In this document: positions 1-64,000 of the stretch, piece after piece
Layout of the letters: the number at the start of each line of letters is the position of its first letter
How positions within the stretch are numbered: position 1 is the first letter of the stretch
NCBI GenBank assembly: GCA_047600765.1
Contig: JASGKF010000002.1
Span: 1,226,344 to 1,290,343 of the forward strand
DNA length: 64,000 bases
Direction of reading: 5' to 3'
Origin: Rhodocyclaceae bacterium
Lineage (GTDB): Bacteria; Pseudomonadota; Gammaproteobacteria; Burkholderiales; Rhodocyclaceae
Notes under the pieces: generated by a model
What the model was told of the DNA's origin: nothing
What the model saw: the letters and a program-made list of their open reading frames with translations, nothing else
The model's database searches: none
Program-made: the position numbers and the translations under genes

Positions 1-560
1 GCCTGGATCAGATCGCGTCGCGTCGCAATGCCGTCGAGCATGAAAGGTACGAGCGCAGTCTTGTGGGTTTTTGCCAGCTCCGCAAAGCTGGCGTGGAACT
101 TCTGCGTATAGGCTTGTCCGAGGTTGGGCGGCATGCGCATGCCCAGCAGCAGCACTCTGGCTTTCGACGCCCTGGCTGCAGTGATCATGGCATCGAGGTT
201 GTCATTCATGGCTTTCAACGACAGGCCGCGCAGGCCGTCGTTGGCGCCGAGCTCGAGAATCACGACGTCAGGTTTTGTGCGTGCCAGTTCCGCAGCAAAG
301 CGCGCGCGTCCGCCGGCCGTGGTTTCGCCGCTGATGCTGGCGTTGTGTACGGTGTGCCGGTAGCCTTCGCGCTGCAGTTTGTCGCCCAGCAGTTTCGGCC
401 AGGCTTTCTGCTGGTCGATGCCGTAACCGGCCGACAGGCTGTCGCCCATCACGAGGATGCCGGCGGCATGGGCAGTGGCACAGCAGAGCAGGGCCGCGAG
501 CAGTATTGCGCAGCGTCGGAGAAGGGCGCTGCGCCAGATCAAAGGGAAACCGTGCAACAT
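1..560 (-). CDS. tesA: Arylesterase / acyl-CoA thioesterase I (SGNH/GDSL), runs off the window edge
   Basis: Manual translation from CAT at 558-560: [11 protein letters not shown]...ILVMGDSLSAGYG...NASISGETTAGG...ILELGANDGLRG...GMRMPPNLG. GDSLS and GANDG blocks and a signal-like N-terminus. Absent from the ORF track because it is open at the window edge. Confidence 0.9.
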   Translation of the reverse strand, partial: MLHGFPLIWRSALLRRCAILLAALLCCATAHAAGILVMGDSLSAGYGIDQQKAWPKLLGDKLQREGYRHTVHNASISGETTAGGRARFAAELARTKPDVVILELGANDGLRGLSLKAMNDNLDAMITAARASKARVLLLGMRMPPNLGQAYTQKFHASFAELAKTHKTALVPFMLDGIATRRDLIQ

Positions 561-1242
561 GAATCGTGACACCTCTGTGGTTTTGCAGGCAGAACAGATC
601 GACAAGACCGTGGCGCTCGCTGATGGCGGCACGCTGACCATCCTGCATGACCTGAGCCTGTCGGTGCAGGCCGGCGAGACCATTGCCGTGCTGGGCGCTT
701 CAGGGTCGGGGAAGTCTACACTGCTTGCCCTGCTCGCCGGGCTGGACGTGCCGAGCTCTGGCCGCGTGATGCTGATGGGGCAGGATTTGTTTGGCCTCGA
801 TGAAGACGCACGGGCCAGCCTGCGCGGCCAATCCATGGGCTTCGTGTTCCAGTCCTTCCAGCTGCTGCCGGCCCTGACCGCCGAAGAGAACGTGATGATG
901 CCGCTGGAGCTGGCGGGTCGCGCTGCGGCGCGCGAGACGGCGCAGCGCTGGTTGCAGCGTGTGGGCCTCGGGCAGCGTCTGCATCACTATCCCAAGCACC
1001 TTTCCGGTGGCGAGCAGCAGCGTGTTGCGCTGGCGCGCGCTTTCGCCATGCAGCCGGCCTTGTTGCTGGCTGACGAGCCGACCGGTAACCTCGACGCGGC
1101 AACGGGTCAGCAGATCATCGAGCTGATGTTCGAGCTCAATCGCGAAGCAGGCACGACGCTCATTCTTGTGACCCACGACGAGCAACTGGCGGCGGCCTGT
1201 GGCCGCCAGATCCGGCTGCAGAACGGGCGCACCGTAGCCTGA
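559..1242 (+). CDS. ybbA: ABC transporter ATP-binding protein, YbbA/LolD-like
   Basis: Walker A GASGSGKS, signature [19 protein letters not shown]-loop VTHD; divergent from tesA as in E. coli. Start taken at ATG 559 (MNRDTSVV). Confidence 0.85.
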
Positions 1243-1248
1243 TCTGGC

Positions 1249-1944
1249 TTATTGCGGAGGCCCGATGCGGGTCGTCAGAGTGCCCAGGCCGGCGATCTCG
1301 CCCACCAGCACATCACCGGGCTGGACCGGGCCGACGCCCGCCGGCGTACCGGTGAGGATCAGGTCGCCAGCCGCCAGCTCGAATTGCTGTGAGAGCGTGG
1401 CAATGATGGCGGGCACATTCCAGATCATTTGCTCCAGCGTCGCGTCCTGCTTGGTCTGGCCGTTCACCGTCAGGTGGATGCGACCTGTGGCGACGTGGCC
1501 GACATCTTTGGCGAGATGCAGGGGGCCACAGGGGCAGGAGTGGTCGAAGCCCTTGGCAACGTCCCAGGGCTTGCCCTTGTCGCCGAGTGCGCGCTGCAGG
1601 TCGCGGCGTGTCATGTCCAGTGCGATGGCATAGCCGGCAACGTGATTCAGGGCATCTGCCTCGGCGATGCGGATGCCACCGGAATGCAGGCCCACGGCCA
1701 GTTCCAGCTCGAAGTGATAGTTCTGTGTGGCGAGGGCGTAGGGGATGGTTTCGCCGTCCTGCACGATGGCGTCGCGCGGTTTGGTGAAGAACACCGGCGG
1801 CTCCTTCTCGTCATTGCCCAGCTCGCGGATGTGGTCGAGGTAGTTGCGGCCGACGCAGTAGATGCGGCGCACCGGGAAGCGGCGTGCGTCACCCACGACA
1901 GGCAGGCTGGTGATGGCGGGTGGCAGGACAAGATAATCAGACAT
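1249..1944 (-). CDS. Fumarylacetoacetate hydrolase family protein
   Basis: RIYCVGRNYLDH, FFTKP, HFELEL, GDLILTGTPAGVGP motifs; start MSDYL at 1944. Confidence 0.9.
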   Translation of the reverse strand: MSDYLVLPPAITSLPVVGDARRFPVRRIYCVGRNYLDHIRELGNDEKEPPVFFTKPRDAIVQDGETIPYALATQNYHFELELAVGLHSGGIRIAEADALNHVAGYAIALDMTRRDLQRALGDKGKPWDVAKGFDHSCPCGPLHLAKDVGHVATGRIHLTVNGQTKQDATLEQMIWNVPAIIATLSQQFELAAGDLILTGTPAGVGPVQPGDVLVGEIAGLGTLTTRIGPPQ

Positions 1945-1955
1945 GATGGCTTCCT

Positions 1956-2882
1956 TCAGAACAGGCCTGGATCGACGAAACCGGTCCGGGCGAGAGCGGC
2001 GAGGCCCGCACAGGCTAGCAGGAACAGGGCCGCGTGCAGAGCGCACCAGGCCCGGTGGGGGAGCTTGAGCCGCCAGGGTTTGACGGCGGCGACGATGAAG
2101 GGACGGGAGTCCGTCGGCTTGCGCACGACATGTACGCTGGCGGCCTGATCGGCTTCGATGCGTTCGCGCCTTGCTTCTTCATGGGCGGCATTACGTGCGC
2201 GTTCCCATTCCGCTTCGCTCAGTTCACCGTCACCGTCCGTGTCGAAACGTCGTAACAGATCTGCGCGATCCTGCTTCCAGTCGGCGAGGATGTCACGGAC
2301 GGCTTCGCGTTCGCTGCGTGTCAGGCCCTCGCCATGCAGGGTGCGGAAGTCGCCGAGGACGAACAGGGTTTCGCGATCCAGCAGGCACCACTGTGTCATG
2401 CGCAGATCACCACGGATTTCGCTGTCGTGATGCGCCGGATGGATCTCGGCGCCGGCCGGATCGATGGCGCAGGTGCCCGTATCGTCTTCCAGCAGGAAGC
2501 AGGCGTCGCTTTCTTCATCTGAAACTTCACGCCAGTTGTCGTCGCGGCGTTCTTCGATGAGCACGCGGTACCACAGCACGGGGAGGCCGTTGTAGGGCGA
2601 CAGCAGGGGCAGGCCACTCAGCGGACGACCTTGCCCGCGTAGTGCCACGAAGCCTTGTGCTGCGCTGGCTACGCGCGAGATGGGGGTGTCACCAATTTGC
2701 CGCAATGTGTGCAGCGCCCGCAGCCAGCCTGTGGCACTGGATATGGCCAGTGCCAGCGCTGCCAGCCAGGCCGACGCGCCAGAGGGTTTCCAGGCCGCAA
2801 GCGCAATGCAGGCGATCTGGAAGCACAACAACAGGCCGTGGAAACGCAGGCGATTGCCCGGGGTGAGACGTATCGTGGGCAC
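1956..2882 (-). CDS. Membrane protein with GIDE-like soluble domain and an EF-hand loop, LemA-associated
   Basis: Two N-terminal hydrophobic helices, a soluble domain, a canonical EF-hand loop DTDGDGELSEAE and a C-terminal TM helix; directly downstream of lemA. Confidence 0.65.
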   Translation of the reverse strand: MPTIRLTPGNRLRFHGLLLCFQIACIALAAWKPSGASAWLAALALAISSATGWLRALHTLRQIGDTPISRVASAAQGFVALRGQGRPLSGLPLLSPYNGLPVLWYRVLIEERRDDNWREVSDEESDACFLLEDDTGTCAIDPAGAEIHPAHHDSEIRGDLRMTQWCLLDRETLFVLGDFRTLHGEGLTRSEREAVRDILADWKQDRADLLRRFDTDGDGELSEAEWERARNAAHEEARRERIEADQAASVHVVRKPTDSRPFIVAAVKPWRLKLPHRAWCALHAALFLLACAGLAALARTGFVDPGLF

Positions 2883-2909
2883 GGGTGAGGCGAAGCGTGA
2901 TCGGGGCGA

Positions 2910-3488
2910 TCAGCCCTTGAACAGCGCGGCGACGTCTACGTCCGCCTTCTCGTGGCCGGCGAACTCCAGCAGGGCGGCGCTCTGGAAGCCGAAGATGCGC
3001 GCAATGACGAGATCAGGGAACTGCTCGATGCGCACGTTGAAGATGTTCACCGACTCGTTGTAGAGCTCGCGGCGATCGGCGATGCCGTTTTCCAGCGTGG
3101 TGATGCGCGCCTGCAGCTGCAGGAAGTTCTCGTTGGCCTTGAGGTCAGGGTAGGCCTCAGCCACGGCGAACAGACGCCCCAGGCCGGCGCGCAGCGCACC
3201 TTCGGCTTCGCCCAGTGCGCCGATGTCCTGCGTGCTGCTGGCGGCCTGCACCTGGTTGCGGGCGGCAATGACGCGTTCCAGGGTGACCTGCTCGAAATCG
3301 CGGTACTGGCGGCAGACTTCGACGAGTTTGGGCAGTTCGTCGTGGCGTTGTTTGAGCAGTACGTCGATGTTGGCCCATGCCTTGGCGACGGCGTGTTTGA
3401 GCTGGACCAGTGCGTTGTAGACGAAGACGCCATACAGCACGACCAGAACGACGACGCCAAGAAACACGGCAGCACGAGTACTCATCAC
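2910..3488 (-). CDS. lemA: LemA family protein
   Basis: N-terminal TM helix, then YNALV...AWANIDVLLKQRHDELPKLV, AEAYPDLKANENFLQLQ and RRELYNESV...FP motifs. Confidence 0.92.
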   Translation of the reverse strand: MMSTRAAVFLGVVVLVVLYGVFVYNALVQLKHAVAKAWANIDVLLKQRHDELPKLVEVCRQYRDFEQVTLERVIAARNQVQAASSTQDIGALGEAEGALRAGLGRLFAVAEAYPDLKANENFLQLQARITTLENGIADRRELYNESVNIFNVRIEQFPDLVIARIFGFQSAALLEFAGHEKADVDVAALFKG

Positions 3489-3581
3489 GGGGCTCCAGCA
3501 GGGTATTTGCAGCGGAAGGTGCGCGGCGGTGTCGCCACGCGAACCACGCTGGAGTGTAAGGCCAATCCGCCGTCTGGCGGG

Positions 3582-4505
3582 TCAGCTGCGTGTATCGGGC
3601 AGCGGGATGAAGTCAGGCGCAGGGGCGGCTGCTTGTTGCTGCTGTGCGGGATTCGGCGTGGCCGGCACGGGATGTTCCGTGAGGGCGTCTTTGGGTACGT
3701 CAAGGCGGTGCAGCAATTGTTCGCGACCCATGTGGATCAGGTCGCCGATGGCTGTGAAGTCGTCGGGCAGGGCAGGGTCGTTCCAGCCGTTTGCCGAGTG
3801 GCGGGCGAGGTTGTTGGCCAGCACGACGTTGCGCACGCGCGGGTTGTTGGCGTGATCGTCGTCCATCAAGGTGATCAGCAATTCGGGCAACCGCCAGGCT
3901 TTGACCAGCGCCAGTTGAAGGTCGTGCATCGTGACGCCGAGGACGGCTTGCTGCGCCGTGGCGCTGCGCAGGCCCGGCGTGCGCTTCTGTTCGGCTTTGA
4001 CGCGCAGCATCAAAGCCGGCGCAAAGCACCAGCACAGCACTTCGGCGGCGTCGTGCAGCAGGGCGCCGACAGTGACTTCGTCGACATCCAGATCGTGGCG
4101 GATGATGGCCCAATCGCGCGCCCAGCTGGAGGCATTGCGGGCACGGTTGATGACCTTGACGACGCCAAGCAGGGCTTGGGGATGCGCCTGCAGCTTGTCT
4201 TCGACGCAGGGCAGATTGGAGAACTTGCGGAAGAACGGGGTGATGCCCAGCATCATGATGGCCCGCTCGATGGTCGTGATGTCGTGGTTCTGGGCGCTGC
4301 GCCGCGTCGCTTCGATATGGACGAGCACGCGCAGGGTCATCAGCGGATCCTGCAGCACGACCGCGGCTACCTGACGGCCACTGACCTTGTCTTCGTCAGC
4401 CGCCAGCTCCGCCAGCGCACGCACGGTCTTGCGCAGCACCGGCAGTTCGGTCTGACTAAAGTAGGCAATGTAGCTGTCGATACTCTGCAGTGGGGTTTCG
4501 ATCAT
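3582..4505 (-). CDS. Stand-alone HDOD domain protein
   Basis: VLQDPLMTLRVL, TTIERAIMMLG, ALLHDAAE and WRLPE motifs; probable start MIETPL at 4505, with the upstream part of the ORF treated as extension. Confidence 0.85.
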   Translation of the reverse strand: MIETPLQSIDSYIAYFSQTELPVLRKTVRALAELAADEDKVSGRQVAAVVLQDPLMTLRVLVHIEATRRSAQNHDITTIERAIMMLGITPFFRKFSNLPCVEDKLQAHPQALLGVVKVINRARNASSWARDWAIIRHDLDVDEVTVGALLHDAAEVLCWCFAPALMLRVKAEQKRTPGLRSATAQQAVLGVTMHDLQLALVKAWRLPELLITLMDDDHANNPRVRNVVLANNLARHSANGWNDPALPDDFTAIGDLIHMGREQLLHRLDVPKDALTEHPVPATPNPAQQQQAAAPAPDFIPLPDTRS

Positions 4506-4715
4506 GGTCAGGCTATATCCGGGTGCGACACACTCTCTTACGGCGCGGTTGGGGTCAGGCTTGAGCCCGGTCTGGCCTTGATTGCGACAAGGCGCCGCCA
4601 AGCGGCCGATTGCCGCCTGCTTCGACCAGTTGGGTTGTTGCCTGAAAAACACTTCGCACAATGCTTCGCGTTGCCGCAAGTCCGAAAACCTGATTTCTGC
4701 CCGAAAGGGTGTGTC

Positions 4716-4721
4716 TATAAT
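4716..4721 (+). promoter_or_regulatory. Possible sigma70 -10 box for the oxidoreductase gene
   Basis: Perfect TATAAT about 35 nt upstream of the TTG at 4757; no clear -35. Confidence 0.35.
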
Positions 4722-4756
4722 CCCGCGCAACCTCGGAATTCAAGCCGGAGTCGGAG

Positions 4757-5746
4757 TTGAAGTCATTCAAGGCATTTCTCGTGGAGCAGGACGGTGCAGC
4801 CGTCAGCGGTCGCTTCGTTGAACTCGACGAAACCAGGCTGGATGCTGGCGATGTGCTGATTCGCGTTACCTGCTCCAGTGTCAATTACAAGGACGCCCTT
4901 GCCGCGACCGGGCAGGGGCGCATCATCAAGCGCTTCCCCTGCGTTGGCGGCATCGATCTGGCCGGCGAGGTGGTCAGCAGCGCTGCCCCGCGTTTCCGTC
5001 CCGGCGACCGCGTGCTCGCCACCAGTTACGACCTGGGTGTCGCCCATCACGGCGGTTATTCCGAATACGCTCTTGTGCCTGGCGGCTGGGTCATGCCCTT
5101 GCCCGCAGGCCTCAGCGATTTCCAAAGCATGGCATTGGGCACGGCGGGGCTGACGGCGGCCATGGCCATCAATCGCATGGAAGACAATGGGCTCAAACCC
5201 GAAAACGGCCCGGTGCTGGTTTCAGGTGCCACGGGGGGAGTCGGCTCCCTCTCCATCGACATGCTTGCGGGGCGCGGATATGAAGTCGTCGCGCTGACCG
5301 GCAAGCCCGAGCAGAGCGAATGGTTGTGCAGCCTTGGGGCATCTCGTGTCATGCTGCGCAGCGAACTGCCCAGGGAAGTCCGTCCGCTGGACAAGGGATA
5401 CTGGGCGGGGGCCATCGATAATCTCGGTGGCGAGGTTCTGAGCTGGATCATCAGCAGCAGCAAACCGGGTGGTGTAATTGCCAGTATCGGTCTGGCTGGG
5501 GGAACGGATCTTCATACAACGGTCATGCCTTTCGTGTTACGTGGCGTATCGTTGATGGGGATAGACTCCGGTTATGCTGGCTTCGCTGTCAGGGAACGCG
5601 CATGGTCGCGTCTGGCGGCGGACCTGCGTCCCCGGGGGCTGGACACGATTGCGCTGGAAGAACCGTTTGAAAACCTGCCGCAGATTTTTGACCGGCTGTT
5701 GGCCGGACAGGGACACGGGCGGGTAGTAGTGCGGATCAGTCACTGA
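4757..5746 (+). CDS. acuI: MDR-family oxidoreductase, YhdH/AcuI (acryloyl-CoA reductase) type
   Basis: SSVNYKDALA, GIDLAGEV, LGTAGLTA, GATGGVGS and PFVLRGVSLMGIDS motifs; TTG start after GGAG. Confidence 0.8.
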   Translation: MKSFKAFLVEQDGAAVSGRFVELDETRLDAGDVLIRVTCSSVNYKDALAATGQGRIIKRFPCVGGIDLAGEVVSSAAPRFRPGDRVLATSYDLGVAHHGGYSEYALVPGGWVMPLPAGLSDFQSMALGTAGLTAAMAINRMEDNGLKPENGPVLVSGATGGVGSLSIDMLAGRGYEVVALTGKPEQSEWLCSLGASRVMLRSELPREVRPLDKGYWAGAIDNLGGEVLSWIISSSKPGGVIASIGLAGGTDLHTTVMPFVLRGVSLMGIDSGYAGFAVRERAWSRLAADLRPRGLDTIALEEPFENLPQIFDRLLAGQGHGRVVVRISH

Positions 5747-5787
5747 AGTAGAGGCGTCTTGAAAATGCCTGCAGGAGAGGACAAGCA

Positions 5788-6925
5788 ATGACCGAAGTGG
5801 CCGCACAGTTGCCGCGCATCCTCATCGTGGACGACTCGCGCATGGTGCGCGCGTCGCTCATCAAGCAGATCCGCGACAAATTCGACGTCCGTGAAGAAGT
5901 CGATGGCGAGGCCGGCTGGCAATCGCTGCTGCTCGACCCGACGATCGAAGTCGTCATTTCAGATATCGGCATGCCACGCCTTGATGGTTTTGGCCTGCTG
6001 CAGCGGATTCGCGGTTCGCGTCTGGCACGCGTCGAACTGCTTGCCCGTCCTGATCATTTCGGGCGAAGACGAAAACGAAGCCCGCATGCGCGCCCAGGAG
6101 CTTGGCGCCACCGATTTCATTACCAAGGGCACGCCACGCGTCGAACTGCTGGCGCGTCTCGAAGCCCTTGCCAAGCTGGCGCAGACCCGTCGCGAACTCG
6201 AACAGAGCCGTGAGCAGCTCGTCCGCCGCAACCGTGGCGACGTCAGTGTCATGGTCATCGAGGTCGATCACTACGACCGCCTGTGCGAAACCTACGGCCA
6301 TAGTGTTGGCCAATTGGTTCATCGCAAGCTATCCAAGCTGTTGTCGGCCAAGGTCCGTAAGGAAGACACCATCGCTCACCTGGCTGAAGGCCAGTTCGCG
6401 GTGATCTCGCCTTCAGCCGATCTCGACGCCTGCGGCGCCTTTGCCTTGCGCCTGCGTCGCGCGATCGAAACCATCGTCATGACTTACAAGGAGCATCGCA
6501 TCCGTGTGAGCCTGACCGTCGGTCTGGCCAGCGCACACGGCGACGCTTCCGTGTCACTGGAGCATCTGCTGCAGACAGCGGCTGCCCGCGTGGCAGATGG
6601 TCGCAAGCTGGGTGGCAACCGTGTCGTCTCCGAATCCGGCGAGGTCACGACCGAGAACGTCGGGCGCTTCAGCCGTCTCGCCGTCAGCGTCGACCATGCG
6701 CTCACCCAGATCCGCACAGGCAGTGGCGATGAAGCCCGCAAACGCCTGCGCGAGCTGACTCAGACCCTGATGCCCTTGCTGGAGATGATGGAAGCCGAAT
6801 TCCATCTCGGTATTCCGTTGCTGGAACTGAGCGAAAAAGCCCAGATCACCAACATCGACATGCACACGGCAGCATCGACCAGCACAGTTGGATCACGCAC
6901 TGTCTGGCGCACAGGCGCGGGCTAA
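5788..6925 (+). pseudogene. Response regulator REC + degenerate GGDEF domain, split by a frameshift near 6034-6040
   Basis: ORF 5788 carries the REC N-half (ILIVDDS...VVISDIGMPRLDG). ORF 5891..6925, in another frame, continues with LPVLIISG...GATDFITK and a GGDEF-like domain whose motif position reads AEGQF. Confidence 0.75.
6026..6150 (+). repeat. 16-bp direct repeat CACGCGTCGAACTGCT at 6026-6041 and 6135-6150
   Basis: Read directly from the sequence; copies are 109 nt apart and the first overlaps the frameshift. Confidence 0.9.
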
Positions 6926-6971
6926 GTTCCGTTCGAGCTTTGGCTGTTTGCGTCAGCAAGCGAAGCCACAA

Positions 6972-7005
6972 AAACAAAAAAGGACCCGAAGGTCCTTTTT
7001 TGTTT
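6972..7005. terminator. Bidirectional intrinsic terminator
   Basis: AAACAAAAAAGGACC-CGAA-GGTCCTTTTTTGTTT between convergent genes. Confidence 0.9.
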
Positions 7006-7020
7006 GGGTCGAAACCTTGA

Positions 7021-7701
7021 TCAGGCTTGACGACGGCGCAGTGCACCCAAACCCAGCAGGCTCAGACCAACCAGAGCCAGCGATGCGGGTTCAGGGATCT
7101 CAGCGCTATCAACCGACAGGTCCAGACCGGCGCTACCGGTGATGACCATTTCCAGAGCGGTGATCGAGGTCAGGTCAGCAGCGCCCAGCAGGTTGCCGAA
7201 GTTCACACCGTATTGGCCGATTGCGTCACCGTGGAAGGTGTAGGACGACACGGCTGCGCCGGTGAAGGCCTTCAGCGTGATGTCGAAGCCGCTGGCCAGA
7301 TCCAGGAAGGTCACGTTGACGATGAACGTGTTGCCGTAGCTGGTCAGGTCGATGCCGCCGAGGCTGGAGGCGCCGAGGCCGCCATCCCAGCGAACGGTAC
7401 CGACGCTGGTCACGCCGGGTTCGTTGCCGTATTGCAGCTTGCCAGCAGCGACCTTGATCGTTGCCAAGGTGTCGGGATCGCCACCGGTCTTGTCGATGAT
7501 CAGTTCGCGGTAGCCGCCGAGTGCTTCGGCAGCAGCCTTTTCGTTGCTGACGGCGGTGAAGTCAGCGTCGGCGTCGTAGATGGCGGTTGCGGGGGTGTTG
7601 CCTTGGGCGGTCGTGAAAGAGTCGATCACGAGCACGGCGTTGGCATTGAGGCTCATTGCGGCAACAGCTGCGGCGCCGAGCAGTTTCAGAGTGGTCTTCA
7701 T
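7021..7701 (-). CDS. PEP-CTERM sorting-domain surface protein
   Basis: Signal peptide MKTTLKLLGAAAVAAMSLNANA; C-terminus IPEPASLALVGLSLLGLGALRRRQA (PEP motif, TM helix, basic tail). Confidence 0.95.
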   Translation of the reverse strand: MKTTLKLLGAAAVAAMSLNANAVLVIDSFTTAQGNTPATAIYDADADFTAVSNEKAAAEALGGYRELIIDKTGGDPDTLATIKVAAGKLQYGNEPGVTSVGTVRWDGGLGASSLGGIDLTSYGNTFIVNVTFLDLASGFDITLKAFTGAAVSSYTFHGDAIGQYGVNFGNLLGAADLTSITALEMVITGSAGLDLSVDSAEIPEPASLALVGLSLLGLGALRRRQA

Positions 7702-7770
7702 CGAATTGCTCCTGGTTGATTTGACTTTGGGATTCTGGCGACCCATTTCTGGATCAGCTGGACTCCTTAA

Positions 7771-7786
7771 AGCCAGATGCGTGCCA
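7771..7786 (-). promoter_or_regulatory. Sigma54 (-24/-12) promoter of the PEP-CTERM gene
   Basis: Minus strand TGGCACGCATCTGGCT gives GG-N10-GC with TGGCAC, 70 nt upstream of the start codon. Confidence 0.75.
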
Positions 7787-7805
7787 GTAATTAAAAATCT
7801 TTTAA

Positions 7806-7818
7806 AATCATTGCTTTA
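7806..7818. promoter_or_regulatory. IHF-like site in an AT-rich tract
   Basis: AATCATTGCTTTA is one mismatch from WATCAANNNNTTR and lies between the sigma54 site and the putative enhancer. Confidence 0.45.
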
Positions 7819-7860
7819 TTGTGATTTGTGCGGACGCAGAATGTTCGGTGGTGTGGTCGG

Positions 7861-7877
7861 TGTAAAAAAAGTCGACC
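7861..7877. promoter_or_regulatory. Putative PEP-CTERM-box enhancer (PrsR-type activator site)
   Basis: TGTAAAAAAAGTCGACC about 75 nt upstream of the sigma54 site; resembles, from recall, the TGTAAA-N5-CGACA-type motif of PEP-CTERM genes. Confidence 0.5.
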
Positions 7878-7903
7878 CGGTAATCAGCGTTGCGAGTGCC
7901 AGA

Positions 7904-7938
7904 AAGCAAAAGCCCCCACTGGCTGGGGGCTTTTGCTT
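7904..7938. terminator. Intrinsic terminator of the RCC1-repeat gene
   Basis: AAGCAAAAGCCCCCA-CTGGC-TGGGGGCTTTTGCTT inverted repeat. Confidence 0.85.
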
Positions 7939-7963
7939 GGCGATTTGCGGTGTAGCGGTTGCT

Positions 7964-9526
7964 TTACGGAGCGAACACACCGGGACCCGCCGATGTGCTG
8001 GTCGGAGTCAGCTTTTCCGTTGTCGTGTTGTCGCCAATCTGGCCGTAACCGTTGCCACCCCAGCATTTCACGTCGCCGTTGTTCAGCAGGGCGCATGCGT
8101 GGGTTTGGCCCGCAGCGACCGCAATGACACCGCTGAGGTTGAGGGGGGTGGATGGCGTAGTTACAGGACCGGTTTTGGTGCCATTGCCGATCTGGCCATA
8201 GGTGTTGTCGCCCCAGCAACGCACCGTAAGGTCACTCAGCAGCGCACAGTTGAACTCATGGCCGCTGGCTATCTGGATGGCGCTGGTAATGCCCTCAACA
8301 AGCGTTGCGCCAGTCTGTGCCGGATACGTTGGCCAATTCGACGTCGAGGTCGTGCCCAGGGCGCCGTTGTTGTTGTCGCCCCAGCAGCGTATGGTGCCGT
8401 CAGCCAGTAGTGCGCAGCTGTGGGAATTGCCTACGCTGATTGCGACGACGCCAGACAACGTTGCGGTCGTCGTCTTGGTTGGCTGGATTTTGACCAGAAG
8501 CGGTGTCGCGCTGTTGGCGGGTGAGCCAAGCGCGGGAACAGTGTCGCTACCGTTGGGAGTGGTGTAACCGGCACCAAGCTGTCCTAGTGAATTGTTGCCC
8601 CAGCAGATGACGGTTGAATCGGCTTTCAGCGCACAGACGTGCCCCGCGGGACCGCTGCCCGCACCGTTACCCGTCGCAACTCTAGTGACGCCACTTACGC
8701 CGGTCACAATGGATGGCACAGAGGAGTTACCAAGTGGGGTGACACCCCAGCAGTACACATCACCCGCGGCGACCGCGCAATTGAAGTCCGAGGTGGAGCT
8801 CAGTGCTGTTGCTCCTGACAGGTTACTGACTTGCGTGGGCGGAACTTTCGATGTGCTGACGGAGCCGTTCCCGATGGAGCCTCCACCATTGCTCACGCCC
8901 CAACACCAGACCGATCCGCTCCCGGTCAGGGCGCAGGTACGGGCCAGTCCGGCTGTGATGGCCACAATGCCGGTGGGGGCGTTGTCGGCGGCGGTGGGGG
9001 CTGCTTTGTCGGTAGGCGTGGAGGTGTTGATGCCTAGTTGCCCGACCGTGCCTTGACCCCAGCACATGGGGACCAAGCCCGTACGTAGCGCACAGCTATG
9101 TCCGCCAGCGGCCGGGTTGGTGGACGCCTTGACTGTCACCGCCAGCCACTGCCGGGTGGCCACAGGTGCGGCACTCGACAAGGAAGAACTGACGCTCGAC
9201 GCGACCGAGCTTGAGGCCGCGCTGCTCGAAGCGACGCTGCTGCTGGATGAGGCTGCGCTGCTCGCGACCGAGCTTGAGCTGCTTGCTGCCGAGCTGCTTG
9301 AAGAGGCGGCTGGCGACGAGCTCGACGATGAGGATGCGACAGAGGCGCTGCTGGAAGAGCTGCTGGCCGGAGTGCCGCCACCTCCGGAGCCCGTGCTGGA
9401 TGTGGCCCCGGGTGCGGCTGTACCCACTGCGACACCGCCCCCGCCGCCGCCTCCACCACAGGCAGCCAGTGCAGCGCCGAAAGCCAGAATCAGTCCGAAG
9501 CGGGACAGAGTATTGGCAGATTGCAT
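7964..9526 (-). CDS. RCC1/BLIP-II-repeat beta-propeller lipoprotein with polyserine linker
   Basis: Lipobox LAAC (Cys23), Gly run, Ser-rich linker, then seven CWG repeats (e.g. VRCWGDNTYGQIGNG, VKCWGGNGYGQIGD) with upstream H[ST]C motifs. Confidence 0.85.
   Translation of the reverse strand: MQSANTLSRFGLILAFGAALAACGGGGGGGGVAVGTAAPGATSSTGSGGGGTPASSSSSSASVASSSSSSSPAASSSSSAASSSSSVASSAASSSSSVASSSAASSSVASSVSSSLSSAAPVATRQWLAVTVKASTNPAAGGHSCALRTGLVPMCWGQGTVGQLGINTSTPTDKAAPTAADNAPTGIVAITAGLARTCALTGSGSVWCWGVSNGGGSIGNGSVSTSKVPPTQVSNLSGATALSSTSDFNCAVAAGDVYCWGVTPLGNSSVPSIVTGVSGVTRVATGNGAGSGPAGHVCALKADSTVICWGNNSLGQLGAGYTTPNGSDTVPALGSPANSATPLLVKIQPTKTTTATLSGVVAISVGNSHSCALLADGTIRCWGDNNNGALGTTSTSNWPTYPAQTGATLVEGITSAIQIASGHEFNCALLSDLTVRCWGDNTYGQIGNGTKTGPVTTPSTPLNLSGVIAVAAGQTHACALLNNGDVKCWGGNGYGQIGDNTTTEKLTPTSTSAGPGVFAP
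9176..9364 (-). repeat. Low-complexity Ser/Ala repeat region (SSSSSVASSAA units)
   Basis: Residues about 55-117 of the RCC1 lipoprotein; repeated DNA unit GCGACCGAGCTTGAG on the plus strand. Confidence 0.85.
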
Positions 9527-9698
9527 GTCGATCTCTCTTGCTTTTGTAAGTGCCGGGATTGTGGCAGTGCGTTTTGAAAGCCGCTAGGGGCGTTCTGGCT
9601 TCAATGGCGGGATTTTCGACGTGCGGAGGCTGGTTTGTCGGACAGACGGGGTGCGGACGTGTGTCGAACCGCGCGCTGCGGCCCATCCGGGCACCGCT

Positions 9699-9714
9699 TG
9701 GCACGGGACATGCA
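9699..9714 (+). promoter_or_regulatory. Sigma54 promoter of the EPS/exosortase operon
   Basis: TGGCACGGGACATGCA gives GG-N10-GC, about 170 nt upstream of the export gene. Confidence 0.7.
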
Positions 9715-9885
9715 GCTACAATGCGCGCTCACCGCCCTTTATGTTGCAGCGTGGCATTTTTCCGCTTTCCGGGGGCGCTCTCTGGGTACCATGCCCCGGC
9801 TGTGGTGCCCGATAGCCGGGCTTCTGCGCGAGGCAGATGTCGGTTCATCGCGTTTCCATCCTGAATTGCTTGCTGGAGGTTGATC

Positions 9886-10503
9886 ATGTTTCGCACATTG
9901 AATCTGATGCGCATTCCGGGGGCGCTGCTGATTGCAGTCGCTCTGGTTGTCGCGGGTTGCAGCGGGCTGCCGCAAGCTCCGGCCGTCGCCTCGTCGGCGG
10001 ATTACAACTATGTCATTGGGCCGGGTGACTCTCTCAACATCGTTGTCTGGCGCAATCCGGAACTGTCGATGAATGTGCCGGTGCGTCCGGACGGTCGCAT
10101 CACGACGCCGCTGGTGGAAGACCTGCAGGCCAGTGGTAAAAGCGCCAAGGCGCTGGCTCGCGATATTGAGAAGCAACTCTCCAATTACATCCGCGATCCG
10201 GTCGTGACCGTCATCGTGACCAGCTTCGTGGGTGCTTACAGCGAGCAGATCCGCGTCGTTGGTGAGGCCTCGAAGCCGCAGGTACTGTCGTATCGCCAGA
10301 ACATGACCTTGCTCGACGTGATGATCGCCGTCGGTGGCCTGACGCAGTTCGCTGACGGCAACAACGCGACCATCTTGCGTACGGCTGAAGGCAACAAGCA
10401 GTACCGGGTGCGTCTGAAGGACTTGCTGAAGCGTGGCGATGTGTCTGCCAACGTGGAAGTGAAGCCGGGTGATGTGCTGGTGATCCCTGAAAGCTGGTTC
10501 TGA
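9886..10503 (+). CDS. XrtA-system polysaccharide export lipoprotein (Wza/EpsE-like)
   Basis: Lipobox VAGC, YVIGPGDSLNIVVW, VRPDGRITTPL, SLBB-type VKPGDVLVIPESWF; ATG 9886 follows GGAGG. Confidence 0.92.
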   Translation: MFRTLNLMRIPGALLIAVALVVAGCSGLPQAPAVASSADYNYVIGPGDSLNIVVWRNPELSMNVPVRPDGRITTPLVEDLQASGKSAKALARDIEKQLSNYIRDPVVTVIVTSFVGAYSEQIRVVGEASKPQVLSYRQNMTLLDVMIAVGGLTQFADGNNATILRTAEGNKQYRVRLKDLLKRGDVSANVEVKPGDVLVIPESWF

Positions 10504-10544
10504 CCACCGGCTGCATGCCGTCGTGAGTCCGTCGAGAGATCTGA

Positions 10545-12083
10545 ATGGATGAGTTGATCAGAAAGCTGGTGGGTTTCGCCCGGGGTGCTTGGCGTTACCG
10601 CTGGTGGGGCATGTTGCTGGCCTGGGTAGCCGGCATTGCGGGTGCCGTGGGTGTGTACCTGTTGCCAGACAAATATGAGGCATCGGCGCGTATCTATGTG
10701 GATACGCAATCCGTGCTGGCGCCGCTGATGGCGGGGCTGACCGTGCCCAACGACGTCAATCAGCAGGTGACGATGCTGTCAAAAACGCTGATCAGCCGTC
10801 CCAACGTCGAGAAACTGATCCGCATGGCGGACCTGGATCTCAATGCCAAAACGAAGAACCAGCGTGAAGAGCTGGTCGATCGTGTGACCAAGACCTTGAA
10901 GATCAGCAGCGTTGGCAAAGACAACCTGTACACGATCTCGTACATGGATGAGAAGCCGGATCGCGCCAAGCGCACCGTGCAGTCGCTGGTGTCGATCTTC
11001 ATCGAGTCAGGTCTGGGTGACAAGCGCAAGGATACGGAGTCGGCGCGTCGCTTCATCGAAGATCAGATCAAGAATTACGCTGACAAGCTGGACGAAGCCG
11101 AGACCCGTTTGAAGGAGTTCAAACTCAAGAACCTGGCTTTGCTGGGTGACTCTGCCAAGGACACGATAGGCACGATGCGTGAGATCGGCGATCGTCTGCG
11201 TCAGGCCCAGCTGGAGCTGCGTGAGGCTGAAAACTCGCGTGATGCGATCAAGAAGCAGTTGGCGGGCGAGCATCCGGGTGGGGCCAGCAGCGAGCCCGAC
11301 AAGCCGAGCACGCCGGAACTGGATAGCCGTATCGATAGCCTCAAGAAACAGCTGGACGATCTGCTGCGCAACTACACGGACAAGCATCCGGATGTTCAGG
11401 GTACCCGCCGCGTGCTGGCTGAGCTGGAGCGTCAGCGTGCTGACGAGATCAAGGCCAAGAAGGCTGCTGCGACATCGACTACCGGGGTGAATGCAACCAA
11501 TCCGGTGTATCAGCAACTGAAAATCTCGCTGACCGATGCAGAAGCGCGCGTGGCGCAGCTGAAGACGCGTGCGGGTGAGTATTCGGCTCGTTCGACACAG
11601 GCGCAGGAAATGATGCGCATGGCGCCGCAGATCGAGCAGGAGCTGGCTCAGCTCAATCGTGACTACGAGATCCACAAGAAAGAATACGACCAGCTCGTCG
11701 GGCGCCGCGAGTCGGCCAACATGTCGGCGCAGATGGAGTCGGTCGCAGGTGTGGCGGACTTTCGCCTGATCGATCCGCCTTCCGTGCCGAGCAAGCCGTC
11801 TGCGCCCAACCGCATCATGCTGATGCCCATTGTGGGATTCCTTGCGTTGGGTGTGGGGCTGGTGCTGTCCATCCTGCTGGATCAGATCCGTCCGGCATTC
11901 TTCGACAGTCGCGTGCTGCGTGAAACAACAGGATTGCCCATTCTGGGTTCGGTGTCGGTAACGCCGAGCCCGGACCGCAAGCAGCGTGAGCGTCGTGCGA
12001 AGTGGTTGTTCATGGGGGCGACGGCATCCTTGCTATCGCTGCATATGGGTTTGACCGTCGTGATGATCTGGCTTGGCCGTTAG
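10545..12083 (+). CDS. XrtA-system polysaccharide chain-length determinant (Wzc N-part)
   Basis: Two TM helices flanking a long coiled-coil periplasmic region; FRLIDPPSVPSKPSAPNR motif. Confidence 0.9.
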   Translation: MDELIRKLVGFARGAWRYRWWGMLLAWVAGIAGAVGVYLLPDKYEASARIYVDTQSVLAPLMAGLTVPNDVNQQVTMLSKTLISRPNVEKLIRMADLDLNAKTKNQREELVDRVTKTLKISSVGKDNLYTISYMDEKPDRAKRTVQSLVSIFIESGLGDKRKDTESARRFIEDQIKNYADKLDEAETRLKEFKLKNLALLGDSAKDTIGTMREIGDRLRQAQLELREAENSRDAIKKQLAGEHPGGASSEPDKPSTPELDSRIDSLKKQLDDLLRNYTDKHPDVQGTRRVLAELERQRADEIKAKKAAATSTTGVNATNPVYQQLKISLTDAEARVAQLKTRAGEYSARSTQAQEMMRMAPQIEQELAQLNRDYEIHKKEYDQLVGRRESANMSAQMESVAGVADFRLIDPPSVPSKPSAPNRIMLMPIVGFLALGVGLVLSILLDQIRPAFFDSRVLRETTGLPILGSVSVTPSPDRKQRERRAKWLFMGATASLLSLHMGLTVVMIWLGR

Positions 12084-12092
12084 GAGCGTCGA

Positions 12093-13049
12093 GTGAGTCT
12101 GATTGAAAAAGCGGTCGAACGTCTCGACCAACTCAAGCGTGCTGGTGTCACGCCGCCTCCGGATGTCGGTGCTGTGGCCGCCGAGGCGCCGCGTAATGTG
12201 CCGGCCGCTCCGCAGCCTGCCGCTGCCGCGCCTGCTGTGCAGCCCCAGTCGGCGCCTGTTGTCGATGCTGACATGGCGAACCGCGCGAGCGCGCAGAGCA
12301 AGTCCATCACGATCGACCTGGCTCGGCTTGGCGCCATGGGCATGGTCAGTCCGCTCAATACGCGGTCGATGATTGCCGAGGAATATCGCGTCATCAAACG
12401 TCCGCTGCTGCGCAACGCCGCGGAGCCCACCAGTGGCGCGCATCGCAACCTCATCATGGTGACCAGCTCGGTGCCGGGCGAGGGCAAGAGCTTCAGCTCG
12501 ATCAATCTCGCCATCAGCATGGCCATGGAGCTCGACCGCACCGTGTTGCTGGTCGATGCCGACGTCTCGCGCCCTTCGGTGCTCAACCACCTTGGCCTGC
12601 CACCTGCGCCGGGCCTGATGGATGTGCTGCTGTTGACGGATCGTTCGGTGGATCTGCCGGACGTGATGCTGCGAACGAACATCGAGAAGCTGAGCATTTT
12701 GCCGGCAGGTATGCCGCACCAGCGCGCTACCGAATTCCTTGCCAGCGATGCCATGGTCAAGCTGGTCGACGAACTGGCTACGCGCTATCCGGACCGTATC
12801 ATCGTGTTTGATTCGCCCCCCTTGCTGATGACCACGGAAGCCCGTGTGCTCGCCAATCACATGGGGCAGGTCGTCATCGTTGTCGAAGCGGGACGTACGA
12901 CCCAGTCCATGGTGCGTCAGGCGCTCGCGACCATCGAGCAATGCCCGTTGCGCATGATGCTGCTCAACAAGACGCGGGACATCGGGCCTGGCGGCTACTA
13001 CGGCTATTACTCGCCCTATGGTTACGGTAGCCAAGAGCGTGAGCACTGA
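12093..13049 (+). CDS. XrtA-associated tyrosine autokinase (BY-kinase)
   Basis: Walker A GEGKS, VLLVDAD, IIVFDSPPLL and a C-terminal Tyr cluster YYGYYSPYGYG. Confidence 0.92.
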   Translation: MSLIEKAVERLDQLKRAGVTPPPDVGAVAAEAPRNVPAAPQPAAAAPAVQPQSAPVVDADMANRASAQSKSITIDLARLGAMGMVSPLNTRSMIAEEYRVIKRPLLRNAAEPTSGAHRNLIMVTSSVPGEGKSFSSINLAISMAMELDRTVLLVDADVSRPSVLNHLGLPPAPGLMDVLLLTDRSVDLPDVMLRTNIEKLSILPAGMPHQRATEFLASDAMVKLVDELATRYPDRIIVFDSPPLLMTTEARVLANHMGQVVIVVEAGRTTQSMVRQALATIEQCPLRMMLLNKTRDIGPGGYYGYYSPYGYGSQEREH

Positions 13050-14595
13050 GCATCGACGTGCTGCGCGAGGGATGCTGGCGCTGGCAATGTTGCTGACGCC
13101 GACGGCGCTCGTGCATGCGCAGTGGCGCACCACGACCGGCATCGATCTTGGTGAGACCTACTCTGATAACGTCAATCGCCAGTCGCCTTCACGTGCGCAG
13201 GAGAACTGGGGCACGGAGATTTCGCCCTGGCTGCGTGGAGCAGGGCAGAGCGCACGTCTGACAGGATCGCTGGATCTGCGCGTGCAGAACTGGATCAATT
13301 CCAACACGGCCAATCGCAGCGCCTTGCGTGGCAGTACGAACGGTACGCTCGCGCTTATAGAAGATCATCTGGACGTGGATGGCGGGGCGAGCCGGGATCG
13401 TCAGCAGGTGTCGCAGTTTGCGGCGCCTGATGCGAGCTATGCCGCGCCATCCAACAGTACGGAAGTGACGCGCACCTGGGTGTCGCCGGCGTTGTACACA
13501 CGCTTTGGCAATGCGGGCTACGCGGCTGCGCGCTACCGTTTCGAGAATGTCGACTCCGAGCGCACCGAGCTTTCGGGGCAGAACAGTACGGCCACACTGG
13601 ATATCGCCAACGGTGCCGCTTTCGGTCGTCTGGGCTGGGGGTTTTCCGGGCGTCACTACAGCACTACGGCCAAGGCGACGCAGGCGACCAGCAGCGACAG
13701 CTACAACGGCAGTCTTACCTATGCCGTGACGCCCGAAATGACAGCTACGCTGTTTGGCGGACAGGAATTCAACGATTACGCCGGTGGCCAGCGTCAGCAC
13801 ACCTGGAACTGGGGTGCTGGTTTGAAGTGGCAGCCCACCGAGCGCACCACCCTGAACGCGCAAACCACCAAGCGGTTTTTCGGGCGGGGATTCTCGTATG
13901 GCGTAAGCCAGCGCTGGCGCCGTTCGGTGTTCGACTGGAGTTATGAGCGCGACGTGAACTCCTTCTCCAACACGGCCGCGACAAACGGGTTGGCAGTGAA
14001 TCCTGAGGTCTATACCGTTTACTTTGCCCAGTACCAGGCGGCGTTGGCCAAGGTGTCCAGCTCGGTGACGGATCCTGTGCAGAAGGAACTGCTGGCCCTG
14101 CTGATCCTGCAAGGGGAGGGAGTGCCTGTCTTTGTGGCCAATACCAAGGGCTATCTGTCCAGCCAGACCTACACGGACAAGCGCATGCGCCTTTCCTGGC
14201 GCCTGGAAGGGCAGCGTAACCTGATCAGTCTGTCGGGCTATACGTCGGATCGCGAGACCCTGACGCAACAGATCCTGACGAGTTCGGCCACGGGATCATC
14301 CGATGATCTGATCCAGTTCTCGCGCGTCAAGCAACGAGGCTGGAATGTCGACTGGCGTCATGACCTGTCAGCCCGGACTTCAACGGGGTTGCGCTATGGC
14401 TATACCGATACCAGCGGTTACGCCAACAACGGTGCGCGGACGACGACCCACGTATCGACCTGGGGGCTGTCGCTGTCGAACAGACTGGGCGTCAACACGA
14501 CGGGCATCCTGGGCTACACCCACACTCAATCGCGGGGGGCGAACGCGGACTATCGCGAAAACGCCATTTCCGCGACGCTCAGTCATCGCTTTTGA
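13039..14595 (+). CDS. PEP-CTERM system-associated outer-membrane beta-barrel (TIGR03016-like)
   Basis: Signal peptide, ETYSDNV motif, amphipathic strands, terminal Phe (LSHRF) and canonical position in the locus; start uncertain (13018 or 13039). Confidence 0.8.
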   Translation: MSTEHRRAARGMLALAMLLTPTALVHAQWRTTTGIDLGETYSDNVNRQSPSRAQENWGTEISPWLRGAGQSARLTGSLDLRVQNWINSNTANRSALRGSTNGTLALIEDHLDVDGGASRDRQQVSQFAAPDASYAAPSNSTEVTRTWVSPALYTRFGNAGYAAARYRFENVDSERTELSGQNSTATLDIANGAAFGRLGWGFSGRHYSTTAKATQATSSDSYNGSLTYAVTPEMTATLFGGQEFNDYAGGQRQHTWNWGAGLKWQPTERTTLNAQTTKRFFGRGFSYGVSQRWRRSVFDWSYERDVNSFSNTAATNGLAVNPEVYTVYFAQYQAALAKVSSSVTDPVQKELLALLILQGEGVPVFVANTKGYLSSQTYTDKRMRLSWRLEGQRNLISLSGYTSDRETLTQQILTSSATGSSDDLIQFSRVKQRGWNVDWRHDLSARTSTGLRYGYTDTSGYANNGARTTTHVSTWGLSLSNRLGVNTTGILGYTHTQSRGANADYRENAISATLSHRF

Positions 14596-14648
14596 GGATG
14601 ACCGCATGAAACCATCCATCCGCAATCTGGCTGTCACGAGGGGCTGTC

Positions 14649-15782
14649 ATGTATGAGTCGTTCTATGGCCTGAGCGGCCGGCCGTTCCAGCTCAATCCTG
14701 ACCCGGCTTTCTATTACGGCAGCCGCGGGCACCGCCGTGCGATGGCTTACCTCGAGTACGGCCTGCACCAGAACGAGGGCTTCATCGTCATCACCGGCGA
14801 GGTGGGAGCGGGCAAGACCACGCTGGTGCGCAGCCTGTTGCAGAAACTGGAGCAGACCAAGGTGGTGGCCGCGCATCTCGTCAGCACGCAGCTTGATGCG
14901 GATGACATCCTGCGTCTGGTGGCGGCTTCGTTTGGCATCCCGTCCAAGGGGCTGGAGAAGGCCGACGTGCTGCTGGCGCTGGAGGCCTTCCTGGTTTCGG
15001 TGACGGCTTCGGGCAAGCGTGCGCTGCTGATCGTCGACGAAGCGCAGAACCTGACGCCGCACGCGGTGGAAGAGCTGCGCATGCTGTCGAACTTCCAGCT
15101 TGAAGACCATGCACTGCTGCAGAGCTTCCTGGTGGGTCAGCCGGAATTCCGCGACACCATGCAGAGCCCGCACATGTCGCAGCTGCGCCAGCGTGTCATC
15201 GCGACCTATCACCTCGGCCCGATGGATGCCGATGAGACCAGGGCCTATATCGAACACCGCCTGAAGCACGTGAACTGGGCGGGCGATCCGCGCATCGAGC
15301 CGTCCGCTTTCGCGATGATCCATAGCTTCACGGGTGGTGTGCCGCGCAAGATCAACACGCTTTGCGACCGTCTGCTGCTGGCAGGCTTCCTGACGGAAAG
15401 CCATGTGCTGGCCGAGGCCCAGGTCAACGAGGTCATCCGCGAGATCCGCGAAGAAGCGCCGGAGCGTGAGAGCGCTCAGCATGCCATGCCGCCCCTGCAG
15501 GCCAACCGCGCACCGCTGCCTTCGCATGCCGCGGCAGCCGATGCACTGTCAGGGCTGGGCCGCATCGACCCGCAGAGTGTGCTGGGCGACCCTGGCCTGT
15601 TGCGTCTGATGGCGGATGCGGCTGCGGGCTTTCAGGCATCCCGTCTCGAAGAGCGCGTGGCCAAACTCGAAAATGCTTTCGCAGCGCTTGTCACATTGAT
15701 GCAGCAAGCTTCGGCTGCCGCGCAGCCACCGTCGAACGTGGCGCCCCTGAAGACTGACAAGCGCGCAGCCAAGGGAGGCTGA
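14649..15782 (+). CDS. XrtA/PEP-CTERM-associated ExeA-like AAA ATPase
   Basis: MYESFYGLSGRPFQLNPDP, Walker A GEVGAGKT, Walker B IVDEAQNL. Confidence 0.92.
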   Translation: MYESFYGLSGRPFQLNPDPAFYYGSRGHRRAMAYLEYGLHQNEGFIVITGEVGAGKTTLVRSLLQKLEQTKVVAAHLVSTQLDADDILRLVAASFGIPSKGLEKADVLLALEAFLVSVTASGKRALLIVDEAQNLTPHAVEELRMLSNFQLEDHALLQSFLVGQPEFRDTMQSPHMSQLRQRVIATYHLGPMDADETRAYIEHRLKHVNWAGDPRIEPSAFAMIHSFTGGVPRKINTLCDRLLLAGFLTESHVLAEAQVNEVIREIREEAPERESAQHAMPPLQANRAPLPSHAAAADALSGLGRIDPQSVLGDPGLLRLMADAAAGFQASRLEERVAKLENAFAALVTLMQQASAAAQPPSNVAPLKTDKRAAKGG

Positions 15783-15788
15783 CCAGAT

Positions 15789-16658
15789 ATGAACGCCCGC
15801 AACCGAATCCAATTGCCGACCAACGCCCTGTCGATCGACGTCGAGGACTACTTCCAGGTGTCCGCACTGGCAGGACAGTTTCCGCGTGGTGGCTGGGAAA
15901 CCGTGCCGTGCCGCATCGAACGCAACATGGACCTGATTCTTGCCGTGCTGCACGAGCATGGCGTCAAGGCCACCTTCTTCACGCTGGGCTGGATCGCTGA
16001 GCGTTACCCGAAGCTGGTCCGCCTCATTGTCATGGAAGGCCACGAGTTGGCCAGTCACGGTTACGGCCACGAACGCGCCAGCGACCAGACGCGCGGCGCT
16101 TTCTCGGCGGACGTGCAGCTTGCCAAGGCGGTGCTGGAAGACATCGGCGGCGTCGAGGTGAAGGGCTATCGCGCACCGAGTTTCTCGTTCAGCGACAAGA
16201 ATCCGTGGGCGCATGAGTGCCTGGCTGCCGCGGGTTACCAGTACAGCTCCAGCGTCTATCCCGTGGTGCATGACCATTACGGCATGCCCGATTCGCCGCG
16301 CTTCACCTACAAGCACCCCAGTGGCATCGTCGAGATTCCGGTGACGACGACGCGCTTCATGGGGCGCAACCTGCCGGCGGGTGGTGGTGGCTATTTCCGT
16401 TTCCTGCCCTATGCGGCATCGCGCTGGATGATCCGCCGCGTGAACAAGCAAGACGCACAGTCCGCGATCTTCTACTTCCATCCCTGGGAGCTGGACCCGG
16501 ACCAGCCTCGCGTGCATGACGCACCGGCCAAGTCCCGCTTCCGCCATTACATCAACCTCGACAAGACCGAAGCGCGCCTGCGCCGCCTGCTGAGCGACTT
16601 CCACTGGGGCCGCGTCGACGAGGTGTTCCTCAATCCCGCATTGGCCATCGCGGCCTGA
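15789..16658 (+). CDS. XrtA-system polysaccharide deacetylase
   Basis: SIDVEDYFQV, ATFFTLGW, HELASHGYGH, GYRAPSFS and FYFHPWELD motifs. Confidence 0.92.
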   Translation: MNARNRIQLPTNALSIDVEDYFQVSALAGQFPRGGWETVPCRIERNMDLILAVLHEHGVKATFFTLGWIAERYPKLVRLIVMEGHELASHGYGHERASDQTRGAFSADVQLAKAVLEDIGGVEVKGYRAPSFSFSDKNPWAHECLAAAGYQYSSSVYPVVHDHYGMPDSPRFTYKHPSGIVEIPVTTTRFMGRNLPAGGGGYFRFLPYAASRWMIRRVNKQDAQSAIFYFHPWELDPDQPRVHDAPAKSRFRHYINLDKTEARLRRLLSDFHWGRVDEVFLNPALAIAA

Positions 16659-16669
16659 GTCTTTCCTTC

Positions 16670-17719
16670 ATGAGCCACAACGAGCCAGGCGGGCTGCGCG
16701 TCCGCAGCCTGCAAGACAGTGATTGCCCGCGCTGGGACGAATTCGTGCGCGCTTGCCCGCAGGCCACGTTCTTTCACCTGTCTGCCTGGGAGCGATTGAT
16801 CCGCGAGGTCTGGCGGCATCGCTGTTACTACCTCTATGCCGAGCGTGGCAACGAGATAGTTGCCGTGCTGCCCCTTGTCGAGATCAAGAGCGCACTGTTC
16901 GGTCATTCGCTGAGCTCGCTGCCTTTCGCAGTGTACGGCGGCATCGCCGGTGATGACGCCGAAGCACGCGCTGCACTGGAGGCGAAGGCCGATGCGTTGG
17001 CACGCGAGCTGGGCGTCTCGCACCTCGAATACCGCAACATGCAGCCGGTGCATGCCGACTGGCCCAGCCAGGACATCTACGTGATGTTCCGCAAAGAGAT
17101 GGCGGCGGACGAAGAGGCCAACATGCTGGCGATTCCGCGCAAGCAGCGGGCCATGGTGCGCAAGGGGCTGCAGAACGGCTTGGTCGCGACCATCGACGAT
17201 GGCGTGGATCGCTTCTTCTCTGTGTATGCCGACAACGTGCGTCGCCACGGCACACCGGCCATGTCGAAGCGCTGGTTCCGCGCGCTGCGAGAAGCTTTCG
17301 GCAAGGATTGCGATGTGTTGACGGTGACGGACGCGAACGGTCAGTTGCTGTCGAGTGTGCTGAGCTTCTACTTCCGCGACGAGATCCTGCCGTACTACGC
17401 GGGCGACATGCCGGCGGCGCGTGGCCTCGCGGCCAACGACTTCAAGTATTGGGAACTGATGCGCCATGCACTGGCGCGTGGTTGCAAGGTGTTTGACTAC
17501 GGTCGCAGCAAGGTCGGCACCGGTCCCTACAGTTTCAAGAAGAACTGGGGCTTCGAGCCGGTAACGATGTCGTACGAGTACGTGCTCTACAAGGGCGACA
17601 GCATTCCGCAGAACAACCCGAACAATCCAAAGTTCCGCGCCTTCATCGCCATGTGGCAACGCCTGCCGCTGGTGGTGGCGAACACGCTGGGGCCGCACAT
17701 CGTGCGCAACCTTGGGTAA
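16670..17719 (+). CDS. FemAB-like (GNAT) XrtA-system protein
   Basis: ATFFHLSAW, SLPFAVYGG, RKQRAMVRKG, FDYGRSKVGTG, FKKNWG motifs. Confidence 0.9.
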   Translation: MSHNEPGGLRVRSLQDSDCPRWDEFVRACPQATFFHLSAWERLIREVWRHRCYYLYAERGNEIVAVLPLVEIKSALFGHSLSSLPFAVYGGIAGDDAEARAALEAKADALARELGVSHLEYRNMQPVHADWPSQDIYVMFRKEMAADEEANMLAIPRKQRAMVRKGLQNGLVATIDDGVDRFFSVYADNVRRHGTPAMSKRWFRALREAFGKDCDVLTVTDANGQLLSSVLSFYFRDEILPYYAGDMPAARGLAANDFKYWELMRHALARGCKVFDYGRSKVGTGPYSFKKNWGFEPVTMSYEYVLYKGDSIPQNNPNNPKFRAFIAMWQRLPLVVANTLGPHIVRNLG

Positions 17720-17722
17720 GCC

Positions 17723-18949
17723 ATGAAGCCGTCGTTGCTCTACCTCGTTCACCGCATCCCGTTTCCGCCCAACAAGGGTGACAAGCTGCGCTCGTTCAAC
17801 CTGCTCAAGTTTCTTGCGCAGCATTACGAGGTGCACCTGGGTTGCTTCGTCGACTACGCGGAAGACATGCAGCACGTGTCGGCACTCAACGAGTTCTGCG
17901 CGTCCGTCCACGTCGAGCAGATCCAGCCGGCTGTGGGCAAGCTGCTGTCGATGCGGGGGCTGCTGACGGGCGAGGCGCTGACCCTGCCGTACTACCGCAG
18001 TGCCAGCATGGCGAAGTGGGTGCGCGACATCGTGACGCAGCGGCAGATCCGCGAAGCCGTGGTGTTCTGCTCGTCGATGGCGCAGTACACCCAGGCCCTG
18101 CCGGACCTGCATTGCGTCGTTGATTTCGTCGATGTCGATTCGGCCAAGTGGACGCGTTATGCGCAAGAGCGCAGCGGTCCGATGGCCTGGTTGTATCGCC
18201 GCGAGGGGGCCCGGTTGGCCGACTTCGAGCGCGATGTGGCGCGCCAGTGTGCTGCCAGCGTGCTGGTGTCGGAGGCCGAGGCGGCGCTGTTCCGTGAGGT
18301 GGCGCCCGAGTCGACGGCGCGCATCCATGCGATTTCAAACGGCGTGAATGCCGAGCTGTACGCGCCGTCCAGTGCGCTGGTCTCGCCCTACGAGCAGGGC
18401 GAGCTTCCAGTCGTCTTCACCGGTGCGATGGACTACTGGCCCAACATCGATGCGGTCTGCGCCTTTGCCGATGAAGTGTGGCCGGCCATCGCGGAGCGCT
18501 GGCCGAGCGCGCGCTTCTGCGTGGTCGGCATGAATCCTTCAGACGCGGTGAAGGCGCTTGCCACGCGCGAGCGCATCACGGTGACCGGCACCGTGCCGGA
18601 CGTACGCCCTTGGCTGCAGCATGCGCGCGTGGTGGTGGCCCCTTTGCGGATTGCCCGCGGCGTGCAGAACAAGATTCTCGAAGCCATGGCCATGGCGCGG
18701 CCTGTCGTGGCTTCGGCCACCTGCGCCGTCGGCGTGGGGGCGGAGCGGGGCAGCGAATTCCTCGTCGCCGAGTCGACGCAGGACTGGCTGGATGCCGTGG
18801 GCGGATTGCTGGGCGATGCGCCGGCTGCCGATGTCATCGGACAACGGGCGAGGGCGCGGATCCTGGCGGATTTCAGCTGGGAGGCGCATCTCAAGGCCTT
18901 CCTCAAGCTGCTGGCAAAAAATGACGCGGAAGCGGGAGTGACGGCATGA
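17723..18949 (+). CDS. GT4 glycosyltransferase, XrtA system (TIGR03087-like)
   Basis: HRIPFPPNKGDKLRS, VFTGAMDYWPN, RGVQNKILEAMAM. Confidence 0.9.
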   Translation: MKPSLLYLVHRIPFPPNKGDKLRSFNLLKFLAQHYEVHLGCFVDYAEDMQHVSALNEFCASVHVEQIQPAVGKLLSMRGLLTGEALTLPYYRSASMAKWVRDIVTQRQIREAVVFCSSMAQYTQALPDLHCVVDFVDVDSAKWTRYAQERSGPMAWLYRREGARLADFERDVARQCAASVLVSEAEAALFREVAPESTARIHAISNGVNAELYAPSSALVSPYEQGELPVVFTGAMDYWPNIDAVCAFADEVWPAIAERWPSARFCVVGMNPSDAVKALATRERITVTGTVPDVRPWLQHARVVVAPLRIARGVQNKILEAMAMARPVVASATCAVGVGAERGSEFLVAESTQDWLDAVGGLLGDAPAADVIGQRARARILADFSWEAHLKAFLKLLAKNDAEAGVTA

Positions 18950-20478
18950 GTGCCACCTGGGTATCGGGGCGGAGCTTGCAACCACGGGTCGCCATCGCGG
19001 CGGCCGTTGCGATGGTTGCCATCATCCTGTTGGTGTTCCACGAAACGGCGCTCGGCGTGTTCCGTATCTGGATGCGCTCGGACACTTTCAATCACTGCCT
19101 GTTGGTGGTGCCGGTCAGCATTTGGCTGATGTGGGAGCGTCGGCGCGATCTGGTCTCGGCGGGTTTCCAGCCGGCCTTGTTCCCGCTGTTGCCTCTCGCC
19201 GGGGCGGCCTTGCTGTGGGTGTTCGGCGAGGCAATCAGTGCGGCTGTCGTATCGCATGCCGCGCTGGTGTTCATGGTGATTGCCGCCATATGGACCTGCT
19301 GGGGCCATCGTGCGAGCTGGCAGGTGCTGTTCCCGCTGTTTTTCCTGGTATTCGGCATCCCCTTTGGCGATTTCCTCGTGCCGATGCTGATGCATTACAC
19401 GGCTGAGTTCACGGTGGCGCTGTTGCGGCTGACGGGCATTCCCGTCTATCAGGAAGGGCAGAATTTCGTCATTCCGAGCGGCCGCTGGTCTGTCGTGGAG
19501 GCCTGCAGCGGCATCCGTTACCTGATCGCTTCGGTGATGGTGGGCGTGCTGTTCGCCTACCTCAATTACCGCAGCCTGACGCGTCGCCTGCTGTTCGTGG
19601 TGGCGTCGTTCGTAGTGCCTTTGCTGGCGAACTGGCTGCGTGCCTACATCATCGTGATGATGGGGCACCTGTCCGGCAACAGTCTGGCCGTGGGCGCCGA
19701 TCACCTGATCTATGGCTGGGTGTTCTTCGGCATCGTCATCGGCCTGCTGTTCTGGGTCGGCAATTTCTGGCGTGAAGACCATCTGCCGCAGGTGCGTCAG
19801 CGAGACTGGCACTGGCGCAGTGCCGGCCGGGTGGCGGTGCCGGCTGTCGTGGTGCTGGGGCTTGCTCTCGTGACGGTGGCAGTGCCGCGTCCCTTGCTGG
19901 GCTGGCTGATGGATGTGCCCGGGGCGGCGGACTATCGTATTCCTGCGGTCACCGTGTCGGGCTGGACTTCCGCTGTGCGTTCGGCGAAGGAGTGGAAGGC
20001 GAGTTTCCGCGGGTCGCGTGTCGAAGACGTGCAGACCTTCGCCAAGGGGCGCGACAAGGTGTCGGTGCAGCTGGCCTACTATGCGCGCCAGACCGAAGGA
20101 CGCGAGCTGGTGCAGTACGACAACTACCTCGTGCAGACCGATGATCCCTTGTGGCACCCGATGAACCGCAAGACGGTGACGGTGGCGCAGGGTGACCGCA
20201 CGCTGACATTCGAACGCGTCGAGCTGGCCGGTGCGGGTGGGCACCTTGTCGTGTTGCGCAGCTACTGGTTGGGCGAGAGTGTTACGCCGTCGGACAAGCT
20301 GGCCAAGCTGGATCTGCTGAAGGCTCGATTACTGCGCAGGCCGGATGATTCCGCCGGCGTTCTGCTGTGGACTTCGGTGGATAATTCGCCCGCGGATGCC
20401 GAGCAGAGGCTCGTCGCCTTCGCTACTGATAACTGGTCCGCCATCGAGGCTGCGCTGCTGCGCACGCCGCTCAAGTAG
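18946..20478 (+). CDS. xrtA: Exosortase A with C-terminal EpsI-like domain
   Basis: Multi-TM N-part with VVEACSGIRYL (catalytic Cys), NWLRAY (Arg) and DHLIYGW (His); periplasmic C-terminal domain. Confidence 0.95.
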   Translation: MSATWVSGRSLQPRVAIAAAVAMVAIILLVFHETALGVFRIWMRSDTFNHCLLVVPVSIWLMWERRRDLVSAGFQPALFPLLPLAGAALLWVFGEAISAAVVSHAALVFMVIAAIWTCWGHRASWQVLFPLFFLVFGIPFGDFLVPMLMHYTAEFTVALLRLTGIPVYQEGQNFVIPSGRWSVVEACSGIRYLIASVMVGVLFAYLNYRSLTRRLLFVVASFVVPLLANWLRAYIIVMMGHLSGNSLAVGADHLIYGWVFFGIVIGLLFWVGNFWREDHLPQVRQRDWHWRSAGRVAVPAVVVLGLALVTVAVPRPLLGWLMDVPGAADYRIPAVTVSGWTSAVRSAKEWKASFRGSRVEDVQTFAKGRDKVSVQLAYYARQTEGRELVQYDNYLVQTDDPLWHPMNRKTVTVAQGDRTLTFERVELAGAGGHLVVLRSYWLGESVTPSDKLAKLDLLKARLLRRPDDSAGVLLWTSVDNSPADAEQRLVAFATDNWSAIEAALLRTPLK

Positions 20479-20489
20479 AAGAATTCATC

Positions 20490-22376
20490 ATGTGTGGCAT
20501 TGCCGGACTATTCGATCTGAAGGGACGCCGCGATCCCGACCGTGCGCTGATCGAGCGCATGAACGACATCCAGTTCCATCGGGGCCCCGATGAAGCGGGC
20601 CTGCACCTGGAGCCCGGCGTCGCGCTGGCGCACCGTCGCCTGTCCATCATCGACCTGGCTAGCGGGCAGCAGCCGCTGTTCAATGCTGACCGTTCGGTCG
20701 TCGTCGTCTTCAATGGCGAGATCTACAACTACCAGGAACTGATGGCCGAGCTGCAGGCGCTGGGTTACCAGTTCCGCACACGCAGCGACACCGAGGTCAT
20801 CGTGCATGGCTGGGCAGCCTGGGGCGAGGCTTGTGTCGAGCGCTTCCGCGGCATGTTCGCATTCGCGTTGTGGGATCGCAATCGCGAGACGGTCTTCATG
20901 GCGCGCGACCGGTTGGGTGTGAAACCGATGTTCTACGCCGAGCTGGCCGATGGCTGGCTGGCCTTCGGTTCTGAACTCAAGACGCTGACGCAATGCGCGG
21001 GGCTGGATCGCCGCCTCGATCCGCACGCGGTCGAAGAGTATTTCGCGCTGGGTTACGTGGCTGACCCGCGCAGCATCTACTGCGGTGCGAAGAAGCTGCC
21101 GGCCGCGCACACGCTCTGCTGGCGTCGCGGCGAATCTCTGCCGCAACCGAAGCGTTACTGGGATCTGCATTTCCAGTCCAACCACAGCATCGGCCTGACC
21201 GAAGCGATGGAAGAGCTGGATGCGCGTCTGGCCGAGTCGATCCGCCTGCGCATGATTGCCGAGGTGCCGCTGGGCGCCTTCCTGTCGGGCGGCGTGGATT
21301 CCAGCGTAGTGGTTGCGCACATGGCACGGCAGTCGTCGGCGCCGGTCAATACCTGCTCCATCGCGTTCGACGATCCGGCCTTCAACGAATCCGCCTTCGC
21401 ACAGCAGGTGGCGGACCGCTACAAGACCAATCACTTCGTCGAGACCGTGACGAGTGACGACTACGACCTCATCGATACGCTGGCTGCGCTCTACGACGAG
21501 CCTTATGCGGACAGCTCGGCGATACCGACCTACCGTGTCTGCCAGCTGGCGCGCAAGCACGTCACCGTGGCTTTGTCCGGCGATGGCGGCGATGAATTCT
21601 TCGGCGGTTACCGCCGCTACCGCCTGCACATGATGGAAGAGCGTGCGCGCGGCATGTTGCCGTTGTGGTTGCGTCGCCCGATGTTCGGCGCAATGGCGCG
21701 GCTTTACCCGAAGGCCGACTGGGCGCCGCGCATGTTCCGCGCCAAGACGACCTTCCAAGGCATTGCGCGTGATTCCGTATCCGCCTATTTCCACAGCATG
21801 TCGGTGCTGCGCGATGACGAACGCAGTGCGCTCTACAGCGACAAGCTGCGTGCCCAGCTTGGTGGTTACCACGCGCAGGAAGCCTTCAACGTGCATGCCG
21901 CACGTGCGCAGACCGATGACCCGCTGGCCTTGATCCAGTACATCGATATCAATACCTGGCTGGTGGGCGACATCAACACCAAGGTGGACCGTGCCTCGAT
22001 GGCCCATGCGCTGGAAGTACGCGAACCGCTGATGGACCACAAGCTCGTCGAATGGGCTGCGACCTTGCCACAGAGCCTGCGCATCAAGGGGCAGGAGGGC
22101 AAGTACCTGCTCAAGCGCGCGGCCGAACCCCTGCTGCCACACGACATCCTGTATCGCCCGAAGATGGGTTTCTCAGTGCCGCTGGCGCGCTGGTTCCGCG
22201 GCCCGCTGAAGGAGCGCGTGCGCTCGGCGCTGACCGGCGAGCGATTGCTCGATACCGGGTTCTTCGACCACAAGAACTTGCGCAGCATGCTCGAAGCGCA
22301 TGAGTCGGGCTTGCGTGACTTCAGCGCGCCGATCTGGTCGCTGGTGATGTTCGACGCCTTCCTGGGGCTGCAGTGA
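20490..22376 (+). CDS. XrtA-system asparagine synthase-like amidotransferase
   Basis: Ntn N-terminus MCGIAG, HRGPDE, AHRRLSIIDL, LSGGVDSS, LSGDGGDE, KVDRASMAHALEVR. Confidence 0.93.
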   Translation: MCGIAGLFDLKGRRDPDRALIERMNDIQFHRGPDEAGLHLEPGVALAHRRLSIIDLASGQQPLFNADRSVVVVFNGEIYNYQELMAELQALGYQFRTRSDTEVIVHGWAAWGEACVERFRGMFAFALWDRNRETVFMARDRLGVKPMFYAELADGWLAFGSELKTLTQCAGLDRRLDPHAVEEYFALGYVADPRSIYCGAKKLPAAHTLCWRRGESLPQPKRYWDLHFQSNHSIGLTEAMEELDARLAESIRLRMIAEVPLGAFLSGGVDSSVVVAHMARQSSAPVNTCSIAFDDPAFNESAFAQQVADRYKTNHFVETVTSDDYDLIDTLAALYDEPYADSSAIPTYRVCQLARKHVTVALSGDGGDEFFGGYRRYRLHMMEERARGMLPLWLRRPMFGAMARLYPKADWAPRMFRAKTTFQGIARDSVSAYFHSMSVLRDDERSALYSDKLRAQLGGYHAQEAFNVHAARAQTDDPLALIQYIDINTWLVGDINTKVDRASMAHALEVREPLMDHKLVEWAATLPQSLRIKGQEGKYLLKRAAEPLLPHDILYRPKMGFSVPLARWFRGPLKERVRSALTGERLLDTGFFDHKNLRSMLEAHESGLRDFSAPIWSLVMFDAFLGLQ

Positions 22377-23518
22377 GCGCTGGGCAGGACAGGAAGCTGG
22401 TGGCCCATGTGGTCTACAGCTTCAAGGCCGGTGGGCTCGAGAACGTCATCGTCCAGCTCATCAACCGCCTGCCGGCCGATCGTTTCCGCCATGTCGTTAT
22501 CGCGCTGACCGAGTGCAGCGAAGAGTTTGCGCAACGTGTGACGGTGCCCGGTGTCGAGTTCATCTCGCTGCACAAGCCGCCGGGGCAGATCTTCCGGCTC
22601 TACCCGCGCCTGTGGCGTCTGCTGCGCCAGCTGCGGCCGGCCGTTTTGCACACCTGCAATCTTGCTGCGCTGGAGGTGACGCCCGTGGCTTGGGTCGCTG
22701 GCGTGCCGTTGCGCGTGCATGCCGAGCATGGCTGGATCGTGGCCGACCCGGACGGCAGCAATCCACGTTTCCGTTTGCTGCGACGGGTGTTCAAGCCTTT
22801 CGTCTCGCATTTCATCGCCGTGTCGCGCCAGCTCAGCGATTACCTGACCGGGCCTATCGGCGTGGCGCCGGGCAAGGTCAGCTTGCTGGCCAATGGCGTC
22901 GATACCGAGGCTTTCCGTCCGCGTGCCGACAACGAGGCTTTGCCAGCAAGCTGGCCCTTTGGTCGTGAGCATTGGGTACTCGGCACCGTGGGGCGTCTCG
23001 ACCCGGTCAAGAACCAGAAACTCCTGCTCGACGCGCTGGCGCTGATCCGCAGCAGCGACACGGAGCTGGCCGCGCGGTTGCGTCTGGTCATCGTGGGTGA
23101 GGGCGGCGAGCGCGTTGCGCTGGAAGCCCACATTGCCGAGCTGGGTCTGCAGGACGCCGTCTGGCTGCCGGGCAGCCGTTCGGACGTTGCCCAACTGTTG
23201 CGCACCATGGATTGTTTTGTGCTGCCTTCGATCGCCGAAGGCACGTCCTGCACGCTGCAGGAAGCCATGGCGAGCGGACTGCCAATTATTGCCACTTCGG
23301 TAGGCGGCAATCCTGATCTACTGGCGCCCGACGCCTGCGGGCTGCTGGTGCCTTCGGGCGATGCGGCGGCGCTGGCGGCGGCCGTGCAGCAGGTGTTTGC
23401 GGGGCAGGGCGAGGCGGCGGGCATGCCCGCGAGGGCACGTCAATCTGCGCTCAGCCGTCACTCGCTTGCTGGCATGATTGCGGCCTACGAAAAGCTGTTC
23501 GACCGCGCTGGGCATTGA
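22373..23518 (+). CDS. GT4 glycosyltransferase, XrtA system (TIGR03088-like)
   Basis: GGLENVIVQLIN, HAEHGW, VGRLDPVKNQ, LPSIAEGTSCTLQEAMASGLP. Confidence 0.9.
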   Translation: MSAGQDRKLVAHVVYSFKAGGLENVIVQLINRLPADRFRHVVIALTECSEEFAQRVTVPGVEFISLHKPPGQIFRLYPRLWRLLRQLRPAVLHTCNLAALEVTPVAWVAGVPLRVHAEHGWIVADPDGSNPRFRLLRRVFKPFVSHFIAVSRQLSDYLTGPIGVAPGKVSLLANGVDTEAFRPRADNEALPASWPFGREHWVLGTVGRLDPVKNQKLLLDALALIRSSDTELAARLRLVIVGEGGERVALEAHIAELGLQDAVWLPGSRSDVAQLLRTMDCFVLPSIAEGTSCTLQEAMASGLPIIATSVGGNPDLLAPDACGLLVPSGDAAALAAAVQQVFAGQGEAAGMPARARQSALSRHSLAGMIAAYEKLFDRAGH

Positions 23519-23549
23519 GCTCCGCGCTCGCTCCCCAACAAATTCTGCA

Positions 23550-25235
23550 ATGACCGTGTCCCCTGTTCCTGTCGACAAATTGCCGACGGCTGCGCCATCT
23601 GCTGCCGGGCGCTGGCCTGCGTGGTTGGAGGCGCTGCTCGTGGCGCTGGCGGGTGCGCTGTTTTTCCGCCTGCTGCTGTCCGACCTGATGGTCGATGACG
23701 CGCCGGCATACGTCGAAGCGCTGCACGCCAACCGTTTCGTATGGGACGTGGCTCACCTGTGGGTGCAGCCGCTGGCCCTGATTGCCTTCCGTCTCCTGAG
23801 CCCCGCGCTGAATGCCGTCCAGTTGCTTGAGGCGATGAACGTCACCGCCTGCGCACTGGCCATGGGCATCTTCTTCCGCACCTTGCGTCTGGCGGGTTTG
23901 TCCCTGCCGCGCGCGCTTGCCGGCGTGGCCCTGCTGGCGGTGAGTTTCAACATCGTTTCGCTGGGGCCGACGGCCCATATCAAGCTGCTGGTCTTTCCTG
24001 CACTGGCTGCGGCCCTGCACTATGCCGTGCGTTGGGAGTTGGCTTTGCAGACGGGCAGGGCTTCACTGCGCGATATCGCGATATCAGGGATGTGGTTGGG
24101 CGTCGGCGCGACGCTTCTGGTCAGCGTGCTGCCGATGGGGCCTTTCATCGCGTTGATGGCACTGTGGGCAGTGCGGCGCCAAGGAGGCTCCTGGCGTGCG
24201 GGATGGCAGGCAGGCGTGGTTTTCGGTATTGCAATGGGCATCAGCGGCCTGGTGTTCCTGTTGGCTGGATACCTTACGGCACTGGCGACGGACACGACGC
24301 ATGCCGGGCTGGTGGCTTTCGTGCGAGGCAGCGTGGCTGACAAGGATGCGATGCACGCGGGCTTCTTCGGTTTCGTCGAAGTGCCGGCTCGCATTGTGTA
24401 CAGCCTCATCTACAACTTCGTATTCCTGCCCGACATCGGTTCGTTGGGGCGCGCCGCCATGCACGGCATGGTGCATGACCTGACGCCCTATGCGCCGCGA
24501 CTGCTGCGTGATGCGCTGGTGGCAGGTGGTACCTTGCTCGCGCTGGGGACGATCCTCTGGTTCAGTGTGCGTGCCGTGATGCAACGCCGTGGTCATCTGA
24601 TGCCCTTTGGCTTCCTGCTTGGCGCTGCAGCTTTTGCGGCGTACTGGAATCTCAATGACCCCGAACACTGGTTCCAGTTCACCCTGCCCATTGTTGTGCT
24701 CATTGCACTGAACTGCCCGCATCGTGTGGCCGGCGTCTTGTTGTTCGTCTGGATGCCTGCGCTGGCAGTTGTGAACCTTGGACTGTACGGCGTGCACAGG
24801 GCGCGCTTTGACGTTGCTGCCGGCGTGCAGGACGTCAGGGAGAAAATTGGCGCACAAGGCCTCTATGTGGGTTACGCCGGTTATCCGGGTGAGCCCGATT
24901 CGAGCGTGTTGCCTGTGCCGGGCCTGCAACGTTTCAGGTTGGACACGCTCTTCTATACATCGCGTGACGCGCAGACGATCCAGGCGCAGATGACGTTGGC
25001 TATCGATACGACGCTGGCACGTGGTGGTCGCGTGTTCGTGTTCCGCGTGCTCGATGAAGGCGATTGGCGTGGCCCCATCCTTGCCTTGAGCATGAGCGGG
25101 CTGTCACGTATGGAACTGAGCCGGACACTGCGCGAGCGCTACGTTATTGCGGACGAAACCGTTGTAGGCGGTTTCCCGGCACATGAGATCATTGGCATCA
25201 AGCGGGAAGTGGCGCTGGCGCCGCGGAATCCCTGA
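23550..25235 (+). CDS. Polytopic membrane protein, possible GT-C-fold glycosyltransferase
   Basis: About 10-12 hydrophobic segments, an acidic DD motif in the first loop (MVDDAPAY) and a soluble C-terminal tail; start at ATG 23550. Confidence 0.55.
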   Translation: MTVSPVPVDKLPTAAPSAAGRWPAWLEALLVALAGALFFRLLLSDLMVDDAPAYVEALHANRFVWDVAHLWVQPLALIAFRLLSPALNAVQLLEAMNVTACALAMGIFFRTLRLAGLSLPRALAGVALLAVSFNIVSLGPTAHIKLLVFPALAAALHYAVRWELALQTGRASLRDIAISGMWLGVGATLLVSVLPMGPFIALMALWAVRRQGGSWRAGWQAGVVFGIAMGISGLVFLLAGYLTALATDTTHAGLVAFVRGSVADKDAMHAGFFGFVEVPARIVYSLIYNFVFLPDIGSLGRAAMHGMVHDLTPYAPRLLRDALVAGGTLLALGTILWFSVRAVMQRRGHLMPFGFLLGAAAFAAYWNLNDPEHWFQFTLPIVVLIALNCPHRVAGVLLFVWMPALAVVNLGLYGVHRARFDVAAGVQDVREKIGAQGLYVGYAGYPGEPDSSVLPVPGLQRFRLDTLFYTSRDAQTIQAQMTLAIDTTLARGGRVFVFRVLDEGDWRGPILALSMSGLSRMELSRTLRERYVIADETVVGGFPAHEIIGIKREVALAPRNP

Positions 25236-25255
25236 ATTTTCTGGAAGGAACGCAA

Positions 25256-26572
25256 GTGAAGATATCCGTATTCGGTCTGGGTTACGTGGGCGCCGTGTCC
25301 TGCGCATGTCTGCCCGAACTGGGCCACGAAGTGATCGGCGTCGACATCAGCCCGCAGAAGGTCAGCATGATCAACACCGGCCAGTCGCCGGTGGTTGAAG
25401 AAGGTATCAACGAGCTGATCGAAGCCGCCGTGAAGGCCGGCAAGCTGCGCGCGACTGATGATGTGGCAGCTGCCATCGCCGGCAGCGAGGTGTCGCTGAT
25501 TTCGGTGGCCACGCCTTCCAACCCCAACTACACGCCCAATCTGACGGCCGTCGATGCCGTGATCCGTTCGATTGGCGAAGCCGTGCGCAAGAAGGACACG
25601 CATCACACGGTGGTCATCCGCAGCACGGTGCAACCGGGCACGACCGAAGACCGCATCAAGCCCATTCTCGAAGAAGCGGCTGGTCGCAAGGTGGGTGATC
25701 GTCTGTCGCTGGTCTTCAACCCGGAGTTCCTGCGCGAAGGTTCGTCGGTCAAGGATTTTCACCAACCGCCGCAGACCGTCATCGGCAGTCTCGACGAGCA
25801 GGGCTATGCCGTGATGGAGAAGATGTACGACGGCCTGCCCGGCATCTTCGTGCGCACCTCCTGCAAGGTCGCCGAGTCGGTGAAGTACCTCTGCAACGTC
25901 TTCCATGCGATGAAGATCGTGTTCGCCAACGAGGCGGGCTCGGTGCTGAAGTCCTGCGGCCTCGATGGTCGCGAAGTCATGAAGATTTTCTGCCAGGACA
26001 CGCAGCTCAACATCTCGCCGGCCTACCTGCGCCCCGGTTTCGCTTTCGGCGGCTCCTGCCTGCCGAAGGAAGTGAAGGGCTTCTTCACGCTGGCGCGCGA
26101 GCACGATGTGCCGATTCCCGCGTTGTCCGCGTTGCTAGACAGCAACGAGGCGCATATCGACCGCGCTTTCAGCATGATTGCCAAGAACGGTCGCAAGAAG
26201 GTCGCGCTGTTCGGTCTGGCCTTCAAACCGGGCACTGACGACATGCGTGACTCGCCCCTCGTGGTGCTGGCCGAGCGTTTGTTGGGCAAGGGCTTCGATA
26301 TTTCGATCTACGACAACTTCGTGAAGATCAGCCGCCTGCTCGGCAAGAACAAGGAGTTCATCGAGCGCGAGATTCCGCACCTTGACCGCCTGCTGGGCGA
26401 GACGCCGGAAGCTGTGCTGGCCGATGCCGAAGTCATCGTCATCGGCCACGCCGATGCCGCTGCACGCCAGGCCATCATTGCGCATGCCGCGGGTCGTCGC
26501 ATCGTTGACCTCTCTGGCTACGCTGACATCCGCACCGCACCGGCTGCCGAGTACGAAGGCATCTGCTGGTGA
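25256..26572 (+). CDS. Nucleotide-sugar 6-dehydrogenase, AlgD (GDP-mannose dehydrogenase) type
   Basis: GLGYVGAV, NPEFLREG, KYLCNVFHA, PGFAFGGSCLPK, and a C-terminal EGICW identical to the end of Pseudomonas AlgD. Confidence 0.88.
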   Translation: MKISVFGLGYVGAVSCACLPELGHEVIGVDISPQKVSMINTGQSPVVEEGINELIEAAVKAGKLRATDDVAAAIAGSEVSLISVATPSNPNYTPNLTAVDAVIRSIGEAVRKKDTHHTVVIRSTVQPGTTEDRIKPILEEAAGRKVGDRLSLVFNPEFLREGSSVKDFHQPPQTVIGSLDEQGYAVMEKMYDGLPGIFVRTSCKVAESVKYLCNVFHAMKIVFANEAGSVLKSCGLDGREVMKIFCQDTQLNISPAYLRPGFAFGGSCLPKEVKGFFTLAREHDVPIPALSALLDSNEAHIDRAFSMIAKNGRKKVALFGLAFKPGTDDMRDSPLVVLAERLLGKGFDISIYDNFVKISRLLGKNKEFIEREIPHLDRLLGETPEAVLADAEVIVIGHADAAARQAIIAHAAGRRIVDLSGYADIRTAPAAEYEGICW

Positions 26573-27795
26573 GCAAGCCGAAGTTAGCGTTCGTCTCGCC
26601 AGTCTTTCTGTATCCCACCGATGCCGGCGGCAAGATCCGCACGACCAACATCCTGCGCGGGCTGAAGGGCGGGGCGTTCGACATTACGCTGCTGAGCCCG
26701 GCCAGCGAGTCGCAGAAGGCGCAGTGGGGTGACGCACTGGCACAGGTCAGCGACCGCTTCCTCGGTTGGCAGCCGAGTGCAGAGAGGCCGCGCTGGCAGC
26801 GCGTGTTCGATCTGTTCGGTGACTTGCCGGTCAACGTCGCCAACGACAACACGGCGGCTGCGCGCGAATGCGTTGCGCAGACGCTGGCGCGCGAGAAGTT
26901 CGATGTCGTGGTGTTCGACTTCGTGCATGCGGCCGTGCTGAAGCCGGTGCAGCTCGATGCGGCAACCGTGTGCTTTACGCACAACGTCGAAGCCGAGATC
27001 TTCGGCCGCCATGCGCAGACGGCCAGCAATCCGCTTATGCGTCGCGTGTGGGCCTCGCAGTACGCCAAGATGCAGCGCTTCGAACGTGAAGCGCTCAGTA
27101 GTTTCACGTCAGTGATCGCGGTATCGGAGCGTGATGCCGCGTTCTTCCGCAAGGATTATGCGCTGTCTGAAGTGGCTGACATCCCCACCGGCGTGGACCT
27201 CGATTTCTTCAGCTGGGCCTTGCCGCCCACCGTCGATGAGGCAAACCCGCCGACCGTGGTGTTCACGGGCTCGATGAACTGGGATGCCAACATCGATGGC
27301 GTTACGCACTTCCTCGATGATGTGTGGCCGCTGGTATTGCGTGAGATGCCGCAGGCGCGCTTCGTCGTTGTCGGCCGCAACGCACCGGCGTCCCTCATCG
27401 AGCGCGGTCAGAAACTCAGCGGCGTCAGTTTCACGGGTTTCGTCGATGACGTGCGCCCGTATGCCCACGCCGCGCATGCTTTCGTGATTCCGCTGCGTGT
27501 TGGCGGTGGTACGCGCATCAAGGCATTCGAGGCCATGGCGATGGGTTGCCCTGTCGTCTCGACGGCCATCGGCATCGAAGGTCTCGACGTGACGCCGGAC
27601 GAACACTACCTGCAGCGCGATGCGCCGCAGGACCAGGCCAATGCCGTGCTGGCATTGCTGCGTGACGCCGACCTCCGCGAACGTGTTTCGCGTCAGGCGC
27701 GCCAGTGCGTTGAAGACCGCTACGGTCATCGCGTTGCAGCTGACGTGTTCGAGAAGATCTGCCTGAGCGCGCTGGCCAAGCGTCGTAGTGCCTGA
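26569..27795 (+). CDS. GT4 glycosyltransferase
   Basis: YPTDAGGKIRT, VFTGSMNWDAN, PLRVGGGTRIKAFEAMAMG. Confidence 0.9.
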   Translation: MSKPKLAFVSPVFLYPTDAGGKIRTTNILRGLKGGAFDITLLSPASESQKAQWGDALAQVSDRFLGWQPSAERPRWQRVFDLFGDLPVNVANDNTAAARECVAQTLAREKFDVVVFDFVHAAVLKPVQLDAATVCFTHNVEAEIFGRHAQTASNPLMRRVWASQYAKMQRFEREALSSFTSVIAVSERDAAFFRKDYALSEVADIPTGVDLDFFSWALPPTVDEANPPTVVFTGSMNWDANIDGVTHFLDDVWPLVLREMPQARFVVVGRNAPASLIERGQKLSGVSFTGFVDDVRPYAHAAHAFVIPLRVGGGTRIKAFEAMAMGCPVVSTAIGIEGLDVTPDEHYLQRDAPQDQANAVLALLRDADLRERVSRQARQCVEDRYGHRVAADVFEKICLSALAKRRSA

Positions 27796-27800
27796 GCGAC

Positions 27801-28985
27801 ATGGCAAAGATCCGCACACTGCTGTTCTCGACGCTCTACCCGAGCAGCGTGCGGCCGAGTCATGGCATCTTCGTCGAGACCCGCCTGCGCGAACTGCTCG
27901 CCAGCGGTGAAGTCGAGACGCAAGTGGTTGCCCCCGTTCCATGGTTTCCGTTGACAGCCCCGCGCTTTGGTGACTGGGCGCAGATGGCAAGTACGCCGCA
28001 CGTGGAAACGCACAACGGCATCCAGGTGCACCATCCGCGTTACGTCCTACCGCCCAAGATTGGTATGAACGTAGCGCCGTGGATGCTGGCTTGGGGGGCG
28101 CGTGCGACGGTCGCGAAGCTGATTCGCGGCGGCTTCGATTTCGATCTCATCGACGCGCATTACTACTACCCGGACGGTGTGGCGGCAGCGATGCTGGCGC
28201 GCTGGTTCAACAAGCCCTTCGTTGTCACGGCGCGCGGCACCGATCTGAACCTCATCCCGCAGCATGCCTGGCCACGTCGTCTGATCAAACAGACGGCAGA
28301 AGCCGCAGCAGGCTCCATCGGCGTGTGTGGCGCCCTGATGGATGTGCTGCGAGACATGGGCGTCGATGCGCAGAAGCTGCACGTGATGCGCAATGGCGTC
28401 GACCTGCAGCGCTTTGTACCCGAAGACCGCCAGGCCGCGCGAGCAAAGCTGGGGTTGCAACAGGATGGGCGTTGGCTGGTCTCTGTCGGTCATCTCATCG
28501 AGCGCAAGGGGCACGACATCGCCATCGCCGCGCTCCCTTCGCTGCCTGCCGACGTGCGTCTGGCGATTGTTGGCGATGGTGTCGAACGCGCACGCCTTGT
28601 CGCGCAGGCGCAGCAGCTTGGCGTGACAGACCGCGTACATTTCGCTGGCTCGCGCCCGCAGACCGAACTCAAGTGGTGGTACAGCGCTGCGGATGCGCTG
28701 ACGCTGTGTTCCAGCCGAGAGGGCTGGGCGAACGTGCTGCTGGAGGCCATGGCTTGCGGTACGCCGGTGATTGCGACGAATATCTGGGGGACCCCGGAAG
28801 TCGTGTCGGATCCCTGTGCGGGTGAGTTGATGCAAGAGCGTAGTTCCACGGGCCTGTTACAGGCGTTTGAGAGACTGACGGCACGCGTGACGGATCGGGC
28901 GACGGTGCGTCGTTACGCCGAGGGCTTCTCCTGGCAGGCGACGACTAGCGGGCAACTGGCACTTTTCAGGAAAGCGAAGGGCTGA
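27801..28985 (+). CDS. GT4 glycosyltransferase
   Basis: IDAHYYYPDG, VTARGTD, VGHLIERKG, SREGWANVLLEAMACG. Confidence 0.9.
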   Translation: MAKIRTLLFSTLYPSSVRPSHGIFVETRLRELLASGEVETQVVAPVPWFPLTAPRFGDWAQMASTPHVETHNGIQVHHPRYVLPPKIGMNVAPWMLAWGARATVAKLIRGGFDFDLIDAHYYYPDGVAAAMLARWFNKPFVVTARGTDLNLIPQHAWPRRLIKQTAEAAAGSIGVCGALMDVLRDMGVDAQKLHVMRNGVDLQRFVPEDRQAARAKLGLQQDGRWLVSVGHLIERKGHDIAIAALPSLPADVRLAIVGDGVERARLVAQAQQLGVTDRVHFAGSRPQTELKWWYSAADALTLCSSREGWANVLLEAMACGTPVIATNIWGTPEVVSDPCAGELMQERSSTGLLQAFERLTARVTDRATVRRYAEGFSWQATTSGQLALFRKAKG

Positions 28986-28989
28986 AACG

Positions 28990-29160
28990 ATGGAAGCGAT
29001 CATCATGCTCGCAGACATCCTGTGCATGCTGGCGTTGTGTCTCAGCCTGGTGCGCCTGAGCCGCGGAAAGACGAAAGATCTGGGGGTCTTCAAGTACAAG
29101 CTGGAAGAAGGCGAACAACAGCCCGAAGACTCCAGTCGCAAGGGGAGCGAGCGTGCGTGA
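28990..29160 (+). CDS. 56-aa small membrane protein (missed by the ORF track)
   Basis: MEAIIMLADILCMLALCLSLVRLSRGKTKDLGVFKYKLEEGEQQPEDSSRKGSERA*; exactly fills the gap between the GT4 and the ligase, and its stop overlaps the GTG at 29153. Confidence 0.7.
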   Translation: MEAIIMLADILCMLALCLSLVRLSRGKTKDLGVFKYKLEEGEQQPEDSSRKGSERA

Positions 29161-30458
29161 CCTGGCAATGGCCATCGCGATGCTGGGTTTTGTGTACCTG
29201 GCATTTTCCAGCAATCTGGTCGCATACCTGCTGTGGGGGTGGACGGCTTTTGTAGCCATCAATTTCTACCTGTATGGCTTCCTGGCCAGCTTCCAGTTCA
29301 ACATGCTGTTCGCTGTCGTCAGTGTTGCCATGTTTGCCTTGGCAAAGGATCCCGAGAAGCTACCGTTCTTGCCAAACAGGGTCAGCATTTTGTTCCTGTT
29401 ATTTGCGGTGCAGTTGACGCTGACCTTCGTTTTTGCGTTGGACGGCAGCATCCAGTCTTACTTCTTCTGGACGCTTATCCTTAAAGTTCTGCTGTTCGGC
29501 ATCCTGATGCCTATGGTCATCACGACCAGGGTCCGCATCTACGCGATGGCGGTGACGTTGACCCTCGGTCTTGCCATGCACGGCGTGGTCGAAGGTGGCA
29601 AGTTCATCAATTCCGGCGGTGGACACCATGTCGTTGGCCTCCCCAAGTTCGGTGATAACAACCACTTCGCGTTGCTTGTTGTAATGGGTATGCCCTTGCT
29701 GATCTACATGTTCCAGCATTCAGTCAGCAAGCTCGTCAAACTCAGTACGGTGTTCGGCCTTATCTTTTCGGTGGCGGCGGTTGTGGGTACGCATTCACGT
29801 GGCGGCTTGCTGTCGATGATGCTGGCGGGGGGGTGGCTGGTGTGGAGCGGACGACGCAAGGGCGTCGGTATTGCTGCTTTGATTGCAGGCGCGGTGATCA
29901 TCGTTGCGACAGCGCCGGAGTCCTGGTCCGAGCGTATGAACACCATCAAGACAGCCGAGGAAGATTCCTCGTTCATGGGGCGGGTGGAGGCCTGGAAGGT
30001 GAGTTCCGCCATCGCACTGGCCCGTCCGCTGACAGGGGGGGGGATTCCATGGCGTCGAACATCGATCAGTCTGGGTGGAATATCGCGATAGTCCGAGCTT
30101 GCTGTCGAGCGTGGAAACGCCTTATACGCTGGCTGGGCGTGCCGCGCATAGTGCCTATTTCGAGGTGCTGGGCGACATGGGCTTCGTCGGACTGTTCCTC
30201 TTCCTGGCAATACTGATTACGCCGTTCCTGGCGCGCAACGAGATACGTCGGGTGGCCAAAGCCCATGGACCAGGTTTGATCTGGGCGTCCGATCTTGCAG
30301 ATACCCTGTCTGCAGTCATGTTCGCCTATGTCGTCGGTGCTGCAGCGCTGAGTGTGGCTTATTTTGAAGCCATGTATGCCATCGTGATGCTTATGGAGAC
30401 GCTGCGTCAGTATGTTCTGAGAACTACAAAAGCCGGCTATATGGGAGGCGCACTGTGA
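29153..30458 (+). pseudogene. Putative O-glycosylation ligase/polymerase, exosortase A-associated (O-antigen ligase family), frameshifted at a G9 tract
   Basis: ORF 29153..30091 has DNNHFAL, THSRGG and SFMGRVEAW. The C-terminal AAHSAYFEVLGDMGFVG lies in ORF 30075..30458. Removing one G from 30035-30043 joins them as LTGGGFHGVEHRSVWVEYRD (434 aa). Confidence 0.85.
30035..30043 (+). repeat. G9 homopolymer at the frameshift
   Basis: gacaGGGGGGGGGattccat read directly from the sequence. Confidence 0.95.
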
Positions 30459-32464
30459 AAATCCTGCAGTCTGCGTTGAGTGGCATTTTTGGCGGTGGTG
30501 AGCACGGCGCCCTGTCCGTACTGTCCTTTCATCGCATTCCGGTCAGGAAGTCTCCGCATATGCAGCAGGAGTTCGATCTCGAAGAGTTCGAACACATCCT
30601 CGATGTGCTGGAAGATGAGTGCCGGGTGTTGCCGCTGGATGAAGCGCTGGATGCCCTTAGCCGTGGTGTGTTGCCTGACAGGGCCGTGGCGTTGACGCTT
30701 GATGATGGTTACGCGGACTGGCGTGACGGTGTCGTGCCTGCCTTGTATCAGCGAGGCTTGCCGGCGACGTTCTTCATTGCTTGCGGTCAGCTGTCTGGGC
30801 AATTGCTTTGGTACGAACGCTTCCGTACGGCAATCTCCGTCAGCGCCAATCCTGATGCCCTGAAGCGTGTATTCGGTGACCTCAAGGTCGACGATGTCTG
30901 GAAATTGCCAGACCATGACCGGCCTTTCGCGCTTGAACGCGTGATCAAGTACGTGCCTTCGACGCAGCGCGAAGAGATTCTCGCCGCGCTCGAGGCCCTG
31001 GTTGGCGTACCGCAACCTGAGCAATCCGTTTTTCTCTCGGAGGCCGATGTGCGTGCATTCGCATCCATGGGCTTCAGCATCGGTGCGCATACCTTCACCC
31101 ATCCCATCCTGTCGCGCTGTCAGCTGAGTGAGGCGCGTGACGAGATTGCAGGCAGCAAGGAATATCTCGAAGGGTTGATCCGCGAGAAGGTTTCGGGTTT
31201 TGCCTATCCGAATGGCAAGCCACTGCAGGACTTCGATGCGTCCCACGTAGAGCTCGTGCGGCAAGCTGGTTATCGCTACGCCGTGAGCACGGAACGTGGC
31301 GTAGCGACGCGTCACAGCGCACGGTTCGCCATTCCGCGCTTCGGGCCATGGAGTAGCGGCAAGGTCTCACTTCTCAGGCATCTGGCAATGAATCGATTTG
31401 AAAAGGGCGGGGCGATTGCCGGCGCGTATGGTGAGGCGTTGCGAGACTCCGCTGGATCTGCCCAGACAGCAGTTCAGGTGGCGTCAGAGGTGGCGACACC
31501 CATAGCGAGCACTCCGACGGTGTCGGTGGTCATTCCCGTCTACAACTGCTTTGATTTGCTGGGCGAAGCCATCGACAGCGTGCTCGCGCAGCAGCCGCTG
31601 CCCATGGAGATCATCGTCGTGAACGATGGATCGAGTGACGGTGACTATCAGGAGTTCGCGCGCCGCTACCCGCTGGTGCGCGTGATCGACAAGCCCAATT
31701 CGGGTGTGTCGGCATCGCGGAATCTGGCTGTGCGTGAAGCACGTGGCGATCTGATCGCCTTCCTCGATGCCGATGATGTGTGGTTGCCGGGCAAGCTTGC
31801 TGCGCAGTTGAAAGCCTTTGCCGACCGTCCGGATGCAGGCGTGGTGTTCGGGCGCTTTGAGAAGTGGTTTGCGGATGCGACGGGTAGCTTCAAGCCCTGG
31901 CGTGAGTTTGGTGTCGTGCCGGAAAATGCAGGCATCGAACCCGAGCGTTCTGGTTGGCTGTTTGGCAAGCTGATGATGGGCTTGCTGGTCGGCATGAATA
32001 CGGCCGTGGTCCGGCGCGATCTGTTGCTGGCGTCTGGCGGTTTTGACGAGAAGCGCAAGATCGGCGAGGACTACGAGCTCTGGCTGCGCCTGTCACGCGA
32101 GACGCCGATGCTGTCGATCCGCAACGTGGTCGCGCTTTACCGCATGAGGGCTGGTAGCGCCATGCACGGCTTGCGGGACAAGAATGAACTGGCCGCTTTG
32201 CTGGAAGAGATCCGCCAGCGTTGGGGCCTGGAAGGGCCACACTTCTCAGGCGTGACGGACTCCGCGTTCCGCAAGCGCCTGGCGCAAGTGCATTTCGAGC
32301 ATGGTTACAACCATGTGTGGCGCGGGGCGCGTCGCGTTGCACATCAGTCCTTCGTCGCCGCGCTGGGCAACGCGCCCCAGAATTCGCGTGCGCGCCTGTA
32401 CGCCATGCTGACGCGTACGCCACTGACAACAGCGATGATCCGCTGGGTGGCGAGACGTTCATGA
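30455..32464 (+). CDS. Fusion of polysaccharide deacetylase (NodB/CE4-like) and GT2 glycosyltransferase
   Basis: N-part: LTLDDGYAD, ATFFI, IGAHTFTHPILS, FAYPNG. C-part: VSVVIPVYN, VVNDGSSD, IAFLDADDVW, GEDYELWLR. Confidence 0.85.
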   Translation: MKILQSALSGIFGGGEHGALSVLSFHRIPVRKSPHMQQEFDLEEFEHILDVLEDECRVLPLDEALDALSRGVLPDRAVALTLDDGYADWRDGVVPALYQRGLPATFFIACGQLSGQLLWYERFRTAISVSANPDALKRVFGDLKVDDVWKLPDHDRPFALERVIKYVPSTQREEILAALEALVGVPQPEQSVFLSEADVRAFASMGFSIGAHTFTHPILSRCQLSEARDEIAGSKEYLEGLIREKVSGFAYPNGKPLQDFDASHVELVRQAGYRYAVSTERGVATRHSARFAIPRFGPWSSGKVSLLRHLAMNRFEKGGAIAGAYGEALRDSAGSAQTAVQVASEVATPIASTPTVSVVIPVYNCFDLLGEAIDSVLAQQPLPMEIIVVNDGSSDGDYQEFARRYPLVRVIDKPNSGVSASRNLAVREARGDLIAFLDADDVWLPGKLAAQLKAFADRPDAGVVFGRFEKWFADATGSFKPWREFGVVPENAGIEPERSGWLFGKLMMGLLVGMNTAVVRRDLLLASGGFDEKRKIGEDYELWLRLSRETPMLSIRNVVALYRMRAGSAMHGLRDKNELAALLEEIRQRWGLEGPHFSGVTDSAFRKRLAQVHFEHGYNHVWRGARRVAHQSFVAALGNAPQNSRARLYAMLTRTPLTTAMIRWVARRS

Positions 32465-33414
32465 AGGCTTTCGTGAGATGGCTGGTCTGGCAGTCTGGAT
32501 TGCTGGCCTTGTATCACCGCCTGCGCAATCGGCGCAGCCTGACGATTGCGCAGTTCCACCGTGTGTTGCCAGCCGGGTCAGAGGAGTGGAAACACAGCGA
32601 GCAGGAGTATGCGCTGACGCGTGAAGAGTTCGCGCTGTGCCTGCAGTTCTTCCGCAAGCATTACAACGTCGTGTCGCTATCGCAGGTGCTCGCAGCCGGT
32701 CAGGGCCAAGAGGCGTTGCCGGACAGGGCCTTGCTGATCAGCTTTGATGACGGTTGGTGCGACAACCGCACGCATGCCGAGCCCTTGCTGCGACAACACG
32801 GCATGCGTGCCACGATGTTCGTCAACGTCGAGGCGATGCAACAGACGGACAAGCGCTGGTGGCAGGACGCCCTGGTCGAGATTTTTGCAGGTGGTCGTGC
32901 TGCTGAAGCCTTGCCGCAGTTGGGCAGTGCGCCGCGCTTCTACGATGCCATCGTGCACATGCTGGAGACGCCACTGGATGAGCGCCTCGGCAAGCTGCAA
33001 AACGCGTTGCGCTATGTGCCGACCGAGCGGCAGATGCTGACGGCGGCCGAGCTAGCAACGCTGGACCGGGATGTGTGGGATATCGGCTCACATGCGCGTA
33101 CGCATGCGCCGCTGACTTTTCTTACTGATCCGCGTGAAGAGCTGGGCAGTGCAGCAGCGCAGATTGCGGCCTGGATCGGACAGACCGTGGCATGCATCGC
33201 GTTTCCGCACGGGCGGTACTCGGCCGAGATCGTCGGGCAGTGCCATGCCGATGGTCTGGCTGTCATGTCCAGTGACGCGCGTCTGAATCACGCCGACGCA
33301 TTGCCGCTCGTGATGGGGCGTATCAACATTGATCCCGGTGTTGTCGGGCGGAGCAAGGCTGCGGCAGCGCGCGAGCTGGCCTATACGCTGATGCGTCGCG
33401 ATTTCCAGGCCTGA
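32461..33414 (+). CDS. Polysaccharide deacetylase family protein
   Basis: LISFDDGWCDN, IGSHARTHAPL, IAFPHGRY; ATG 32461 overlaps the upstream stop (ATGA). Confidence 0.85.
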   Translation: MKAFVRWLVWQSGLLALYHRLRNRRSLTIAQFHRVLPAGSEEWKHSEQEYALTREEFALCLQFFRKHYNVVSLSQVLAAGQGQEALPDRALLISFDDGWCDNRTHAEPLLRQHGMRATMFVNVEAMQQTDKRWWQDALVEIFAGGRAAEALPQLGSAPRFYDAIVHMLETPLDERLGKLQNALRYVPTERQMLTAAELATLDRDVWDIGSHARTHAPLTFLTDPREELGSAAAQIAAWIGQTVACIAFPHGRYSAEIVGQCHADGLAVMSSDARLNHADALPLVMGRINIDPGVVGRSKAAAARELAYTLMRRDFQA

Positions 33415-33421
33415 AGCAGCT

Positions 33422-34477
33422 TCAGCTCTCGGCCTGTTTGGTGCTCTTCAGTGATTGCAGACGCCAGCGAAGCGAGTTGAGTGCGCGGTCCATCATTGCC
33501 AACGGCGTGGTGCGCGCATAGTAGCCACGCAGGTAGACGTGTTCTTCGTTGGCGAAGTCACGCTTTGCCTGCGTATCGCCTTCTCCTCTATCCACGCAGC
33601 GTATGCCCAGAGAAGGCGCATGACGCAGCGTTTCCCACAGCAGCAAGCGACCCGGCGAGTAGCTGTGCAGCTCCGGCGTGTAAACGGGGAACCAGTACGA
33701 CAGCGTGTCGTGGCACTGCAGCCCGAAGTGCGCCGCGATGCGTTTGTCGCCGCAGTACAGCGCGGTCAGTCGTGGCAGGCAGCGTAGATCAGCTTGCGCT
33801 GCGAGGTGCTTCAGCAGTTGTGCGTCGCGTGTGCGGGAGAACGGGTGATTGCGCTGGGCGGTGCGCTGATACTGCGCCACCTTCAGGTCGACGAGCCAGT
33901 CCAGCGTACCGCTGTCGACGGATTCAACAGCAAAGCGCAAGGGGCCGTGATCGCGTTCCAACTTGTTGCGTCGGCGCTCGGTGTCCGCAGCAAATTTCTT
34001 GTCGCGCTTGAACAGGGCTTCGATGAAGTCTTCGCCGTCGGCGGCGCGGATGCGCAAGCCGCGTGCGGGCTGGTTGCCGTGCAAGCCGTAGGCATCTTGC
34101 GAGCTGTCGAGATGCGTGAACAGCAGGCTATTGAGGCCACAGGCGCGCAGCAGTTCTTCAGGCGTGATGCGGAAACCGGGGGCGGCAACCAGGCCGAAGT
34201 AATCGGCGAAGCTGCCGCCTGCGGGCTGGGCGCTGCCGAGCAGGCGTGCCTGCAAGCCGTCGAGTTCGAAAGGCATGAACGCCTGCGCCTGGCCTTGCGC
34301 ATCAAGGAAGACGCAGACACGCACGGGCGTTTCGCGGCTCAGGGCACAAGCCACCACATAGCTGCGGGAGAGGAAGGCGTTGCGGGCAGGCGCTTCGTCG
34401 AGCAGGGTGTCCCAGCGTGCGGCATGGCTGGCGTCCAGGTCTTGTGCAGGAACAACGATGGAATGCAGCGTGCTCAT
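33422..34477 (-). CDS. GNAT acyltransferase, CelD/BcsL (Acetyltransf_6)-like
   Basis: ADYFGLV, RRRNKLER, YSPGRLLL, DRGEGDTQAKRDFA; start MSTLHS at 34477. Confidence 0.8.
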   Translation of the reverse strand: MSTLHSIVVPAQDLDASHAARWDTLLDEAPARNAFLSRSYVVACALSRETPVRVCVFLDAQGQAQAFMPFELDGLQARLLGSAQPAGGSFADYFGLVAAPGFRITPEELLRACGLNSLLFTHLDSSQDAYGLHGNQPARGLRIRAADGEDFIEALFKRDKKFAADTERRRNKLERDHGPLRFAVESVDSGTLDWLVDLKVAQYQRTAQRNHPFSRTRDAQLLKHLAAQADLRCLPRLTALYCGDKRIAAHFGLQCHDTLSYWFPVYTPELHSYSPGRLLLWETLRHAPSLGIRCVDRGEGDTQAKRDFANEEHVYLRGYYARTTPLAMMDRALNSLRWRLQSLKSTKQAES

Positions 34478-35907
34478 TGGCGGCGGATTTTCTTGTAAAT
34501 GAGAGCGATCTCCTGCTGCAGCGGGTGCTTGAGCAGGAAGATCGCGCCTATCCATGTGGCGCTCATGATGGTTGCGGTGGCGAAGAGCCTCAGCCATGAA
34601 TTCATGCCTGCCATGAGCAGATCGATCCCGTGGCAGACGGCGGCGCATGCCACGGTGACTGTCAGGGTCGGGATCATCGCGCGGGCAAAAGCGACGAGTG
34701 ATACATCGAACTTGAGTCGCCACACGGCCAGCATCAGTGGCAGGACGAGCAGATCGCCCAGCACGAAGGCCTGCACGAAGGAAGTCATGTCGGCTGCGCC
34801 CGAGGCGATGGCAATGACGGACTTGAAGACGATGGTGGCGCCCATGGTCCATACCGACAGGATGGGGCGACCGATGGCGATCAGGCCATTGGAGGTCTGG
34901 CTGAAGGGCAGGCGCACTGCAGCGGAGACGCACAGCAAGGAGACGAGGGGCAGACATGCCAGCCATTTGTCACCGTAGAGCACGGCCACCATGTCATGCG
35001 CAAAGACGGCGGTGACCCAAAGGATCGGCCAGGCCAGACCGCTGAGATAGACCGCGATGCGGATCATGTCGCCTGCGATGCTCGCGTTCTCGCGATGGCT
35101 GGAGGCCAGCGCCGGCAATGCCGAGTTGTTCACCGCTGGCATGATGACTTGCGAGAACAGCTCGACGAGGCCGTTGGCGCGGCTGTAGAGACCCACGGAG
35201 CGCGCATCGGTGCCACGCGCGAGGAAAGTGTCGGCCAGCGCGTTGTGGATGTTGGTCAGCAGATTGCTGATCGCGGAGACACCGCCGAAACGTGCGATGG
35301 CGCCGCAGCCTTTCAAGGAAGGCAGCCAGGGCTGCCATTTGGGGCGGAAGTACGAGTAGGCGAGACCGCCGGCAATGATGTTGATGAAGTTCGCCCATGC
35401 CATGCTCATATGGCCGAAGCCGCTGGCCGCCAGCGCAATGCAGGAGCCGGCGTACACGACGGCACTGAAAAGGGTGACGGCAGCGAGCTTGCCACCTTCC
35501 ATCTCGCGGCGGAGCAGGGACTGTGTGACCGAACCCAGCGGGATGAAGAAGAAGCCCAGTGCGAGCACCTGGATGATCTGTTCGACCTGTGGGTGACCAT
35601 AGAAGCGGCTGACCGGGCCTGACAGCAAAAGCATGGTGATGGCGATGGCCGACGAGCAGGCGATCAGCACACCGCTTGCAGAACGTACTTTTTCGGGTGT
35701 CAGGTCGGGCTCGCGCAGCAGATACGAGACCACGCCGAAGTCGCGGAAAGTGTGCATCACGCCGACGAACACGGCGGTCATCGAGAACAGGCCGATCTCG
35801 CCCGGTTCGAGCAGGCGGGCGAGTACCAGACCCGACAGGAAGTTGATGACCGTGGCGGCATTCGAACCGGCCATGACAGCGAGGACAGAGCGGCGGACGT
35901 TACTCAT
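34474..35907 (-). CDS. Wzx-type polysaccharide flippase
   Basis: LARLLEPGEIGLF, FRDFGV, VGLYSRANGL and about 12 TM segments. Confidence 0.88.
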   Translation of the reverse strand: MSNVRRSVLAVMAGSNAATVINFLSGLVLARLLEPGEIGLFSMTAVFVGVMHTFRDFGVVSYLLREPDLTPEKVRSASGVLIACSSAIAITMLLLSGPVSRFYGHPQVEQIIQVLALGFFFIPLGSVTQSLLRREMEGGKLAAVTLFSAVVYAGSCIALAASGFGHMSMAWANFINIIAGGLAYSYFRPKWQPWLPSLKGCGAIARFGGVSAISNLLTNIHNALADTFLARGTDARSVGLYSRANGLVELFSQVIMPAVNNSALPALASSHRENASIAGDMIRIAVYLSGLAWPILWVTAVFAHDMVAVLYGDKWLACLPLVSLLCVSAAVRLPFSQTSNGLIAIGRPILSVWTMGATIVFKSVIAIASGAADMTSFVQAFVLGDLLVLPLMLAVWRLKFDVSLVAFARAMIPTLTVTVACAAVCHGIDLLMAGMNSWLRLFATATIMSATWIGAIFLLKHPLQQEIALIYKKIRRQ

Positions 35908-35973
35908 GACAGGGGTGCCGCGGTTTTCACGGTCTGGTTTTGCTCTGTGGCGGTGGATGACAGGGACGGTGCT

Positions 35974-37209
35974 TCAAACCAGCACTTCCGGAATGGCCGG
36001 ATGCGACAGGAATGTCGCAGGGCTGGCCGTCAGGCCATAGGCGCCGGACTGCAGCACCACCAGCAGATCACCGATCTCCGCTGGAGGCAGTTCGAGGTCG
36101 GTGCCGAGAATGTCCAGCGGGGTGCACAGCGGGCCGACGGCATTGTATCGATGCTCTGTGACAGCACTGGCCTTGTTGCCCAGAAGAGCCGGGTAATTCT
36201 TGCGGATGACCTGGCCGAAGTTGCCACTGGCGGCGAGGTGGTGGTGCAAGCCACCGTCGGTGATGAGGTAGGTCGTGCCACGCGAGACCTTGATGTCCTG
36301 TACGCGGCAGACGTAGACGCCCGCTTCGGCGACGAGGTAGCGGCCCAGTTCGAGCACCAGACGCGCTGTCGGGTGAGCCTGGGCGAGTTGTGCGTCGAGC
36401 GCATGCAGGTGCTGGCCAATGGGGGCGATGTCGAGGCGTGCTTCACCGGGGAAGTAGGGCACGCCGAAACCGCCACCGAGGTTGAGTGTGCGCAGCGGTG
36501 CGGGGGCATCGGCGGCGAGACGCATGGCGAGCTCGAAGCTTTTTGACTGTGCTTCGATGATGGCGTCGGCTTGCAAGTTCTGGCTGCCAGCGAAGAGGTG
36601 AAAACCTTCGAATTGCATGCCCAGTGAAGCGAGCTGTGCAAGCGCGGCGGGAATGCGTTCGGCGTCGATGCCGAAGGGCTTGGGGCCGCCACCCATCTTC
36701 ATGCCCGAGCTCTTGAGTTCGAAGTCCGGATTGACGCGCAGCGCGACGCGCGCTGGCAGCCCCAGTGCTTGCGAGGCTTCGGCAATGCGTACGAGTTCGG
36801 TTTCGGATTCGACATTGAGCAGCACGCCGGCTGCGATGGCCTGGCGCAGTTCGGCCGGGCGCTTGCCGGGGCCGGCGAAGCTGATTTCTGCTGCGGCCAT
36901 ACCACTGTCCAGCGCGGCGCGCATTTCACCTGCGGAGGCGACATCGAGTCCATCGACGAGTTTTGCCATGTACGCCAGCAGCGCGGGCATCGGGTTGGCC
37001 TTGATGGCGTAGTGCAGGCTGACGCGCGCGGGAAGCACTGCTTTCAGCGAGGCCACGCGTTCGCTAATGGCGGAGCGGTCATAAGCGTAGAACGGTGTCT
37101 GGCCGACGCGCTCGGCGAGGCGGGAGAGCGGGATGCCGCCGATGAGCAGTTCGCCATCCTGTTGCGGGAATTGCGTCAGCGGCGCGTGCCTGGGGGGCGT
37201 GGCGTTCAT
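35974..37209 (-). CDS. PLP-dependent decarboxylase, exosortase A-associated (fold-type III, BtrK/DAP decarboxylase-like)
   Basis: HYAIKANP (PLP Lys), SFAGPGK, HLFAGSQ, NLGGGFG, ELGRYLV, GPLCTPLD, GAYG. Confidence 0.9.
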   Translation of the reverse strand: MNATPPRHAPLTQFPQQDGELLIGGIPLSRLAERVGQTPFYAYDRSAISERVASLKAVLPARVSLHYAIKANPMPALLAYMAKLVDGLDVASAGEMRAALDSGMAAAEISFAGPGKRPAELRQAIAAGVLLNVESETELVRIAEASQALGLPARVALRVNPDFELKSSGMKMGGGPKPFGIDAERIPAALAQLASLGMQFEGFHLFAGSQNLQADAIIEAQSKSFELAMRLAADAPAPLRTLNLGGGFGVPYFPGEARLDIAPIGQHLHALDAQLAQAHPTARLVLELGRYLVAEAGVYVCRVQDIKVSRGTTYLITDGGLHHHLAASGNFGQVIRKNYPALLGNKASAVTEHRYNAVGPLCTPLDILGTDLELPPAEIGDLLVVLQSGAYGLTASPATFLSHPAIPEVLV

Positions 37210-38768
37210 GCGGGGCTCCCGGTCGAGGGCTGCGTGCTTTGTGCCAGCAGCGTGCGGTCGATCTTGCCGTTCGGATTGCGCGGCAGGCTGTCAGTTTGCA
37301 GGCGGATGTCGGCAGGCAGCATCCACGCAGGTAGCTCGGGGCGCAGCGCAGCGAGCAGGGCTTCGTTGGTGAGCGCGGCATCAAGAGCCTGCGCGACGAT
37401 GGTGATGGTCTGCCCCAGCGCGGGATGCGGCACACCAAAGGCTGCGACTTCGCGCAGCAGGCCGGTTGCGAGGCAGGCGTCTTCGATTTCGTTGGGACTC
37501 ACGCGGTAGCCGGAGGTCTTGATCATTTCGTCACGACGTCCGATGAAGTAGAGAAAGCCGTCGGCATCGCGGCGCACGGTGTCGCCCGAGAAGACGGCGA
37601 TCTCGGCACGTGTCTGGCCTTCACGCAGTGGCAGCGGGCGATAGCGTTCGGCGGTCTTCTCCGTGTCGTTCCAGTAGCCCAGCGCGACCAGTGCGCCGCG
37701 CTGTACGAGTTCGCCGGGTTCGTCGGCAGCACACTCGCTACCATCTGCGCGCAGCACCATGACTTCGGCATTCGGGATGGCCTTGCCAATGGAGTCCGGA
37801 CGGCGGTCAACTTCTTCAGGCGGCAGGTAGGTGGCGCGGAAGGCCTCGGTGAGGCCGTACATGAGGAAGGGCTTGGCCACTGGCGCGCGTTGGCGCAGCG
37901 CGGCGAGCGTCTCGCGCGGCATGCGGCCACCGGTGCTGGCGAAGTAGCGCAGCGGGGCGACGGCGTCGGCGGGCCAGTCGAGCGCGGCGAGCTGCGTCCA
38001 CAGCGGCGGCACGGCAGTGAGGCCGGTGATCTGGTCGCGTGCCATGGCGCGCAGCACATCGCGTGGCAGCAGGTAGTTGAGCAGGCTGACGCTGGCACCC
38101 ACGCTGAAGGCTGTGGTGAGCTGCGAGAAGCCCGCATCGAAAGACAGTGGCAGGGCTGCGAGCAGACGGTCTTCAGCGTGATTGCCGAGATAGCTGGCGA
38201 CGCTGCGCGCGCCGACGACCAGATTGCGGTGCGAGACCATCACGCCCTTGGGGCGGCCAGTGCTGCCCGAGGTATAGAAGATGCAGGCGAGGTCTTCGTC
38301 AATGACGCGATGGGCGTTGGCAACAGGTTCGGTGTAGCGGGCTTGCCAGGCTGCTGCGTCGTCACTGTCGACGACCAGTGTGTCACGCAATGCCGGGCAG
38401 TCCGCCAGCAAGGGCTGCAGCAAAGGCAAACGCGCAGCGGTGGTGACCAGCATGCTGACGCTGCAGTCCTGCAGGATGTGGGCGACCTGGGCGGGCTTGA
38501 GCTGCGGATTGACCGGCACGAATACCGCACCGGCACGGCTGGCGGCGAAGGCGCTGATGACGAACTCCGGGCGCTTCTCCATCCAGATGGCAACCCGTTC
38601 GCCGCGTGCGAGGCCCTGGCGCAGCAGGCTGGCAGCCAGGCCTTCGATGTTTGCAGCGAGCCCGGCATAGTGCATTGCCTGGCCGCCATCGATCAGTGCC
38701 GTGGCGTCTGGTGCGCGCTGTGCCGCGTGCAAGGGCAAGTCGTGCAGCAGGAAGGCGGTGGCGCTCAT
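37206..38768 (-). CDS. AMP-forming acyl/aminoacyl ligase, exosortase A-associated
   Basis: YTSGSTGRPKGV, LMYGLTEAFR, SGDTVRRDADGFLYFIGRRDEMIKTSGYRVSP, NGKIDR; start MSATAF at 38768. Confidence 0.9.
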   Translation of the reverse strand: MSATAFLLHDLPLHAAQRAPDATALIDGGQAMHYAGLAANIEGLAASLLRQGLARGERVAIWMEKRPEFVISAFAASRAGAVFVPVNPQLKPAQVAHILQDCSVSMLVTTAARLPLLQPLLADCPALRDTLVVDSDDAAAWQARYTEPVANAHRVIDEDLACIFYTSGSTGRPKGVMVSHRNLVVGARSVASYLGNHAEDRLLAALPLSFDAGFSQLTTAFSVGASVSLLNYLLPRDVLRAMARDQITGLTAVPPLWTQLAALDWPADAVAPLRYFASTGGRMPRETLAALRQRAPVAKPFLMYGLTEAFRATYLPPEEVDRRPDSIGKAIPNAEVMVLRADGSECAADEPGELVQRGALVALGYWNDTEKTAERYRPLPLREGQTRAEIAVFSGDTVRRDADGFLYFIGRRDEMIKTSGYRVSPNEIEDACLATGLLREVAAFGVPHPALGQTITIVAQALDAALTNEALLAALRPELPAWMLPADIRLQTDSLPRNPNGKIDRTLLAQSTQPSTGSPA

Positions 38769-39757
38769 GAGGGGTTGCGGATCCTTGCTTTCAGCCAGCG
38801 CGGGATGAAGTGTCGTGCCGCGCGCAGTTTGCCGCCCAGCGAATGGCGGTCGAATGCGAGCAAGGCAACCAGCGCGCGACGATGCGTCATCCACTCTGAC
38901 TTGTAGGCATCGTCACCGGTCAGGAAGTCGATTTCCGTCACGCCGTCGATAGACATGACATGTTCGAACAGGGCTGCCGTGAGGACGGTGCCAACGCCCA
39001 GTCTGGCAAAGCGCGCATCGTAAGCGAGTTTATAGATGGAGGCCGTCTGATTCTTCACGAACCACACCTGAGCGGCGGCAGGTTCGCCCTGAACATGGAG
39101 CACGGCCAGGCGTAGGCTGCCCTGTGCGGCAGTCATGCGGCACAGGCCGGGTATGAAGTCGGGGAATGGCTCAGCCTCCTTCCAGCTGGAGGCATAGACA
39201 CGCTGGAATGCGGCTAGTCCCTCGTTGAATCCGGAGCCTGCCTGCAGGATGAAGTCGATACGGAAACCGGGCGTTTCCTTGAGCTTGCTGTGGCATCTGC
39301 GCAGGGTGTTGCGCAGTCGAGAGGGGCGCTCGGCGAGGTAGCTTTGCCAGCTGAGACCAGCGCAGGGAAGGTACCAGTTGGTGCTGACAGGCAGCAGATC
39401 TGTCGAGAAATCGGCTGATAGTGCCTGTATCAACGCCGGCAACCAGGGAGCATCCTCGCGCAGGGGGCGCAAAATGACTTGCTGCGGGGACTGCGCGCGC
39501 AGGTTCTGCACGAATGCAGGCAGAGTGTCTGCGCAGGGCTGCAGGCCGTCTTCAAAGCCAAAGTCTGGACTGTAGAAATTGCTGCAGGATTCCAGCCCTC
39601 CCGAGCCCCGCATCAAGTGCATGCGCAGTCCGGCAGCTGCGATCAGAACGGGGTGCGCGTCAGGCGGCAGGCCTTTTTGCTGAAGGAGCTCGAACCAGTC
39701 CCGGCCAAGGAACAGCGAACTGCTGCCGGCTTGTCCAGGCAGGGTCGGGCAATTCAT
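38765..39757 (-). CDS. GNAT acyltransferase (Acetyltransf_6/FemAB-like)
   Basis: SNFYSP, LRNTLRR, VYASSWKEAE, YKLAYD, EIDFLTGDDAYKSEWM; probable start MNCPTL at 39757. Confidence 0.8.
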   Translation of the reverse strand: MNCPTLPGQAGSSSLFLGRDWFELLQQKGLPPDAHPVLIAAAGLRMHLMRGSGGLESCSNFYSPDFGFEDGLQPCADTLPAFVQNLRAQSPQQVILRPLREDAPWLPALIQALSADFSTDLLPVSTNWYLPCAGLSWQSYLAERPSRLRNTLRRCHSKLKETPGFRIDFILQAGSGFNEGLAAFQRVYASSWKEAEPFPDFIPGLCRMTAAQGSLRLAVLHVQGEPAAAQVWFVKNQTASIYKLAYDARFARLGVGTVLTAALFEHVMSIDGVTEIDFLTGDDAYKSEWMTHRRALVALLAFDRHSLGGKLRAARHFIPRWLKARIRNPS

Positions 39758-41421
39758 CAGGTCGGCTTTCGAGGGGCTGACGGTGTCGCGCCAATCCTGG
39801 GCGGGGCCTTGTCTGTCTGGCAGACATAAAGTGCTATGCCGCGGTCGATCAACTCCATGCGACAACGATCTTTGAGATAGCGGCTGAACTCCGGATAGTG
39901 ATCCGGGCTGAAGGTCACGGCATCGCCTGAACCCAAGGGGCGGCCGGAAATGTCCACGATGAAGCGCGGGGGCTTGTCCTCCAGATCCTTCATGAAGCGC
40001 TGCCAGATGCCGGGCTTGACAATGCGCAAGCGTGCGGCGGGATCCATGCCCGGGGTGTATTCGGCGAACGTGCCTTGGAGATGATCGGTCAGGAGTACCT
40101 TGGACGCGCCAATCAGGCGAGTGGTGATGAAGTAATCAGGGGCATACCCCCAGACATAAAGCCGGTCATCAGCTTGCGACAGGGCGTTGATACGCATCGT
40201 GATCGGTGATTGCGTCGGTGGAGTCGAACCACTCAGCAGCTGTTTGACAATGGGGGTGCCCGCGGCGACCGCGCTTGAAATGATGGCCAGCGCCCCTGTG
40301 CAGAGCGCAATCCGTCGGAGGATGAGGCTCTCCTGCTGCAGGCAGAACTGGATGAAATAGCCACCCGCCAGTGCCAACGCCGGAAAAGTGAAGAGGTAGT
40401 AGGCCGGATAGTATTCGCGCCCCAGGCTGACGGCGGCAAAGGCGCCGAGCAGGGAAACGAGCAGGAAGCTGCGGACGGGCAGGCTTTGCCCGCTTGCTGT
40501 TGGGTTGGTCCGGTGGCCTGCCGTGGCTAGCACACCCAGCACTGCGAGTAGCCAGCATAGCGGGGCGAGGCGACTGTACTCTTCGGTCGCCGTTACAAAC
40601 CGCATGAGGCGTCGGGATAGTGGGGTGGTGTCCACCGTGGCATAACGGGAGGGGTACTCCAGCGTCTGGTAGATCAGGTCTTCGAGTCCGCCCGCCGCGC
40701 TGAAGTACAGGGCTGCCATGGCAAGAGGCAGAGCGAGTCCGCCAGCGTATGACAGTGCGGTGTGCAGGGTGCTGCGTAGTCTCCGGCCGTTTGTGTATGC
40801 AGCAAGACATAGAACAGACATGCCGGCGGCGGCTAGAACCGCTGGTTGCTTGAACAGCATCGCGACGCCGGTTAGCGCTCCGGCTCCGGCGAAGCCCGCA
40901 TAAGAGACGCGTTTGGCCGAACGCAGCATCAGCCACAAAGCAAGACTCAAGGGCAGGGCTGCAAGTTGCTCGGTCTTGACGGCAATGAAACGCGGATCGC
41001 CTGTTCCCAGCAGCAGGAAAAGAATGCACGCCCAGATGCCCGCCTGGCGCCCCCCCAACTCTGACGCCGCCAGAAAAATGGCGCCTGCGGTCAGGAATAC
41101 CCACAGCATGCCGAAGGCGTGAATGGCTTGCATGTTGTAGTCGCCGAACAGGCTGAAGACCACCTGGTAGATCAGGAAGACGCCGGGGGGCTTGTTGTCG
41201 ATGCAGGCAAGCAGGGGGCCGCTATGTTCTGCAATGGCTCGCATGGCGCAAGCAGCGAAAAAACTTTCGTCTACATTGAGTGAGCCCGCCGTCAGATAGT
41301 GGGCACGAATGCCGAACTGGCAGACGAGTACGGCGGCAAGACACAACCAGGAAAACGCGGCAAGCTGGTTGGCGGGGTTCCTGCGGAAAGCGTCGACAAT
41401 TCTTGGGAACATGTCCGGCAT
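39757..41421 (-). CDS. GT-C-fold (ArnT/PMT_2-like) membrane glycosyltransferase
   Basis: LNVDESFF, DNKPPG, LFKQPA, many TM segments and a soluble C-terminal domain; start at 41421 or 41412. Confidence 0.75.
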   Translation of the reverse strand: MPDMFPRIVDAFRRNPANQLAAFSWLCLAAVLVCQFGIRAHYLTAGSLNVDESFFAACAMRAIAEHSGPLLACIDNKPPGVFLIYQVVFSLFGDYNMQAIHAFGMLWVFLTAGAIFLAASELGGRQAGIWACILFLLLGTGDPRFIAVKTEQLAALPLSLALWLMLRSAKRVSYAGFAGAGALTGVAMLFKQPAVLAAAGMSVLCLAAYTNGRRLRSTLHTALSYAGGLALPLAMAALYFSAAGGLEDLIYQTLEYPSRYATVDTTPLSRRLMRFVTATEEYSRLAPLCWLLAVLGVLATAGHRTNPTASGQSLPVRSFLLVSLLGAFAAVSLGREYYPAYYLFTFPALALAGGYFIQFCLQQESLILRRIALCTGALAIISSAVAAGTPIVKQLLSGSTPPTQSPITMRINALSQADDRLYVWGYAPDYFITTRLIGASKVLLTDHLQGTFAEYTPGMDPAARLRIVKPGIWQRFMKDLEDKPPRFIVDISGRPLGSGDAVTFSPDHYPEFSRYLKDRCRMELIDRGIALYVCQTDKAPPRIGATPSAPRKPT

Positions 41422-41560
41422 GATTCCTGGGGCTGGTAGTGGGGCGTGCTTGGGACCGTCTGCAGGACGTGCTTCCCGAGACCGGTGGATATAATACCGG
41501 ACTGGAATTAGTGAACTGCTCGTGGCCTTGTCTGGCTGCGGCGCATTGAGGAAGCCTGGT

Positions 41561-41809
41561 TTGGATATTCGCAAGGAACTGGCGGTGGTGCTGGACGACG
41601 TGCTGGGGCTGAAGGGCCGTGCACAAGGTTTCGTTGACAGCACGCCGCTGCTGGGGGCGCTGCCCGAGCTCGATTCGATGGCGGTTGTGGGCATCATTGC
41701 CGGTATCGAAGAGCATTTCGGGGTGTATCTCGCCGATGATGAAATCGATGGCAGCAGCTTTGAGACTTTCGGCAGCCTGCTCAAACTGGTGCAGGACAAG
41801 ATTGGCTGA
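41561..41809 (+). CDS. Acyl carrier protein, exosortase A-associated
   Basis: 82-aa acidic protein with PELDSMAVV (phosphopantetheine Ser); probable TTG start at 41561. Confidence 0.9.
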   Translation: MDIRKELAVVLDDVLGLKGRAQGFVDSTPLLGALPELDSMAVVGIIAGIEEHFGVYLADDEIDGSSFETFGSLLKLVQDKIG

Positions 41810-41818
41810 CCGGCCCTG

Positions 41819-42658
41819 ATGGAACCCTTCTACCTCCCCACACCGGAAGGGCGCATTTACGGATTGCATCTTCCCGCTGGCGGTACGCCTCGGGGGGCGT
41901 TGTTGTGGCTGCCGCCGTTCGCCGAAGAGGCGCACTGCGCACGTCGCCATCTGGTCGCGGCAGCGCGGGAGTGCCAAGCCGAAGGTTTCTCCAGCCTGTT
42001 GATTGATCCATTGGGTACGGGGGAGAGCGACGGTGACTTCTCCAGCGCAAGCTGGGAAATCTGGTGCCGTCATGTGGGCCTCGCTGCGAGCTGGTTGCGT
42101 GAGCGGGTGCCGGCTCCGCTGTGGCTGGCTGGATTGCGTGCAGGCAATCTGCTGGCGGCCGATGTCGCAGCGCAGGTGATGCCGGCGGGGTTGCTGTGCT
42201 GGCAGCCCGCGATGGATGGCCGGACGGTGCTGGACGGTTTCCTGCGACTCAAACTGGCGTCGACCTGGGCGGCAGATGCGGGTGGAAGTTCTGGAAGCAA
42301 TGCCGCCAGCATCCTCGCTGATTTGCGTGACGAACTTGCTGCTGGTCGAAGTGTGGATGTCGCAGGCTTTACGCTCTCAGCCGAACTGGCCGGTGTGCTG
42401 GCATCGCGTGGCATGTCCTGGGCGCTTGATTGCGCCCCGCGACTGGCTTGTCTTGAATTCCGGTCTCGCCAGACAGATGGTGTGCTGCCTCCGCATTCAC
42501 CGGGCTTGGCGCGACAGCGTGACAACTGGCGTTCGCAGGGAGTGCAGGTACTCAGCCAGGTCGTGGAGGCACCGCAATTCTGGTTGCAGCATGAGGCGCC
42601 GCTGACACCAGGGTTAGGGCGCGCCAGCGCAGCCTTGATCGGGAAGCTGGAAGCATGA
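41819..42658 (+). CDS. Alpha/beta hydrolase 2, exosortase A-associated
   Basis: LPPFAEEAHCARR, DPLGTGESDGDF; elbow reads GLRAG (no Ser); LRLKLA motif. Confidence 0.85.
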   Translation: MEPFYLPTPEGRIYGLHLPAGGTPRGALLWLPPFAEEAHCARRHLVAAARECQAEGFSSLLIDPLGTGESDGDFSSASWEIWCRHVGLAASWLRERVPAPLWLAGLRAGNLLAADVAAQVMPAGLLCWQPAMDGRTVLDGFLRLKLASTWAADAGGSSGSNAASILADLRDELAAGRSVDVAGFTLSAELAGVLASRGMSWALDCAPRLACLEFRSRQTDGVLPPHSPGLARQRDNWRSQGVQVLSQVVEAPQFWLQHEAPLTPGLGRASAALIGKLEA

Positions 42659-43512
42659 CGCTGGCCACGAGTTTTCCCCTCGTCATTCCGCTTGGTCAGA
42701 AACATGCGCCGCGACTGGTGGGCACCGTGCATCCGCCGGCGGGTGAGCCTCGTGGGCCCGGCGTTGTATTCGTGACGGGTGGCATGCAGACGCGGGCGGG
42801 CAGTCATCGCGGCTTCATTTCGCTGGCGCGTGTGCTTGCCGCCAGTGGCTTTCCCGTTTTGCGTTTCGATCTGCCCGGATTGGGCGACGCCGAAGGCGAG
42901 ATGCGTGACTTCGCAGACAATACGGATGTCATCCACGCTGCTACGGATGCCTTGATCTCGGCCGTACCGGGTATGGATCGGGTGGTGCTGTGGGGCCTGT
43001 GTGATGGTGCCAGCGCAGCGGCCCTGTTCGTGCGTGAAGAGTCGCGCGTAGCCGGGCTCTTTCTCGTCAATCCCTGGTTGCTGTCGGAACAGGCGCAAGC
43101 CCGTGCGATGTCAGGCTATTACAGGCAACGTTTCCTGTCGCCAGAGTTCTGGCGCAAGCTGCTTGGCGGCCAGGTGGATGTCACCGGAGCTTTGCGTGGC
43201 TACGTCATGAACTGGTGGTGTGCGAAGGGGGATTCTGACCCAGCACAGCCTGCTGCTCAGGCCGGCAGGGTTCAACCCTTGTCTGCACGTGTGCTGCAGG
43301 CGCTGGAATCTTTTGACGGCAAGCTGCAGCTTGTCGTGTCGGGACAAGACCTGACTGGGCAAGCTTTCGTAGCGGCAGCTGCTGGTCGCAGTTTGTCACT
43401 CATACAGGTCGGGGACGCCGATCACACCTTTTCGTCCATCGCAGCACAACAGCAACTCGAAGTGCTGAGCCAGCAGTTCCTGGAGTCGTTCTGCCCGGAC
43501 CGCGCGCCCTGA
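42655..43512 (+). CDS. Alpha/beta hydrolase 1, exosortase A-associated
   Basis: GGMQTRAGSHR, RFDLPGLGDAEG, elbow WGLCDGAS (Cys), VNPW, DLTG, ADHTFS. Confidence 0.85.
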   Translation: MTLATSFPLVIPLGQKHAPRLVGTVHPPAGEPRGPGVVFVTGGMQTRAGSHRGFISLARVLAASGFPVLRFDLPGLGDAEGEMRDFADNTDVIHAATDALISAVPGMDRVVLWGLCDGASAAALFVREESRVAGLFLVNPWLLSEQAQARAMSGYYRQRFLSPEFWRKLLGGQVDVTGALRGYVMNWWCAKGDSDPAQPAAQAGRVQPLSARVLQALESFDGKLQLVVSGQDLTGQAFVAAAAGRSLSLIQVGDADHTFSSIAAQQQLEVLSQQFLESFCPDRAP

Positions 43513-43518
43513 GGCGAG

Positions 43519-43884
43519 TCAGCTGCGGGCGACGACAAAGACGCCCGCGCAGATCAGCGCGACGCCGAGCAGTCTTTGTGGCGTGACCTGTTCGCCCATC
43601 ATGAAACCGACGGCGGCAGTGAAGAAGAAACCGAGTCCTACCAGCGGGTAGGCCTTGCTGACATCCCACTTCGACAACACGGCGAGCCATACCATCGCCC
43701 CCAGTGCGTAGAGTGCGAGCCCACCGAACACGTACTTGTCGAAGAGCACGGCGAAGACGGTGCGGATCGTGAAGGGCTCGGCCAGCGTAGCTTTGAGTGC
43801 TGCACCGGACATGCCAGCCTTCAGCGAGAACTGCGCGGCGACCGAGAAGAGGATGCTGACGACGGCGATGATGAGGGTTTTCAT
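43519..43884 (-). CDS. EamA/SMR-like 4-TM protein, ArnE/ArnF-type lipid-linked sugar flippase candidate
   Basis: 121 aa with four TM helices; AQFSLK, WLAVLSKWDVSKAYPLVGLG. Confidence 0.75.
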   Translation of the reverse strand: MKTLIIAVVSILFSVAAQFSLKAGMSGAALKATLAEPFTIRTVFAVLFDKYVFGGLALYALGAMVWLAVLSKWDVSKAYPLVGLGFFFTAAVGFMMGEQVTPQRLLGVALICAGVFVVARS

Positions 43885-43907
43885 TGTTCTTGTTGCGGAG
43901 CCGGGCC

Positions 43908-45509
43908 TCAGCGCTGCGACTTGATCGTGTGGTTGATGATGGGCAGATCGATGCTTTGCTCGCGCGGGCCCGTGGCAACCGGGCCGAGATTTTCGTAGAT
44001 CACGAGCTCTTTTTCGTGTGCCGGGTAGTTGGCTGGTGTGTCGAAACGCGCCACCTGCTTGAACTGGGGGCTTGCAATGACACGTTCGAAGCGTTGCATG
44101 GCGGCCAGATCGTTCCAGAATCCGGGCTGCACAACGAGGTATTTCACCCCGAGTTTGTTGAGCTGATCAGAAATATCGGCTTCACTCAGTGGCTTTTCTT
44201 CAACGCCCAGCGCACGTCGTACAGCAACGCGCAGCAGGATCTTGTCAGCGCGCACGACAGTAAGGTCGCGACGGTCTTCGCGTTCACGCATGTTGAAGAC
44301 GAAGGAACCATCGCGGTAGCCCGAGAACAGTACGGCGCTGTCGCGCGGAGCGTGGTGAGCGATCCAGTCCGCGACCTGTGCGTAGCCTTCGACCTTGAGC
44401 ACCGGACGGAAGAACACCGTTTGCACGATGACGGCGATGCCCAGTGCGGCGAGCGCGGCGATCGCCAGTGTCTGTCGTGGCAAACGCGTCAGCAGGAAAA
44501 CTGCGAAGGCCACTACGGGGGGGAGAATGAACACGCTATGGCGTGCTTCCTTTAGGTCGATGGCCGAGAAAAACAGATAACCGATGCCGAACCAGGCTAG
44601 CCAGAACAGGGCGTCACCACGCTGCACGTCGTCGCGCGGGAGCCAACGCATTGCGAGCAAGCCGCCACAGGCCGCGATAAGCACGGGCCAACCGAGTTGG
44701 TCAGGCAGTTGCTTGAAATACCACAGCCAGCCGGCGAGGCTGCGACGCGAAACCTCGGCATCGGCAATGCCGCTGACCGACTGCACGTTGGCCTGACCGA
44801 ACTTGAGCGTCAGTACCACGAGGGGCACCAGCGCGAGCACTGCTGCAATGGCGATCAGCCACAGCTTGTAGTCGCGCAGCGTGCGCCAGCCACGGTCATG
44901 CAGCAGGCACAGCAGGTAAACCGGCGCGAGGAAGGCGGCCGTGATCTTGGTGTACATCGCTGCGACCAGCAGAAAGATGGCGAGCGTCAGATGCAGGGTG
45001 CGGCCTTCGCGGCGGTAGTGCATGAAGCAGACGGCGCTCCAGATCAGGAAGGCGAGCGAAGGCACTTCCAGCATGATCTGGCGACCCCAGAACGTGATCT
45101 CGGGTGCGCACACCAGCAGGGCCGCGGCGAGCCCGGCCTGCGTGGCCGGCAGCCAGAAGCGGAACAGTTTCCAGCAACCCCAGGCGAAGGCCATGTAGTG
45201 CAGGCAGACGACCAGCAAGGCTGTTTCGTGCGAAACGCCGAAGAGGGCGTAGAACGGCGCGCTGAGCACATAGAACAGCGGCGGATAGAACAGGATGGTC
45301 AGCGCCGGGTACTGCGCGTAGTAAGCGTAGGCGAAGCCGGACGGATCGCGCCAGGGCATGGCCAGCACGAGATCCTTTACGAAGACGCCGTTGAGCGCGT
45401 GGCGCGGTGCATCGCTCCAGTAAAAGGCGCCGTCGTGGGGGGCGCCGAGGAAGAGCAGGGCGGTGCCGACAAGCAGCAGGGCAAGTACGAGGCGGGGATG
45501 GAGGTTCAT
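43908..45509 (-). CDS. GT-C-fold (GT39/ArnT-like) membrane glycosyltransferase
   Basis: FYWSDAPRH, FYPPLFY, IMLEVP, YTKITA, many TM segments and a C-terminal periplasmic domain. Confidence 0.75.
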   Translation of the reverse strand: MNLHPRLVLALLLVGTALLFLGAPHDGAFYWSDAPRHALNGVFVKDLVLAMPWRDPSGFAYAYYAQYPALTILFYPPLFYVLSAPFYALFGVSHETALLVVCLHYMAFAWGCWKLFRFWLPATQAGLAAALLVCAPEITFWGRQIMLEVPSLAFLIWSAVCFMHYRREGRTLHLTLAIFLLVAAMYTKITAAFLAPVYLLCLLHDRGWRTLRDYKLWLIAIAAVLALVPLVVLTLKFGQANVQSVSGIADAEVSRRSLAGWLWYFKQLPDQLGWPVLIAACGGLLAMRWLPRDDVQRGDALFWLAWFGIGYLFFSAIDLKEARHSVFILPPVVAFAVFLLTRLPRQTLAIAALAALGIAVIVQTVFFRPVLKVEGYAQVADWIAHHAPRDSAVLFSGYRDGSFVFNMREREDRRDLTVVRADKILLRVAVRRALGVEEKPLSEADISDQLNKLGVKYLVVQPGFWNDLAAMQRFERVIASPQFKQVARFDTPANYPAHEKELVIYENLGPVATGPREQSIDLPIINHTIKSQR

Positions 45510-45521
45510 GGTATTCGTGCC

Positions 45522-46934
45522 TTACATCGCGACCAGTACGGTGATGGCTATGGCGACAAAGCTGGCCCAGCTGCCGCGGTCGCGCAGGCTGAAGACGATG
45601 GGGTCGTCATGCATCTGGCCGCGTGTGGTCTTCATCCACAGTCGCGAAATCCAGTACAGCATGAACGGGCAGAGCAGCCACAGTAGTTGTGGATGGCTGT
45701 AGTGGGAGGCGACGTAGGGTGAGTCAACATAGAGCGCCAGCACCAGCACCGACAGGTAGCCCGCTGACGCACCGAGGCTGATGACGGTCTGCAGGTCGCT
45801 GCGCCCGTAGTCGCGGCCCTTGGCGTGCTCGCGTTCGAGCTTCTCCATGGCGACCAGCTCGGAGGCGCGCTTGACCAGCGCGAGGCTGAGGAACACGAAC
45901 ATCGAGAACGCCAACAACCAGGATGACAGCGGCACGGCGATGGCGACAGCGCCGGCCATGATGCGTAGCGTGTAGAGCCCGGCGAGCAGCAGCACGTCGA
46001 TCAGCATGTAGGTCTTGAAGTACAGCGAGTACGACAGCGTGACGACGAGGTAACCCAGCAGTACGAGCAGGAAATTCGGTGAGACCCAGCACGCTGCAGT
46101 GATGCCGGCAGTCAGCAGGACAGTCATGACGATGATGCCGCTGGCGATGCCAATGTCGCCCGCTGCGAAAGGGCGGCGGCATTTGCGTGGGTGGCGGCGA
46201 TCGCTTGGCAGATCGAGCAGGTCGTTGAACATGTAGGTGGCTGAAGCGACCAGACCGAAGGCGAGGAAGGCAATGCTCACCGTGAGGAAGCTCTGTGCGG
46301 TGAAGGCATGCGAGGTGAGCAATGGCACGCCGATCAGCAGGTTCTTGAGCCACTGGTAGACGCGCGCCTCCTTGATCCAGGCACGCAGCGCAGCAGGGCG
46401 GTTTTCGAAGACGCGTTCGACTTCGCCACGCGTACGGGCGCCGGCTTCGACGCCGCTGTCGGGATTGACGACGATGGCCTTGCGCGACTTTTCCCAGATC
46501 GGGTAGTCGGCTGTGGCGTTACCGGCGTAGTCGAACACCGGGCCGACTTCGAGGATGGCCTTGAGCTTTTCGCTGCCACGCATGTTGCGTTCGCCATCGC
46601 TGGCGATGACGCCACGGAACAAGCCGACGCGTTCGGCGACAGGCTGCGCGAGGCGTGCGTCCGAGGCTGTGGCCAACCAGATTTCGCGCCCGCTTGCGGC
46701 TTCAGCCTGCAGGTATTCGACGAACTGTGCGTGCAGTGGCAGCGAATCCGATTCCAGCGTCACGCGGGAGGCAATCTGTGCCTTCAGGTGCGCCTTGCCA
46801 CGCAGCAGCCAGCCGATCATCGCGAACAGCATCCAGGGCTGCCGCTTGAGCAGTGCCAGCGCGCTCTCGACGAGCAGATCGGTCTTGATCAGGGTGCCGT
46901 CGAGGTCGACGAAGAGTGGAGGCTGGCCGGACAT
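45522..46934 (-). CDS. HAD-like domain fused to a UbiA-family polyprenyl-phosphate phosphoribosyltransferase
   Basis: N-terminal VDLDGTLIKTD (HAD motif I); C-terminal QWLKNLL, YMFNDLLDLPSDRRHPRKCRRPFAAG, KRASEL and MHDDPIVF, as in Rv3806c-type enzymes. Confidence 0.88.
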   Translation of the reverse strand: MSGQPPLFVDLDGTLIKTDLLVESALALLKRQPWMLFAMIGWLLRGKAHLKAQIASRVTLESDSLPLHAQFVEYLQAEAASGREIWLATASDARLAQPVAERVGLFRGVIASDGERNMRGSEKLKAILEVGPVFDYAGNATADYPIWEKSRKAIVVNPDSGVEAGARTRGEVERVFENRPAALRAWIKEARVYQWLKNLLIGVPLLTSHAFTAQSFLTVSIAFLAFGLVASATYMFNDLLDLPSDRRHPRKCRRPFAAGDIGIASGIIVMTVLLTAGITAACWVSPNFLLVLLGYLVVTLSYSLYFKTYMLIDVLLLAGLYTLRIMAGAVAIAVPLSSWLLAFSMFVFLSLALVKRASELVAMEKLEREHAKGRDYGRSDLQTVISLGASAGYLSVLVLALYVDSPYVASHYSHPQLLWLLCPFMLYWISRLWMKTTRGQMHDDPIVFSLRDRGSWASFVAIAITVLVAM

Positions 46935-47051
46935 GTCGGGGTCAGATAAGTGATCGGGACGACTTGGGCCCCTCGTGAGGCCGCGCAGAGCATAGCGTTT
47001 TGCTGCGTCTGCGGTGTGAAATATGCCTTCAGGTACGGCGCAGGGCCAAGG

Positions 47052-48080
47052 CTACTTTGCCGGGACGGCGAAGAGGGGGGCGCTGGCGCGCGCCACGATG
47101 CCCGTGGTCAGCGCATTCCAGTGCTTGTCGTAGGGGGCGACCTCCAGCCGCAGGGCACTGGTCTTGTAGTGGGCTGCGAAGAGCGGCTCGGTGTCGACAA
47201 CGGGGACGCCAGCGCTGGCGGCAGCTGCCTTGAAGCGGCTCAGCACGCGCGAGCTGGGCGTGCGTCCCTCGTGGATCGCTTCGCGGTCGCTGTCCATGAC
47301 GAGGACGAAGCGGGTGTCAGGCATGGCCGCCAGTCCGGCAAAGAAGCGGCGGATGATCTCCTCGGCCGCCTTGTCGTCGATCTGGTCTTCCGGTGGCACG
47401 GATGCAGTGCGTGGAGCCGGCGCACTGCGCGGGGGGAACAACTGGCCCACCAGTGCTTCTGGTTTGATGCGCAGCTGCGAGAAGAGGTACTGCGCCAGCG
47501 CCGATTCGCGCACCAATGCCTTGAGCTTGCCAGCTGGCGCCTGCCTGTCGCTGCCGGGCTGCAGGGTGGTGGCGTCCAGGCAGGGGCCGTGCGTATTGCC
47601 GGAGCCACACAGCGTCTGCCTGACGTCGCTGCGCTCCACGACGATGAGGAATTTGCGGATGCCGAAGCGCTCCTGCGCAAAGCGTGCGCGGGCGAGGTAG
47701 TCAAACAGAGAGGAGCCGGGGCCACCCATGGAATACACGGGCGTCTGGTTCAACTGGTGTTCGAGCTGGCGGGACAGGCGCTCTTCCTCCGGCAGCATGT
47801 TGGCTTCGACGAAGCTGTCGCCGATGACGGCGACGGCGGTCGGATCACGCGTGAAATCGCGACTGTCGAGGAAGCCGACGTTGTTGCTGCGCAGATGTTG
47901 GGCGTTCTTCAGGTCCCAGCCGGATGACAGCGTGAAGCTGTGGTGTGCCGGGTAAGTGATGATGTCGGGCGCGAAGTGGTAGGCCGTGTGCGTGGCCGTC
48001 GAGACGGGCAGCAGCCTGCAGAGCAGCTCCAGCAGCAGCAAGGCAGTCATGACACCAGCGAGGAAGCGGAGGGCGCGCAT
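47052..48080 (-). CDS. SGNH-hydrolase-like (AlgJ/AlgX-type) periplasmic O-acyltransferase partner
   Basis: N-terminal TM helix, VIGDSFVEA (GDS) and DKHWN (DxH); directly downstream of the MBOAT gene. Confidence 0.75.
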   Translation of the reverse strand: MRALRFLAGVMTALLLLELLCRLLPVSTATHTAYHFAPDIITYPAHHSFTLSSGWDLKNAQHLRSNNVGFLDSRDFTRDPTAVAVIGDSFVEANMLPEEERLSRQLEHQLNQTPVYSMGGPGSSLFDYLARARFAQERFGIRKFLIVVERSDVRQTLCGSGNTHGPCLDATTLQPGSDRQAPAGKLKALVRESALAQYLFSQLRIKPEALVGQLFPPRSAPAPRTASVPPEDQIDDKAAEEIIRRFFAGLAAMPDTRFVLVMDSDREAIHEGRTPSSRVLSRFKAAAASAGVPVVDTEPLFAAHYKTSALRLEVAPYDKHWNALTTGIVARASAPLFAVPAK

Positions 48081-48087
48081 GCTGGTC

Positions 48088-49566
48088 TCAGAAATTGAAG
48101 TAAATGAAGGCGCTGACCGCACTGCGCGTCGCGTTGATCAGCATGGCGCACAGGATGATCGTCCACGCGCAACCCAGTACGAAAGCAGGCCAGCGTGCCG
48201 AGCCATTGCAGAAGCGGATCAGCCATTCGCCGATGCGGTTGCTGTTGGGCAACAGCGCACAGCACAGCAGGCCGATGATGCAGAACAGCACCGCGGTGCC
48301 GGTGTGGATGCCGGCATTCCATAACAGGGTGTGTGGCGCGTCGAATGCCACCGGCTGGCTCAGCATGGCGCTCAGCAGGGTGTTGGCGCCATGCAGGTCC
48401 GTCGCGCGGAAGAATACCCAGCCAACCATGACAGCCAGCAGGGTCACGATCCAGGCAAACACGCTGTAAGCGCGTCCTTGCAGGATGGTTTCCGGCAGCA
48501 TCGCAGCCGCGCCCGCGCGCCAAGCGTGATTGATCATCAGGTAGCCGCCATGCAGTGCGCCCCAGATGACGAAGTTCCAGCTCGCGCCGTGCCACAAGCC
48601 ACCGAGCAGCATGGTGGTGAAGAGGTTGGCATAACGACGCACGGCACCGTGACGACTGCCACCCAGCGGGATGTAGAGGTAGTCACGCAGGAAAGCCGAC
48701 AGGGTCATGTGCCAGCGCCGCCAGAAGTCGATGATCGATAGCGCCTTGTAGGGCGAATCGAAGTTGTAGGGCAGGCTGATGTTGAGCATGCGGGACAGGC
48801 CGATGGCCATGTCCGAGTAGCCGGAGAAGTCGAAGTAAAGCTGCAGGGTGTAGGCGAGCACGCCCAGCCAGGCTTCAAGCAGATCCGGCGTGATGCCTTG
48901 GCTACTGCCATGGAAGACGGCATCGGCAATCGGCGAGATGCCGTCCGCGATGACGACCTTCTTGATCAGGCCCAGCATGAAGATGGCTGAGCCTGCCGCG
49001 AAATTGCCAGCGTTGAAACGATAAGTCGAGGCATCGCCGAACTGCGGCATCATCTGCGCGTGATGCAGCACCGGGCCGGCAATCAGGTGCGGGAAGTAGG
49101 TGACGAACAGGCCGTAGTGCGCCACGCGCGGTTCGCTGACGCCCTTCTGGTAGGCATCGGCGAGGAAGGCAATCTGCGTGAAGGTGAAGAACGAGATGCC
49201 GATGGGCAGCGTGATGGGATCTAACGCGATGTGCGTGCCCAGTGCGAGACTCAGGTTGTCGACGAAGAAGTTGGCGTACTTGAACCAGGCGAGTACAGCG
49301 AGATTGACCGTGATGCCCAGCACCAGCCAGCTGCGTGCGCTGAATGTTTTTCCTCGGCCCAGGATGCGTTTGCCGATGAAGTAATTCCAGGCAATCGAGA
49401 GCAGCAACAGGATGCTGAACTGCGGCATCCACCAGGCGTAGAAACCTACCGAAGCAATGAATAGCCAGCTTGCCGCGAGCGGATGCGAGCGCTGCCCCAG
49501 CAAGAAGAAAACGCTGAGGGCGAGCGGCAGGAAGACGAGTATGAACTCGGCAGAAGTGAAGAGCAT
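48088..49566 (-). CDS. MBOAT O-acyltransferase (AlgI/PatA type)
   Basis: MLFTSAEF, LPIGISFFTF, FPHLIAGP, YFDFSGYSDMAIG, DFWRRWHMTLS, LWHGASWNF. Confidence 0.93.
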   Translation of the reverse strand: MLFTSAEFILVFLPLALSVFFLLGQRSHPLAASWLFIASVGFYAWWMPQFSILLLLSIAWNYFIGKRILGRGKTFSARSWLVLGITVNLAVLAWFKYANFFVDNLSLALGTHIALDPITLPIGISFFTFTQIAFLADAYQKGVSEPRVAHYGLFVTYFPHLIAGPVLHHAQMMPQFGDASTYRFNAGNFAAGSAIFMLGLIKKVVIADGISPIADAVFHGSSQGITPDLLEAWLGVLAYTLQLYFDFSGYSDMAIGLSRMLNISLPYNFDSPYKALSIIDFWRRWHMTLSAFLRDYLYIPLGGSRHGAVRRYANLFTTMLLGGLWHGASWNFVIWGALHGGYLMINHAWRAGAAAMLPETILQGRAYSVFAWIVTLLAVMVGWVFFRATDLHGANTLLSAMLSQPVAFDAPHTLLWNAGIHTGTAVLFCIIGLLCCALLPNSNRIGEWLIRFCNGSARWPAFVLGCAWTIILCAMLINATRSAVSAFIYFNF

Positions 49567-49584
49567 CGCGGCGAGGCGGTGGCG

Positions 49585-49608
49585 CTATCCCCTCGACCGA
49601 GGGGATAG
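49585..49608. other. Perfect inverted repeat between argB and the MBOAT gene
   Basis: CTATCCCCTC-GACC-GAGGGGATAG, with no U-tract. Confidence 0.7.
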
Positions 49609-49612
49609 ATCG

Positions 49613-50515
<903 letters not shown>

Positions 50516-50779
50516 TCAAATGAGGCTGCTGCGAGTGAACGGGGATGTTGGCGGTGTCAGATCAACACTGCGAACGTGCATGTTAAGCGCGAGAGGCTAG
50601 CATTCCCGAATTCAATCCGCCAAGCAATTCCCATGGAGCCAGATGACGGCGCATCCCGACCTTTGTATGTAGTTGCTTCACTCGGGGCTGATTGCGCCAA
50701 AGCTGAGTACTGCAAAAACAAAATCGGCATGGCCGGACTTGCCGGCGCATGCCGATAGAGGTGGCTTGGGGAGCCGGAA

Positions 50780-53137
50780 TTACTTTGTGTAGATGCCCGG
50801 AGCTTCGCTCAGTCCGACCACCGTGTTTCTCGGCACGATGTTCCATGTGGGGTTGCTCATGAACCCGGCACGATCCGAGTTGGTGCTCCCGGTATACATT
50901 GCCTGATCGCGTAGCCAGACGTAGCCGGAGCTCGGAACGGTCGTGTCGGCACCAGCAGAGTCAATGGCTCCGGCCAGAACTGCCATTGCCATGCCGACGT
51001 ACCCGTTGGCGTCGTTGTATCCAACAATCTTGGTAGGCGCTGTCGGGTTGCGTGCAGCGTAGCTTGTACCGCCGAAAGCATAGTAGTTCAGCTGGGCCAT
51101 GCTGGTGAGCGTAGTGCCATTGCTCAGCTTGGAGGGCAAGCGATAGGTCGCTCCGTCGAGTCGATCAAAGTCGGAACCGCTCGTAAAGCGCTTGACGGTA
51201 TAGCCCACCGCGAAATCGCGAATGTCGGTGGCGGCGTAACCGCGCTCACACAACTCAAACAGCGTATATGCCATGAAGTCGTGTTGCCATGGCGAGACCA
51301 CGTCTGCAACGCCACCAGGCGAGTAGGGCAGTTCGTAGGAAGCAAAGCCCGACCAACCTGTCCAGTAACCGAGGGTGTTGTTCGTCATGACCGTTGTTCT
51401 GTACCAAGCAAAGTTGTTGTTCAACTTGTCGGTGAAGTAGGTCTTTTGCCAATCGCTGTCCGGAGCAATCCATGCAGCATGGCCACCCGTACGGAGCTTC
51501 CATGCCATCTGGCGGGTGTTGTCGCCGATGTACCAACCTTTTTCATAGCCGCGATAAGCGTAGTGCGGGGAGATCTGGTACCAACCGGCCCAGAAATAGA
51601 GTTCATCCAGGTAAAACCGATCACCGGTGACGATGTACGGGACGTAAACCAAGGACGGATGGTGCGCGTCATCGACAGTGAATCCGGAAGGCGTCGTCAA
51701 AGGCAGGCTGGGCGCTGGCAAGGAGTCACCGGACCAGTTGGTATAAGGGTCGCCACGGTAAGCCTGGCTGCCGTTGTAGAACAGAGAGAAATTCGGATGG
51801 TCGTCAATGCTGAAGATGCTGGCATTGGAGGTGGTGGCACCGCTCTTGAGCGAGTCTCGCCAATGCACCTCCCAGAACCCGGCTCGTTCGGCATGATCAA
51901 GCATCATCTGGTACATGCGGGGATCGCCGGAAATCAGGGCCAGTGCAGTCCATCCGGGCAGTGGGCCAATGTCCCAGCGTCCGCCCGTGGAGGGCATGTA
52001 GGGCTGCATGCGCGCGGCTTGGTAAAGTCCGCGGGAGCTAGTCAGCCATGAGCTATAGGTGCTGCTCAACGTACCTTCTGGAATCGTGATGCTCGCGTAA
52101 TTGGGAATGGCGCGTGAATTCTTCAGGCGAGCGGTGTCGGCAATGGTCAGGATGTCCTTGCTACCTGTGCCGAAATTGAAGAGCTTGCGGAAGCGCGTAT
52201 GGGCGTAGTGCTTGACGTCATCCGCGGCATAAACCAGATCCGTGGTGCCGCCGATGATCTGGTAGATGCGCAGGTTGTAGAGACGGTCACCACGCGAGCT
52301 GTTCGATTCGACGTTTTCCAGCGTGATCGACACACGACCTTGCGAAGTGCTTTGGTAACGGGCATCGAAGACGATGCGCAGGCCGGGGTGCGGGCCGGAA
52401 ATGCCGGTCGCGGTTGGCGCAACACGCGAACGCCATTCCGACACGAGCGGACCACTGATCCAGCTGTCTGCGTTGTTCGTGAGTGAAGCCTTGAGGTTGG
52501 CACTCCACAGCAGACCGGTTTCCGGCGTGCTGGCGCCGCTGGCGGTGGTGCTCTTCTCGATGATCTCCACGCGGTAGTCGGGATTGCTGCCGCCGGTCAC
52601 ATCCGAGACAACCAAGGGCGTTCCGGACGCGCCAGAACCTGTGGCCGACAGTGTCATAGCGACGGTGGCCTGGCCCGAGCCGACCGAAGCGGCAGGCAGG
52701 CGCACGCTGATGACTGCGTGGCGGATGGAGTTGTCTGGGTGACGACGCTTGACAATGGTCTGGGTCGGCAGGTTGGTGCCGCCGTTGCGGGCCTGAACGA
52801 CCTGGCCGGAAGCGATTTCGCCAGCCGGGAAGGCTTGTCCGAAGGTCACCACCGTACCGTTATCAATAGTGGTATCCGGGCTGACCGCGGTCACATTGCC
52901 CGGGGTGGAGGGCACCGGGGTCCAGGTGATGGTCGTGTCGAAATTGTTCGAGCTGGCAGCAGATGAGGTGCCGCCGGACGACGTTGTTGCCTTGGATGAA
53001 GAGCTGTTGCTGACCAGGGAGAAAGTGCCAGCAGTGTTGCCAACGACGTTGGTGCTACCGCCACCGCCTGTTCCGCCGCAGGCACTTACCGCGATACATG
53101 CAAGCAGGGCGACGAAACGTGAATTGCTGAGAGACAT
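50780..53137 (-). CDS. 785-aa lipoprotein of unknown function, PcRGLX/YetA (PL26)-like architecture suspected
   Basis: Lipobox VSAC and Gly/Ser linker, VTFGQAFPAG...PTQ...HPDNSIRH (RIFT-barrel-like), GPLVSEW beta region, and an aromatic-rich helical C-part with YIVTGDRFYLDEL. Confidence 0.7.
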   Translation of the reverse strand: MSLSNSRFVALLACIAVSACGGTGGGGSTNVVGNTAGTFSLVSNSSSSKATTSSGGTSSAASSNNFDTTITWTPVPSTPGNVTAVSPDTTIDNGTVVTFGQAFPAGEIASGQVVQARNGGTNLPTQTIVKRRHPDNSIRHAVISVRLPAASVGSGQATVAMTLSATGSGASGTPLVVSDVTGGSNPDYRVEIIEKSTTASGASTPETGLLWSANLKASLTNNADSWISGPLVSEWRSRVAPTATGISGPHPGLRIVFDARYQSTSQGRVSITLENVESNSSRGDRLYNLRIYQIIGGTTDLVYAADDVKHYAHTRFRKLFNFGTGSKDILTIADTARLKNSRAIPNYASITIPEGTLSSTYSSWLTSSRGLYQAARMQPYMPSTGGRWDIGPLPGWTALALISGDPRMYQMMLDHAERAGFWEVHWRDSLKSGATTSNASIFSIDDHPNFSLFYNGSQAYRGDPYTNWSGDSLPAPSLPLTTPSGFTVDDAHHPSLVYVPYIVTGDRFYLDELYFWAGWYQISPHYAYRGYEKGWYIGDNTRQMAWKLRTGGHAAWIAPDSDWQKTYFTDKLNNNFAWYRTTVMTNNTLGYWTGWSGFASYELPYSPGGVADVVSPWQHDFMAYTLFELCERGYAATDIRDFAVGYTVKRFTSGSDFDRLDGATYRLPSKLSNGTTLTSMAQLNYYAFGGTSYAARNPTAPTKIVGYNDANGYVGMAMAVLAGAIDSAGADTTVPSSGYVWLRDQAMYTGSTNSDRAGFMSNPTWNIVPRNTVVGLSEAPGIYTK

Positions 53138-53341
53138 CGTGAATCCTTATGTGCTGCAGAATGACAGATGTGCTTGCGGTTGGAATCCGTGAAAAATTTA
53201 ACGCTGACGGACAGCGTGTCCCAGGCGCCGACGAGTGGAATGCGCTGTTGTTTTTATTGATTTTTATATTTTTTGTGATTTTTTGCGCTTAGGCAGAACC
53301 GCGAGCTTACCTGTTTGCCATGAAACTTGTCGTTGCAGTTG

Positions 53342-53421
53342 GCACATCAGCAATGCCGCTGATCCGGTTTCCCGTGGGCATTTGCGTTCCACCAAGGAGA
53401 CCGGTGATTTGCTGCAAGTGC
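53342..53421 (-). ncRNA. Candidate GEMM / c-di-GMP-I-class riboswitch variant (A at the G20-equivalent position)
   Basis: Minus strand GCACUUGC-A-GCAAA-UCACC-GGUCUCCUU-GGUGG-AACGCAAA-UGCC-CACGG-GAAA-CCG-GAUCAGC-GGCA-UUGC-UGAU-GUGC. It matches the GEMM-I blocks GCAAA, ACGCAAA, AGC and UURC, with pairable P1, P2 and P3. Confidence 0.55.
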
Positions 53422-53561
53422 ACTCCGGAAGGGGGAGTTTCGTGCCCGCTGTTTGTCTGCTGCCGCGGCAGCATGACAGCTTGCCGGACAGCTTTTGCGA
53501 CGAACTGCCCGGCAGTCCGGACCTTGGACTCCACCGTTGGTGCCGATCATCGCTGCTGGGG

Positions 53562-54023
53562 TCACGACTGGGGAGGCCTCGCTGTCGCCTGACGCAATGG
53601 CAGCATCAGGATGGCGTCGCTGTTCGTCCAGGAGAAGCACTGTTGTGCCGCTTCCTGCCAGGGCAGCCATTGCTGGGCACGGTGCTCGGCCGGGGCGGTG
53701 GCGATGGGCGTGGCATCAGGTACGCATACGCTAAAAACATGCTCGAGGTTATGCGTAACACCCGGGGCGTAGCGATGACGCCACAGCGGCAGGATTTCGA
53801 AGCGGTTGCATAGCGCCCAGTCATGCAGGTCTTCGGGCTGGATTTGCAGCCCTGTTTCTTCGGCCAGCTCGCGTTGCGCAGTCTGTCGCGGGATTTCGCC
53901 TGGCTCCAGGCTGCCGGTGACGGATTGCCAGTAGCCAGGGTGTGCGGCGCGTTCGAGCAGCAGGATCTGCAGATCCTGCGTGTGCACCAGTACCAGAACG
54001 GAGACCGGGTGCTTGAAGCTCAC
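53562..54023 (-). CDS. nudB: Dihydroneopterin triphosphate diphosphatase (Nudix)
   Basis: FKHPVSVLV, WQSVTGSLE, AQRELAEETG, WRHRYAPGVTHNLEHVF, CFSWTN. Confidence 0.92.
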   Translation of the reverse strand: MSFKHPVSVLVLVHTQDLQILLLERAAHPGYWQSVTGSLEPGEIPRQTAQRELAEETGLQIQPEDLHDWALCNRFEILPLWRHRYAPGVTHNLEHVFSVCVPDATPIATAPAEHRAQQWLPWQEAAQQCFSWTNSDAILMLPLRQATARPPQS

Positions 54024-54448
54024 GGGTAGGGCTGGTTGGGTGCGGCCTCACTGGCGACCAGGAAGAGCCGGCCTTCGTCACGCCAGTAAAGACAGACGTC
54101 GAGCAATAACTCGTGCAGCAGGGCTGAAAGCCCGGGGTGTGCTGCGGCGAACGAGGCCTGGTCGGGCAGGATCAGTACGTAGCCGTCCGTGTCCAGCCAG
54201 GAAAGATCCGTCAGGCAGTCGACAAGAGCGTCCGCGTTGTGGCCGAACCACTCGGGGAGGTGCAGCGAGTGGCCGCAGGCGGCATACAGGCTGGTTTCGT
54301 CATGGACACCCTGCAGCGGCAGTTCGAGCAGGCAAAGGCCCTCCGAAACGGCCGCCTTGCGTAGTTTGGCAACCTGATCGGCCGTCAGGCTGACAAGTCC
54401 GCTGCTTTCGGGGTTGCCCAGATCGGGCAGGGGTTGCGAGCGGGTCAT
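54020..54448 (-). CDS. Barstar-family ribonuclease inhibitor
   Basis: LHLPEWFGHNADALVDCLTDLSW; directly downstream of the RNase gene. Confidence 0.88.
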   Translation of the reverse strand: MTRSQPLPDLGNPESSGLVSLTADQVAKLRKAAVSEGLCLLELPLQGVHDETSLYAACGHSLHLPEWFGHNADALVDCLTDLSWLDTDGYVLILPDQASFAAAHPGLSALLHELLLDVCLYWRDEGRLFLVASEAAPNQPYP

Positions 54449-54819
54449 GGCGTCACCCTGCGGAAGCTGCGGTAATGGTCGGCGGTGTAGTAGAGCTCTT
54501 CGTCACTGCCCGCAATGATGCGGCGGGCGCCGCGCGTTGACTCGCCGGGTGTGCGAACGGTGAATTCCCGGTAGTACTGACGCGGCCGCGGGGGGAGCAG
54601 TCTTTCGCGGTTGCGGAATTCGATGCCGTCACGTGAGTACGGGAACGGGCCGCCGCGGCGGATGAGCTGGATGGTTTCGCGGGCTTCGGTTGGCAGCTGG
54701 GCGAAGGTAACGGTGTTGGCGGGCTGTACTTCACGTGCAGAGACTGCGGATGCGCCAGACAGCATGACTGCCAGCAACAGATGGGCAATCACCCACAGCG
54801 TGCGCGACACGGCTCGCAC
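54445..54819 (-). CDS. Secreted guanyl-specific ribonuclease (barnase/RNase Sa family)
   Basis: Signal peptide, GGPFPYSRDGIEFRNRERLLP, YYREFTV, RGARRII, YYTADHYRSF. Confidence 0.92.
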   Translation of the reverse strand: MRAVSRTLWVIAHLLLAVMLSGASAVSAREVQPANTVTFAQLPTEARETIQLIRRGGPFPYSRDGIEFRNRERLLPPRPRQYYREFTVRTPGESTRGARRIIAGSDEELYYTADHYRSFRRVTP

Positions 54820-54824
54820 GGCGA

Positions 54825-55274
54825 TCAGCCCTTGCCCGTGCTGCCGAAGCCGCCCGCGCCACGGTCACTGGCGGCGAAGTCGTCAACGACGTTGAAGGCA
54901 ACTTGCAGGACCGGGATGATGACCAGCTGGGCGATGCGGTCCATGGGCTGGATCACGAAGCTGTCCTTGCCACGGTTCCAGGTCGAGACGAACAGCTGGC
55001 CCTGGTAGTCGGAATCAATCAGCCCCACAAGGTTGCCCAGCACGATGCCGTGTTTATGACCGAGGCCGGAGCGCGGCAGGATGACTGCGGCGTAGCCCGG
55101 GTCGGCGATGTGGATCGCCATGCCGGTCGGAATGAGATGCGTGTCACCCGGGTTGAGGGTTAGCGGCGCTTCCAGGGCTGCACGCAGATCGAGGCCGGCA
55201 GCGCCGGGCGTGGCGTACTGGGGCAGGGAGTCCTTGAGGCGCGGGTCGAGAATCTTGACGTCGATGGTTTTCAT
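54825..55274 (-). CDS. dut: dUTP diphosphatase
   Basis: [39 protein letters not shown]. Confidence 0.97.
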
Positions 55275-55321
55275 GGCGAGGTGGGCGCACGGCCCAAAGG
55301 GGTGAAAGGTGTTCCGGGGAT

Positions 55322-56506
55322 TCAGGGCAAAAGGCTGGCCAAGTGCGCAACGATGCCGACAGCAACTTCGTCCTTGCTGGCGCGTGGCAAGGGATAGCGG
55401 CCCTTGGCGTCGTAGATGACGACCTGGTTGTTGCTGCCACCCATGCCGTCCTGTACCAGATTGCCGACCACCATCTGCAGGCGCTTGGCGACGAGCTTTC
55501 CTTGGGCGTAAGTGTCCAGGTTGGAGCTCTCCGCCGCGAAGCCGACGCAGAAGGGTGGGGCAGGCAGGGCTGCGACGTCGGCCAGGATGTCTGGGTTGCG
55601 CATCAGCTCGATGCTGAGGCGATCAGTGCTCTTCTTGATCTTCTCTGCAGACGGAGTGATGGGCCGGTAGTCCGCGACGGCTGCAACGGCGATGAAGACA
55701 TCGTGGGCGCCGACGGCGTTCATCACCACATCGCGCATGGTCTGGGCGGACTTGACGTCGATGCGTGTGACACCTGCTGGCGTCGGCAGGCTCACGGGGC
55801 CGCTGACCAGGGTGACGACCGCGCCGGCCTGCGCGCAGGCACGCGCCAGCGCGAAGCCCATGCGTCCCGAGCTGATGTTGGTGATGCCACGCACAGGGTC
55901 CAGTGCTTCGTAAGTCGGGCCCGCCGTCATGAGGATGCGGCGGCCGGCCAGCACGCGCGGCTGGAACTGCGCGCAGATGTGCTCGAAGATCTCTTCCGCT
56001 TCGAGCATGCGGCCTTCGCCAGTTTCGCCGCAGGCTTGTTCGCCCGCTGCCGGGCCAGCCATCAGCACGCCATCGTTCTTCAGCTGCGCCACGTTGCGCT
56101 GCGTCGCCGGGTTGTCCCACATCTGGCGGTTCATGGCGGGCGCCACCAGCAGGGGGCAGTCGCGTGCCAGGCACAGTGTGGTCAGCAGATCGTCGGCCAT
56201 GCCGTGCGACAGCCGCGCCATGAAATTGGCGGAGGCCGGCGCGATGACGGCGAGGTCAGCGCCACGCGTCAGGTTGATATGAGCCATGCCGTTGCTGGCC
56301 CGCTCGTCCCAGAGGTCAGTCCAGACGGCCTTGCCGGACAACGCCTGGAAGGTCAGTGGCGTGACGAACCGGGTAGCCGCTTCGGTCATCACGACCTGCA
56401 CGTCCGCATCCGCCTTGACGAGCAGACGCGTCAGTTCAGCCGCCTTGTAGGCCGCGATGCCGCCCGTAATGCCCAGTACGATGGTCTTGCCCGTCAGTGC
56501 GGCCAT
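55322..56506 (-). CDS. coaBC: Phosphopantothenoylcysteine decarboxylase/ligase
   Basis: [61 protein letters not shown]. Confidence 0.97.
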
Positions 56507-56562
56507 GCCTTGCGCTCAATTGACAGAGAATCCGCGCATTCTATCGTCTGGAGTCTGCACAA

Positions 56563-57240
56563 GTGTCCATCACCGACTGGCCCGAGCTGGAGCGTCCGCG
56601 AGAGCGCCTGATCGCGCAGGGTGCAGCGGCCTTGTCGGACGCTGAACTGCTGGCCATCTTCCTGCGGGTGGGGATCCGCGGCAAAAGCGCCGTCGATCTG
56701 GCACGCGATCTGTTGGGGCATTTTGGCAGCCTCAACCACCTGTTTGCAGCCTCCCCTGATGCCCTGCAGGCCATTCCCGGCATGGGCATGGCCAAGTACG
56801 CCCAGTTGCAGGCGGTACTCGAGATGTCGCGCCGTGCGCTGGGTGAGACCCTGCGCGAGCGTGACATGCTGGGTTCGCCCGAGGCCGTGCGGGACTGGCT
56901 GCGCTTGCGGCTGGCAGGGCTGCCGCACGAGGTATTCATGGTGCTGATGCTCGATGCGCAGAACCGCCTCATCGAAGCCGTCGAGCTGTTCCGCGGAACG
57001 CTGACCCAGACCAGCGTCTATCCCCGCGAGGTCGTCAAGCTGGCTCTGGCACACAATGCGGCAGCCGTGATCCTCGCGCACAATCATCCCTCAGGCATGG
57101 CCGAGCCCAGCCACGCGGACGAGCTGCTGACACGCAGTCTCAAGCAGGCGCTGGCTATGGTGGATGTGCGGACGCTGGACCATTTCGTCGTGGCGGGCGC
57201 AGGGCGGCCGCTGTCCTTTGCCGAGCGCGGCCTGCTCTGA
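56563..57240 (+). CDS. radC: RadC family JAB-domain protein
   Basis: [35 protein letters not shown]. Confidence 0.95.
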
Positions 57241-57263
57241 CGCTGACAGGAGCTAAAACAGGC

Positions 57264-57293
57264 TTGCTCTGGCTGTGAAAGTCCTTGTATAAT
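57264..57293 (+). promoter_or_regulatory. Sigma70 promoter of rpmB-rpmG
   Basis: TTGCTC-N18-TATAAT about 95 nt upstream of rpmB. Confidence 0.6.
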
Positions 57294-57388
57294 CGGCGGC
57301 TTTCCCGAGATTGGCTCGTCCTGAAGAGGTCGGGCGCAGGGTCCGGGGTAACAGAACACACAGAGTTTGCAAGGTTCAGGAGCGAGAA

Positions 57389-57625
57389 ATGTCTCGAGTT
57401 TGTATCGTTACGGGCAAGGGCCCGATGGTGGGCAACAACGTGTCCCACGCCAACAACAAGACCAAGCGTCGTTTTCTGCCCAACCTGCAGAGCCGTCGTT
57501 TCTGGGTTGAATCCGAAAACCGTTTCGTGAGCCTGCGCGTTTCGAACGCCGGCCTGCGTACCATCGACAAGCGCGGCATTGAAGTCGTGCTGGCTGAGCT
57601 GCGCGAGCGCGGCGAGCGCGTCTGA
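57389..57625 (+). CDS. rpmB: 50S ribosomal protein L28
   Basis: [33 protein letters not shown]. Confidence 0.98.
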
Positions 57626-57646
57626 GCTGACAAGGAGCAATAAAAA

Positions 57647-57814
57647 ATGGCAAAAGGCGGACGCGAAAAGATCAAGCTGGAATCCACTGCGGGTACCGGC
57701 CACTTCTACACCACCAACAAGAACAAGCGCACCACTCCGGAAAAGCTTGAGTTCATGAAATACGACCCGGTTGCTCGCAAGCACGTGGCGTACAAGGAAA
57801 CCAAGCTCAAGTGA
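57647..57814 (+). CDS. rpmG: 50S ribosomal protein L33 (below the ORF-track cutoff)
   Basis: Manual translation [55 protein letters not shown]. Confidence 0.98.
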
Positions 57815-57863
57815 GTTAAGTGTTTCGCGCCGGCCAGGCCGGACGAAGCATTGGTTGCACCAG

Positions 57864-57887
57864 AAACCCGCCACATGGCGGGTTTTT
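57864..57887 (+). terminator. Intrinsic terminator after rpmG
   Basis: AAACCCGCCACATGGCGGGTTTTT hairpin followed by a U-tract. Confidence 0.85.
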
Positions 57888-57929
57888 GCATTTTTTCTCC
57901 CGGAATCATCACCCGAACCTGGTGTTGCC

Positions 57930-59003
57930 ATGAGCCACGCATCGACTGAAAACCTTAATGTCGCGTCTTTCGATCACATGCCCTCGCCGGCCGAGATCAA
58001 GGCGCGTGTGCCGCTGACCGATTCGGCCGCACTGACCGTTACCGAAGGCCGCCGCACGCTGCAGCGCCTGCTGGATCGTCAGGATCCACGCTTCCTCGTG
58101 ATCGTCGGGCCGTGCTCGATCCACGATCCCTCGGCCGGTCTGGAATACGCACGCCGCCTGCGTCAGCTGTCGGAAGAGCTGTCCGAAACGCTGTGCATCG
58201 TGATGCGCGTGTACTTCGAGAAGCCGCGTACCTCGACGGGCTGGAAGGGCTTCATCAACGATCCGCGCATGGACGACTCTTTCCATATCGAAGAGGGCAT
58301 GGAACGCGGACGCCGCTTCCTGCTGGACGTGGCCGAGTTCGGCCTGCCGGCAGCCACCGAAGCGCTGGATCCGATCGCGCCGCAGTACTACGGCGACCTC
58401 GTGAGCTGGACGGCCATCGGCGCGCGCACGGCGGAATCGCAGACGCACCGCGAGATGGCTTCGGGCCTGTCGACACCGGTGGGCTTCAAGAACAGCACAG
58501 ACGGTTCGCTCGATGCGGCCGTCAATGGCGTGCTGTCGGCCTCGCGCCCGCACAGCTTCCTCGGCCTCAACGAGGCGGGCGAGGCGGCCATCATCCGTAC
58601 GCGAGGCAATCGTTACGCGCACACGGTGCTGCGTGGTGGTGGTGGACGTCCAAACTACGATACGGTGTCGGTGTCGCTCGCTGAACAGGCATTGGCCAAG
58701 GCCAAGCTGCCGCAGAACATCATCATCGATTGTTCACACGCCAACTCCTGGAAGAAGCCCGAGCTGCAACCGCTGGTGATGCGCGATGTGGTCGGCCAGG
58801 TTGTCGCTGGCAACAAGTCCATCGTCGGCGTGATGATCGAGAGCTTCCTGCAGGACGGTAGCCAGCCGATTCCCGAGAACCTGTCCGAGCTGAAGTACGG
58901 CTGCTCCGTTACCGATGCCTGCATCGGTTGGGAAACCACGGAAACCCTTTTGCGTGAAAGTTGCGCTGCCCTCAAGGGCGTAGTGGCTGCCCGCGCGCGC
59001 TAA
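57930..59003 (+). CDS. 3-deoxy-7-phosphoheptulonate (DAHP) synthase, class I-alpha
   Basis: VGPCSIHD, MRVYFEKPRT, GWKGFINDP, AIGARTAESQTHREMASG, GFKN, DCSHANS; AroF/G/H subtype not resolvable. Confidence 0.95.
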   Translation: MSHASTENLNVASFDHMPSPAEIKARVPLTDSAALTVTEGRRTLQRLLDRQDPRFLVIVGPCSIHDPSAGLEYARRLRQLSEELSETLCIVMRVYFEKPRTSTGWKGFINDPRMDDSFHIEEGMERGRRFLLDVAEFGLPAATEALDPIAPQYYGDLVSWTAIGARTAESQTHREMASGLSTPVGFKNSTDGSLDAAVNGVLSASRPHSFLGLNEAGEAAIIRTRGNRYAHTVLRGGGGRPNYDTVSVSLAEQALAKAKLPQNIIIDCSHANSWKKPELQPLVMRDVVGQVVAGNKSIVGVMIESFLQDGSQPIPENLSELKYGCSVTDACIGWETTETLLRESCAALKGVVAARAR

Positions 59004-59034
59004 TCAGTACGTCCATCATCGAGAAAGAAAACGC

Positions 59035-60273
59035 ATGCATCTGATTCAAGCTTTTGCCGGTCTGCGTCCCGCTGCCGGTCGTGCACCGGAAATCGTGGCG
59101 CCTCCGTACGACGTGCTGTCCAGCGACGAAGCGCGCGATCGCGCCGCAGGCAAGCCCTGGAGCTTCCTGCATATCTCGAAGCCCGAGATCGACCTGCCGC
59201 CGGGCACTGACATTTACTCGGCCGCTGTGTACGCCAAGGCTGCCGAAAACCTGCAGAAGATGATCGATGCTGGCGTGCTGGTGCGTGACGCCGGCGCCTG
59301 CTACTACGTCTATCGCATCATCATGGGTAAGCACGTGCAGACCGGTCTGGTTGCGGCGGCGTCCGTGGCTGATTACGACAAGAACCGTATCAAGCGTCAC
59401 GAACTCACGCGTCCGGACAAGGAAGATGACCGTGTGCGCCAGATCGAAGCGCTGAGTGCGCAGACCGGCCCTGTGCTGCTGGCTTATCCGAAGGCGCCCG
59501 CCGTGGATGCCATCCTGAAGGCTGCGACGACGACCGAGCCGGTCGCCGATGCCGTGGCTGACGATGCCATCCGCCACACAGTGTGGGCGATCAGCGACGA
59601 GGCAACGATCGCCAAGTTGACGGCTGAATTCGATGCCATGCATGCGCTCTACATTGCTGACGGCCACCACCGTTCAGCTGCCGCATCGCGCGTCGCTGCG
59701 GCACGCAAGGCGGCGAATCCGTCGCACACCGGCAATGAGTCCTACAACTACTTCCTGTCCGTGATCTTCCCCGATCACGAACTGGCCATCCTCGACTACA
59801 ACCGCGTCGTGACCGACCTCAATGGTCTGAGCGAAGCGCAGCTTGTCGAGCGCATCGGTGCGGCGTTCTCGGTGGAGAAGGCGGCTGCTCAGGTGAAGCC
59901 CTCGAAGCACGGTGAAGTCGGCATGTTTCTGAAGGGTCAGTGGTACCGCTTGCAGGTCAAGGCCGAGCTGGTGCCGCAGGATCCGGTGGCGCGTCTCGAC
60001 GTGAGCCTGCTGTCCGATCACCTGCTGACGCCCATCCTCGGCATCGCTGACCTGCGCCGCGACAAGCGCATCGATTTCGTGGGTGGCATCCGTGGTTTGC
60101 CGGAACTCGAAAAGCGTGTGAACTCGGGCGAGATGGCCGTGGCCTTCGCGATGTATCCGACCACGCTGGCCGACCTCATGGCTGTCGCCGATGCCGACCA
60201 AATCATGCCGCCCAAGTCGACCTGGTTCGAGCCCAAGCTGGCTGACGGTCTGCTGTCGCACGTGATTGGCTGA
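59035..60273 (+). CDS. DUF1015 family protein
   Basis: PPYDV, IKRHELTRPDKE, YIADGHHRSAAA, IMPPKSTWFEPKL. Confidence 0.9.
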   Translation: MHLIQAFAGLRPAAGRAPEIVAPPYDVLSSDEARDRAAGKPWSFLHISKPEIDLPPGTDIYSAAVYAKAAENLQKMIDAGVLVRDAGACYYVYRIIMGKHVQTGLVAAASVADYDKNRIKRHELTRPDKEDDRVRQIEALSAQTGPVLLAYPKAPAVDAILKAATTTEPVADAVADDAIRHTVWAISDEATIAKLTAEFDAMHALYIADGHHRSAAASRVAAARKAANPSHTGNESYNYFLSVIFPDHELAILDYNRVVTDLNGLSEAQLVERIGAAFSVEKAAAQVKPSKHGEVGMFLKGQWYRLQVKAELVPQDPVARLDVSLLSDHLLTPILGIADLRRDKRIDFVGGIRGLPELEKRVNSGEMAVAFAMYPTTLADLMAVADADQIMPPKSTWFEPKLADGLLSHVIG

Positions 60274-60375
60274 GCACGGAGGCGCAAGCCCACGCGTGGG
60301 GTTTGCGCCGATTGCTCCGGTGCTGTGACGGCGCTGTAATCAGCGCTCGTTTTGCGCTTCTGCAGTGAGGGTTTC

Positions 60376-61302
60376 ATGGCCGGTACTGCTTTCATCACCC
60401 ATCCTGATTGCTGGCTGCACAACATGGGGGGCCAGCATCCCGAGTCACCGGATCGCCTTTCGGCGATCCGCGACCGGCTGATCGCATCCGGGCTGGAGAT
60501 GTACCTCGAAAACGTTGAGGCGCCCGAAGCCTCCATCGACGAGCTGCAGCGCGCGCATTCGCCGGCCTACATCCGCGCGTTGATTGAATCCCTGCCCGAG
60601 CGCGGCATCGTGCACCTCGATCCGGACACGGCGATGTGCCCGCACACGCTCAAGGCCGCCTTGCGCGCTGCCGGCGCCGGCATCAAGGCCACCGACATGG
60701 TGATGCGTGGCGAGGTCGATAGTGCCTTCTGTGCTGTGCGCCCGCCTGGACACCATGCTGAACGCGGGCAGGCCATGGGGTTCTGCTTCTTCAACAATAT
60801 CGCCGTCGCGGCACGCCATGCGCTCGAAGTGCATGGGCTGGAGCGCGTGGCCATCGTCAACTTCGACGTGCATCACGGCAATGGCACCGAGGACATCTTC
60901 GTAAACGATCCGCGCGTGCTGATGGTGAGCTTTTTCCAGTACCCGCTGTATCCCTACTGTGGTGTGCCGCCGCGCAGCGACAACATGCTTAACACGCCTT
61001 TACCGGCGGCCACGCGCGGCGATGCCGTGCGCAGCTTGCTGACAGAGAGCTGGCTGCCCGCGCTGACGGAATTCCAGCCGCAGATGCTGTTCATCTCTGC
61101 GGGTTTCGACGCGCATTACGAGGACGACATGGCCTCGATGGGCCTTCTCGATGCGGACTACGCCTGGATCAGCGAGCAACTACGTGGTTTCGCCGAGCAG
61201 CACTGTCAGGGACGCATCGTGTCGATGCTGGAAGGCGGTTACGCCCTGTCTGCACTGGGGCGCAGCGTGACCGCCCATATCAAGGCCATCGCAGGGCTCT
61301 GA
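60376..61302 (+). CDS. Histone deacetylase family (class II-like) amidohydrolase
   Basis: [44 protein letters not shown]. Confidence 0.92.
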
Positions 61303-61352
61303 CCGGGGGCTTCGGGTACAATGGCGGATTCGTTTTTTCGAGCTTGCAAGAC

Positions 61353-62231
61353 ATGCTGACAGGTTCTCTCGTCGCCCTGATTACGCCCTTCCTGGAGGAC
61401 GGCCAGATCGATTGGCCGCGCTTCCGTGCGCTCATCGATTTCCATGTGCGCGAGGGAACGGACGGGCTGGTGATCGTCGGTACGACCGGGGAGTCGCCGA
61501 CGGTGGATGTCGAGGAACACTGCGCGCTGATCCGCGTTGCCGTCGAGCATGCTGCAGGCCGTATTCCCGTCATCGCCGGTACGGGCGCCAACTCCACGTC
61601 CGAAGCCATCGAGCTGACGCGTTTCGCCAAGGAAGTCGGCGCCGTCGCAGGCCTGTCGGTCGTGCCGTACTACAACCGTCCGACGCAGGAAGGCATGTAC
61701 CAGCACTTCAAGGCCATCGCCGAAGCGGTCAACCTGCCCGTGATCCTCTACAACGTGCCCGGCCGTACCGTGGCCGACATGCAGAATGACACCGTGCTGC
61801 GCCTCGCGCAGGTGCCGGGCATCATCGGCATCAAGGACGCTACCGGCAACATCGAGCGCATCACCGATCTGGCGATGCGTGCGCCCAAGGGCTTTGTGCT
61901 CTACACCGGTGACGATATGGCTGTGATGCCTTTCATCCTGCTCGGTGGTCACGGTGTGATTTCGGTGTCGGCCAATGTGGCACCGCGCCTGATGCATGAC
62001 CTGTGTGTGGCAGCGAGTGCTGGCAATGTCGCCAAGGCGCTCGAACTGAACCGGAAACTTTTCCTCCTCAACCGCGATCTCTTCGTCGAGGCCAATCCCA
62101 TTCCCGTGAAGTGGGCCTGCGCCGAGATGGGGATGGTCGGCCACACGCTGCGTCTGCCGCTGACGCCGCTGTCCCCGCAATTCCATGACCGTATCCGTGC
62201 TGCCATGCGAGCAGCCGGCGCGCTCAACTGA
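61353..62231 (+). CDS. dapA: 4-hydroxy-tetrahydrodipicolinate synthase
   Basis: [41 protein letters not shown]. Confidence 0.97.
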
Positions 62232-62241
62232 AAGGAAATCG

Positions 62242-63387
62242 ATGATGTTCCGTTTCGTCTCCGCTCGCGGAAGCCTGACCCTGTCTGCTTGCGCGCTGGC
62301 ACTGTTGTTGTCGGCCTGTGCTTCGGACAAGGAGCCGGTGTATCGCAGCGACTCCAAACGCGTAGACAATCGGCCGACCCGATCCCTCGAAGTGCCGCCT
62401 GATCTGATCACGCCGACGCGTGACGAGCGTCTGCAGACTGCCGACCCACGTCGCGCCTCGGCAACTGCGTCGGGTCAGCAGGCAGCCGCACAACAGGCTC
62501 AGCTAGCCAAACCCGGTACGGCAACCTCACCAGACAAATCCGGCAACGCACGTGTCGTCAAGGCGGGAGCCCAGAAATGGCTGGTGGTCAACGGAACTGC
62601 TGATACGGTCTGGCCGCAGGTGCGCAAGTTCTGGGAGGATCTTGGTTTCGCCATTGAAAGTGACAATGCCAAAACCTTTGTCATGGAGACCGATTGGGCC
62701 GAGAAGCGCGTCAAGGGGGGCATCGGCATGTTCCTGAATGCGCCCCTGATCCGGACGCTGACAGGTGGTCTGGATAAAGACAAGTTCCGTACGCGGCTTG
62801 AGTCCGGGGCCGAGCCGGGCACCATCGAGATCTACATCAGTCATCGTGGTCTTGAACAGACAGATCTTTCCAATCGAGATGCCACTTTGGGTTGGCTGAC
62901 GCGCCCAGCTGATCCGTCAATGGAGCTCGACATGCTCCGCCGCATGATGATCGCATTCGGTGCCGAGGAGACTGTGGCGAATCAGGCTGTGGCCATGCAG
63001 GCCGCGCCCGACAAGGCACGTCTTGGTGTGGCGGCAGACGGGGCGCAGCAACTGGTTGTAGATGACCAGCTTGATCGAGCATGGCGTCAGATTGGCTTGA
63101 GCCTGGATCGCATCGGCATGGTGGTCGAAGATCGTGATCGTTCCAAGGGTTACTACTTCGTGCGTTACATCACCGATGTGGATCTCGAAGGCAAGCCCTC
63201 CAAGGGCTGGTTCTCCTGGTTGAATTTCTGGAGCAGTGACAAGCCTGCAGATACGGACTTGTTCCGCATCAGCGTTGCGGCGGAAGGTGACAAGACTGTA
63301 GTACGCGTTGCCAATCGCACCGGTGGTGTTGCCGCACCAGCGTCGGTCAAGCGCATTCTTGGCCTGCTGCATACCGAGCTGCGCTAA
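62242..63387 (+). CDS. bamC: Outer-membrane assembly lipoprotein BamC (NlpB/DapX)
   Basis: Lipobox LSAC, LEVPPDL, METDWAE, DKFRTRLE, VEDRDRSKGYYFVRY; follows dapA. Confidence 0.88.
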   Translation: MMFRFVSARGSLTLSACALALLLSACASDKEPVYRSDSKRVDNRPTRSLEVPPDLITPTRDERLQTADPRRASATASGQQAAAQQAQLAKPGTATSPDKSGNARVVKAGAQKWLVVNGTADTVWPQVRKFWEDLGFAIESDNAKTFVMETDWAEKRVKGGIGMFLNAPLIRTLTGGLDKDKFRTRLESGAEPGTIEIYISHRGLEQTDLSNRDATLGWLTRPADPSMELDMLRRMMIAFGAEETVANQAVAMQAAPDKARLGVAADGAQQLVVDDQLDRAWRQIGLSLDRIGMVVEDRDRSKGYYFVRYITDVDLEGKPSKGWFSWLNFWSSDKPADTDLFRISVAAEGDKTVVRVANRTGGVAAPASVKRILGLLHTELR

Positions 63388-63411
63388 CCATTCGCAGGTC
63401 GCATGGTTGGC

Positions 63412-64000
63412 ATGACTGCAGAACCTTCTGCTGGCGTGCCCACACATTCTGAATCCGCTGCTGCGGAGATCTGTTACCACTGCGGCCTGCCTTTGCCCCG
63501 TGAGGCGCGCTGGCAGGTCGTCATCGATGGCGCGTCGCGCCAGATGTGTTGCGCCGGTTGCGAGGCCGTGGCTTCGGCAATCGTCGCAGGTGGTCTCGCT
63601 GATTACTATCGTCATCGCGCCAGCCTGCCGGAGTCTCCCCGCGAGGCCATTCCGGAGTCCCTTGCTTCACTGAGCCTGTTCGACAATCCCGGTTTCCAAC
63701 AGGGTTTCGTTCGCCCCATGGGTGACGACGAACGCGAGGCAGACCTCATTCTCGAAGGCATCACCTGCGCAGCCTGCGTATGGCTCAACGAACGCCACCT
63801 CGCGGGCTTGCCGGGCGTGACGGCGGTGCATACCAATTTCGCCACCCGCCGTGCGCGGGTGCGCTGGCGTGACGGCCCGGGTGAGGGACGGACGAAGTTG
63901 TCCAGCGTCCTCGCGGCAGTGACGGCAATCGGTTATCGCGCCTGGCCCTATGACCCGCAACGCAGTGAAGAGGTCGCCGCGCGTGAGCGCAAGACGGCGT
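63412..64000 (+). CDS. Heavy-metal P-type ATPase, CcoI/FixI type (5' part, truncated by the window edge)
   Basis: Manual translation: CYHCGLP...MCCAGCEAVA...GLADYYRHR and LEGITCAACVWLNE; start at 63403 or 63412. Confidence 0.9.
   Translation, partial: MTAEPSAGVPTHSESAAAEICYHCGLPLPREARWQVVIDGASRQMCCAGCEAVASAIVAGGLADYYRHRASLPESPREAIPESLASLSLFDNPGFQQGFVRPMGDDEREADLILEGITCAACVWLNERHLAGLPGVTAVHTNFATRRARVRWRDGPGEGRTKLSSVLAAVTAIGYRAWPYDPQRSEEVAARERKTA

Follow-up and report, generated by a model that had tools for sequence, protein, structure and literature searches.

A predicted three-component ribofuranose cassette at the edge of an XrtA/PEP-CTERM exopolysaccharide locus in a Rhodocyclaceae bacterium

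Introduction

Which sugar does a polyprenyl-phospho-pentose cassette deliver, and to which acceptor, when the epimerase pair DprE1/DprE2 is missing beside it? The question is raised by a 64,000-nucleotide stretch of a Rhodocyclaceae genome (the window; C2:1226344-1290343), in which an earlier note described a cassette encoding a HAD-UbiA fusion, a GT-C transferase and a small transporter, and proposed that it either transfers ribofuranose directly or borrows an epimerase in trans. The mycobacterial decaprenyl-phospho-arabinose pathway comprises Rv3806c, Rv3807c, DprE1, DprE2, Rv3789 and the Emb/Aft GT-Cs, and its counterpart in Pseudomonas aeruginosa serves pilin arabinosylation. Floc and biofilm formation by betaproteobacteria of wastewater and fresh water is driven by XrtA/PEP-CTERM loci, whose polysaccharides are for the most part structurally uncharacterized.

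A route without an epimerase has been characterized in Citrobacter youngae O1, where three parts add alpha-ribofuranose to the O antigen (Kelly et al. 2024, PNAS, PMC11127046). These are ORF15 (AWU66546.1), a PRP-PPPRS fusion; the ArnEF-like ORF14 (AWU66545.1; described as similar to ArnEF in the supplement); and ORF12, a GT-C enzyme and founding member of GT136, for which ArnT is the closest structure by sequence (PMC11127046). Addition of epimerases to a pathway of this type yields Xylf or Araf (PMC11127046).

Results

Positions 43519-46934 of the window are exactly filled by three adjoining minus-strand ORFs with intergenic gaps of 12 and 23 nt, matching the extent first described for the cassette. 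They encode a HAD-UbiA fusion (P0001, 470 aa; 45522..46934), a predicted PRP-PPPRS whose product from PRPP is predicted to be undecaprenyl-P-ribofuranose; a GT-C glycosyltransferase (P0002, 533 aa; 43908..45509), predicted to be a periplasmic pentofuranosyltransferase; and a small four-helix ArnE/F-like transporter (P0003, 121 aa; 43519..43884), a predicted flippase for the lipid-linked pentose. A scan of positions 43000-51000 found no promoter-like sites, and terminator-like sites did not clearly exceed what is expected from shuffled sequence, so the operon structure is read from gene spacing alone.

The 470-aa protein consists of an N-terminal HAD phosphoribose-5-phosphatase domain (approximately residues 1-175) and a UbiA-type polyprenyl-phosphate phosphoribosyltransferase domain (approximately 176-470). 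It scored 638 bits with the NCBIfam HAD-UbiA model NF006088 (PRK08238; cut-off 351), its second to fourth NCBIfam matches were decaprenyl-phosphate phosphoribosyltransferase models (108-158 bits), and the remaining UbiA subfamily models reached at most 43 bits. Pfam assigned UbiA at 78.5 bits and HAD at 28 bits (cut-off 27). The sole PDB sequence match was Mycobacterium tuberculosis Rv3806c (8j8j; 97 bits, residues 176-401), with which the NDxxDxxxD motif of the UbiA domain (N237, D238, D241, D245) aligns. Among 31 homologues these four residues were invariant together with K355 and R356, as were D10, D12, K123 and D143 of the HAD domain, in which T89 was kept at 90% or above; D10 and D12 form the DxD nucleophile motif, carried in the stretch FVDLDGTL. 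The residue classes of the UbiA motif, which in systems of this kind is placed in cytoplasmic loop II, and of D10, D12, K123 and D143 are those shown to be essential in C. youngae ORF15 (PMC11127046). The Rv3806c-type assignment made previously is thus borne out by the model score, the alignment and the conserved motif, and the proposal that the fused HAD domain would remove the 5-phosphate holds, its catalytic residues being invariant. In the homologue alignment no residues were found that tell DprE-linked from DprE-less HAD-UbiA proteins apart, consistent with the same chemistry in both groups.

A genome search for dprE1/dprE2 had been suggested as a check. Neither a DprE1 orthologue (profile and tblastn searches) nor a DprE2 orthologue (profile and sequence searches) was found in the window or in the whole 4.1-Mb genome (2 contigs, 93% complete); the reported absence of the pair from the window is confirmed and holds genome-wide. 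The best genome matches to the DprE1 model NF053785 (cut-off 500) scored 75 and 73 bits over the FAD domain only, compared with 346 bits for a true proteobacterial DprE1. For DprE2, the best matches were 91.5 bits with NF053786 (cut-off 250) and 144 bits with NF005489 (cut-off 267), and nothing in the genome exceeded the cut-offs of the DprE1, DprE2 and PRK07102 models. A member of the same genus (G002) has a genuine pair: its DprE1 reaches 256 bits against the M. tuberculosis enzyme, and the top PDB match of the partner is M. tuberculosis DprE2. When these proteins were used as queries against the genome of the window, they recovered nothing beyond FAD-domain matches of 52-69 bits (tblastn) and generic SDRs.

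Three candidates for a hidden DprE1 or DprE2 were considered and rejected. A 489-aa FAD_binding_4 protein (G000:C2:1789333-1790802), a VAO-family oxidase adjoining ligA and selO, matched DprE1 over the FAD domain only and has xylitol oxidase as its nearest relative and best PDB match. A second FAD_binding_4 protein of 743 aa (C2:422775-425006) is a methyltransferase fusion kept in congeners with or without HAD-UbiA, and the best SDR (C2:231417-232148) belongs to the PRK07024 family, scoring 370 bits and exceeding that family's cut-off. The genome also holds 33 PF01370 (GalE-type epimerase) matches and many classical SDRs; none of the 33 lies within the window, which accordingly has no ORF13-like GalE-type epimerase. 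Four further species with orthologous GT-C and HAD-UbiA genes (G001, G004, G012 and G440) gave no match to the DprE1 model above 74 bits, as against 346 for a true one. With the orthologues missing from this genome and DprE1 from those four species as well, the suggestion of an epimerase borrowed in trans found no support.

About one-third of the HAD-UbiA genes in 400 sampled genomes of the class were without DprE1. In the sample studied, the partner genes of HAD-UbiA were GtrA-like where DprE was linked and ArnF-like where it was absent. The HAD-UbiA protein of the window falls in a clade of eight (support 100/100), all of which have an ArnF-like neighbour and none DprE1/E2. From this clade and the four further species, the lack of DprE is judged an old condition common to them.

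The best NCBIfam matches of the 121-aa protein were ArnF (50 bits) and ArnE (38 bits), both under cut-off; TMEM234 and EamA also matched below their curated cut-offs. Of the flippase originally proposed, the ArnE/F-like four-helix protein stands, and the label EamA is approximate only. A homologue (39-98% identity) directly follows HAD-UbiA in 11 loci of other genomes and lies 12 kb away in one more. Because a single gene is present, the protein presumably acts as a homodimer.

The 533-aa protein matched Pfam PMT_2 at 57.5 bits (cut-off 26.1). Its AlphaFold2 model (pLDDT 78.6, pTM 0.84) resembles ArnT in architecture, with an alpha/beta periplasmic domain at the C terminus (approximately residues 370-533), and the top Foldseek matches were ALG12, ArnT (5f15/5ezm, TM ~0.6), STT3 and DPY19, all with probability 1.0. 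The PMT_2 score and the fold agree with its previous designation as a GT-C transferase. A WSDAPRH motif follows TM1, with R36 invariant and D33 kept at 90% or above. No ArnT equivalog model in NCBIfam matched the protein, Agl23 reached 25 bits only, and a PDB sequence search returned no match at E ≤ 1. A second GT-C (680 aa; 39757..41799, minus strand; PMT_2 48.5 bits) lies inside the neighbouring XrtA locus. Kinship between the two was rejected, as they share no BLASTP similarity. The 680-aa protein is absent from the loci of Viridibacterium curvum and G001 and no homologue was recovered at E ≤ 1e-15 from the 400-genome class sample; it is specific to this strain and possibly a second user of the lipid-linked donor.

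The cassette abuts an XrtA/PEP-CTERM exopolysaccharide locus (9880..43512) identified by NCBIfam XrtA-system models. Its genes encode an exporter, chain-length determinant, tyrosine kinase, ATPase, deacetylase, FemAB protein, stp1 GT, exosortase A (18946-20478), amidotransferase, Wzx (34474-35907), decarboxylase, ligase and hydrolases 2 and 1 (41819-43512). All exceeded the cut-offs of their XrtA-system models except hydrolase 2 (195 bits against 202.75) and Wzx, whose best match was the general MOP-flippase model (133 bits against 273). On the other side, directly upstream of the HAD-UbiA gene and separated from it by 117 nt, are an MBOAT gene (48088-49566, minus strand; Pfam MBOAT 105 bits; DltB-like 163 bits, below cut-off) and an AlgX-like SGNH gene (47052-48122, minus strand; Pfam ALGX 25 bits, just below cut-off), which overlap by 35 nt. 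The two are predicted to form a periplasmic polysaccharide O-acetylation pair and may be co-transcribed with the cassette. The cultured type strain V. curvum JCM 18715 carries the same cassette at 92% identity, and the pair and the cassette stand in the same order there.

XrtA was found in 18 of 41 relatives and an orthologue of the 533-aa GT-C in only 4. In all four the GT-C gene adjoins HAD-UbiA, 15-25 kb from xrtA and in three gene orders. Among congeners, G001 and G004 carry the cassette, and G005 and G006 have XrtA but lack it. XrtA loci also host four of six more distant orthologue contexts, giving eight of the ten contexts examined overall; two orthologues (L070 and L071) have housekeeping surroundings with no XrtA genes nearby. 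Across several Burkholderiales families the orthologues retain 58-65% identity. The cassette accompanies the XrtA/PEP-CTERM exopolysaccharide locus as a variable accessory. A search of the literature library for links between exosortase loci and ribose or pentofuranose found nothing relevant.

Discussion

We consider it probable, from homology, a structural model and analogy, that the cassette is a three-component extracytoplasmic pentofuranose side-chain system of the C. youngae O1 kind that places ribofuranose on the XrtA exopolysaccharide. On the cytoplasmic face, the UbiA domain would move ribofuranose-5-phosphate from PRPP onto undecaprenyl phosphate and the fused HAD domain would strip the 5-phosphate to give undecaprenyl-P-ribofuranose, as homology and the catalytic residues suggest. 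Family resemblance and conserved adjacency point to the 121-aa ArnE/F-like protein as the one that flips this lipid to the periplasmic face, where the ArnT-like GT-C, by its fold, would pass the sugar to an acceptor. The pentose most likely remains D-ribofuranose, because the genome is without a DprE1/DprE2 pair and the window without an SDR epimerase. The early proposal of direct ribofuranose transfer is supported by analogy, since the closest characterized system, that of C. youngae O1, does this (PMC11127046). As the cassette borders the XrtA locus as a variable accessory and follows the MBOAT/AlgX-like pair, the most likely acceptor is the XrtA exopolysaccharide, which would be decorated after polymerization. 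Weighing against this reading are the scores of the 121-aa protein, below every curated family cut-off, and the alpha/beta C-terminal domain of the GT-C, where ORF12 has a beta-rich module.

The acceptor is where the most serious competing explanation lies. The same donor pathway could serve a conserved envelope molecule such as lipid A or the LPS core, as ArnT does, or the periplasmic glycosylation of secreted proteins, PEP-CTERM proteins among them. Both fold and domain layout of the GT-C resemble those of ArnT, the 58-65% identity of its orthologues across families is unusual for enzymes acting on variable polysaccharides, and the two orthologues outside any XrtA locus could point to a conserved acceptor other than exopolysaccharide. 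We nevertheless regard this as unlikely, given that most contexts are XrtA loci, that the protein has no ArnT equivalog match and only a 25-bit match to Agl23, that a polysaccharide O-acetylation pair precedes the cassette on the same strand, and that 14 of 18 XrtA-bearing relatives lack the cassette, which suits an optional decoration. A narrower and improbable version is that the GT-C ribofuranosylates PEP-CTERM proteins or another conserved envelope acceptor in exosortase-dependent floc formation, and not the exopolysaccharide; if true, lipid-linked ribofuranose donors would have their first protein or lipid target.

The identity of the sugar would change if the lipid-linked ribofuranose were epimerized before transfer by some enzyme with no relation to DprE1/E2, encoded in another part of the genome, making it Xylf, Araf or another pentofuranose. 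There is precedent in C. youngae O2, where Xylf is made from the donor by a single GalE-like SDR (ORF13) and either donor is taken by the GT-C (PMC11127046). Candidates are plentiful among the PF01370 proteins and classical SDRs of the genome, the 489-aa oxidase had no counterpart among congeners at the threshold applied, and at 93% completeness an epimerase could be missing from the assembly. Against this, in every published or sampled case the epimerase genes are part of the cassette or adjoin it: HAD-UbiA is immediately followed by DprE1/E2 in nine of nine DprE-type loci fetched, whereas no epimerase-type gene stands beside the cassette in 12 SMR-type loci. Moreover, V. curvum carries the cassette, and a search of it at E ≤ 1e-10 recovered nothing of the 489-aa oxidase class. 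We judge such epimerization distinctly improbable. It is more improbable by far that the UbiA domain works as an ordinary prenyltransferase on an acceptor other than a sugar, with the GT-C and transporter adjacent by coincidence. UbiA is a broad superfamily, but the phosphoribosyltransferase models far outscore those of other UbiA subfamilies, Rv3806c is the only PDB sequence match, and the HAD fusion and its linkage to GT-C and flippase genes recur across many lineages.

The novelty implied by the earlier note was too high, as the pathway is common and was already described in 2024 (PMC11127046). The cassette is an ordinary new example of a pathway type established in Citrobacter, and understanding of the pathway itself is unchanged by it. 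What is specific to this case is the setting at an XrtA/PEP-CTERM exopolysaccharide locus. The prediction that follows from the ribofuranose-on-exopolysaccharide reading is that some XrtA polymers bear furanose pentose side chains, probably alpha-ribofuranose, that would be optional and strain-variable and would occur beside O-acetylation.

Among known systems, C. youngae O1 shares with the cassette an N-terminal HAD domain fused to a UbiA phosphoribosyltransferase with the same catalytic motifs, a small ArnE/F-like transporter, an ArnT-like GT-C and the absence of an epimerase. The prototype, however, adds its side chains to an O antigen that leaves the cell through an ABC transporter, whereas the cassette described here sits in a Wzx/XrtA/PEP-CTERM exopolysaccharide locus, and the C-terminal part of ORF12 is a beta-rich carbohydrate-binding module, in contrast to the alpha/beta domain modelled for the 533-aa GT-C, as in ArnT. 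The mycobacterial pathway begins, as is predicted here, with a UbiA-type PRPP:polyprenyl-phosphate phosphoribosyltransferase, followed by 5-phosphate removal and extracytoplasmic GT-C transfer. It differs in that DprE1/DprE2 are absent genome-wide here, the phosphatase is a fused HAD domain and not a PAP2 protein, and the predicted flippase is ArnE/F-like and not GtrA-like. With the ArnT/ArnEF system for lipid A aminoarabinose the cassette has in common a predicted undecaprenyl-phosphate-linked pentose donor, a small ArnE/F-type putative flippase and the GT-C fold and domain order of ArnT. In that system, by contrast, the donor derives from UDP-Ara4FN via the GT2 enzyme ArnC and not, as would be the case here, from PRPP via a UbiA enzyme, and there are two flippase genes and not one. 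The 533-aa GT-C has 16% identical residues in the structural alignment with ArnT, and the neighbours of the cassette genes, unlike those in arnBCADTEF, are HAD-UbiA and the genes of the XrtA locus, with no arn genes among them.

Composition of the cassette

The interval 43519-46934 contains exactly three ORFs, all on the minus strand and separated by intergenic gaps of 12 and 23 nt. P0001 (45522-46934, 470 amino acids) scored 638 bits (cut-off 351) with NF006088 (PRK08238), the family of HAD-UbiA fusions in NCBIfam; the runner-up NCBIfam matches were three decaprenyl-phosphate phosphoribosyltransferase models (108-158 bits), and Pfam recognized both UbiA (78.5 bits) and HAD (28 bits). P0002 (43908-45509, 533 amino acids) is a GT-C protein (Pfam PMT_2, 57.5 bits). 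The nearest families of P0003 (43519-43884, 121 amino acids) were ArnF (50 bits), ArnE (38 bits), TMEM234 and EamA, each under its curated cut-off, and it is therefore best called a small ArnE/F-like four-helix protein. An earlier note had described a pentose cassette of HAD-UbiA, GT-C and EamA genes; since the ORF coordinates and family matches agree, this description is correct, with the EamA match of P0003 lying under the cut-off.

The sole PDB sequence relative of P0001 was M. tuberculosis Rv3806c (8j8j; 97 bits, residues 176-401), the alignment including NDLLDLPSDRRHPRK in P0001 against NDVRDVEADREHPTK in Rv3806c. Among the 31 HAD-UbiA proteins gathered in this analysis, D10, D12, K123 and D143 (HAD motifs I, III and IV) were invariant, and the same held for N237, D238, D241, D245, K355 and R356 of the UbiA domain; E359 was conserved at 90% or more. 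Kelly et al. (2024) mutated D18, N247, D248, D251, D255, R366 and E369 in the Citrobacter youngae protein ORF15 (PMC11127046). Judged by motif spacing rather than direct alignment, the invariant residues of P0001 appear to match these positions, with E359 the likely equivalent of E369.

By sequence, P0002 had zero matches in the PDB. From 28 sequences, AlphaFold2 gave a model (pLDDT 78.6, pTM 0.84) that matched ALG12, ArnT (5f15, 5ezm; TM ∼0.6), STT3/PglB, DPY19 and ALG9 with a Foldseek probability of 1.0; EmbC was also found, but more weakly. The WSDAPRH motif directly after helix 1 is conserved, with D33 at 90% or more and R36 invariant, and conservation of both residues extends to remote GT-Cs of related loci. 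D33 is the candidate catalytic aspartate.

Search for an epimerase

A congener (G002) encodes a paralogous HAD-UbiA protein (47% identity) followed directly by genes for a 434-aa DprE1 and a 246-aa SDR. The former scored 256 bits against M. tuberculosis DprE1 and 346 bits against the NCBIfam DprE1 model; the latter had M. tuberculosis DprE2 as its top PDB match and scored 151 bits against the DprE2 model and 261 bits against PRK07102. This pair served as calibrated proteobacterial queries against the genome containing the window (4.12 Mb, 2 contigs, 93% complete). These queries retrieved only two unrelated flavoproteins, aligned over their FAD-binding domain (52-69 bits), and generic SDRs (≤76 bits), while the DprE1, DprE2 and PRK07102 models gave zero matches over their cut-offs in this genome. 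GalE-type (PF01370) matches numbered 33 genome-wide, none of them inside the window.

Three look-alikes were rejected. A 489-aa flavoprotein beside ligA is xylitol-oxidase-like, an FAD-methyltransferase fusion occurs in congeners with or without HAD-UbiA, and the best-scoring SDR is a member of the PRK07024 equivalog. The earlier note had named dprE1/dprE2 homologues elsewhere, together with arabinose as the product, as evidence against its proposal; as these searches gave only look-alikes, which were rejected, the proposal stands on this point for a genome 93% complete.

The 489-aa VAO-family protein (G000:C2:1789333-1790802; L002 9334-10803) lies between ligA and selO, has xylitol oxidase as its best PDB match, and showed no counterpart in six congeners (DprE1 query, E≤1e-10). 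The neighbouring ligA, encoding NAD-dependent DNA ligase (G000:C2:1787274-1789326; L002 7275-9327), consists of two overlapping ORFs, 7275-8390 encoding the adenylation domain and 7804-9327 the OB, zinc-finger, HhH and BRCT domains, which suggests a frameshift or assembly error. The 743-aa fusion of an FAD_binding_4 oxidase and a SAM methyltransferase (G000:C2:422775-425006; L007 9776-12007) has a fatty-acid cis/trans isomerase gene in its neighbourhood. Every congener searched showed a look-alike frame of 748-763 aa, except G005, where none was seen.

Two arrangements of HAD-UbiA loci

Full-length HAD-UbiA was present in 40 of 400 genomes of the class. A true DprE1 (E≤1e-30) accompanied it in 27 of these and was lacking in the other 13, the present genome among them. 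In all eight DprE-type loci fetched from this sample, as in G002, DprE1 and DprE2 directly follow HAD-UbiA; a GtrA-like gene was nearby in three of the eight and in G002. DprE-less loci commonly carry an ArnF-like gene after HAD-UbiA. In a maximum-likelihood tree of the 31 HAD-UbiA proteins the window copy falls in a clade of eight (support 100/100), all with an ArnF-like neighbour and none with DprE1/E2. This distribution in the tree indicates that the DprE-less arrangement is an established lineage and not a recent loss.

The transporters of the sampled loci split likewise, ArnF-like with DprE-less (L059-L066) versus GtrA-like with DprE1/E2-linked HAD-UbiA (L047-L055, L009-L012); the single exception was G079, with a GtrA-like gene and no DprE1. 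The G002 locus (L025, G002:C1:1682000-1701999; 5987-15895) encodes a GalE-like epimerase, a PRK07233 FAD oxidoreductase, a 131-aa membrane protein (GtrA-like by eye), HAD-UbiA, DprE1 and DprE2, then Wzm/Wzt, and is predicted to decorate an ABC transporter-exported O antigen with arabinofuranose. In three relatives (G007, G011 and G012; L030, L031 and L033) a UbiA-only PPPRS-like gene (∼290-330 aa, no HAD domain) directly follows a PMT_2 GT-C gene (∼500-530 aa; GT-C scanned in L030 and L031), preceded in L031 by a DAHP synthase gene; no DprE1 or ArnF-like gene adjoins these pairs. The HAD-UbiA proteins of a contig labelled Pirellulaceae (L011, CAKQWG010000154.1) and a Thauera MAG (L010) are near-identical tree neighbours (branches 0.04 and 0.10), and the former is therefore probably a wrongly binned betaproteobacterial contig.

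Association with the XrtA locus

A complete XrtA/PEP-CTERM exopolysaccharide locus occupies 9880-43512. It encodes the exporter, chain-length determinant, tyrosine kinase, outer-membrane protein, ATPase, deacetylase, FemAB protein, stp1 glycosyltransferase, exosortase A, amidotransferase, Wzx, decarboxylase, ligase and hydrolases 2 and 1. Nearly all models scored over cut-off, the exceptions being hydrolase 2 (just under) and Wzx (general flippase model only). The cassette and hydrolase 1 are convergent, their stop codons 6 nt apart. Upstream of the cassette on the same strand lie genes for an AlgX-like SGNH protein and an MBOAT, and argB; the AlgX-like and MBOAT genes suggest a putative operon of periplasmic post-polymerization modifications, namely O-acetylation and pentofuranosylation.

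Among 41 relatives xrtA was found in 18 and the P0002 orthologue in just four (G000, G001, V. curvum and G012). In all four species the orthologue adjoins HAD-UbiA 15-25 kb from xrtA, in three gene orders. Six contexts of remoter orthologues (58-65% identity) comprised four XrtA loci (Undibacterium terreum, Pseudoduganella aquatica, Massilia sp. Root351 and a 5-Mb MAG contig) and two housekeeping contexts. In Massilia Root351 HAD-UbiA lies ∼57 kb from the GT-C orthologue on the same contig. A true DprE1 was absent from G001, V. curvum, G012 and Massilia.

Within the XrtA locus there is a second GT-C gene (39757-41799, minus strand; 680 aa, PMT_2 48.5 bits). Its product has no sequence relation to P0002; the V. 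curvum and G001 loci lack it, and it had no homologues in 400 genomes of the class at E≤1e-15. Possible explanations are a second enzyme drawing on the lipid-linked pentose and a recent insertion of the gene.

Comparison with the Citrobacter youngae system

In C. youngae O1, ORF15 combines an N-terminal HAD phosphoribose phosphatase with a UbiA-type polyprenyl-phosphate phosphoribosyltransferase and converts PRPP to polyprenyl-P-ribofuranose; ORF14 is a small ArnEF-similar transporter; and ORF12, a GT-C with ArnT as nearest sequence relative, acts in the periplasm, where it attaches α-Ribf to the O antigen (PMC11127046). The sugar follows the epimerase: none yields ribofuranose, the SDR ORF13 Xylf, and DprE1/E2 homologues Araf. 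Kelly et al. reported such systems to be widespread, including for structurally unknown glycans (PMC11127046).

The cassette is probably a further member of this three-component pentofuranose system, most likely transferring D-ribofuranose, and most likely onto the XrtA-associated exopolysaccharide. The type of pathway is well supported and the sugar moderately so; the acceptor, the weakest of these assignments, is somewhat favoured. Taken together, the three assignments have moderate support. In the AlphaFold2 model the C-terminal 160 residues of P0002 are predicted to fold into an alpha/beta domain like that of ArnT, whereas ORF12 carries a beta-rich carbohydrate-binding module there instead. 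All three parts of the C. youngae O1 system are present in the cassette, in the same form.

Follow-up and report, generated by a model that had tools for sequence, protein, structure and literature searches.

A PL26-like predicted lipoprotein beside an exosortase-A exopolysaccharide locus in a Rhodocyclaceae bacterium as a candidate matrix depolymerase

Results

A lipoprotein gene between conserved flanks

The window, meaning the whole 64,000-nucleotide stretch of DNA analysed here, holds a genuine gene for a protein of 785 amino acids (P0001) at 50780-53137 on the minus strand, as an earlier note on this DNA had proposed. It starts with ATG, ends with a stop codon at 50780-50782 and has homologs. 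Residues 1-20 (53078..53137, minus strand) form a signal peptide with a V-S-A-C lipobox, in which Cys20 is predicted to be lipidated and is followed by Gly at +2. Read from the sequence, the lipobox is ...IAVSAC followed by GG (in full MSLSNSRFVALLACIAVSAC followed by GG), which fits the pattern [LVI][ASTVI][GAS]C. Cys20 is retained among relatives (consensus CGGG in the A1 alignment), and the lipobox of a paralog reads ...FALSAC followed by GG. The protein is thus a predicted lipoprotein, which would be lipidated and may be sorted to the outer membrane. A Ser/Thr/Gly-rich tether of about 50 residues follows (residues 21-72; 52922..53077, minus strand; 25% Ser, 19% Thr, 19% Gly). It is predicted to be disordered, and the AlphaFold pLDDT is below 50 over residues 1-72. 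The mature protein comprises about 710 residues. We did not find a PEP-CTERM sorting signal, the C-terminus ...SEAPGIYTK having neither a PEP motif nor a transmembrane tail, and searches of the sequence against Pfam, NCBIfam and PDB returned nothing relevant. All four motifs quoted earlier were located, namely VTFGQAF at residue 97, HPDNSIRH at 133, GPLVSEW at 229 and YIVTGDRFYLDEL at 501. The C-terminal half had been described as very rich in Trp, Tyr and His. This is correct for Trp (4.0% versus 1.7% in 12 neighbouring proteins) and Tyr (7.5% versus 2.5%) but not for His, which at 1.8% lies below the 2.7% baseline.

The gene sits between an argB-type amino-acid kinase (49613..50503, minus strand; Pfam AA_kinase) and a NUDIX hydrolase (53562..54023, minus strand), two flanks whose conservation is evident from synteny. 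In two genomes of the same genus (G003 and G006) the NUDIX gene adjoins argB and the lipoprotein gene is missing, while in G004 an 82% ortholog occupies the same place between the flanks. The gene therefore does interrupt a conserved run, as suggested earlier, although the name nudB did not hold for a neighbour in which only the NUDIX domain can be recognized. It is present in two of the six other genomes of the genus, its ortholog in Viridibacterium curvum JCM 18715 is 82% identical, and one relative carries a homolog at a different insertion point. Its GC content is 0.57, compared with 0.62-0.66 in the flanks.

Beyond argB lies a pair of genes for polysaccharide O-acylation (47052..49566, minus strand), composed of an AlgI/DltB-like MBOAT gene (48088-49566) and an AlgX/AlgJ-like gene (47052-48122) whose AlgX match, at 25.0 bits, is under the 26.5-bit Pfam cut-off. 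Farther away are the exosortase-A-system-associated ligase, decarboxylase, hydrolase 1 and hydrolase 2 (35974..43512; TIGR03098, TIGR03099, TIGR03100 and TIGR03101), the last scoring 195.0 bits, slightly below its 202.75-bit cut-off. A nucleotide-sugar 6-dehydrogenase, which would supply a uronic-acid precursor, is encoded at 25256..26572 on the plus strand (Pfam UDPG_MGDP_dh; TIGR03026, 371 bits), and the exosortase XrtA at 19003..19776 on the same strand (G000:C2:1245346-1246119; TIGR03109, 340.6 bits against a 208-bit cut-off). The lipoprotein gene lies at the edge of this XrtA/PEP-CTERM region, and none of its neighbours in the window serves sugar uptake or catabolism. Because the argB-type kinase separates it from the O-acylation genes of the exopolysaccharide (EPS) locus, the gene stands outside the EPS operon. 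It also has its own leader, and we counted both circumstances against a role in EPS metabolism.

The 5' leader

The leader or promoter region (53138..53347, minus strand), which includes an A-rich tract, is 90% identical to that of V. curvum, compared with 78% for the coding sequence. A terminator-like hairpin, ACGCTG-TCCGT-CAGCGT followed by TAAATTTTTC, lies 64 nt upstream of the ATG (53201..53217, minus strand) and is kept in V. curvum. The fold of the leader has a z-score of -1.3, so its stability is not unusual. Scans of the upstream region found no sigma-70 consensus, nor a good GG-N10-GC match to a sigma-54 (PrsR-dependent) promoter within 424 nt.

The earlier note had placed the gene downstream of a riboswitch candidate and under cyclic-dinucleotide control. 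That a GEMM-type riboswitch in this leader switches expression was suggested by an ACGCAAA / GGGAAACC-like stretch at 53342-53421 and by the conserved leader with its terminator-like hairpin downstream of that stretch. However, no plausible Rfam family, including the c-di-GMP and cGAMP models, was matched at E<=10 on 500 nt or at E<=1 over 7 kb. Moreover, the proposed P2 arms CACCGG / TTGGTGG read CAGCGC / CAACGA in V. curvum, the closest relative, with no compensation, and the stretch falls mostly inside a poorly conserved (65%) part. We thus found the riboswitch candidate and the control drawn from it unsupported, and consider such a switch extremely improbable.

A PL26-like architecture with a C-terminal domain of its own

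The AlphaFold2 model (pLDDT 86.4, pTM 0.86) falls into three domains, beginning with a barrel, followed by a beta-sandwich and ending in a mainly helical part. The N-terminal domain (residues ~73-170; 52628..52921, minus strand), with strands at residues 82-166, is a PcRGLX-type RIFT barrel that holds the VTFGQAF and PTQ..HPDNSIRH motifs. The central beta-sandwich (residues ~171-333; 52139..52627, minus strand) carries the conserved residues W226, G229, E234, R260, N275, Y287 and H310. The remainder (residues 334-785; 50783..52138, minus strand) appears to be an alpha/alpha-toroid-like domain, as judged from its helices, weak Foldseek matches to toroids and its conservation. PcRGLX (PDB 5XQ3, 5XQG and 5XQJ) is an exo-rhamnogalacturonan lyase (EC 4.2.2.24) from Penicillium chrysogenum and belongs to CAZy PL26, whose enzymes cleave Rha-(1,4)-GalA by beta-elimination, working from the reducing end. 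In Foldseek against PDB, PcRGLX occupied ranks 1-8 (E 3.6e-7 to 5.9e-5, probability 0.99-1.0), five orders of magnitude ahead of the first other match (E 0.017), and the model has the same domain order as PcRGLX. The whole-chain TM-score was only 0.22-0.34 (about 0.3), with an rmsd of 14-21 Å (about 15 Å), suggesting that the domains are shaped or arranged differently from those of PcRGLX. The layout proposed earlier from the motifs was thus recovered in the model, toroid-like domain included.

Profile comparisons located the homology in the barrel. Pfam PF19501 (PcRGLX_1st, the RIFT barrel) matched 38 of 64 family members at E<=0.01, reaching 38 bits on relative P0036 against a 22.1-bit cut-off; the score of P0001 itself falls below threshold. 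We compared the family profile by HHalign with a profile of true PL26 sequences, which had been retrieved via PF21346. The barrels aligned over 88 columns (Prob 92.9%, E 3.8e-7), pairing VTFGQxF and QxDxKxxHPDGSxRHA of the family with VTWGVPWPxG and LQSWPLAxWPDGSxKWxAHA of PL26. Of the motifs quoted earlier, two out of four are therefore genuine PL26-type barrel motifs, with V-T-[FW]-G and [HW]-P-D-G-S-[VIL]-[RK]-[HW]-A shared with PcRGLX/YetA. A scan with PF19501 across 300 genomes of the phylum returned two barrel-only proteins that belong neither to PL26 nor to the family described here, showing that the RIFT barrel is a shared module.

Past the barrel, nothing aligned between the family and PL26. 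PF21345 (PcRGLX_2nd) had no match in P0001 at E<=1, in 64 relatives at E<=0.01 or in the six-frame translation of the whole genome at E<=1. PF21346 (PcRGLX_3rd), which gives true PL26 proteins 570-580 bits as a positive control, matched neither P0001 nor the 64 relatives. The C-domain profile showed no similarity to PL26 (Prob 0.2%), so that PL26 chemistry cannot be transferred to this family. When the C-terminal domain was submitted to Foldseek alone, every match was an alpha/alpha toroid, but all were weak (E>=0.01, TM<=0.37) and PcRGLX was absent from the 50 best. The best were GH88, GH105 and PL27 (PDB 1VD5, 1NC5 and 5NOA; probability 0.96-0.97, E 0.01-0.07, TM 0.25-0.32, identity 11-13%). 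GH88 and GH105 are unsaturated glucuronyl/galacturonyl hydrolases and PL27 is a lyase; all are small (alpha/alpha)6 enzymes active on uronates that, unlike P0001, have no barrel or sandwich domain. This likeness may reflect only the generic shape of a toroid. Searching PDB with the family profiles gave nothing relevant, the matches tracing to Ig domains appended in some relatives.

Other differences from PL26 are apparent. The central domain of P0001, at ~160 residues, is about half of the 360 positions of the PL26 Pfam model, and the mature protein of ~710 residues compares with ~900 in PL26. PcRGLX is exported, as P0001 is predicted to be, but many bacterial PL26 proteins are named in their source entries as carrying a Tat signal, whereas P0001 has a lipoprotein signal. 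According to the model, the family is built like PL26 (barrel, sandwich, toroid) with a C-terminal domain of its own; judged by its sequence, P0001 is not a PL26 member. Since the second and third PL26 domain models and the C-domain profile fail to match, we favour the view that it represents a novel CAZyme family. We found no open paper on the structure of PcRGLX or on RIFT-barrel polysaccharide enzymes.

A large family that recurs beside EPS genes

Although the protein had been taken for an orphan and has no sequence match in Pfam, NCBIfam or PDB, it belongs to a family of ~2,175 clusters at 50% identity (E<=1e-3), for which species genomes contain 470 loci. The whole protein is not covered by any Pfam or NCBIfam model. 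Among 176 diverse members of at most 50% pairwise identity, H492, R542, W546 and R549 are fully conserved (1.00), followed by Y501 and R260 (0.99 each) and H425 (0.97); G505 is also invariant in the family. No Asp or Glu is fully invariant in this set, the best conserved being E234 (0.98), D135 (0.96), D560 (0.94) and E512 (0.93). Export is also suggested by relatives that end in T9SS tails or bear RTX repeats or Ig, fn3 and CBM modules. In about 15 Massilia-type loci a right-handed beta-helix protein is encoded next to the family gene, and such a protein also adjoins the paralog in the genome studied here. EBPR siphovirus 1, a phage of activated sludge, encodes a full-length member (gp39), as would be expected of a matrix depolymerase. 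The "glycosyl hydrolase" gp40 of the phage was discarded as evidence, since its similarity to chitinases is confined to the fn3 part and it has no relation to the beta-helix partner.

We then considered the neighbours of the family genes, counting TIGR03013, PrsK, PrsR, TIGR03097, TIGR03098, TIGR03099, TIGR03100 and TIGR03101 as XrtA-system markers. Such markers lie within 8 kb of the family gene in 29 of the 80 best loci, as they do in the locus studied here. When other EPS genes are counted as well, among them those for TviB- and TviC-like enzymes of uronate sugars, the number rises to 41 of these 80, and about half of the 80 have no EPS genes within 8 kb. The gene arrangements differ among Oxalobacteraceae, Rhodocyclales, Acidiferrobacterales and Salinisphaera, and an MBOAT gene stands beside family members in five other loci. 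In Polyangium, a GPH sugar symporter takes the place of the EPS genes, which gives those loci a catabolic look. In a class-wide sample, an exosortase occurs in six of eight family-positive genomes compared with 77 of 299 overall (Fisher p=0.004, uncorrected for phylogeny); for bona fide XrtA alone the figures are 3/8 and 47/299, which is not significant (p=0.11). The earlier placement beside a uronate-type EPS locus agrees with the dehydrogenase next door and was strengthened by the recurrence of the family beside XrtA/PEP-CTERM EPS genes in several orders. We found no open paper that describes a lyase within floc loci of the PEP-CTERM type.

Discussion

This recurrence beside exopolysaccharide genes in many bacteria suggests that P0001 probably cuts the cell's own acidic polymer. 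The reading that we prefer, and to which we give about even weight against all others together, is that it would be a tethered, exported depolymerase, more probably a lyase than a hydrolase, whose substrate would be the uronate-containing, O-acylated EPS that the cell itself makes. A lipid-anchored glycan-cleaving enzyme would be exported and held on its flexible ~50-residue tether, and would trim or depolymerise this EPS either periplasmically or on the cell surface, which could set the length of the chains, govern their release or reshape the matrix. Cleavage would proceed by beta-elimination more probably than by hydrolysis, with the invariant His492 and the near-invariant Tyr501 as candidate base and acid, and Arg260, Arg542 and Arg549 might hold the substrate carboxylate. 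The His/Tyr/Arg argument for a lyase is one of pattern, and a hydrolase could instead make use of the near-invariant E234, D135, E512 and D560.

Glycan cleavers encoded beside EPS synthesis genes are familiar; in other EPS systems AlgL, PelA, PslG and BcsZ act in this way on the length of chains, on their release or on the remodelling of the matrix. Like AlgL (PL5, acting on alginate), PelA, PslG, BcsZ and WssD, P0001 would be an exported enzyme next to genes for an acidic, O-acylated polymer, and from its position it may serve in trimming, release or clearance of the periplasm. The AlgI-like MBOAT gene and the weak AlgX/AlgJ-like match lie nearby. The fold and family of P0001 differ from those of all these enzymes, as does its lipid anchor on a long tether.

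A glycoside hydrolase or transglycosylase acting on the same EPS, although rather unlikely in our judgement, has several points in its favour. Enzymes combining a beta-sandwich with an (alpha/alpha)6 domain are mostly hydrolases or phosphorylases, the Foldseek matches that follow PcRGLX are GH15-like dextran dextrinase, GH94, GH63, GH88, GH105, GH76 and GH116, and the catalytic domain has no profile similarity to PL26. The near-invariant acidic residues would also suit hydrolysis. However, the one protein with strong structural similarity is a lyase, and the associated EPS loci encode uronate-forming dehydrogenases. Full invariance among polar residues is moreover seen for His and Arg, and nearly so for Tyr (0.99), but not for a pair of carboxylates. 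These points lead us to prefer lyase chemistry. It is less probable still that the protein scavenges foreign polysaccharides, from plants, algae or the EPS of other bacteria, and that its EPS neighbourhood arose by chance when the gene inserted at a variable site. The patchy occurrence in the genus, the different insertion point in one relative, the low GC content and the symporter of Polyangium would all agree with scavenging, as would the T9SS tails and CBMs of relatives, which resemble those of catabolic CAZymes. True PL26 enzymes are themselves catabolic, with a known role in pectin breakdown, in contrast to a family found beside EPS synthesis genes. An accident of insertion is hard to reconcile with 29 of the 80 best loci lying near XrtA-system genes in several orders with varied gene orders, or with MBOAT as a repeated neighbour, and the flanks of the gene itself offer nothing for sugar uptake or catabolism.

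We consider it very improbable that P0001 is a non-catalytic glycan-binding or scaffold lipoprotein with a PL26-like shell, even though no activity is known for any family member and the C-terminal domain is unlike any solved enzyme. The invariant His, Arg and Trp and near-invariant Tyr across the 176 divergent members are better explained by an active site than by a surface for binding, and a phage carries a copy.

Wastewater bacteria form flocs by means of XrtA/PEP-CTERM exopolysaccharide systems, for which, to our knowledge, little has been learned about polymer chemistry or about the enzymes of polymer turnover. A role of P0001 in floc dispersal may be envisaged. We tentatively go one step further and propose, as a possibility that we ourselves hold doubtful, a new polysaccharide-lyase family that combines a PL26-type barrel and sandwich with its own catalytic toroid. 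Its substrate would be the XrtA/PEP-CTERM uronate matrix, the "zoogloeal" floc glue of activated-sludge bacteria, and the enzyme might allow bacteria to reshape their flocs or escape from them, and might help phages of sludge, EBPR siphovirus 1 among them, to penetrate the matrix.

The RIFT barrel of PcRGLX emerges as a module common to several otherwise unrelated enzyme bodies. A large unnamed family, recurrent beside XrtA loci and present in a sludge phage, makes a concrete candidate for the depolymerase that these systems lack so far. Should it prove active, CAZy would gain a family, and the enzyme would serve as a tool for dissecting the structure of floc EPS and offer a handle on the bulking and dispersal of sludge.

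Membership of a large, unnamed family

The gene at 50780-53137 (minus strand, ATG start) encodes a 785-aa protein whose N-terminus, MSLSNSRFVALLACIAVSAC followed by GG, is consistent with a lipoprotein signal with lipobox V-S-A-C. The lipobox cysteine is conserved in close relatives (alignment consensus CGGG) and in a 747-aa, 31% identical lipoprotein paralog of the same genome (LSAC followed by GG), and residues 21-72, of which 63% are Ser, Thr or Gly, are predicted to be disordered. By sequence the protein found no match in Pfam, NCBIfam or the PDB. A word-indexed search returned 34 relatives, the best named being a hypothetical protein of Viridibacterium curvum (82% identity), and an exhaustive HMMER search returned 2,175 clusters (50% identity) at E<=1e-3 and 600 at E<=1e-30, many of the matched clusters being portions of 1,000-2,200-aa proteins. 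A scan of GTDB species genomes yielded 470 family loci, among others in Massilia, Noviherbaspirillum, Pseudoduganella, Polyangium, Ideonella and Rhizobacter as well as in Fibrobacteria, Anaerolineales, Armatimonadota and Planctomycetota. The protein thus belongs to a large, unnamed family and is not the orphan described in the earlier note. Relatives bear sorting tails for T9SS, RTX repeats and modules of the Ig, fn3, CBM25 and laminin-G types, from which the family is judged to be exported.

The paralog (locus L101, G000:C1:2011000-2030999) is followed after a single base by the start of a gene for a 452-aa right-handed beta-helix protein, the pair spanning 9364-12967 of that locus. About 15 Massilia-type loci repeat this succession of a family member and a beta-helix-type protein, which hints at a set of two enzymes.

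Predicted fold and relation to PL26

An AlphaFold2 model built with 30 homologs (pLDDT 86.4, pTM 0.86) comprises a small barrel (strands within residues 82-166), a beta-sandwich (187-332) and a helical domain (335-785). Foldseek against the PDB placed the PL26 exo-rhamnogalacturonan lyase PcRGLX at ranks 1-8 (E 3.6e-7 to 5.9e-5, prob 0.99-1.0), followed by dextran dextrinase (E 0.017) and then GH94, GH88, GH105, PL27 and GH63. The PL26-type fold guessed from the sequence was therefore right, although the low TM-scores against PcRGLX (~0.3) mean that the likeness lies in domain types and their order, not in rigid superposition. When the helical domain was modelled alone (pLDDT 84.8), it matched solely alpha/alpha toroids, all weakly (E>=0.01, TM<=0.37): GH88, GH105, PL27, GH76, C3d, AGE-type epimerases, squalene cyclase and GH116; PcRGLX was absent from the first 50 matches. 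The refuting outcome named in the earlier note, a predicted fold without an alpha/alpha toroid, thus did not occur, but the predicted toroid is different from every solved toroid.

The PcRGLX N-terminal RIFT barrel (PF19501) was found in 38 of 64 diverse family members at E<=0.01, one of which exceeds the curated cut-off; the same-genome paralog scored weakly (18.2 bits). True PL26 genes were retrieved via PF21346 and made into a profile; one of them scores 741 bits to PcRGLX and has relatives named exo-rhamnogalacturonan lyase family proteins. When the profile of the present family was compared with this PL26 profile by HHalign, the barrel alone aligned (Prob 92.9%, E 3.8e-7), with VTFGQxF..G set against VTWGVPWPxG and QxDxKxxHxDGSVRHA against LQSWPLAxWPDGSLKWTAHA. 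The barrel is homologous to that of PL26 and the domain architecture is alike; the C-domain, however, shows no similarity to the PL26 profile (Prob 0.2%), and PF21345 and PF21346 have no match in the protein, in the 64 relatives or in the whole genome. Membership of PL26 was rejected on these grounds.

Two further proteins of 869 and 831 aa (locus L104, G047:C42, 896-3505; locus L105, G146:C11, 639-3134) bear the PcRGLX RIFT barrel, with PF19501 above cut-off, and lie outside both PL26 and this family. Such sequence matches make the barrel look like a module joined to several different protein bodies.

Conserved residues

All four motifs quoted in the earlier note are present, at residues 97, 133, 229 and 501. 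Its description of the C-terminal half held for Trp and Tyr (4.0% and 7.5%, against 1.7% and 2.5% in neighbouring proteins) but not for His, which is not enriched (1.8% against 2.7%). Across 176 representatives with pairwise identity of at most 50%, conservation is 1.00 at H492, G505, R542, W546 and R549, 0.99 at G229, R260, G385, Y501 and P559, 0.98 at Q126, W226, E234 and Y287, 0.97 at H425, and 0.96 at D135 and N275. The protein retains every one of these residues and is therefore no decayed copy. No carboxylate is fully invariant in this set, and the resulting pattern, with one His, one Tyr and three Arg at its core, would be more suggestive of uronate lyases than of glycoside hydrolases.

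Genomic context

In the minus-strand run that holds the gene, GT-C, HAD-UbiA, an AlgX/J-like gene (Pfam match slightly under cut-off), MBOAT and argB lie on one side of it, and NUDIX, barstar, a barnase-like RNase, dut and coaBC on the other. Exosortase XrtA (19003-19776), the exosortase-A-associated ligase, decarboxylase, hydrolase 1 and hydrolase 2, a Wzx-type flippase, GNAT/FemAB-like genes, glycosyltransferases and a nucleotide-sugar 6-dehydrogenase also occur in the region, and a TIGR03013 priming transferase lies ~32 kb past the gene on the side away from XrtA. The gene is thus inside a wide XrtA/exopolysaccharide (EPS) region mixed with housekeeping genes. The hydrolase pair at 41819-43512 (plus strand) has as its best NCBIfam matches the exosortase A system-associated hydrolases 2 (TIGR03101, 195.0 bits, just below the 202.75-bit cut-off) and 1 (TIGR03100, above cut-off), which both belong to the standard XrtA gene set. 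Between NUDIX and dut, a secreted RNase of barnase type (Pfam Ribonuclease) is paired with its inhibitor barstar (54020-54819, minus strand), and this pair is kept across the genus.

The lipoprotein gene itself is patchy in the genus (two of six other genomes): G004 carries it at the equivalent position, and in G003 and G006 NUDIX adjoins argB and the gene is absent. Its GC content is 0.57-0.59, against 0.62-0.66 in the flanks. A related Rhodocyclales MAG carries its 50% homolog (locus L016, G001:C26:68000-81000, 5884-7911) with the barnase-like RNase and dut as neighbours instead of NUDIX and argB; the conserved run was entered at two different points. The gene is an accessory one, which landed in this run apparently more than once.

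For the 80 best of the 470 loci, ORFs were called, neighbours clustered and recurrent clusters named by NCBIfam. Recurrent neighbours were TIGR03013 EpsB_2, PrsK, PrsR, the exosortase-A O-glycosylation ligase, ligase_PEP_1, dCO2ase_PEP1, hydr1_PEP, hydr2_PEP, TviB-like UDP-GlcNAc 6-dehydrogenase, TviC-like UDP-GlcNAcA 4-epimerase, an MOP flippase, a DltB/AlgI-like MBOAT and a secreted right-handed beta-helix-type protein. An XrtA-system marker lay within 8 kb in 29 of these 80 loci, spanning 11 different taxon labels, and XrtA-system or other EPS genes were present in 41; gene order varies among Oxalobacteraceae, Rhodocyclales, Acidiferrobacterales and Salinisphaera. In a 300-genome class sample, an exosortase occurred in 6/8 family-positive genomes against 77/299 overall (p=0.004, uncorrected for kinship), in one case 13 kb from the family gene; with XrtA above cut-off alone, the enrichment was not significant. 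In four Polyangium loci (L029, L036, L043 and L085) the gene next after the family member codes for a glycoside-pentoside-hexuronide:cation (GPH) symporter. This context looks catabolic, unlike the EPS loci elsewhere, so that some members of the wider family are probably catabolic.

A phage copy

Phages often encode depolymerases against the host surface polymer. A tblastn search of 50,697 phage records gave a single match, gp39 of EBPR siphovirus 1 from phosphorus-removal sludge (locus L115, JF412302.1, 8239-10578; 779 aa, annotated 'hypothetical protein'), which is a full-length family member (HHalign Prob 100%, E 1.6e-69) and retains H492, Y501, R542, W546 and R549. In BFVD, a 430-aa phage protein matches at E 3.7e-15 and TM 0.68. 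By analogy, the phage copy would agree with a depolymerase activity. The gene after it in the phage, gp40, carries a glycosyl hydrolase annotation, but its PDB chitinase match is confined to the fn3 part.

Upstream region

The riboswitch and cyclic-dinucleotide control proposed earlier gained no support, as no Rfam family matched the 424 nt upstream of the gene and the P2 pairing of a GEMM-like stretch there is lost in V. curvum; nor was a sigma-54 site found upstream. Identity to V. curvum is 90% in the 210 nt before the start codon, 78% in the CDS and 65% in the next 214 nt upstream. This conserved leader (53138-53347, minus strand) has an A-rich tract and a terminator-like hairpin at 53201-53217, and its predicted fold is not unusually stable. 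A conserved control element of some kind is likely.

Proposed function

Of the two hypotheses in the earlier note, a novel CAZyme family is the better. The present case adds the repeated linkage of the family to XrtA/PEP-CTERM loci, the copy in a sludge phage, and the finding that PL26 and this family have the barrel alone in common. We propose a tethered depolymerase as the most likely product of the gene; it would act on the cell's own uronate-containing EPS and would considerably more probably be a lyase than a hydrolase.
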